From assembly GCA_041287245.1 (NCBI GenBank), contig JBEULP010000059.1, positions 1 to 31,500 on the forward strand: a stretch of DNA of 31,500 nt. Reading direction: 5' to 3'. This document shows, piece by piece, positions 1-31,500 of this stretch (its first letter is position 1; every line of letters begins with the position of its first letter). The DNA is from Infirmifilum sp. (GTDB lineage Archaea > Thermoproteota > Thermoprotei > Thermofilales > Thermofilaceae). Under the pieces are notes generated by a model. The model was not told the DNA's origin, searched no databases, and worked only from the letters and a program-made list of their open reading frames with translations. The translations under genes were made by a program, and so were the position numbers.

Positions 1-105
1 TTCCAGTTTTCCTGAAAAATGGATATCTCGTGTTCCTGTCAGAGCTACGTCCCGTAGGTTCGGGGCATCTTAGCATTTATAGCCTGCATCAATTCTAGTA
101 CCACA

Positions 106-1392
106 ATGGAAAGATCACGTCCAAATCCGGTGGACCTTGTCGTAGTAGGAAAAGCGCTTATAGGCGATACCATCGAAAACGTCGCTATAGCTGTCGACGA
201 GGGGTTCATAGTAAGTGTCACAACTCCTGCTTTAGCCCCGCAATCCGTTGCACGGGTAGAGTTTGGCGAGAAGTTCCTGATACTCCCCGGTATGGTTGAT
301 ATACACGTCCATATGCGTGAGCCGGGGCTGGAACACAAGGAGGATTGGAGGACAGGATCAAGGGCGGCTGCTAGGGGAGGCGTGACCCTTGTAGCCGACA
401 TGCCGAATAACAGGCCTCCTGCTAATACTTGCGAGCGGTTACGTGAAAAGCTTTCACGCGCTGCTTCTAAGTCTATCGTTGACTTTGCCTTCTACGCAGG
501 CTTTAACCCTGACCCAGAGGAGCTGGACCACTGTAGGGACTTGTTCATAGGCTTTAAGCTGTATCCCGAGGCCCTTTTTTCGCCAGGGGCTTCTAGTGTT
601 TTCTCGTACGCCAGTAGAAGCAACTTGCCTGTAGTGGTCCACGCCGAAGACCCGTCCCTCTTTAGAGATTCCGCTATCCACAGTGAGGCGAGGCCAGCGG
701 AGGCTGAGGTCTTGGCAGTGGAGTACGCGTTGAAGCTCGCGTTAAACACTAGAGCCTGGATCCACGTTACCCACCTTAGCACCCGGGCGGCTCTGAGGAG
801 GGTTTTAGATGCCAAGCTCTCCCAGGGGCTCAGGGTTACCTTTGACGTAACTCCACACCATGTATTCCTCACAGATGAGCTTTACAGGAAGGAAACGTGG
901 AGGATCGCAGTGGTAAACCCGCCCCTCCGCGGCGAGTCTGACAGAGCCTCGCTATACTCTGCCCTTAGAGGCATGCTCCCCGACGCTCTGGTCACAGACC
1001 ACGCTCCTCACCTTTTGGAGGAAAAACTTTCCCAGACACCGCCCCCTGGTTTCCCCGGCCTCGAGCTTGCACTACACTTGCTGCTCCGCGAGGTCCTAGC
1101 GGGGCGTATGAGTCTTGGTGTCTTGGGTTTGTACTCTCGTATGCCCGCGAGGCTCTTAGGGGTTAAGAAGGGCGTTATAGCGCCTGGATTCGACGGAGAC
1201 ATCACTGTTGTTGCCCTGGAAGACTGGGTTGTCAAGGGTAGCGAGCTTGAGTCGAAGGCTAAGTACACCCCCTTTGAGGGCTGGGTTCTCCCCACGAAGA
1301 CCTACGCTGTTTATATCCGCGGCGAACCCGTTTATATGGCTGGACAATTCATGGTGGATAGAGGTGGAAGACTTGCCGTCCCTAGAGGTTAA
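106..1392 (+). CDS. pyrC: Dihydroorotase (amidohydrolase superfamily)
   Basis: PGMVDIHVHMREPG (HxH metal motif), GGVTxxxDMPN, VHAED, HVTH, VNPPLR, TDHAPH; adjacent to pyrD. Confidence 0.93.
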   Translation: MERSRPNPVDLVVVGKALIGDTIENVAIAVDEGFIVSVTTPALAPQSVARVEFGEKFLILPGMVDIHVHMREPGLEHKEDWRTGSRAAARGGVTLVADMPNNRPPANTCERLREKLSRAASKSIVDFAFYAGFNPDPEELDHCRDLFIGFKLYPEALFSPGASSVFSYASRSNLPVVVHAEDPSLFRDSAIHSEARPAEAEVLAVEYALKLALNTRAWIHVTHLSTRAALRRVLDAKLSQGLRVTFDVTPHHVFLTDELYRKETWRIAVVNPPLRGESDRASLYSALRGMLPDALVTDHAPHLLEEKLSQTPPPGFPGLELALHLLLREVLAGRMSLGVLGLYSRMPARLLGVKKGVIAPGFDGDITVVALEDWVVKGSELESKAKYTPFEGWVLPTKTYAVYIRGEPVYMAGQFMVDRGGRLAVPRG

Positions 1393-2287
1393 CCTGGCCT
1401 CCCTGAGGCTACCCAACCCGACGGTTCTAGCCTCAGGCATCCTCGGCACGAGCGCCAGCCTCGCGAGAAGGGTCGAGGAGGCGGGCGCGGGGGCTATCAC
1501 CACCAAGACGATAACGCTCGAGCCTAGAAAAGGGTATGAAAACCCAACTTTCGTGGTGCTTGAGCACGGATTTCTCAATGCTATAGGGCTGGCCAACCCT
1601 GGCGTCGATGCGTTTTGCTCTGAGCTTCGCCTAATGGCTGAAACTCTTAAAGTACCAGTCGTACTGAGCGTCGGCGGGGGGCAGCTCGAAGAGTTTGTAG
1701 GGGTAGCTTTGAAGGGGGCTGGGTGTGGGGCAGACGCAATCGAGCTTAACGTTTCCTGCCCTCACGTCAAAGGAATGGGAGCGGAGGTGGGTGAAAGCCC
1801 TAGGCTTGTCGCTGAGATAGTCAGGGCTGTACGCGACGCCACAAACCTACCTGTTTTCGTGAAGCTTTCCCCGCACCACGACTACCTGAAGGTTGTGTCA
1901 GCCGCGCTCGAGGCAGGCGCCAGCGGGTTTACAGCTATAAATACGGTTAGGGGGATGGCGATAGACATCTACGCTAGACGTCCCATATTGAGCAACAGGT
2001 TTGGCGGATACTCGGGCCCTGCGATTAGACCCATAGCTGTGAAGATCATCTACGACATCTACGAGATGTTTAGTGACACGCCGATCATTGGGGTGGGGGG
2101 TGTAGACTCTTGGCAGTCGGCAGTGGAGATGTTGCTAGCTGGTGCCACGGCCGTCGGAGTCGGCTCGGGACTAGCTTTGAAGGATCTAGCGCTCTTCAGA
2201 GAAATAAACGAGGGCATTTCCGAGTACCTTGAAAGAGAGGGGTTTGGCTCTGTAAGAGAAATTGTAGGCATCGCTCACCGTAGTTGA
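1373..2287 (+). CDS. pyrD: Dihydroorotate dehydrogenase, family 1 catalytic subunit
   Basis: PNPTVLASG, TKT, NAIGLANPG, ELNVSCPH (catalytic Cys), VKLSP, INT, GGYSGPAIRP, IIGVGGV. Start moved from ORF-track 1208 to TTG at 1373 after GAGGTGG (1361-1367); overlaps pyrC end. Confidence 0.92.
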   Translation: MPSLEVNLASLRLPNPTVLASGILGTSASLARRVEEAGAGAITTKTITLEPRKGYENPTFVVLEHGFLNAIGLANPGVDAFCSELRLMAETLKVPVVLSVGGGQLEEFVGVALKGAGCGADAIELNVSCPHVKGMGAEVGESPRLVAEIVRAVRDATNLPVFVKLSPHHDYLKVVSAALEAGASGFTAINTVRGMAIDIYARRPILSNRFGGYSGPAIRPIAVKIIYDIYEMFSDTPIIGVGGVDSWQSAVEMLLAGATAVGVGSGLALKDLALFREINEGISEYLEREGFGSVREIVGIAHRS

Positions 2288-2471
2288 GCCTCATTTCCTC
2301 ATCCATGTGATGAACAACAGTCTAAAGTTATAGTAAGTTTTCCTAGCCTATCTTTGGCAATAATCTAAATTAAACCTCAAATATTATAAAAAATAAAAAA
2401 GTTTTCAAAGGGATAATTTTTCGCTGCAATACATTTACACTTTTCTAAAAGTCTAAAATTGGCATTCCCAG

Positions 2472-2717
2472 CTAATCAATTTTCTCGATTGTTATCGCAC
2501 TAACCGGGCATATGTCAGCCCCCGACCTGGCGCACCCGTAAAGTTCTTCGGGAATTTCGCCGATAGATATGCCATCATCTGTTTTAACGGAATACTTCTC
2601 AACAACCCTGTTTTTTCCATTGTCACGCCCCAGTTCAAAAACTTCGGGACAGGCGGCGGGGGCGGCGCCGCATGAGAGGCATGCTGCCCTATTTATGACG
2701 ACACGGTATCTGCTCAT
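2472..2717 (-). CDS. Small monocluster-type ferredoxin (81 aa) with atypical cluster motif
   Basis: MSRYRVVINRAACLSCGAAPAACPEVF...CARSGADICPVSAITIE resembles archaeal single-cluster ferredoxins; start at ATG 2717 rather than 2807. Confidence 0.85.
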   Translation of the reverse strand: MSRYRVVINRAACLSCGAAPAACPEVFELGRDNGKNRVVEKYSVKTDDGISIGEIPEELYGCARSGADICPVSAITIEKID

Positions 2718-2935
2718 ATCTTCCTCGTGATTTACTTGCCTAAATGAAATAAATATCTTTATAAATATCATTTTGAATTTATTAACTATCAGGTAAGGTC
2801 TTTTCACTTCTAAACCACGAAAGCTAAGCTATGCATGCAAATATGATTATAGAATGAATGATTAACTAGTAGTACGAGAGGCAAGTAGGGCGTCCTAGGA
2901 GGAAAAACATTTTATTGGTAGCGTCTGATATAGAT

Positions 2936-4606
2936 ATGCACACAAGGTATGTATTCGTTACGGGCGGGGTTGTTAGTGGATTAGGAAAGGGTATCGTAAC
3001 AGCCTCGATCGGTAAGCTGTTCCAGCTCCGTGGCCTTAAAGTTGATGTGATGAAGGCTGACCCTTACTTGAATGTTGACCCAGGAACCCTAAACCCCGTG
3101 GAGCACGGAGAGGTATTTGTCTGTGAAAACATATGGGAGTTCGAGCCGGCACCAGGCTACAAGTTCAATATCGCGGAGATCGACCAGGATTTCGGTTCAT
3201 ACGAGCGTTTTCTGGATGTGAACATGCACCCCTCTAACAACATTACGTCCGGGCAAGTTTACCTTGCAGTTATCTTGCGCGAGCGGGCAGGTATCTATCT
3301 AGGGAAGACTATACAAGTTATTCCACATATAACAGATGAGATTAAGAGCAGGATAAGGGCTGTGGCGGAAAGATCCAAGCCTGATGTTCTCCTCGTGGAG
3401 GTTGGGGGAACCGTTGGGGATATCGAGGCTATGCCGTTCCTCGAGGCTATCAGGCAGTTCCGGCTTGAGCAGCCTCCGGGGACTACTGCGCTTGTACACG
3501 TCACACTCATACCCTATCTCTCGAGCGTGGGCCAGCTGAAGACAAAGCCTACGCAGCACAGCGTTAAGGAGCTGCAGAGTATGGGTCTGCAGCCCGACGT
3601 GATAATTGGGCGCTCCGACCGGGAACTCCCTGAGGACGTCAAGAGGAAGATAAGCCTGTACTGCAACGTGCCGGCAGAAGCCGTTTTCTCAGACCCAGAT
3701 GTAGACCCGGTTTATAGTCTCCCACTCCTCTTTGAGAAGCAAGGCTTAGGTAGGTATCTCAGCAGGCTCCTGGGTTTTCCCGAGGAGCCGATACCAGAGA
3801 AGAGGGACAGTTGGGAGAAAACAGCTAGCCAGTTCTTGAATTTTAGAGAGGAGGTTCATATAGCTATGCCTGGAAAGTACACTATGATCCAGGACAGCTA
3901 CATTAGCATCAACGAGGCTCTGCTTCACGCTGGTGCTTCTCTAGGAGTAAGGGTGAAGAGGCTGTATATCGAGGCAGAGGAATTCGAGAAAGAACCTGAG
4001 AAGGTTGAGGAGACTCTTGCTTCAGTAGACGGGATACTTTTAACTCCAGGTTTTGGGGCGAGAGGAGTTGAGGGGATGATACACTCGGCGAGGTTCGCCA
4101 TAGAGCGGGGGAAGCCTTTCCTCGGGATTTGCTTCGGGGCACAGCTTTTATTTGTGGCTTTCATGAGGTATGTTGCTGGTCTGAGCGGGGCTCACTCCAC
4201 CGAGATCAATCCTCAGACGCCTCACCCCGTGGTAGACCTTCTACCGGAACAGAAGGGCACGATGTTAAAGGGTGGCACGATGAGGCTTGGAGCTCATCCC
4301 GTGAAGATAAAGAGGGGTACTAAGCTGTACGAGGCTTACGGTGAAGAGCTTGTCATGGAGAGGTTTAGGCACAGGTACCACATAAACCCCGCCTACATGA
4401 AGCTAGCTGAGGAAAAAGGCATGATAGCCTCCTCCACCGATCCGTCTGGACGCATAGTAAACTCTATCGAGATGCTTGGCGACTCGTGGATAGTTGGTGT
4501 TCAATTCCACCCAGAGTTTAAGAGTAGACCAGGGAGGCCCTCTCCTATTTATCGAGCTTTCATAGAGGCGGCGTTGAAGCATAGGAAAGCGGCCTTGCAG
4601 GCTTAG
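2936..4606 (+). CDS. pyrG: CTP synthase
   Basis: YVFVTGGVVSGLGKG, DPYLNVDPGT, HGEVFV, EVGGTVGDIE, KTKPTQHSV, glutaminase GICFG and QFHPEF, ERFRHRY; likely start ATG 2936. Confidence 0.96.
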   Translation: MHTRYVFVTGGVVSGLGKGIVTASIGKLFQLRGLKVDVMKADPYLNVDPGTLNPVEHGEVFVCENIWEFEPAPGYKFNIAEIDQDFGSYERFLDVNMHPSNNITSGQVYLAVILRERAGIYLGKTIQVIPHITDEIKSRIRAVAERSKPDVLLVEVGGTVGDIEAMPFLEAIRQFRLEQPPGTTALVHVTLIPYLSSVGQLKTKPTQHSVKELQSMGLQPDVIIGRSDRELPEDVKRKISLYCNVPAEAVFSDPDVDPVYSLPLLFEKQGLGRYLSRLLGFPEEPIPEKRDSWEKTASQFLNFREEVHIAMPGKYTMIQDSYISINEALLHAGASLGVRVKRLYIEAEEFEKEPEKVEETLASVDGILLTPGFGARGVEGMIHSARFAIERGKPFLGICFGAQLLFVAFMRYVAGLSGAHSTEINPQTPHPVVDLLPEQKGTMLKGGTMRLGAHPVKIKRGTKLYEAYGEELVMERFRHRYHINPAYMKLAEEKGMIASSTDPSGRIVNSIEMLGDSWIVGVQFHPEFKSRPGRPSPIYRAFIEAALKHRKAALQA

Positions 4607-4658
4607 CTTAAAAGCTTTGCTCTAATTCGTTAAATATAGTTTTAAGAGTTTCTTTCTT

Positions 4659-6806
4659 ATGAGTGGAGCTGAGATAAACTATAAGGCTGCCTTGAAGCGG
4701 GAGGCTTTACCTGAGGCTCCTCCGGTCTCCGATAGTGTTTCCCTGGCTCTCTACGCTGCCCTTAAGGGGTATCCTGACCTCGGAGCGGATAACTTGTTGA
4801 ACCCGGCTCTACGAGAAAAATACGCGGAGGTTATTGGCTCTGTTGACAGGCGTGCCCACCTGGCTATGCTAAGGGCTCTTAATGATGGGGACAACTTGAG
4901 GGCCCTCAGGATATACCTTCTCATCGGAGAGATGGGGCTAAACACTATTGGATTAGAGATGCATTGGGCAGGTGTACCACTTGCGGAGAGGGAGAGGGCC
5001 TTCGAATTTATACTGAGTGAGGCTCGAGAGCTCGAGAAGATGGAGGCTGAAAAGCTTGGAGGTGTTGGCATAGCCAGCGAGGTCGTGAGGGGGTACTTAG
5101 AGGATATGAAGAAGGTGATGTCAAGCAACCCGAAAACCAAGAGCCTTGTTTCCTGGATTTCAGATGAAGCCTCAAAACACATCGATAGTAATCATCCGCT
5201 CTCAAGCTTTTTATCAGCTATGAGAAGAATACTCGAGGAAAACGCTTATTATAAGATGACATTGAGTGGTCTGTGCCGGTTTGGAAACGATTATGCTTTG
5301 GGCTTAAGGTGGCTACGGAGACTCGGCTTTGTACAGGTTTCTACCAACCCCGTCTTAGCAGCCGAGGCTTACAAGGATGACCCTTCGCTCTGGGATAATT
5401 ACCTGGAGTACGTGCAGAGGCACCTAGAGCTTGCTGAGAATCCAGGTGGTAACGCGGACCTGCTGGCTATGACTGCAACCCTTCTAGTCTTAATACCGAA
5501 CATGGAGGTGCTCAGGCCCGTCGCATTCCTCTTAGACTTCAAGGACGGAATGGTCAGCTACCAGCTTAACCCTAACGTGGCTGATAGCGTGGAGGGAAGT
5601 GTTTCTGATGCTTTAAAGATCTATACTATGGCGGAAGAGTATTTCACGAGATATGACTCCTACCTTTTATGGGGATGGCCGAGAAGCACAGAGATCGGTA
5701 GGCCCAACCTTGTCTTCAAGGTTGCTGGAAGCAGTGAGGCTTCACTGGCTATCACAAGGATTTTGGAGAGCCTGGGCATCGGTACTAACAACACGGTGAC
5801 CTTCAGCGTTTCCCAGGAGGTAAGCCTTATTCTTGAGAAGATTGCGGGAAGGGCAGCGGCGGTAAAGAGGGGGGTAAAGCCTACAAAGGTTTATGAGACG
5901 AACATGGGTGGAAGATTAGAGGCGCATCTCAGAGAGGTTAAGGCTGCCGAGCTTATAAAGACAGCCCTCACGTTATACAACGATCCTGAGAGGGAGCTAT
6001 TCGGCCTCGCTAAAAGACTAGGCGTTCCTGTCAATGAGCCAACGGGAAGCTGGCTGGGACCCTCGGGGTGGGGTTATGATATAACCGCCTCTAACCTCGA
6101 AGAAAAGGTTCAACTTGTAGCTAGCCAGGCTTATATCAGGTCCCTTGTTAACGAGGCTCTGGTCGACTTCTTAGCAGGCGCTGGTGTCTGTGGTGCTACC
6201 AAGGATGAGGTAAGGGCTTGTCTTGAGGCTTGGGAGCGGGCGATATCCCTCAGCGGGACGTTTATTGCCCAGAGAGTGTGGCACATATTCTTCGAAGAGG
6301 AGAATAGGAGGAAGTGGATAGGGTATATAATGAGGAAATACGGGTTGACCCCTAAACAGGCGGAGGAGGTGCTGGACGGTATTGATGTCCTGCCGGCCTC
6401 TAAGCGGAGACCCAATGATACTTATTACACGCTAAGCAGCCGGAATATGACAAACACGGAGTTCCCGAACCACCAGCTCAACGTTCATCTCGAGTATAAG
6501 AACGGTAAGGTTCGGCTAGAAGAGTATAGGGAGGCTATAAGTGTCCTCTGGGGCGCCGAGCAGCTCAACCTTCTTCTAAAGATGGCTGAGTTCAGGAGAG
6601 CCTACGAGCTTACGAGTGATTTACTCGAGAGGCTGAGGGAAGCTGGTTTTAGGGACGTAGAAGCTTTCGGCGAAGGTGGTCTCAGAGTGGAAGAGTGGCC
6701 TGTCTTCGGGCCCGGGGTGAAGACAATGAGGGGTTTTACTGAGGCGTATAATAGGTTTAGGGATGAGTGTGTGCAGCGACTGACCGCGGTGAGGCATAGG
6801 TCATAG
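4659..6806 (+). CDS. Long transaldolase/fructose-6-phosphate aldolase-fold protein (715 aa)
   Basis: STNP, GMVSYQLNP, PNLVFKVA (Schiff-base Lys), GIGTNNTVTFSVSQ, GGRL motifs in the order of class I transaldolases; about 200 aa extra N-terminal helical region. Confidence 0.75.
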   Translation: MSGAEINYKAALKREALPEAPPVSDSVSLALYAALKGYPDLGADNLLNPALREKYAEVIGSVDRRAHLAMLRALNDGDNLRALRIYLLIGEMGLNTIGLEMHWAGVPLAERERAFEFILSEARELEKMEAEKLGGVGIASEVVRGYLEDMKKVMSSNPKTKSLVSWISDEASKHIDSNHPLSSFLSAMRRILEENAYYKMTLSGLCRFGNDYALGLRWLRRLGFVQVSTNPVLAAEAYKDDPSLWDNYLEYVQRHLELAENPGGNADLLAMTATLLVLIPNMEVLRPVAFLLDFKDGMVSYQLNPNVADSVEGSVSDALKIYTMAEEYFTRYDSYLLWGWPRSTEIGRPNLVFKVAGSSEASLAITRILESLGIGTNNTVTFSVSQEVSLILEKIAGRAAAVKRGVKPTKVYETNMGGRLEAHLREVKAAELIKTALTLYNDPERELFGLAKRLGVPVNEPTGSWLGPSGWGYDITASNLEEKVQLVASQAYIRSLVNEALVDFLAGAGVCGATKDEVRACLEAWERAISLSGTFIAQRVWHIFFEEENRRKWIGYIMRKYGLTPKQAEEVLDGIDVLPASKRRPNDTYYTLSSRNMTNTEFPNHQLNVHLEYKNGKVRLEEYREAISVLWGAEQLNLLLKMAEFRRAYELTSDLLERLREAGFRDVEAFGEGGLRVEEWPVFGPGVKTMRGFTEAYNRFRDECVQRLTAVRHRS

Positions 6807-6912
6807 CCTGCGAGGTATTAAGAGAGGTTATGAAACCAGATATATTAAAGAGGTTTGGGGCAATTTATATAAATAGAAAATGAGCAGTGTTTAGTTGAGG
6901 TGGAGGTTCAGG

Positions 6913-8004
6913 ATGGCTCGTGTAGCTGCTAAGGATCTAGTTAAGAGGTTTGGTAAGGTTGTCGCCGTTGACCATGTTACTTTCGAGGCTAGAGACGGAG
7001 AGTTTCTGGTGCTCCTCGGGCCTAGTGGCTGCGGCAAGACTACTACTCTTAGAATAATCGCCGGCCTTGAGACCCCTGACGAGGGAGAAATCTACATTGG
7101 CGAAAAGCTTGTCAACGATCTGCCCCCCAAGGACAGGGATATTGCGATGGTCTTCCAGAACTACGCCTTGTACCCCCACATGAAGGTCTACGATAACATT
7201 GCCTTTCCACTACGCGTTAGAAAGGTTCCCCGTGAGGAAATAGATCAGCGTGTTAAGGAGGTTGCAAAACTGCTGCGAATAGAGCAGCTCCTCGACAGGT
7301 ATCCACGCCAGCTAAGCGGCGGGCAACAGCAGAGGGTGGCTCTAGGCCGCGCGTTGGTTAGAAAGCCGCAGGTATTCCTGATGGACGAGCCTCTAAGCAA
7401 CCTAGACGCTAAGCTGAGGGTTTACATGAGGGCGGAGCTTAAGAGGCTCCAGCGGGAGCTCGGGATAACCACGATCTATGTGACTCACGACCAGGCTGAG
7501 GCGCTGACAATGGCTGACAAGGTCGCGGTTATGAACGAGGGTAGGATAATGCAGCTCGCCGAGCCTTCGGAACTATACTATAGGCCCGCTAACACCTTTG
7601 TAGCCGGCTTCATAGGCGCCCCCGCCATGAACTTCATCGACGCGTCACTGAATAGGAGCGACGGCGGATTTATCATAGACACGGGCGTTTTCAAGATCCC
7701 CCTGCCCGGCGACTTTACGCGGATCCTAGAGGAAAAGGGAAGCCCCTCCGAGGTAATCTTCGGGATTAGGCCGGAGCACATCGAGGTAAGCCGTGAGCCG
7801 CTACCGGATGGATTCGAAGTCGAGGTGTTCGTAACAGAGCCACTGGGGTCTGAGACGATAATCGACTTTAGACATGGAGATAGCCTTGTAAAAGCAAAGT
7901 ATCCAGGGTATTTCGATGCCAGGCACGGCGAGAAGATCTGGGTGCGTTTCAAGATCAACGAGGCACATATCTTCGACAAGAAGACGGGAAACACTATCAT
8001 CTGA
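6913..8004 (+). CDS. malK: Sugar ABC transporter ATP-binding protein (MalK/MsmX family)
   Basis: GPSGCGKT, MVFQNYALYPHM, LSGGQQQRVALGRA, DEPLSNLDAKLR, YVTHDQ, FVAGFIG, GIRPEH, C-terminal OB domain; ATG 6913 after GGAGG. Confidence 0.93.
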   Translation: MARVAAKDLVKRFGKVVAVDHVTFEARDGEFLVLLGPSGCGKTTTLRIIAGLETPDEGEIYIGEKLVNDLPPKDRDIAMVFQNYALYPHMKVYDNIAFPLRVRKVPREEIDQRVKEVAKLLRIEQLLDRYPRQLSGGQQQRVALGRALVRKPQVFLMDEPLSNLDAKLRVYMRAELKRLQRELGITTIYVTHDQAEALTMADKVAVMNEGRIMQLAEPSELYYRPANTFVAGFIGAPAMNFIDASLNRSDGGFIIDTGVFKIPLPGDFTRILEEKGSPSEVIFGIRPEHIEVSREPLPDGFEVEVFVTEPLGSETIIDFRHGDSLVKAKYPGYFDARHGEKIWVRFKINEAHIFDKKTGNTII

Positions 8005-8036
8005 AAAACTATTTTTACCCAGTTTTCTTTCTTGTT

Positions 8037-8672
8037 GTGGAGAATAGTGTGAAAAAAATCTCTGTTGTCAGCTTTGACCTCGACGGAACCCTTGTTACGC
8101 GTGAATACGTTGATTTCTTCTGGCTTGAGCTAGTCCCTAAATTATACGCCGAGAAACACGGGTTGGAAATAAAGGAGGCTAAGAGGAAAGTCTACGCCTA
8201 CTACGATGAGGTCGGCCCGGGGGATGTGCGATGGTACATGCCTAACTATTGGTTCAAGCGGTTTGGGATAGAAGAGTCTCTCAACTACGCGTTAACGGAG
8301 TCCGCGAAGATGATAAGCCCTTACAGTGACGCTGTCGAAGTGGTTGCCGAGTTAAGGAAGAAATATACACTCGTCTTGAGCACGGCCGCTGCTAGAGAGT
8401 TCGTGAACCTGGTTTTTCAAAGCGTACCTATCTATCGGGAATCATTCAAGCTGGTATTCTCGTCCTCATCGGACTTCGGCTTGCCTGGTAAGCCCCCAGA
8501 TTTTTACCGGAGGATACTTAAGGCACTGGGGAAAGAACCGAGCGAGGTAGTTCACGTGGGAGACGATGAGGAAAACGATTTAAAGAATGCCGTATCCGTG
8601 GGCTTGACAGCTGTGCTCGTATCAAGGAGTTTAAACCAAGACCTGAAAACCCTGCTTGATGGAATCTTATAG
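8037..8672 (+). CDS. HAD-superfamily hydrolase
   Basis: FDLDGTL motif I, LST motif II, GKP motif III, HVGDDxxND motif IV. Confidence 0.88.
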   Translation: MENSVKKISVVSFDLDGTLVTREYVDFFWLELVPKLYAEKHGLEIKEAKRKVYAYYDEVGPGDVRWYMPNYWFKRFGIEESLNYALTESAKMISPYSDAVEVVAELRKKYTLVLSTAAAREFVNLVFQSVPIYRESFKLVFSSSSDFGLPGKPPDFYRRILKALGKEPSEVVHVGDDEENDLKNAVSVGLTAVLVSRSLNQDLKTLLDGIL

Positions 8673-8710
8673 AACTTTACGTCACTATATTCTCTAAACT
8701 CTATCCTGTG

Positions 8711-8730
8711 TCCACCCATCTACGGGTGGA
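8711..8730. terminator. GC-rich hairpin between convergent genes, possible terminator
   Basis: TCCACCC-ATCTAC-GGGTGGA, 7-bp perfect stem, between convergent stops at 8672 and 8797. Confidence 0.35.
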
Positions 8731-8796
8731 TCCGCTGAGTTGTTAACCGCCCCTTGTTTTTTAAACTCAAAGGTAAAACAGCTCATTGAAATAACG

Positions 8797-9336
8797 TTAA
8801 AATGCTACGTAACTGTCACCGCCGACATGGAAGAGTGGTTTAGCCTTTTCGAGAATGTATGTATTGTTACCCCACACTTCTTGTAGTACAAGGGCTTTGA
8901 GAACCTGCCCTACCACCAGAACGTGATCCCCCGCTGGATACTGAGACCAAACCCTACACTCTATACACGCCAACGCGCCATCTATACAAGGAGCCGAGAC
9001 AGTTTCAGCTTGGATAAGCTTAATGCCTGCTCTCTGAACCTTGTCCTCCTCGCGTCCCGATACCGAGCCTGTATACTCAACCAGCTCAAGCATTTCCCGT
9101 GAGACAGGGTTTACGGTGAACTCTCTCGATTGCTGAAGAACCTCGTACGTGTATCGTCGAGGGGATAAGGCTAATGTTACCAGAGGAGGGGTAACGCTGG
9201 TAGGGGTGACCCAGCTAGCAGGCATCACGTTAACTCTTCCCGACTTAAGGGAGGTGACTATTAGGGTGACGAGCTTAGGGTGGAGAAGCCTGGTGTGCCA
9301 GTTTAGATTTACCTCAACATATCTATTTTTCGACAT
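8797..9336 (-). CDS. Flavin reductase-like protein (FMN-binding split barrel, DIM6/NTAB type)
   Basis: NVMPASW, PPLV, EFTVN, GSVSGRxxDK, IECRV, GDHVLVVGQV. Confidence 0.88.
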   Translation of the reverse strand: MSKNRYVEVNLNWHTRLLHPKLVTLIVTSLKSGRVNVMPASWVTPTSVTPPLVTLALSPRRYTYEVLQQSREFTVNPVSREMLELVEYTGSVSGREEDKVQRAGIKLIQAETVSAPCIDGALACIECRVWSQYPAGDHVLVVGQVLKALVLQEVWGNNTYILEKAKPLFHVGGDSYVAF

Positions 9337-9351
9337 GACAAAACAAGTGAG

Positions 9352-10494
9352 CTACGGGTTATTATTCTTTCCTATAGGGAAACCCAAGCCTTCTTTGCTC
9401 CAGGCGTCTTTGCGTCTCCTCTTAGTGTTGAAAAAGGTAACGGGTAGGACAAGGAATATAGACATTATACTTGAAAAACTGATGGGCTCGACTCCCAAGA
9501 GGGCGTTTGCAAGGCTGCTGAGAGGCGGGGCTACAGCATACCCGAGACCTATAAACGATTCGAAAAGGGAAGTGGCTCTTTCCACACCCTGGCCTCTATT
9601 GAAGACCTGTTCGAGGGCGGTTGCATAGACAATGCCCTGGCTAAAGCCTATGACGCTTGCTATCAAAAAAGTAAGGAAAGGGTCGCTGGTCCTCGTGAGC
9701 GTGATACCTGCCCCAAAGAGGAGAGATGCGAGAAGGATGTTTTTGCTAAAAGCTGGTAGCTTTTCAAAAAAGAAGAATGTAAGCGTCCTTGTAAATAGCA
9801 TCGAGAAGTTCACGAGCGATATATAGTCTTTGCTTAGCGAGTGGCTCTCAATAAAAATAGGGTAGAAGGTGAACACCCCACTCGAGGAGGCTGAGTAGGC
9901 TAGGCAATAGAACCAGGGAGTCAGCAGTAAAAGGAGGCGCTTCAAGCTGTTATTAGGCTGCATCGCCATACCCCTGCTCGTCTTAACCTGGTGTTTCATC
10001 CTTGGAGATAAAACACTTCCAGAGAAGGCTACTAGGGAGTAGAAAACGAAGAGAAGCTTAAGGTCGATTCGAAGGAGAGACGAGGTTATAAGTGCGCCAG
10101 CCAGTGAGCCTGAACTCCATGAGAAAGAGAAGAGAGACACGCTCGAACCCTTAGTCGACAATGAGCTCTCAACGGCGGGCCAGAAAACGCCGAAGCCGAG
10201 GAGGACTGTGCTTGCTGGGAGGAGGAGGCTTGTGAAATCAGCCGCCAGAGTGTGAGCCCAAAGTCCTGCAGCTATCAGGCAAAAGGATAAGAGGATCGTT
10301 TTAGCTGCCCCCAGTTTTCTGTAAAGGATGGCTGAAAGCAACGCCCCTACAATGTAAATTAGCGAGGCAAAACCAGTTATAAAGCCGATTTGGAGCTCCG
10401 TTAGCGACAAGTTATAAGCATAGATCACCAACGTCGGGGTAAACACTGCCTGGAGGAATGATGCTATGAAGGAAAGCACGTAGGCAACATCCAA
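9352..10494 (-). CDS. MFS transporter
   Basis: 380 aa with about 12 hydrophobic segments; motif-A-like G(A)LLSAILYRKLG in loop 2-3; C-terminal GLGYAVAPPLSS. Confidence 0.8.
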   Translation of the reverse strand: MDVAYVLSFIASFLQAVFTPTLVIYAYNLSLTELQIGFITGFASLIYIVGALLSAILYRKLGAAKTILLSFCLIAAGLWAHTLAADFTSLLLPASTVLLGFGVFWPAVESSLSTKGSSVSLFSFSWSSGSLAGALITSSLLRIDLKLLFVFYSLVAFSGSVLSPRMKHQVKTSRGMAMQPNNSLKRLLLLLTPWFYCLAYSASSSGVFTFYPIFIESHSLSKDYISLVNFSMLFTRTLTFFFFEKLPAFSKNILLASLLFGAGITLTRTSDPFLTFLIASVIGFSQGIVYATALEQVFNRGQGVERATSLFESFIGLGYAVAPPLSSLANALLGVEPISFSSIMSIFLVLPVTFFNTKRRRKDAWSKEGLGFPIGKNNNP

Positions 10495-10597
10495 GCCTCA
10501 ACACCTCACCTGCCATTCCAGTATTCACTGTTTAAAAATCTTGGTAAACTACTTGTTATCCAGGCTTTCACCGGGTAGTCCAGAGATACCACCCTAT

Positions 10598-11470
10598 TTA
10601 GAGGATAAGAGCTCTTATTGTCCCTTGGAGGAAGGGTACGAGAAGGGTGAGTATAAATCCGTGGATAAGGCTTACAATAGAAGCGTCCTCACCGTAGACA
10701 TACGAGTATACAGGAAGAGTATTATCCATTGTGGTAGCGCCCCCGAGGCTTATCATGGAAAGGAAAGGCTTGCGTAGCAAAGGCACGAGCACGAATGTTA
10801 GTTGCTCCCGGAGTACATTTACAAGGAAAGCTGTGAACCCCCACATCGGTCCATATGCCTGAGCCACAAAAGGTCCCGCGAAACTATACCATCCAAGGCC
10901 AAACATGATTTGGAGCGCGACGTCCGGTGGAAGGCCCAGTAGGAGAGATGACCCCAGACCCGTAATGAGCGCTGACAAGATGCTTAGCAGGACGGCCTTT
11001 AGGGCTATCCGCCCGCCGGTTTTAATGCTCTCGAAGTGTATGTCGCCCGAGACTGCTAAGCCGGTAACCGCGATCACGAGGTACACCTCTAGCAGAACAA
11101 CGTTCTGAAGGAACGTTTGGGGAACCAGGGGGTAGAGAAAACCCACGGTCCACCCGGCTATGATGGCTGCTAAGAGAGAGTAGCTGGGGCGAGCCTTAGG
11201 CTTCGACTTCAAGGTTTGGGAACTGTTTGAGTCAAAGAGGTATCCAAGCGTGACGAGGGAGAACACAAGTAAGCCGAGGATGGCTATCGTGGTGACTAGG
11301 CTTTTAAAGAGGATGCTTACGCCGCTCTCAGCAGCCCACAAAGATATTGTGAACACTAGGGCTATGACGACACTCCGGAAGACAATGTCAGGAACCTTGA
11401 CACCAAGTATCTTGCCGAGGATTATGGCGGCTGCGAAGGCTATCATTATACCAAGGGAGCCCAACTCCAT
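10598..11470 (-). CDS. LysO/DUF340-family membrane exporter
   Basis: GLGWYSFAG, NVLREQLT, GGATTMDNTLP, HGFILTLLVP are LysO-family signatures. Confidence 0.8.
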   Translation of the reverse strand: MELGSLGIMIAFAAAIILGKILGVKVPDIVFRSVVIALVFTISLWAAESGVSILFKSLVTTIAILGLLVFSLVTLGYLFDSNSSQTLKSKPKARPSYSLLAAIIAGWTVGFLYPLVPQTFLQNVVLLEVYLVIAVTGLAVSGDIHFESIKTGGRIALKAVLLSILSALITGLGSSLLLGLPPDVALQIMFGLGWYSFAGPFVAQAYGPMWGFTAFLVNVLREQLTFVLVPLLRKPFLSMISLGGATTMDNTLPVYSYVYGEDASIVSLIHGFILTLLVPFLQGTIRALIL

Positions 11471-11659
11471 ACTAAGCCTGGGTTTAAAACAGCCTATCTT
11501 TTAAAATCTTTAGAGCACGGTAATGTAAAAATTACGAAAAGCCCGTGTTGAACACCTACTGGTTTAACTGGGTGAGTAGCAAGGGTCACTCACGTCGTAT
11601 CTGCTACTTTTGGTCTTGAGCGGGATTTATTAAAAACCAGGAGATAAAATCAATGGGTG

Positions 11660-12415
11660 TTAGGGCCGTCTCGAGCTATTTGAGGGTTTTTCTTGAGAAG
11701 GGCTAAGGATCTCATATATGGCGCACAGGTTGTCTATTACGAAGACGTCTTCCCTGATGCGAACTTCAGGGTTGTACATCCCAGTTTTAACAACCAACGC
11801 GCGGAAGCCAGCCTCCGAGACCATATTTGCAAACTCTACTCTGTCGTCTATATGCGCTACTTCTGAGTAGGAGAGCCCATATTTAAAGGCCAGGCTAACT
11901 AGCGCCTCTACCCTGGAAGGGGAATCCTCTGGTACGACTATTATCTCGTCGAAAAACTTGGATAAGTTTCCGAGCTCGAGACGCCTCCTCTTCAAGCCTG
12001 GAACCCCGTCGCCCCCCGACACGGTAACGACGATTTTCCCGATATTCTTAAGCTCGCGTAGAAGCCGTATGGCGCACGGTAGTGTAGGAGAAGCTTTTAC
12101 CCGCGCCTCTGTTAGGAGATCGTATAGCTCGTCTCTCTTCGGGTTTAGCTTGAGACCTCGCTTCGCCGCTGCCTCCTCTAGCAGCTCGGGCATCTTAGAG
12201 TAGTCCATAGTGCCGTTCCTCTCACGGGCATACCATGCCTCCAAAGCGTCGTTTGAGACTGGTTGAAGCATGTTGGGAGGGACGCCTATATATAGGAGCA
12301 GTATCTCGATCACGTCGCGCATGTAGCTATAGCTGTCTATTATCGTTCCGTCGATATCGAAGGAGAATAGCTTTACACCATCCAGCAAAGACTTCAGGTC
12401 CTGCATAGCTACCAA
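11660..12415 (-). CDS. HAD-superfamily hydrolase
   Basis: FDIDGTIIDS motif I, VTVSG motif II, FFDEII, HIDDR motif IV. Confidence 0.8.
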   Translation of the reverse strand: MVAMQDLKSLLDGVKLFSFDIDGTIIDSYSYMRDVIEILLLYIGVPPNMLQPVSNDALEAWYARERNGTMDYSKMPELLEEAAAKRGLKLNPKRDELYDLLTEARVKASPTLPCAIRLLRELKNIGKIVVTVSGGDGVPGLKRRRLELGNLSKFFDEIIVVPEDSPSRVEALVSLAFKYGLSYSEVAHIDDRVEFANMVSEAGFRALVVKTGMYNPEVRIREDVFVIDNLCAIYEILSPSQEKPSNSSRRP

Positions 12416-12434
12416 GGCTCAAACAGCTCTTCGC

Positions 12435-13178
12435 TTAAAAAGATTTAGCACTTCCATTCAGACGCTGGGCCTTCCTCCTCGACTTATAAGTGTAGAACCA
12501 GGCTATAGCTAACACCAGGAGGACTGCTGCGGCGTAGTCCAGTACACGCGTATAGTTCTCGATTATGACCCAATTCTCGCCGAGAACCCAGCCGAGGTAA
12601 GCCAGCATGGCGTTCCAGGGTATTGACCCTACAAGGGTTAGCACGAGAAACTTCCAGACGTCCATTCGCGCCATACCCGCGGGGAGGGAGATCACAGTCC
12701 TAACCGCTGGGAGCATACGTCCAGTCAGAATAATCAACCCCCCGTACCGTTGAAAAAGTGCCTGCGCATTGAGAATATCTTCCTCCTCGATCAAGAAATA
12801 CTTCCCGTACTTCTCAACCGCTGAGAGACCTGGGCCCTCGCCCAGCCTGTATAACAGGTATGACCCGACGAGGTTGCCCAGGGTACCCGACGCCACGACT
12901 AGAAGCAAATCCATTTTTCCGCTCCAAGCTAGGAAGCCCGCGAAGGTCATCACTACCTCGCTTGGTATGGGGACCAGAGCGCTCTCCAACACCATGAGCA
13001 AGAATATCCCTGGATACCCCAGCTTCTCAATCGTCAACGTCGAGTACTTGACGGCTAGGCTTATCAGGGAGCTACCGCCATAAGTATGAAGAAAATATAT
13101 TCCTACAAGGAGGATTATCAGTCCAGCTGCAAGGATTAAAGGTGTTTTCATACGTGAGAACCCCTCATCAGCCTCCAA
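12435..13178 (-). CDS. DedA/VTT-family membrane protein
   Basis: LESALVPIPSEVVMTFAG, GNLVGS, GRMLPAVRTVISLPAG; start uncertain (13178 or ATG near 13151). Confidence 0.9.
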   Translation of the reverse strand: MEADEGFSRMKTPLILAAGLIILLVGIYFLHTYGGSSLISLAVKYSTLTIEKLGYPGIFLLMVLESALVPIPSEVVMTFAGFLAWSGKMDLLLVVASGTLGNLVGSYLLYRLGEGPGLSAVEKYGKYFLIEEEDILNAQALFQRYGGLIILTGRMLPAVRTVISLPAGMARMDVWKFLVLTLVGSIPWNAMLAYLGWVLGENWVIIENYTRVLDYAAAVLLVLAIAWFYTYKSRRKAQRLNGSAKSF

Positions 13179-13200
13179 GCACCATTATAGCATGTTGATA

Positions 13201-13614
13201 TCACTCGCTCGCGCCTCGAATCGACCTGACAGACTCCACTATCTCTTGGTAAAGCCTTGGGCTATACCCTACGAATCTGCGCGCCTCCTTACCCTTATAG
13301 AATAATACCAAAGTCGGAATGTTATAAACTTCAAAAGCTGCTGCAAGCGTAGGGTTGAGGTCGACATTTACCTTTGCGACTGCAAGCGTATCTCCATATT
13401 CTTCCCCAACTTTGGCGACCACAGGCTCTACCAGGCGGCAGGGGCCGCACCACTCAGCCCAGAAGTCGGCGAGAACCATGCTGCACTTCCTCAGAAGCTC
13501 GTTTAGCTTCTCCGGGTCTGCCTGCTTCTCGGCTGGACACCTCCCTTTGACGGGGGCTTGGACAAGGAGTTCGCGGAGCATCCTCCTCTTAATCAACTCT
13601 ATGTCACTACTCAT
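13201..13614 (-). CDS. trxA: Thioredoxin with archaeal N-terminal extension
   Basis: DFWAEWCGPC, KVNVD, IPT, RFVG. Confidence 0.9.
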   Translation of the reverse strand: MSSDIELIKRRMLRELLVQAPVKGRCPAEKQADPEKLNELLRKCSMVLADFWAEWCGPCRLVEPVVAKVGEEYGDTLAVAKVNVDLNPTLAAAFEVYNIPTLVLFYKGKEARRFVGYSPRLYQEIVESVRSIRGASE

Positions 13615-13826
13615 AGGGCTTCGTTATCTTCATCTCGATAAAAATTTTTTGTAAATTACTATGAGGGTTTCAGCTGCAATGAACCCTTATATAGGATCTA
13701 AGCGCCCGCTATGGGTTCAAGCAAAAGTTTCTTGAAAGCTGATACACAGGCTAGGCAGGGGCTGGCAAAGGCATATAAATTTTTATTAAAAAGATTATTT
13801 AAAGAACTTAATCGGAACGTTTTTGT

Positions 13827-15401
13827 ATGAATAGAAAAATTCTCGTGATAGACCAAGGGACCACGGGAACCCGCGTCGCACTTTACAACGAGGATGGAAC
13901 CCCCGTCCCAGGCGGATGGGCATACAGGGAACACGCCCAGATATATCCGAGGCCGGGATGGGTTGAACATAACCCTCTTGAAATCTGGGAGAAGACATTG
14001 CTGTGCATGAAAGAAGCGCTCCAACGCTCTAAAACGAGTCCGGAAGAGGTTTCAGCAATAGGGGTAACTAATCAGAGAGAAACCGTTGTGGTCTGGGACC
14101 CACGGAGCGGACAGCCGCTTTACAATGCTCTCGTCTGGCAGGATAGAAGAACCGCTCCGATCACAGACAACCTTCGGAAGACCCACTTCAGCTTAATATA
14201 CGAGAAGACAGGGCTTGTCCCCGACCCCTACTTCTCGGCGACGAAAATACAGTGGCTTTTGGAAAACGTGGAAGGACTACGTGAGAAAATGATTAAGGGA
14301 GAAGCAATCTTCGGAACCATCGACACCTGGATAATTTGGAATCTGACTAGGGGCTCCCGCGAGACCGCAACACCCGAGAAAGGCGGCGCACACATCACGG
14401 ATTATTCCAATGCCTCTAGAACAATGCTTTTTAACATACACAGGCTTCAATGGGACGAGGAGCTTCTCAGCCTGATGGGTAATATCGACGCGGACAGCCT
14501 CCCGATTCCCAGGCCTTCCAGCGACAAGGACGCATATGGCTATACGGGACCCGAAACCAGCGGTGTGTTCGAAGGGAAAAGCATTCCTGTGACAGGCGAT
14601 GCCGGGGACCAGCAAGCCGCACTTTTTGGCCAGGCAGGTTTTGAAGAAGGGGAGGTTAAGTGTACCTATGGAACTGGAAACTTTATTCTCCTGAACACGG
14701 GGGGTAGGGGGGTTAAGTCGAGGAACAACCTCCTCACAACTGTCTTCTACAGCCTTGAGGAGGGGAGGGCAACCTACGCGTTGGAGGGAAGCATATTCAT
14801 AACAGGGGCTGCAATCCAGTGGCTTCGCGACGGGCTGAAGCTTATCGAGGTTTCTCCCGAGGTAGACCCTCTAGCAGAAGCAACCGACGACACCGGAGGG
14901 CTGTACTTCGTCCCAGCCTTTACGGGTCTAGGCGCGCCTTACTGGGATCCCTACGCGAGGGGACTCATCATAGGGATTACACGGGGAACCACAAGGAGGC
15001 ACATAGCCAGGGCTGTTATTGAGAGCATCGCCTATCTAACCCGCGACGTCATCGAGGCTATGGAGAGGGACATTGGAGCAAGGATAAAGAGTCTAAAAGC
15101 GGATGGTGGCGCGGCTAAAAGCGATGTACTCTTACAGTTCCAAGCCGACATACTGGGGGTGGAGGTCTTGAGGCCTCTTATCCGGGAAACTACATCCCTG
15201 GGTGTAGCCTACCTGGCTGGACTAGCGGTAGGTTTATGGAGTAGCCTGGACGAGATAAAATCTCTGTGGAAAGCTGAAAAAGTGTTTAAGCCGCAGATGG
15301 AACTCGAGAGGCGTGAAAGGCTCTACAAGGGATGGAAGTCGGCGGTAAGCCGTGCACTCGGCTGGGCTAAGGAGATCCCCTGGGCCTATGGATACGAGTG
15401 A
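13827..15401 (+). CDS. glpK: Glycerol kinase
   Basis: [78 protein letters not shown]. Confidence 0.96.
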
Positions 15402-15453
15402 ACTAACATATCTTTTGGATTATTAAATATTTTTGTTACCTAAAACTCAAATA

Positions 15454-15474
15454 ATATGTAAAATTTTTACATAT
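15454..15474. promoter_or_regulatory. Perfect 21-bp palindrome, candidate operator of the glpA-sdhBCD-like unit
   Basis: ATATGTAAAA-T-TTTTACATAT ending 1 nt before the GTG start at 15476; TATA-like TATTAAATA at 15421-15429. Confidence 0.6.
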
Positions 15475-15475
15475 C

Positions 15476-16645
15476 GTGGCAGAAATAGGCAAGGATGTTC
15501 TTGTCATCGGCGGCGGAGTTACAGGCGCCGCGATAACCTATGACTTGGCCCTAAGAGGCTTCAAGGTCACCCTTGTCGAGAGGGGTAGTCTAGGCGCGGG
15601 GACAAGCGGGCGTACACACGGGCTGCTCCACAGCGGCTGCCGTTATATAGCGGACGTTGACGTGGCACGCGAGTGCTACACTGAAAACGTGACATTGCGG
15701 AGGATCGCGCCTTTCCTTTTCGAGAAGAACGGAGGGCTCTTCATAGCGGTAGGAGAGGATGATCTTAAGTACAAGGAGTTCTTCCTCAAGCAGTGTGAGA
15801 AAGCAGAGATACCTGTAAGGGAGCTCTCGAGGGAGGAGGCGTTGAAGCTCGAGCCTAATTTAAACCCCGAGATCAAAGCGGCTGTGGAGGTGCCAGACGG
15901 TACATTTGACCCCCTTAAAGTAATACTTACGTTTGCGGCATCAGCCAAAAAACATGGGGCACGCATAAGACCTTTCAACGAAGTCGTGGGCTTCAAGGTT
16001 GTAGACGGGAGAATAGCCAGCGTCACCGTTTTCGACAAGACCACCTTGAGGGAATACCAGCTCAGCCCCGACTACATTGTCAACGCGACCGGCGCGTGGG
16101 CTAACAAGGTGGCTAGGCTTGCGGGACTTACCGTCCCAGTGAAGCCCAGCCCGGGCGTGATGGTCGCCCTAGACGGCCGCATAGGCAACATGGTTTTCAA
16201 CAGGCTCAACAAGCCTGGTGACGGGGACATCATTGTGCACCACAGGGGGACAAGCGTTATCGGAACCACCTCTTGGGTCGTGGAGGACCCAGACGAGGTG
16301 AGAGCACCAAGGGAGCACGTCGAGCTTATGCTCAGGAGAGGTGCAGAGCTAGCCCCTGTCGTCTCGAGGCTTCGCGTGAAGGCGGTCTATGTTTCTTCAA
16401 GGCCTCTTGTTGGTGAAGGCGCGGCGAGCACTGGGCGGGAGGTGAGTAGAAGCTTCGCAATTATAGATCATTCGCGGGAAGGTGTTGAGAACTTCGCCAG
16501 TATAATTGGCGGGAAGTTTACGACTGCTAGGCTGATGGCTGAGAAGATGGGCGACTTTGTTGCAGAGAGACTGGGCGTGTCAGCCGAGTCCCGGACCTCT
16601 CAGCTTCCAATGGTTCCCTACTGGGTTTACTTCGAGGGGGTGTGA
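15476..16645 (+). CDS. glpA: FAD-dependent glycerol-3-phosphate dehydrogenase, GlpA type, lacking the C-terminal [2Fe-2S] domain
   Basis: VIGGGVTG, GTSGRTHGLLHSGCRY, PDGTFDP, VNATGAWA, PGDGDI, GTTS, RPLV, SRSF, GGKFTTARLMAE; directly after glpK. Confidence 0.9.
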   Translation: MAEIGKDVLVIGGGVTGAAITYDLALRGFKVTLVERGSLGAGTSGRTHGLLHSGCRYIADVDVARECYTENVTLRRIAPFLFEKNGGLFIAVGEDDLKYKEFFLKQCEKAEIPVRELSREEALKLEPNLNPEIKAAVEVPDGTFDPLKVILTFAASAKKHGARIRPFNEVVGFKVVDGRIASVTVFDKTTLREYQLSPDYIVNATGAWANKVARLAGLTVPVKPSPGVMVALDGRIGNMVFNRLNKPGDGDIIVHHRGTSVIGTTSWVVEDPDEVRAPREHVELMLRRGAELAPVVSRLRVKAVYVSSRPLVGEGAASTGREVSRSFAIIDHSREGVENFASIIGGKFTTARLMAEKMGDFVAERLGVSAESRTSQLPMVPYWVYFEGV

Positions 16646-16648
16646 AGA

Positions 16649-17317
16649 ATGAAGTATAGGCTTGTCATAAAACGGTTTAAGAATGGTAAAGCCTGGTTCG
16701 ACACCTTCGAGGTGGAGGCTGATCCCGAGGAAAGCGTTCTCGATGTTGTCGAGAGGGTGAGCCTTAAGAAGGATCGGAGCATAGTCTTCGAGCACGCGTG
16801 CCACCACGGTGTTTGCGGCGCCTGTGGAATGACCATAAACGGTGTCGAACGGCTTACATGTGTGACTAAGATCGGGGACGTGGCTAAAGGAGGGGTTGTG
16901 GTCGTAGAGCCTCTGAGGGGGTTCAAGGTGATAAGCGACCTCGCAGTGGACAAGTCGAGGATGTTTGGCAAGTACAGCTACGTGTCCCCAAGTACCCTGG
17001 AGAAGTTATTTATGAACCACGGTGCGGCCTCCATCGAGCGGGAAAAGCTTTTCGACTGCCTTGAATGTGGAATATGCTACTCCGCGTGCCCCATCGCGAA
17101 TACCTTCCCGTCATACCTAGGCCCCTCGCTCCTAGCCATGGTATCCAAGTCTGGAAACGCCCGTGTCCCCCGCATAGTAGACTCGAGAAGCGGTGTTTGG
17201 GGCTGTCACGGGGCTTTCGAGTGTAGCGTCAGGTGCCCCGCCGACTTCAAGCCGGGCGAGTTGATAATGAGGCTTCGCAGGAGGATGTTAAGTGGGGAAG
17301 TTAAGGTGGAGGGTTGA
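16649..17317 (+). CDS. SdhB/FrdB-like iron-sulfur subunit
   Basis: CHHGVCGAC...C ([2Fe-2S]), VEPL, VISDLAVD, CLECGICYSACP ([4Fe-4S]), YLGP, CHGAFECSVRCP ([3Fe-4S] pattern). Confidence 0.9.
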   Translation: MKYRLVIKRFKNGKAWFDTFEVEADPEESVLDVVERVSLKKDRSIVFEHACHHGVCGACGMTINGVERLTCVTKIGDVAKGGVVVVEPLRGFKVISDLAVDKSRMFGKYSYVSPSTLEKLFMNHGAASIEREKLFDCLECGICYSACPIANTFPSYLGPSLLAMVSKSGNARVPRIVDSRSGVWGCHGAFECSVRCPADFKPGELIMRLRRRMLSGEVKVEG

Positions 17318-17322
17318 TAGGT

Positions 17323-17703
17323 ATGGGTTTGAGGGAGGTTTTATCCACATGGTTTCGGGTAAAGGGTAGGAGTTTGGAGCACATCTCATTTGCGGCTAGG
17401 AGGCTCTCCGGGATAATAATGGCCCTTTACCTTCTCGGCCATCTAGTAGACATCTCGACCCTATTATTTGGGCGGGAAGTCTACTCACGTCTTCTAAGCA
17501 TGTTCGCCGGCCCCCTTGGGCTCCTCATTGACTCCTTGCTCTGGGCTGTCCTAGTCATCCACGGGACGCTTGGCATCTACTCGGTAATAGTTGAAGCAGG
17601 CTATCTGCTTGAGCACCGGCGCGCTCTTCTCGTGCTAGCCTGGGTTGCAGCCATAACAATGATAGTGGTTGGCGTATGGGTGATAAGCGGTGTACTCGGC
17701 TAG
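17323..17703 (+). CDS. SdhC-like cytochrome b membrane anchor
   Basis: RRLSG, three TM helices, His in YLLGHL and VIHGTLG; start ATG 17323 (or TTG 17314). Confidence 0.8.
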   Translation: MGLREVLSTWFRVKGRSLEHISFAARRLSGIIMALYLLGHLVDISTLLFGREVYSRLLSMFAGPLGLLIDSLLWAVLVIHGTLGIYSVIVEAGYLLEHRRALLVLAWVAAITMIVVGVWVISGVLG

Positions 17704-18037
17704 AAGAAGCCTAGGCTGGTTATTCCAAGTAGTGACGGCGGCCATACTCGTCCTAGCAGTTCTAAGCCACCTTATTCGGGTACACCTCTCAGGCTCCTAT
17801 CACGGGCTCCCAACATATGATGATGTTGCCTCATCCTTCAAAAATCCTCTGGTCGTAGCAGAAGAGCTAATACTGCTCGCCGCCGCCCTCTATCACGCCC
17901 TATACGGCCTCCACACAGTCCTCGTAGAGGCTAGCCTAGTCCGCGAAGAAAAATCAAAAACAATTTTTACAATACTTGGAGTAATCCTTTTCGCCTACGC
18001 CCTATTACTCACTCTCTACATAGCAATTAAACTCTGA
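17690..18037 (+). CDS. SdhD-like membrane anchor
   Basis: WLFQVVTA, LSHL, YHALYGL, three TM helices; overlaps previous gene. Confidence 0.8.
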   Translation: MYSARRSLGWLFQVVTAAILVLAVLSHLIRVHLSGSYHGLPTYDDVASSFKNPLVVAEELILLAAALYHALYGLHTVLVEASLVREEKSKTIFTILGVILFAYALLLTLYIAIKL

Positions 18038-18142
18038 AAACATTTTTCCTGTAAGCCTGGGAGAATTATCGCTCACTGCTATGCCATGCGTGGAAAATGC
18101 CGACATGGTTGTTCACGAAAAAAGCTTCATGCTTACCTACTT

Positions 18143-18658
18143 CTAGATCTCTTTGACGTCTGAAGCCCTCTCCTCGATCTTCTTAAGCAGATCAGAGTAC
18201 CAGAATGGAAACCTTAACCTTTCTTTTTCAATAGCCCTGCTAATCGTGTAGGGCTTTATATCTAAGATTGGTGTACCGTTGAACAGGTCTAAGCCCTTAA
18301 CGTGTATTCTGCGTCCCTCGATCTTAACAACCTCTAGTATAGAGATTGCTATAGGGTTTGGCCTATGAGGAGAGTCGGTCGCGAAGACTCCGACTTCCGG
18401 TAGCTCTTCTGTACTCAAGCCTAGTCTAAGAAGGCGTCTCGGCTTTACAACCTTGACCTCCGTCGCGCCTATTGGAATATTGTGCAGGTATGCGACTACA
18501 ATTATGTGCGAGAAGCCTTCGAGGCCTTTCAAACACTCAGAATACTCTTCTAGAACCTCTACGTAGCCGTCAACTCCTGTAAAAGACCTCTTAACATCTT
18601 CGTCGCTGTAGCTAGTGTACACGTAGCCTATTGGAGTGAAGCACACTTTATCATTCAA
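18143..18658 (-). CDS. trmO: tRNA (t6A37-N6)-methyltransferase TrmO/TsaA family
   Basis: PIGYV, LKGLEGFSHI, GVFATDSPHRPNPI, GLDLFNGTPILDIKPY. Confidence 0.9.
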   Translation of the reverse strand: MNDKVCFTPIGYVYTSYSDEDVKRSFTGVDGYVEVLEEYSECLKGLEGFSHIIVVAYLHNIPIGATEVKVVKPRRLLRLGLSTEELPEVGVFATDSPHRPNPIAISILEVVKIEGRRIHVKGLDLFNGTPILDIKPYTISRAIEKERLRFPFWYSDLLKKIEERASDVKEI

Positions 18659-18953
18659 AGGCTGGTCACCCGGACTTATATTTGTACCAGGGTTTTAAGT
18701 GGATAGCTTAACGCCGCCACCGCCGAGCTGGAGTGCCCATTAGCCTGTAGTCTATCCATGTGGAAGAATCCATCGCTGTTTGACGCGTCACCCTCTCGGC
18801 TACACAAACTATACTTGGAAACTCTTTCTCGCTGACCTACCTCTTTTCTTCAACGTGAACCTCTTTTTAAGACAAAATGGAGACATTTTTTGCTTTACCC
18901 ATAGACTTTTGATAATAGGCAAGGTTAATTAGACCCTTTTTTCCGCCAGACCC

Positions 18954-19571
18954 ATGATGCCTATTGCAGAGGAGCTAGCAAAGGAGCTCGAGGGCAACCC
19001 TGAGGTAGCCAGGAGACTGGCGAGGAAACTTATAGAGAGCATAGAGCCTGAACTATCCATCTCAGTCCAGATAAGCAGGCTTGTCGAGCAGATGAGCAAG
19101 CTGGCTGAAGAACAGAAGAAGATATGGGAGGAGATAAGGGAGATGAGGAGAAGGCAGGATAGCTTTGAGTTCGAGCTGGTTAGGCTAAGGGAGTCAATTA
19201 TGTACGGCTTCTCCCAGGTCACTAAATTCACCGGAATAACTTTTGAGCAGTCCGTCAGGACGCTACTGACAGACCTGTTGAGAAAGTTCGGGGAAATCCC
19301 AGAGGGGGCTGAGCTGAGGAAGGCTTACGTGGATGGGGAGGAGGTAGACATCTTCCTGGAGGATCCCTTAATCGTCGGGGAGGTTACAGCCCATGCTGCG
19401 CCTGATAAAGTTGATAAACTCTTGAGGAAGGTTCGGAGGGCCGAGGAGATATACAAGAGGAGGGCTAGAGTCATCCTGGTTGCTGAGACTGCTGACTTGG
19501 AATTGTCTAGAGAGTTGAGGAAGAAGGCTAGGGAGGAGGGAGTTGAGTTGGTGATTGGGAAAGAGATCTAG
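18954..19571 (+). CDS. Coiled-coil protein with C-terminal degenerate PD-(D/E)XK-like domain
   Basis: Heptad-rich N-half (EEQKKIWEEIREM), G-x-x-FE helix, EVDI...IVGEVT, C-terminal ARExGV. Confidence 0.65.
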   Translation: MMPIAEELAKELEGNPEVARRLARKLIESIEPELSISVQISRLVEQMSKLAEEQKKIWEEIREMRRRQDSFEFELVRLRESIMYGFSQVTKFTGITFEQSVRTLLTDLLRKFGEIPEGAELRKAYVDGEEVDIFLEDPLIVGEVTAHAAPDKVDKLLRKVRRAEEIYKRRARVILVAETADLELSRELRKKAREEGVELVIGKEI

Positions 19572-19824
19572 ACACTTGTAGGTTTTATCTCTAACCATCT
19601 ATCGCCCCGATAGCTGGACAATGCGCTAGAAGCCTCGTTTTCCCTAACAAGAACCTCACTGGGTAATCTACTACTGGGCGGGTGTGAAGTCGCGAGTAGT
19701 GAAGATAGAGATGGCAAAACCCGAGCCATTGAAAACCCCTGCGGGAATCCTGTCCTTTAGGGGTGTGTCGGAGCGGGGATTTCCCATTCATGGTTTCTTA
19801 AAGGTTTTTACTGATTTAGGAGTA

Positions 19825-19871
19825 AAAAATATATAGGAGTAGGCTTATCTAATTTTGTTAGGCGATACGAA
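19825..19871 (+). promoter_or_regulatory. feo promoter: BRE/TATA followed by two candidate DtxR-type boxes
   Basis: AAAAATATATA (19825-19835), then GTAGGCTTATCTAA (19839-19852) and TTAGGCGATACGAA (19858-19871), resembling TTAGG-N4-CCTAA; DtxR-family gene nearby. Confidence 0.55.
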
Positions 19872-20143
19872 TGAGTAAGACAGGTAGGGCTCTGCTCAGC
19901 CTTTCAGAGGCTAAGGTGGGGGGCTCGTATAAGATAGTTCGTGTTGAAGCATCAGGCCTGGTTAAGAGGAGAGTGATGGACTTAGGTCTCCTGCCGGGAG
20001 TTGTTGTCAGAGTTATGCGCAAGGCTCCCCTGGGCGACCCTCTTGAGGTTTCGGCAAAGGGGCATCCCATCTCCCTCCGTTTAGATGAGGCAAGGTTCAT
20101 ACTTGTAGAGGAGGTCGAGGGTGATTCCTCTGGCTTTCGCTAG
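19871..20143 (+). CDS. feoA: Ferrous iron transport protein A
   Basis: RRVMDLGLLPG, RKAPLGDPL, ISLRxxEAxxI. Confidence 0.9.
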   Translation: MSKTGRALLSLSEAKVGGSYKIVRVEASGLVKRRVMDLGLLPGVVVRVMRKAPLGDPLEVSAKGHPISLRLDEARFILVEEVEGDSSGFR

Positions 20144-20360
20144 GGATGGCAGCCTTGTCAGAGTCGTCATGATTAGAGGAGGAGGTTTGCGGAGAAGGCT
20201 TATTGAGCTAGGCATCTCCGAGGGAAAAAACCTCCGCGTCGTCAGATCATTAGGGCACGGCCCCGTAATTGTTGAGAGCGCCGAGAATAGCGGAAGGTTA
20301 GTCCTAGGTTTCGGGGTAGCTATGAAGATTATGGTGGAGGAGGTGCCGTATGAGCGTTAA
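20121..20360 (+). CDS. feoA: Ferrous iron transport protein A (second copy)
   Basis: RRRLIELGISEG, GPVIV, LGFGVAMKIMV. Confidence 0.88.
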   Translation: MIPLAFARDGSLVRVVMIRGGGLRRRLIELGISEGKNLRVVRSLGHGPVIVESAENSGRLVLGFGVAMKIMVEEVPYER

Positions 20361-22410
20361 GGAGAGACAGTTTAGGGTGGCGCTAGCTGGTATACCCAAC
20401 GTAGGAAAGTCACTCATATTCAACAAGCTCACTGGAGGCAAGGCTTGGGTTGGAAACTGGCCTGGAGTGACCGTAGAGAAAAAGGTTGGCAGGCTGGTTC
20501 TAGACGGCGTTGACGTAGAAGTGGTGGACCTTCCAGGTATATATGGGCTCACAGCCTACAGCGCCGACGAGGTCATAGCTAGGGACTTCATCATTGAGGA
20601 GAAGCCAGACGCTATAGTCTGCATCTTAAGCGCGATAAACCTGGAGAGGAGCCTTTACCTCGCCGTCTCCCTGCTCGAGCTTGGCGCTAACCTCGTTGTG
20701 GATCTGAACATGGTTGATCTGGCCCAGAAGGAGGGCTACAGGGTAGACCACAGGAGGCTTGAGTCTCTCCTTGGGGTACCGGTGATACCGACAGTTGCTA
20801 CGACGGGGCAGGGCATCGAGGAGCTGAGGGACGCCATTAGGAGGGCCCTTCATGAGCGTGTTGAGCGTGCGCGTGTGGTCGACTACGGCAAGGACGTGGA
20901 GGAGGCAATAGCTACCTTGGAGGGGGTGATCCGCTCAGAAGCCCCAGTGCTCGTGGAAAAATACCCCCCGAGGTGGCTTTCAATTAAGCTGTTAGAAGGA
21001 GATGCCGTCATCCTCGAGAGGGTCTCCAAGGTTCAAAACGGGGAGAAAGTAATAAGCGCCGCTTCGAAGCTTAAGAGCGAGCTTGAAGCGAAACTGGGGG
21101 ACCTGGAGACCTACATGGTCGACAGGAGGTATAAAAAGGTGCTAGAACTTTCCCAGGCAGTTGTAGTGAGAGAGTCTTCCATCGGGGTTAGCGCGACGGA
21201 CATTTTAGACTCTATCTTGACCCACAAGGCCCTGGGCATACCCTTCGCCCTCTCCACGCTATACCTCCTCTTCAGATTCGCGTTTGAGGTTTCAACACCT
21301 TTCGCGGATCTTTTAGATATTGCTATCAACCGCTTGCTTCATGACTGGGTTCTAGGCCTTCAAGGGCTCCCCGAGTGGGCGGCGTCGCTCCTGGCAGACG
21401 GGATAATCGCTGGTGTGGGCGCTGTGATGGTGTTCTTGCCCGTGATAGCCCTTTTCTTCCTGGGCTTCGCGATACTCGAGGACTCCGGCTACATGGCTAG
21501 GGTGGCGTTCCTGGTCGACAAGATATTCAACAGGTTCAACCTGCCCGGAAAATCAATCGTCCCTTTGATCATAGGCTTCGGGTGCAATGTCCCTGCGGTG
21601 ATGGCGGCTAGGACCATAGAGGACGAGAATGACAGGAAGGTTACAGCGCTGATCGCACCTCTATCTTCGTGTAGCGCCAGACTGCCGGTCTACCTGGTCA
21701 TAGGCGGCGCCATACTTGGCGCTTCAGCCGGCTTCGCCGTGCTGAGCATGTACATCCTAGGGATACTCTTCGCGCTTCTCATGGGCTGGTTCTTCAGGAG
21801 GTTCTTCTTCAAGGGGGTTAGCGCTGGCTTCATAATGGAGCTCCCGCCTTACCTCATGCCGAGGCTTGACAACGTGGCGATGAAAACGTGGGAGAGAACT
21901 AAGAGGTTTCTGTTCAAGGCTGGTTCTATAATCCTCCTCGTCATGATCCTAGTATGGCTTCTATCCGTCACCGGCCCCAAGGGATTTCTAGGCAGCAACG
22001 CCTTGGGGGACCCGGAGCTCCTCTCGAGAAGCTGGGTCGCAGTCCTAGGCAGATGGCTATCAGAGGCAGTCTTCTTCCCAATGGGGTGGGACTGGAGGCT
22101 CTCGGCTGCACTGTTCTTCGGCTTCCTAGCGAAAGAGGTCGTAGTGGGTACGCTGGGAGTACTTATGGGTGTGGAGGGCGTAGAGGGGTTGCAGCGAGCT
22201 TTAGCTGAAAGCCATATACTTACTCCGCTGACAGCCTACGCGTACATGGCTTTTGTGTTGCTATACGTGCCGTGCGCAGCCACGCTAGCCACGATAAGGA
22301 ACGAGCTGGGGCTGAAGTATGCTATTTTCGCCTTGGCGTACATGCTCCTGCTAGCTTACATAGTAGCACTGGGCATAGTGGTTATAGGTTCCCTAGTCGG
22401 GCTAACATAG
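20350..22410 (+). CDS. feoB: Ferrous iron transporter B
   Basis: GIPNVGKS, VGNWPGVTVE, DLPG, NMVD, LEDSGYMAR, GFGCNVPA, SCSARLP, FIMELPPY, AKEVVV, LYVPCAAT. Confidence 0.97.
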   Translation: MSVKERQFRVALAGIPNVGKSLIFNKLTGGKAWVGNWPGVTVEKKVGRLVLDGVDVEVVDLPGIYGLTAYSADEVIARDFIIEEKPDAIVCILSAINLERSLYLAVSLLELGANLVVDLNMVDLAQKEGYRVDHRRLESLLGVPVIPTVATTGQGIEELRDAIRRALHERVERARVVDYGKDVEEAIATLEGVIRSEAPVLVEKYPPRWLSIKLLEGDAVILERVSKVQNGEKVISAASKLKSELEAKLGDLETYMVDRRYKKVLELSQAVVVRESSIGVSATDILDSILTHKALGIPFALSTLYLLFRFAFEVSTPFADLLDIAINRLLHDWVLGLQGLPEWAASLLADGIIAGVGAVMVFLPVIALFFLGFAILEDSGYMARVAFLVDKIFNRFNLPGKSIVPLIIGFGCNVPAVMAARTIEDENDRKVTALIAPLSSCSARLPVYLVIGGAILGASAGFAVLSMYILGILFALLMGWFFRRFFFKGVSAGFIMELPPYLMPRLDNVAMKTWERTKRFLFKAGSIILLVMILVWLLSVTGPKGFLGSNALGDPELLSRSWVAVLGRWLSEAVFFPMGWDWRLSAALFFGFLAKEVVVGTLGVLMGVEGVEGLQRALAESHILTPLTAYAYMAFVLLYVPCAATLATIRNELGLKYAIFALAYMLLLAYIVALGIVVIGSLVGLT

Positions 22411-22423
22411 AGGGGTGTTCTCC

Positions 22424-22903
22424 ATGGGTAAGTCGTACTTCACCTTTTTGGTTTGGTTTGGCTTCATACTGGGGCTACCGTACCTGGCAGCTGGTGGCAT
22501 GGCCCTCTACAATTGGTACCTCACAGTGACGGGAGAGGAGCCGCTGCTCTCCAACTTCATCCCCTCAGACCTGGGGGTGTCTATGGTATTCATCACTACC
22601 GGCGCCCTGCTCGTGGCGCCGCTATACTACACAAGATTGAAACCCGAACACACAAAGGCTTTATCAGCCCTACTGCTCGGCTCAGGCCTGTCGGTAGTCG
22701 CTATGGTCATCCAACTGCTCGTCGCCGCGGCCTCCTGGCTAGACGGCCTAATCGTGGGAGAGCCCCTGAGTCCTGAGAACCTGTATGCGATAATTACGAG
22801 GAGCGATGCACTGCTGGGATGCTTCGCCCTGCCACTCTTCTACGCGACCCTAAGAATCTTGCAGCACGGCGGGGCCTCCCCGGGAAACGGCCAGCCCCGC
22901 TAG
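22424..22903 (+). CDS. Hypothetical membrane protein (about 4 TM), co-oriented after feoB
   Basis: Four hydrophobic segments; starts 13 nt after feoB stop, with GAGGGGTG upstream (GTG 22415 or ATG 22424). Confidence 0.7.
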   Translation: MGKSYFTFLVWFGFILGLPYLAAGGMALYNWYLTVTGEEPLLSNFIPSDLGVSMVFITTGALLVAPLYYTRLKPEHTKALSALLLGSGLSVVAMVIQLLVAAASWLDGLIVGEPLSPENLYAIITRSDALLGCFALPLFYATLRILQHGGASPGNGQPR

Positions 22904-23106
22904 GCTTGTCCCTATCCGCACCATGTCCAAAAATACTCGTCTTTTTCATTTGCTACGCCTAGGCCGGAGAACCATGAAGAACCTTTTACCATGCGCGGCG
23001 GCTTCTGTGTCTGCGCCTACGAGAGCTTGAGTAGAGGCCGATGGGAAGAAAGCGGGACTTTGTGATATTTTTATTAAACTCACCGGCATTTCATGGGTGA
23101 AGGGCG

Positions 23107-23532
23107 ATGAGCCTAAGCATTAGAGTTGAGGACTACCTGAGGATAATTTACGAGATTGAGCAGGAGAAGGGGTACGCCCGGGTAAAGGATATTGCCAATA
23201 GGCTCGGCGTTAAAAGGTCATCTGTGGTTGAGATGATGAAAAAGCTGAGTTCTGAGGGATATATCGTATATAATCTGCGCGAGCCAGTCCGGCTAACCCC
23301 CTCCGGGAGAGAAATTGCCGGGCTTGTCAAAAAGAGACAGGAGACATTCCAGAAATTCCTTGAAGCCCTGTTGATTCCTAGAGAGATAGCATCGAGGGAT
23401 TCTCACATACTTGAGCATCAACTGCACGAAGAGACGGTCAAGAGGATATTAGAGTTTGTTGAATTTGTAACTGAGACTGAAGCTGGAGAGAAGTTATTAG
23501 AGGAGTTTAAAAAATACACCAGTAAGAAATAA
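23107..23532 (+). CDS. DtxR/MntR-family metal-dependent transcriptional repressor
   Basis: EDYLRIIY, ARVKDIAxRLGVKxSSV, LTPSG, SHILEH; TATA-like TTTTATTAAA near 23069. Confidence 0.92.
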   Translation: MSLSIRVEDYLRIIYEIEQEKGYARVKDIANRLGVKRSSVVEMMKKLSSEGYIVYNLREPVRLTPSGREIAGLVKKRQETFQKFLEALLIPREIASRDSHILEHQLHEETVKRILEFVEFVTETEAGEKLLEEFKKYTSKK

Positions 23533-23609
23533 TTAAATCGCGTGAGAAGGCGAAGAATTATAAAGCTTTTTAGAGTCCTATAGGGGTGCTCAGCTGAACG
23601 CTCTAAGTC

Positions 23610-24218
23610 CTATGTACTCTCTATCTTCATTGGAGCCAGATCCTTGTCCCACCTCAGCAGCCATACCCCTTTGTTTTTAGCGGCCTCGACGGCTTCGGGA
23701 ACCGCGTAATCAGCATATATAACCTTTATAATTTTGTCTCTGAGGAGGTCAGGTCTTTTCTGCTTTATGAGCTCAATCTTATCGAGCAGCTCCTCAACCA
23801 GGTTTACGCCAAGCCTAACCGTGGCCTCACCTATCACGCATAAATCCCCGCTAGCCCCGTAGATGTTTATCTCCTTAGAGTCGACAAAAATCCTGTCAAG
23901 CTCAACCTCGATGTTTAGGTCCTGCTTTATCCTGTGCTTTATCACGCTCCTCGCCTCCTCCTCAACACTTATTGTTAGCCTATCCAGGGTTGTTGAGACC
24001 CTGCCCACAGTCGCCTTGAGCCCTCGAACCTCCTCCCAGAGCCTGTTCTGACCCTCCCTCAAAGCCTTAACCTCCTCCCAGATTTTCATCATGGTCTCCT
24101 CGTGCCTGTCGAGCCGCTTCATTATCTCTGAGAGGCCTAAGTAGCCTGCGACTGCATACCTGAACTCCAAATCCCTCTCGAGGAGGTCGAGCATCTCTTT
24201 CCTGAGCCTGCTAGCCAT
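23610..24218 (-). CDS. Coiled-coil protein with C-terminal degenerate PD-(D/E)XK-like domain
   Basis: DLEFRYAVAGYLGL N-terminus, WEEV heptad repeats, EINI...IGEAT, AKNKGVWL. Confidence 0.7.
   Translation of the reverse strand: MASRLRKEMLDLLERDLEFRYAVAGYLGLSEIMKRLDRHEETMMKIWEEVKALREGQNRLWEEVRGLKATVGRVSTTLDRLTISVEEEARSVIKHRIKQDLNIEVELDRIFVDSKEINIYGASGDLCVIGEATVRLGVNLVEELLDKIELIKQKRPDLLRDKIIKVIYADYAVPEAVEAAKNKGVWLLRWDKDLAPMKIEST
24027..24082. repeat. Intragenic direct repeat with 42-bp period
   Basis: AACCTCCTCCCAGA at 24027-24040 and 24069-24082; encodes (I/L)WEEV 14 residues apart. Confidence 0.7.
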
Positions 24219-24371
24219 CGCTATATCTACTATTTAATTTGTAATTATGATTTATAAGTATGCATGTTTTTATAAGTATTTACTGCTTGGGAGGCTTCTC
24301 AGTGGCTTACTCCCAAGGAACCAGCGCGGCTTCAAACGACCTCTTACCAATCTGACGGGGTCCCTGGGTAT

Positions 24372-24446
24372 GGCTGGGTTTAGGGCCGCAATCCCCTCGC
24401 CGGCTGGGTTTAGCCCAGCGATGCACGGTACTGTGATGCCCAGCCA
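24372..24446. other. Structured 75-nt GC-rich intergenic element (nested hairpins, direct repeat)
   Basis: GGCTGGG(24372)/CCCAGCC(24445) closing stem, internal GCTGGG-TTTAG-CCCAGC hairpin, GGCTGGGTTTAG repeated at 24372 and 24402. Confidence 0.35.
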
Positions 24447-24627
24447 CAGCAGTCCATAGCGGAGCCTGGGGCCTTAAAGCCGCCTCGTGGCCGCTACACG
24501 GGTATGCGAGAACGGCTGGCAGGCCCTCGTAGTCACAAAGCACAGCCTTGACACATTCCACAGGCGTGAATCTATATAGGTTATAGATATACGCTAAAGA
24601 CATATATATGAGTTTATAATAGTATTT

Positions 24628-25707
24628 ATGATGAACATGCGTGGAGGTCGGGCATTACACGTAGTTGCCACAGTGGCTCTCAGTCTTCTCGCGCTCTACG
24701 CCGCCTTCCTGATTTTTGCATCTTCTCAGGGCGGGTCTTCCCCCGTTGATATGGGGAGAAGCGTGAAGCTGGGCTCTGGGGAGCGCGTAGACGTGACGGG
24801 TCAAGGCCTCTCCAGTACGCCGCAGGCTGAGCGAGTGCTGCTGAGCCTCGCGAGCTGCGGCTTGCGGCTCGACGAGGGGGATGTCCTGGTCCTCGAGTAC
24901 AGGGTTCTCGCCGGCCGGGTGCTGGAGGTTGGAGGCCGCGACCTGGTCGTGAACCCCGAGGCTGCGCGCCTCGTCGTTGAGGCGAGAAGAGTTGGGAGTG
25001 GCTACATCGTGGTGTTCAGGCTGGTGTACAGGGGGGCGGCCCTCGCCCCGGTGGATGGGAAACCGATGGAGGAATGGGAAAGAGTTGACCTCAACTTTTC
25101 TCGGGAGCTCCGCCTCGTGTACGAGCCCGGGACGGGGTACAGCTTCGAGAATGGGACGTACGTGGGCCATGTCTTTCCGCTGTTCGCCAGGGGTGAGCAG
25201 GTAGTCCTCGACTACTTGTGGGCTAAGCCGGGCGAGCCCTATAGGCTGGAGAGCAGGAGGAGGGTGACGGCTACGCTGCAGCTTCTCGAGGTGTTGAACC
25301 TGGACGAGGGGGTGGCGCTGGCCTTCAACGGGAGCGGGGCTCCCGTAGGGCTGCCGAGCAGGGTCGACTGGAGCCGCGTGGAGAAGTCTCTCAAGGGGTA
25401 TGGGGGGCTGGTGGAGAAGCTGGTGAACTTAAGGGGTTGCGGAAGGGTGCTGGCCAGTGCCACCTACTCCTCCACGGGGCCATGGCAGCTGGACGTGGTC
25501 GTCGACTACCCCACGGGTATCCCCGTCTTCATGGTGCTAGAGGGGGCCGCTAGGTACATGCCCGGCGGAGCGTACACACGGGGCGGCGTAGAGGCCAAGG
25601 AGCTCCCAGCCTCGATCCTTGCCTACCTGCTCGGCGTCCGCTCGCCACTGCTGTCGCTCGAGCTGGCCGACGCCCGCCTGGAGCCGGGCCGCGGCTCTAC
25701 CGCGTAA
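24628..25707 (+). CDS. Hypothetical N-terminally anchored or secreted protein
   Basis: 359-aa ORF, one N-terminal hydrophobic helix, then G/S linker and beta-rich body; AT-rich promoter-like region upstream, T-tract downstream. Confidence 0.72.
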   Translation: MMNMRGGRALHVVATVALSLLALYAAFLIFASSQGGSSPVDMGRSVKLGSGERVDVTGQGLSSTPQAERVLLSLASCGLRLDEGDVLVLEYRVLAGRVLEVGGRDLVVNPEAARLVVEARRVGSGYIVVFRLVYRGAALAPVDGKPMEEWERVDLNFSRELRLVYEPGTGYSFENGTYVGHVFPLFARGEQVVLDYLWAKPGEPYRLESRRRVTATLQLLEVLNLDEGVALAFNGSGAPVGLPSRVDWSRVEKSLKGYGGLVEKLVNLRGCGRVLASATYSSTGPWQLDVVVDYPTGIPVFMVLEGAARYMPGGAYTRGGVEAKELPASILAYLLGVRSPLLSLELADARLEPGRGSTA

Positions 25708-25765
25708 ACCCTAAAAATATACCTTTTTTCCTCCCATGTGGCACGAAGAACTCCCCGCCTCCGTT

Positions 25766-26923
25766 TCAGCGCGTGCAAAGCTTGAGGAAGTTTTTCGTTC
25801 CTTCCTCGGCGTCCAGCCTGGAGAGGTGCTGTATAGAGCGTATCAGGTAAACGCCGGCTGTGACTGAGGCGTGTGTGAGGGAGGCGACTAGTGCGAGGAT
25901 TGGAGCGCCGAGTAGCGAGAAGATGATCGCGTAGAAGAGGTAGAAGTTTCTCCTCCCATCGAGAACTGCGAACTTCTCGTCGAAGCGCGAGTACTCCTTT
26001 AAGGGCTTCCCCGCGATACTCGAGAAATTGTTGTAGATGTGCCGCGCGAAGGAGTCGACCACAAGGAGCGCGGCGCCCAGGATCACGGCTTGCGCGCCGT
26101 AACCGCCTAAGAACAGCCCCAGCGCCAGAGCCGCGTAGATGGTCTGCTCGAAGAGTGCGTCGATGGAGTGCTCCAAGTGTCCAACCCTTGTCAGGATACC
26201 CCTTGTGCGGGCCAGCTTTCCGTCCACGCCGTCGAGTATGCCTGCGAAGTACGCGAGGAGGGCGCCTTGGAGGAAAAGGCCCTTTAGGAGGAGTGCTGCG
26301 GCCGCAGCCGCGACCGCGGAGACGAGCACTGTCACCCTGTTGGGGGTTACCCAGCCGGCGCCGCCCACCGCCTTCACGATGAGGTCCTCAAAGGGGGCGT
26401 TCAGCCTCGAGAAAAGATGTAGCCTTTTGCCGGCCCACTTGACGATAAGGCTTTTCGCCTCAGCGACGTTCCCGGCGTAGGCGCACGCGGGCCTGTGGTG
26501 AGGCTCGGACAGCTCGTCTAGGCTGACGGTCGACGCCCGGTTTCTGAGGGGCGGGCGGATTAGGATCTCTTGCCCACCGCACAGCGCCGCGGCGTAGCTA
26601 CCGGAGCAGAAGCTCCTGAAGGCCTCGGGCGCCACGAGGTAGTCGCCCTCCACGATAAGGTCGTAGCCGTCAGCCCCGGGGTCTTCTCCTTCGAGATAAG
26701 TGATGTTGAGCCCCAGCCCGCCCCCGTCCCCCAAGCGCTCCCTTAGCGCCTTGAGAGCCTCGGGCGGCGCCAGCACAGCTACATCCCGGTACCCGGCGTG
26801 CCTGAGCGCGTAGAGCCACCGGGCGAATACGGGTACCCGGTAGAAGCTCGTAAGGGCGATGGGGACGCCCGCCTCTCCGCTGGTGGCTGTACCCCTGAAA
26901 ATGAGGAGTGCCCTACCCTTCAC
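25766..26923 (-). CDS. CDP-alcohol phosphotransferase with degenerate N-terminal nucleotidyltransferase-like domain
   Basis: VTPNRVT, ILDGVDGKLAR...GHLEHSID signature, about 6 TM; N-domain (LRERLGDGGGLGLNITY) lacks the GxGxR..PK motif. Confidence 0.85.
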   Translation of the reverse strand: MKGRALLIFRGTATSGEAGVPIALTSFYRVPVFARWLYALRHAGYRDVAVLAPPEALKALRERLGDGGGLGLNITYLEGEDPGADGYDLIVEGDYLVAPEAFRSFCSGSYAAALCGGQEILIRPPLRNRASTVSLDELSEPHHRPACAYAGNVAEAKSLIVKWAGKRLHLFSRLNAPFEDLIVKAVGGAGWVTPNRVTVLVSAVAAAAAALLLKGLFLQGALLAYFAGILDGVDGKLARTRGILTRVGHLEHSIDALFEQTIYAALALGLFLGGYGAQAVILGAALLVVDSFARHIYNNFSSIAGKPLKEYSRFDEKFAVLDGRRNFYLFYAIIFSLLGAPILALVASLTHASVTAGVYLIRSIQHLSRLDAEEGTKNFLKLCTR

Positions 26924-28754
26924 GCCCCTCCACCGACTTTACGATCCAGTCGAGCATCGAGTGTAGAGCCTCTTCAAACGCCGTGTACAGCGCCTTAGCC
27001 AGGTCGTAGGATAGGAAGAGGAGTATCGCGAGGAGCGCGAGGGAGGTGACCTTGTAGAGCGCGTCTCCAATGCCCGAGATGTCCCTGAGCGTTGGGGTCG
27101 CGACGACGAGGGCCAGCGCAGTCGCAGCCAGGTAGAGCGCGTCCAGCCCTATCCGCTTCGCCAGACTCTCCGTGGTCCCCAGGGCCTTCGCCATCCGTGC
27201 AGAGGCGGCGTCCACCAGGGCCTTCAAGCCTATCAGGACGCGGTAGCCGTAGTACACGATGAAGAGAAGCATCAGGACACTTAGCGCGTCCCCAACCCTG
27301 AGCCTATACCAGTCCGTGGAGACCAAGACCGTGTCGCCGACGTAGTTTTTCACAAGGGAGAGGATCAGCAGAGCCGCCGCCAGTTTAACCCCGCTCGACG
27401 CCGCGACCTCAAGCCTTCTACGCAAGAATCCGCCGTAGGGGCGGACTCTTGGGAACGCTTCAGCGCTCAGCAGGGTGTATCGGGGGGAGCTCAGGGCGAG
27501 CGGTACTAGAAGGATTCCGGCTGCAACCCAATACGCGATGCCCAACGCTTCGAAACCTGCTGGCGCGGCGATCGAGGCTACCACGTACTTGAGGGTCGGG
27601 TCGGCCACCAGCCTGACAACCCTAGGCGGGGACCCGTTAAAGTCGCTGTAAGCGGACAAAGCAGAGCTTACCAGAACCGCGGAGGCCGCTGGGGGGACGG
27701 GGAAAGAGCCCAGAGCCTTGGCCGAGAGCATTAGGATCGCCGCGGCAAGCCCCGCCTCGGCAACAAGCTCGGCGGCGTAGCCCAGCCCAGTGAGGCTGCC
27801 GCGCGAAAAGGCGTTTAGGACGCCGAGCGCGTCTACTGCGAGCGCCAGGGCGTAGGCTAGGGGGGGTAGTGCCCAGGGGTTGAGTGACGCTAAAACCGCG
27901 GCTGAGAGAGATAAGGAGAGCGCGAAGAGGAAAGCCAGTACAGCTCCGGTGAGGCGGCGAGGGTGGCTTAGCCTCGCCGCGAGGTTGAAGGTGAGCGGCC
28001 TGACGAGCAGCTGGGTCGCAGCGCCTGTCGCCCTCCTGCCATAGTCTCGCAGCAGGATCCGCTTGTAGAGGCGCCTCGCCTTGACGAGGTCGCTGGGAGT
28101 ATCTATATCCTTCCAGATCAACCCTGTAATGTCCACCACGTCCACCTGTCCCTCGCGCGCAGCTAGGCTCAAAGCATCAGCTATCGCCGCGCCCGGGCCC
28201 TTCTCGGCAATTGCTCTCTCAACGTACTTCGCCGAGCCCTCCCCAAATAGTATGAGGCCGGTGTCGATCCCGTGGTTCGAGTCGATCGTCTTGCCCACGT
28301 CGACGACGCGGCCTCCCTCGATCCTCACCTTCAAGCCCTCCTGGAGCTCAGCACGGGAAGGCTCGCGGTCCAGGTAGAGGGTGAAGGCTTTCTCGACCTG
28401 CCCAGCCGGCAGGCGCGCGAGAATCTCGTACTCGAATATGTGGTCGGACATGGCGACGAGGAAAGGAGTCTTTACATGCCTAAGGGCTGTGTAGACACTG
28501 TAAAGGTTGCCGAATTCCTCCAGATCCACCGTCAGGACAACAGCGCTGCCCCCCACGGCGCTGCGGAAGTCTTTCTCGAACTCCTTCCGCGTGACGATGT
28601 ATATGGGCGAGTAGCCGGCACGCCTCAGCTGCCCCATCACGAAGCTCAAGATGGTAACCCCCGGCTCCAGCTCCATCAAGCTCTTGGGCCTCTGCTCAGA
28701 GTAGGGTCTAAGTCTGCTCGCCACGCCGCCCGCGACTATAACCGCCGGTATCAT
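26913..28754 (-). CDS. Nucleotidyltransferase (IPCT/LicC-like) fused to a large membrane region
   Basis: AVIVAGGVASRLRP...PKSL, FGNLYS, AMSDH, IDTG, WKDIDTPSDL; C-terminal 370 aa polytopic, including a degenerate CDP-alcohol-transferase-like segment. Confidence 0.85.
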   Translation of the reverse strand: MIPAVIVAGGVASRLRPYSEQRPKSLMELEPGVTILSFVMGQLRRAGYSPIYIVTRKEFEKDFRSAVGGSAVVLTVDLEEFGNLYSVYTALRHVKTPFLVAMSDHIFEYEILARLPAGQVEKAFTLYLDREPSRAELQEGLKVRIEGGRVVDVGKTIDSNHGIDTGLILFGEGSAKYVERAIAEKGPGAAIADALSLAAREGQVDVVDITGLIWKDIDTPSDLVKARRLYKRILLRDYGRRATGAATQLLVRPLTFNLAARLSHPRRLTGAVLAFLFALSLSLSAAVLASLNPWALPPLAYALALAVDALGVLNAFSRGSLTGLGYAAELVAEAGLAAAILMLSAKALGSFPVPPAASAVLVSSALSAYSDFNGSPPRVVRLVADPTLKYVVASIAAPAGFEALGIAYWVAAGILLVPLALSSPRYTLLSAEAFPRVRPYGGFLRRRLEVAASSGVKLAAALLILSLVKNYVGDTVLVSTDWYRLRVGDALSVLMLLFIVYYGYRVLIGLKALVDAASARMAKALGTTESLAKRIGLDALYLAATALALVVATPTLRDISGIGDALYKVTSLALLAILLFLSYDLAKALYTAFEEALHSMLDWIVKSVEGREG

Positions 28755-28782
28755 TAGTTTTTCAAGTACTGTACGCCTGTTT

Positions 28783-28795
28783 CTTTAATAAGCTT
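28783..28795 (-). promoter_or_regulatory. TATA box of the nucleotidyltransferase operon (probably leaderless)
   Basis: Minus strand AAGCTTATTAAAG about 30-40 nt upstream of ATG 28754. Confidence 0.45.
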
Positions 28796-29305
28796 TGTAC
28801 CGTACCTCCTCAGTATCGCTGTACCCCTTCAGTAAGGGCTGTGAGCTTCGGCGGCCCATTAGTGCAGTTTTCACGACGGTAGCCCGCGCTGGGCCTTACG
28901 TCCCCCAAAAGGCCAGGAACAGCCCCCGAGGAAATAAGACCAGCCCTTAGTTCTGGCGCTCCTTAATATCCTCACGCCTCAACGTCGCTGCAGACCCCGA
29001 GTAGCAAGTGTGACTGCGCTGAAGTTTGGGAGTATATCTATGCGCACCTGATAACCATGAGCGGGCAGACAATACTAGTAAGGAGAAATCGCAGGTTCTC
29101 TAGGCCTTCCACTAGATCCCACTCCTCCAAGCGGTTGTTTTTCTCACCTGAGATACCATCGTTTTATTAAAGGAACACGTTACGGGGAACCGTGCAGTGC
29201 TGAGCGACGAACGCTACTATATGGGTGCTTTGAGCGGCCAGCCTACTAGCTATTTTTCGGGTGATTAGAGGGGCTCGTCCCGTTTGTGGCAGTCTTGGGT
29301 ATTAG

Positions 29306-29343
29306 AATAAAAAATAAGGAAAAGTAAATAAAAAATAAAAAAA
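29306..29343 (-). terminator. Oligo-T archaeal terminator
   Basis: Long A-tracts on + strand (T-tracts on minus) immediately after stop of 29344..30453. Confidence 0.65.
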
Positions 29344-30453
29344 TTATTTGCCTTTGCCTATTTCTTGTTTGCCTTGTGACCCTTTTTGCTCGCCCTTACG
29401 CTCTCCCCCTTTACTTTCTGATACCTCTTTTTCTACCTCGGGTGGTAGGGGCTTTGTTGGGATGGTGGTTGACTTGTTTGACTCTTCGATCTTCTTTTCG
29501 AGCCCGTGTTTTTCCTTGATCTTTTCCTTTAGGAGCTTCAGTGTATGGTTGTTGTTTTGGGTCATGTTTCGTTCTTCGTTTTCAAACTCCTCTAGTTCGG
29601 CGGCGGTCTCGTTTATCCCTGTGCGTGTGCGGTTGCGGGTTTCCTTAAACTTCGGTAGGGTGTGGTTGAGTAGGGTCTGGTTTAGGAATGCGGTGTCGTT
29701 CTTTTTAAGTAGGCCGAGCTTCATTGCCTTTACTATTGTGAGGTGTAGGGATTGCCTATTGAGCTCGGCGTTTACTAGTCCTAGTATCTTTTTGACGACT
29801 GCGAGGTTCTTGGCTAGTGCTGAAACAGTTAGGTTCCCGGTTGCTAGCTGATCCTTTGTCGTAGCGAGGATGCTCTTGGCGTAGGAGAGTAGTTGGAACA
29901 CTAGTGTCAGGTTGTATTGGCTCTGGTTTATCTTTGAGAGAGAGGCTTCGAGAGCGCTTATCCTAGCCTCTAACACCTGGAGCTGAAGTAGCAGGGCCGT
30001 CCTGTTGATAGCGTTTGATGCGTTGACGCCGTATATGTGTTCTGTCTCGTTGAGGTGCTCCTCAACGCCTTCTCGCTCCTCGAAGGCTACTCCGGCTGCA
30101 TCTGCAACCTCTTCTATCAGCTCGATGGCTTCGTCATAGGTGTTTATCGCATAGATAGCGTACGTCTTGGCCCCGGTGAGGTTCCCCGAGCTGTAGAGCT
30201 GTACGCTCATGTTGAGGAAAGTGTCCGCAGAGGCTAGGAGGCTCTCAATCAGGGTTATGTTCGCAGAGTAGAGGGTGGTGTTTATCTTCGAAGTCAGGGT
30301 AGTGTACTTTTCGTACGCTATCCCCCTGAGCCTCTGAGCGTTGTTGATCAACACCTGTACAGAGTTGTCCTGGGCGGCGCTCACGTTGACGTTGAACACT
30401 AGCGTCGAGGCCAGCAGCATTGCCACCAGCACTATTGTCAGGATCCTGTTCAT
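29344..30453 (-). CDS. Secreted helical/coiled-coil protein rich in N-glycosylation sequons
   Basis: Signal peptide MNRILTIVLVAMLLASTLV..SAA, about 19 N-x-S/T sites, charged K/E/G tail. Confidence 0.8.
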   Translation of the reverse strand: MNRILTIVLVAMLLASTLVFNVNVSAAQDNSVQVLINNAQRLRGIAYEKYTTLTSKINTTLYSANITLIESLLASADTFLNMSVQLYSSGNLTGAKTYAIYAINTYDEAIELIEEVADAAGVAFEEREGVEEHLNETEHIYGVNASNAINRTALLLQLQVLEARISALEASLSKINQSQYNLTLVFQLLSYAKSILATTKDQLATGNLTVSALAKNLAVVKKILGLVNAELNRQSLHLTIVKAMKLGLLKKNDTAFLNQTLLNHTLPKFKETRNRTRTGINETAAELEEFENEERNMTQNNNHTLKLLKEKIKEKHGLEKKIEESNKSTTIPTKPLPPEVEKEVSESKGGERKGEQKGSQGKQEIGKGK

Positions 30454-30583
30454 GCCTGATCACTACTTGTAACGTAAAGGGGGTTATTTAGGAAAGCTGT
30501 GTAAAAACGCGAGAAAAGTACTTTCCACCGTGAGAAAAACAACAATACTTTTATCTTTCAGCGCGGCTTGACCCTCATGCCCC

Positions 30584-31500
30584 ATGAGGATCAGGAAGGT
30601 TGAAAGCGAAGTAGCGAGAACCCTCGAGGTGGAGCTCTCCGACGACGAGGAAGCCGTCATTATCTCCGACACACACCTCGGGCTCAGATACAGGGGGCGT
30701 GAGCTCTCCCGGAGCGAGGAGCTGGCAGACTTCCTCGAGAACGTGAGCAGGGACTCCCGGGTCAAACTCCTCGTCCTGCTGGGGGACATCTTCGAATTCT
30801 GGAGCGCCGGGGTCGGCGACATCATCCGCAGCTCATACGACCCCATGAAGGTCCTCGCAGCCTCGGACAAGACAGTGGTGTACGTCGCCGGCAACCACGA
30901 CAGGATAGTCTCACACTTGCAGCTGGAGAGCAGGAGGGGGAGGGGGGACCTCTACGCCGTACCCGACTTCCTCATCCTGAAGGCTGGCGGCAAGAAGTAC
31001 CTCCTCCTCCACGGCCACCAGCTAGACACCCTCTTCACCCACGTCAAGGGCCTCTGGAAGCTGCAGAGCTACGTCTATATCCTAACCGAGCCCCTCTTCT
31101 CCCTCCCAGGCCCCTCCGAGTGGATACTCGCCGCTATAAGCACCCTAGTGCTCGCCTCCATCCTGGCCACGGTGAAAGCGTCCACCCTCAGCGAGGAAAT
31201 CATCCTCACCCTCGCAGCCCTCTTCCTCGCAACCCCCCTCCTACTCTTATCCTGGAGAAAGCTCCAAGACAGGCTCTGGTACGGCTTCATCCAAAGAATA
31301 GCCTACAGGATGTCCAAGAGCAGGCTCCGAGGCAAAAGCCTGGAAAATCTCTCGGTGAGCAAGCCGCTGAAACACCTCACCAGGATGCTCGAAACCCTAC
31401 CCGAGATAGGAAAGATCGACGGAGTCATAATAGGGCACACCCACGTCCCCGAGCTCATCGTCGAGAACAACCGGGTATACGCCAACCCCGGCGCATGGGT
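30584..31500 (+). CDS. Calcineurin-like metallophosphoesterase (LpxH-like) with membrane insertion; truncated by window end
   Basis: Translated by hand from ATG 30584: IISDTHLG, LLGDIFEFW, YVAGNHD, LLHGHQLD, IIGHTHVP, YANPGAW; open to 31500, so absent from the ORF track. Confidence 0.88.
   Translation, partial: MRIRKVESEVARTLEVELSDDEEAVIISDTHLGLRYRGRELSRSEELADFLENVSRDSRVKLLVLLGDIFEFWSAGVGDIIRSSYDPMKVLAASDKTVVYVAGNHDRIVSHLQLESRRGRGDLYAVPDFLILKAGGKKYLLLHGHQLDTLFTHVKGLWKLQSYVYILTEPLFSLPGPSEWILAAISTLVLASILATVKASTLSEEIILTLAALFLATPLLLLSWRKLQDRLWYGFIQRIAYRMSKSRLRGKSLENLSVSKPLKHLTRMLETLPEIGKIDGVIIGHTHVPELIVENNRVYANPGAW

Follow-up and report, generated by a model that had tools for sequence, protein, structure and literature searches.

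The closest described system is 'GlpA-SdhBCD (T. pendens)', an arrangement named from gene order in Thermofilum pendens by Schmerling et al. (2025 Commun Biol 8:539; PMC11962113), in which the missing C-terminus of the GlpA (Tpen_1127) was also remarked upon. In the sections of that article covered here the support given for the designation is confined to synteny, one tree and a model of the GlpA monomer, and bacterial members, fusions, two-haem ligands and the absence of sdhA go unmentioned in their text. A literature search for the name returned only this article and its preprint, and no study of GlpA-SdhBCD activity, co-purification or expression was found in the literature searched. The nearest relatives shown biochemically are the GlpA-CoxG enzymes of Sulfolobus acidocaldarius (Saci_2032/Saci_1118). 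The original T. pendens genome paper reportedly discusses the cluster as well, and a mention before 2024 is possible.

The window analysed here, a stretch of 31,500 nucleotides of the hot-spring archaeon Infirmifilum sp. (contig JBEULP010000059.1), holds such a cluster. A first-pass annotation, made from the sequence alone, had stated that a similar arrangement was remarked upon in Thermofilum genome analysis, and the sections of PMC11962113 covered here do name it for T. pendens. The four coupled genes of this cluster probably specify a single membrane-bound glycerol-3-phosphate:quinone oxidoreductase, built on a two-haem complex II base but with a tail-less GlpA as its flavoprotein instead of SdhA.

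Gene layout and subunits

All five open reading frames of the run glpK, glpA, sdhB, sdhC and sdhD lie where the first-pass annotation had placed them (Table 1).

Table 1. Coordinates of the genes in the window, with the family matches on which the assignments are based.
Feature	Position	Strand	Family match
glpK, glycerol kinase, 524 aa	13827..15401	+	TIGR01311 662.8 bits (cut-off 590), NF000756 704.8 bits, both over cut-off
glpA, tail-less GlpA-type FAD glycerol-3-phosphate dehydrogenase, 389 aa, DAAO fold only	15476..16645	+	TIGR03377
SdhB-type iron-sulfur subunit, 222 aa, three cluster motifs	16649..17317	+	TIGR00384 139 bits (cut-off 88)
SdhC-type membrane subunit, haem-ligand H43 + H83	17314..17703 as called	+	PF01127
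SdhD-type membrane subunit, 115 aa, haem-ligand H27 + H69	17690..18037	+	PF01127

The last four genes had been described as tightly coupled through a 3-nt gap and overlaps; the 3 nt gap between glpA and sdhB and the 14 nt overlap between sdhC and sdhD stand, but the sdhB-sdhC overlap probably does not, the likely start of sdhC being ATG 17323, 5 nt past the sdhB stop, rather than at TTG 17314. A GGAGGG element lies 9 nt upstream of this ATG, and SdhC relatives align from the corresponding Met. The gap between glpK and glpA is 74 nt and AT-rich. A Sigma-70 promoter/terminator scan, ill-suited to an archaeon, returned counts at chance level.

GlpA matches TIGR03377 at profile positions 1-377 of 530, scores 438 bits (under the cut-off of 553) and runs 2 residues past the profile end, which leaves almost no C-terminal extension. 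A Pfam search found no BFD [2Fe-2S] domain (PF04324) in the protein and did find it in the positive control (L021); the absence of a C-terminal BFD-like domain from this 389-aa protein, as first annotated, is upheld by both the domain search and the truncated profile match. The only three cysteines of GlpA are at positions 55, 67 and 107. The monomer model (pLDDT 92.8) has GlpD/GlpO as its closest folds, and R56, Y57, R309, R325 and K347, active-site residues common to solved glycerol-3-phosphate (G3P) dehydrogenases/oxidases, are invariant across 74 linked relatives. In the GlpA tree the protein groups with 10 Thermofilaceae-like rows (SH-aLRT 99).

The SdhB-type subunit does keep all three cluster motifs, with 11 cysteines whose spacing fits [2Fe-2S], [4Fe-4S] and [3Fe-4S] clusters; these cysteines and H53 are invariant in 74/74 linked rows. 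The [2Fe-2S] site reads CHHGVCGAC, as it does in the 64% identical SdhB of T. pendens (P0128), and the SdhB of T. (Infirmifilum) uzonense (P0123) is 75% identical. A branch with 100/99 support separates the 74 linked SdhBs from 35 control SdhB-family proteins, and the two sets also differ at the [2Fe-2S] site: an Arg directly after the first cysteine occurs in none of the 74 linked proteins vs 31 of the 35 controls, and a His two places past that cysteine in all 74 vs 2 of the 35. The C-x-His pattern was ruled out as the sole diagnostic marker of linked SdhB, given that actinobacterial Sdh2 SdhB also has this His. A separate second SdhB was present in 4/5 relatives' genomes tested, so the linked SdhB is a dedicated copy.

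SdhC and SdhD each contain three hydrophobic helices. SdhC H43, H83 and R30 are invariant in 54/54 rows, as are SdhD H27, H32 and H69, with E59 in 53/54. SdhC H43/H83 align with H47/H87 of 6lum_C and SdhD H27/H69 with H65/H107 of 6lum_D, such that all four haem ligands of Mycobacterium smegmatis Sdh2 are matched. The anchors are thus of the two-haem type, haem binding being predicted from the ligands, a point missed in the first-pass annotation.

Linkage, fusions and the absence of SdhA

We collected 126 non-duplicate GlpA loci, 86 of which were evaluable (a complete tail-less or fused GlpA with at least 250 nt downstream). The loci are kin, and counts over them overstate their independence.

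SdhB is the next gene after tail-less GlpA in 85 of the 86 evaluable loci, so the linkage is conserved; in the one exception (L094) an IS630-type transposase stands in its place. No SdhB followed tailed GlpA in any of 24 control loci, within 1.0-1.4 kb downstream. Tail-less GlpA and linked-type SdhB co-occur in an identical set of 11 of the 41 genomes of the order. Members in sequence collections are mainly bacterial, which the first-pass annotation had missed; the system reaches Actinomycetota and a Bacillota MAG, and variants exist. The archaeal rows are nested among metagenome rows in the SdhB tree and stand beside all others in the GlpA tree. Mirror-distance correlations (rho 0.64-0.69) were set aside as proof of contact, being expected from shared descent.

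Both domains are carried on a single chain in 32 of the best 120 matches, and these GlpA-SdhB fusions form two lineages that the tree keeps apart (p-AU 0.005). A 664-aa fusion of a bacterial relative folds, in a run without a control, at pLDDT 91.4 and pTM 0.91 with a disordered linker, and no solved chain among the matches listed spans both fusion domains (best TM 0.51). Cultured carriers of fusions are Cellulomonas sp. P24 and SG140, Pengzhenrongella, Actinotalea and Isoptericola.

One alternative is that GlpA passes electrons straight to quinone, like the Sulfolobus enzymes, with SdhB, SdhC and SdhD acting chiefly as a tether or a loose partner instead of an electron wire. According to the sections of PMC11962113 covered here, the S. 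acidocaldarius G3P dehydrogenases are active with ubiquinone-1 in the absence of CoxG, which only anchors them, and 12 of the 85 GlpA-SdhB loci are without an anchor gene within 1.6-3.3 kb, which counts against the oxidoreductase proposal. A mere tether, however, would have no need of the 11 iron-sulfur cysteines and four haem histidines that are invariant here, GlpA and SdhB are joined in natural fusions, and we regard this explanation as quite improbable. The fixed unit is GlpA plus SdhB, with a membrane end that differs among lineages.

The genome assembly is 99.99% complete with 5.05% contamination. Genome-wide, the SdhA C-terminal domain was not found, PF00890 matches are confined to the initial 30-52 of its 414 positions, and a custom SdhA profile, constructed on 16 control loci, matched nothing at E<=10; likewise no GlpB over the cut-off and no CCG domain (GlpC-type) protein were recovered, in keeping with the annotated lack of sdhA, glpB and glpC. 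There is one SdhB copy. An orphan sdhA, which the first-pass annotation had set against its own reading, was found neither in this genome nor in 23 genomes of the family, with the control detected in 11/14. As the assembly is in 119 contigs a gene may be missing from it, and one might then view sdhB, sdhC and sdhD as the remnant of a succinate dehydrogenase, with a partner SdhA elsewhere or none, beside glpA by chance; but several of the 23 sdhA-less genomes are in one or two contigs, and the SdhA absence, the conserved linkage, the separate SdhB clade and the fusions have already largely refuted this explanation, which we consider extremely unlikely. The lack of sdhA, the linkage and the fusions, one with a confident single-unit fold, instead support the modular swap to a complex II-like G3P:quinone oxidoreductase that was originally suggested.

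The proposed enzyme and its role

Glycerol kinase, as assigned by family, would form G3P, which GlpA would oxidise to dihydroxyacetone phosphate on FAD. With its own BFD [2Fe-2S] tail missing, GlpA presumably donates electrons to SdhB, where the [2Fe-2S] cluster would take them up; they would then pass to the [4Fe-4S] and [3Fe-4S] clusters whose ligands are seen in the sequence, then to two putative b haems in SdhC/SdhD, and finally to a menaquinone-type carrier. Reoxidation may be achieved by a membrane reductase, e.g. the polysulfide/thiosulfate-reductase-like enzyme on contig C104. In favour of this scheme, the genome encodes a PhsA-like reductase as well as a MenA-like prenyltransferase; ALAD for haem synthesis and MqnA/MqnD were not found in the genome, which counts against it, and both haem and the head group of the quinone would need to be salvaged.

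The same four-subunit architecture might instead recycle G3P from scavenged lipids, or oxidise a related polyol phosphate, as opposed to supporting growth on glycerol. T. (Infirmifilum) uzonense (PMC4673724), the species with the 75% identical SdhB, and T. adornatum (PMC6965361) do not grow on glycerol, no glycerol facilitator (GlpF) was found in the genome, GlpA scores below its family cut-off, the genome holds two further DAO+BFD flavoprotein clusters, and glpK is present in 27 of the 53 loci having 2.5 kb upstream, leaving about half without it nearby. The failure to grow on glycerol, the lack of a facilitator and the patchy presence of glpK weigh against the oxidoreductase proposal too. 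Set against these are the invariant active-site residues and GlpD/GlpO-like fold of GlpA, along with a glpK that is directly upstream in Infirmifilum sp. and close by in 7/7 same-genus genomes. We think such a different role unlikely; G3P recycling is in any case compatible with the chemistry of the proposed oxidoreductase.

More speculatively, and with considerable doubt, GlpA-SdhB may be an ancient redox module of single origin that is widespread among uncultured bacteria, routinely goes under the wrong label of succinate dehydrogenase and would prove the complex II wire to accept an unrelated flavoprotein fold. It would connect to several outputs, with two-haem SdhCD in some cases, a fused CCG domain in others and no adjacent anchor in others still. 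In Thermofilaceae the retained distal haem, together with the conserved SdhD H32/E59, would allow the module to carry electrons across the membrane and to draw on proton-motive force in reducing a low-potential quinone for sulfur respiration.

Should the oxidoreductase proposal hold, G3P oxidation would have a fourth membrane design, and nature would have exchanged the complex II catalytic head for a different fold, which would offer a clean test of the modularity of respiratory wires; the annotation of sdhB, sdhC and sdhD in Thermofilaceae and many bacterial genomes as succinate dehydrogenase, or as a step of the TCA cycle, would then be wrong. Since the idea has already been published as a prediction of one line, what remains to be gained is a test of GlpA-SdhBCD, for which the cultured fusion carriers are easier to use than a hyperthermophile.

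Comparison with known systems

The E. coli-type GlpABC (TIGR03377/8/9) has a like GlpA catalytic domain and a like flow from G3P to menaquinone as proposed here, but Infirmifilum sp. is without the BFD tail, GlpB and GlpC/CCG. With complex II (SQR/QFR) the locus shares an iron-sulfur subunit with three motifs and a pair of three-helix anchors bearing the four haem-ligand His, but not the SdhA/FrdA flavoprotein. Among solved structures, SdhB, SdhC and SdhD are all matched best by M. smegmatis Sdh2 (PDB 6lum), described in the covered sections of PMC7447783 as a two-haem succinate:menaquinone oxidoreductase, whose flavoprotein is SdhA where here it is a DAAO-fold GlpA. GlpA-CoxG of S. acidocaldarius, as here, has a GlpA-like head devoid of BFD cysteines beside glpK; its own features are a helical tail of ~50 aa, a CoxG anchor and no Fe-S/haem partner, whereas the GlpA of Infirmifilum sp. 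is tail-less with sdhB as the next gene, and tailed GlpA-CoxG-type enzymes form a separate branch in the GlpA tree. Finally, the locus has the makeup of the GlpA-SdhBCD type, a Thermofilum-subcluster GlpA almost devoid of C-terminal extension followed by sdhB, sdhC and sdhD, and shares lineage, gene order and missing C-terminus with that of T. pendens, from which it shows no difference in kind.

The gene run and a search for alternative partners

The window corresponds to contig C83 in an assembly of 1.81 Mb. GlpA from the window shares 79% identity with its Thermofilum MAG counterpart and 81% with the Infirmifilum lucidum protein, which identifies the source as a member of the Thermofilaceae. 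ORF and profile calls recovered all five genes of the run claimed in the first-pass annotation (see table), the glpK product and the SdhB-family protein scoring above the cut-offs for TIGR01311 and TIGR00384, respectively, and the two membrane proteins downstream of sdhB both belonging to PF01127. The junctions are close, with 3 nt between glpA and sdhB, a 5-nt gap or 4-nt overlap between sdhB and sdhC (depending on the sdhC start chosen) and a 14-nt overlap between sdhC and sdhD; the last four genes are thus coupled, and the flanking genes (thioredoxin, TrmO-like) lie on the opposite strand. GlpA is indeed truncated as described, its 389 residues covering positions 1-377 only of the 530-position GlpA model.

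Table. Features of the window, of its genome (G000) and of related loci
Feature	Location	Strand
glpK, glpA, sdhB, sdhC, sdhD	window 13827-18037	+
715-aa protein; sole Pfam match a partial transaldolase domain at 221-388; precedes a MalK-type ABC ATPase	window 4659-6806	
205-aa coiled-coil protein; no Pfam match; C-terminal part PD-(D/E)XK-like by eye	window 18954-19571	
FeoA/FeoA/FeoB-like iron uptake run (from translations); DtxR-type repressor (PF01325) close downstream	window 19871-23532	
Second cluster: DAO+BFD flavoprotein (502 aa), NADH-oxidase-like protein (421 aa), DUF1667 protein	G000:C6 ~6300-9950 (L208:2802-6444)	
Third DAO+BFD flavoprotein (467 aa), unassigned 318-aa ORF, FGGY kinase, FAD-linked oxidase	G000:C86 ~11000-16100 (L209:2493-7640)	
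MenA-like prenyltransferase convergent with haem o synthase (above cut-off)	G000:C86 35600-37400 (L200)	
Inverted sdhC-sdhD that converge on glpA-sdhB and overlap the end of that pair	G011:C22:16316-18914 (L019)	
Insertion of two small opposite-strand genes at the glpK-glpA junction (one same-genus genome)	L013:447-1161	

The reported absence of sdhA, glpB and glpC held throughout the genome, where the SdhA C-terminal family had no match, a purpose-built SdhA profile gave no hit at E<=10, FAD_binding_2 matches spanned the Rossmann start only, GlpB had no match above cut-off and no CCG domain was present. The genome encodes a single SdhB. No orphan sdhA came to light among the family genomes either, 0 of 23 matching the SdhA C-terminal family (17 of these at least 90% complete), while the same search was positive in 11 of 14 control genomes.

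The second flavoprotein cluster resembles the Thermococcus GlpTk-NOX-MOX type, and the FGGY kinase before it is reduced to an N-terminal and a C-terminal fragment, each of about 80 aa. The gene pair inserted at L013 is, judging by motifs, presumably akin to a nucleotidyltransferase/HEPN pair.

Conservation and ancestry of the GlpA-SdhB pairing

Loci were pooled from 41 order genomes, 301 phylum genomes (30 loci), a GTDB scan (13 loci) and a metagenome scan (5 of 64 parts covered, with the best 80 taken out of 584 confirmed loci); removal of 9 duplicates, 16 loci truncated at contig ends and 24 whose GlpA is tailed reduced these 135 to 86. SdhB directly follows tail-less GlpA in 85 of the 86, which are kin and not independent trials, and an IS630-type transposase follows glpA in the sole exception; for tailed GlpA, SdhB occurred in 0 of 24 loci within the available downstream DNA. 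Tail-less GlpA and this SdhB also co-occur in an identical 11 of the 41 order genomes. Beyond SdhB, 54 of the 85 loci continue with sdhC and sdhD, one (L019) has them convergent, 4 show a single anchor, 5 carry an SdhB extended by ~290 residues (CCG domain confirmed in all 4 scanned), 12 lack an anchor within 1.6-3.3 kb and 9 are cut inside or just after sdhB. Among the bacterial carriers that could be named are MAGs of Solirubrobacterales and further Actinomycetota, and a second SdhB lies elsewhere in 4 of 5 such genomes tested.

Several variants were observed. The CCG-fused (GlpC/TfrB-like) SdhBs of L029, L030, L032, L046 and L069, with sdhC/D not adjacent, nest among SdhCD-type actinobacterial rows; an 11-row clade (L083, L095, L097-L099, L102, L103, L106, L108, L110, L113; 100/100 support), and likewise L086, has glpA-sdhB without an adjacent anchor gene. 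The genome of L019 carries glpK on another contig.

The 74 linked SdhBs fall on one side of a 100/99 branch from 35 controls (the 30 best archaeal PF13085 loci and 5 actinobacterial), which, within the limits of that 35-row set, points to a single origin. Next to the [2Fe-2S] site, an Arg present in 31/35 controls has been lost from all of them (0/74), and a His found in 2/35 controls is present throughout (74/74). In L073 GlpA and SdhB form a single 701-aa chain, which as a query returned 32 two-domain proteins among its best 120 matches: 31 (one partial) fall in a group that includes the names Cellulomonas, Pengzhenrongella, Actinotalea and Isoptericola, and the remaining protein belongs to a Bacillota MAG. 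When 8 fused rows were placed in a tree (one row left out; P0305 a long branch), a common fusion event was rejected (p-AU 0.005). A natural 664-aa fusion was predicted to fold with pTM 0.91 and a disordered linker, where undocked domains would be expected to give ~0.6; no solved chain spanning both domains was among the structural matches listed. Taken as comparative evidence, these sequence patterns make the GlpA-SdhBCD system well supported.

Active site, electron route and physiological role

The GlpA model is confident (pLDDT 92.8, pTM 0.91), with GlpD and GlpO its closest structural matches. R56, Y57, R309, R325 and K347, which we take to be substrate-binding, are invariant across 74 linked relatives and align with identical residues of solved G3P enzymes. 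SdhB retains all three cluster motifs, as had been claimed, its 11 cysteines being invariant among linked relatives. In the anchors, SdhC H43/H83 and SdhD H27/H69 are invariant in 54/54 loci and, counted along alignments, fall on C47/C87 and D65/D107 of M. smegmatis Sdh2 (6lum), named in PMC7447783 as the four axial ligands of both haems; the anchor is therefore likely two-haem. SdhD E59 (53/54 loci) falls on 6lum D97, beside which the same paper assigns residues to the distal quinone site.

GlpA-SdhBCD is predicted, and we consider it likely, to be a G3P:quinone complex. G3P would be oxidised on the FAD of GlpA, and electrons would pass to the SdhB [2Fe-2S] cluster, in the place of the missing BFD cluster and GlpB, and then travel via [4Fe-4S], [3Fe-4S] and haem b until they reach a menaquinone-type carrier. 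Textbook values put the G3P oxidation step near -190 mV and such a carrier near -75 mV. The genome encodes a PhsA-like molybdoenzyme together with an Fe-S subunit for it, as well as a MenA-like prenyltransferase beside haem o synthase; in this anaerobe the latter two may serve to salvage quinone and haem. Neither MqnA/MqnD nor ALAD is matched in the genome, so both haem and the head group of the quinone would be salvaged; GlpF is likewise unmatched there.

A simple role in growth is disfavoured by the published descriptions of T. uzonense (PMC4673724) and T. adornatum (PMC6965361), according to which neither uses glycerol. The predicted enzyme may serve to recycle G3P, or an added acceptor may be required.

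Comparison with known systems

The first-pass annotation pointed to an earlier mention of a similar Thermofilum arrangement, and the arrangement is indeed in print: Schmerling et al. (PMC11962113) give it for a close relative, T. pendens, as a gene-order prediction and remark on the absent GlpA C-terminus, and the window's system is of that published kind. In the literature searched, the term 'GlpA-SdhBCD' was confined to this publication and the corresponding preprint, and no biochemical study of its activity was found. The system belongs neither to GlpABC nor to complex II proper; it is predicted to work like a hybrid of the two.
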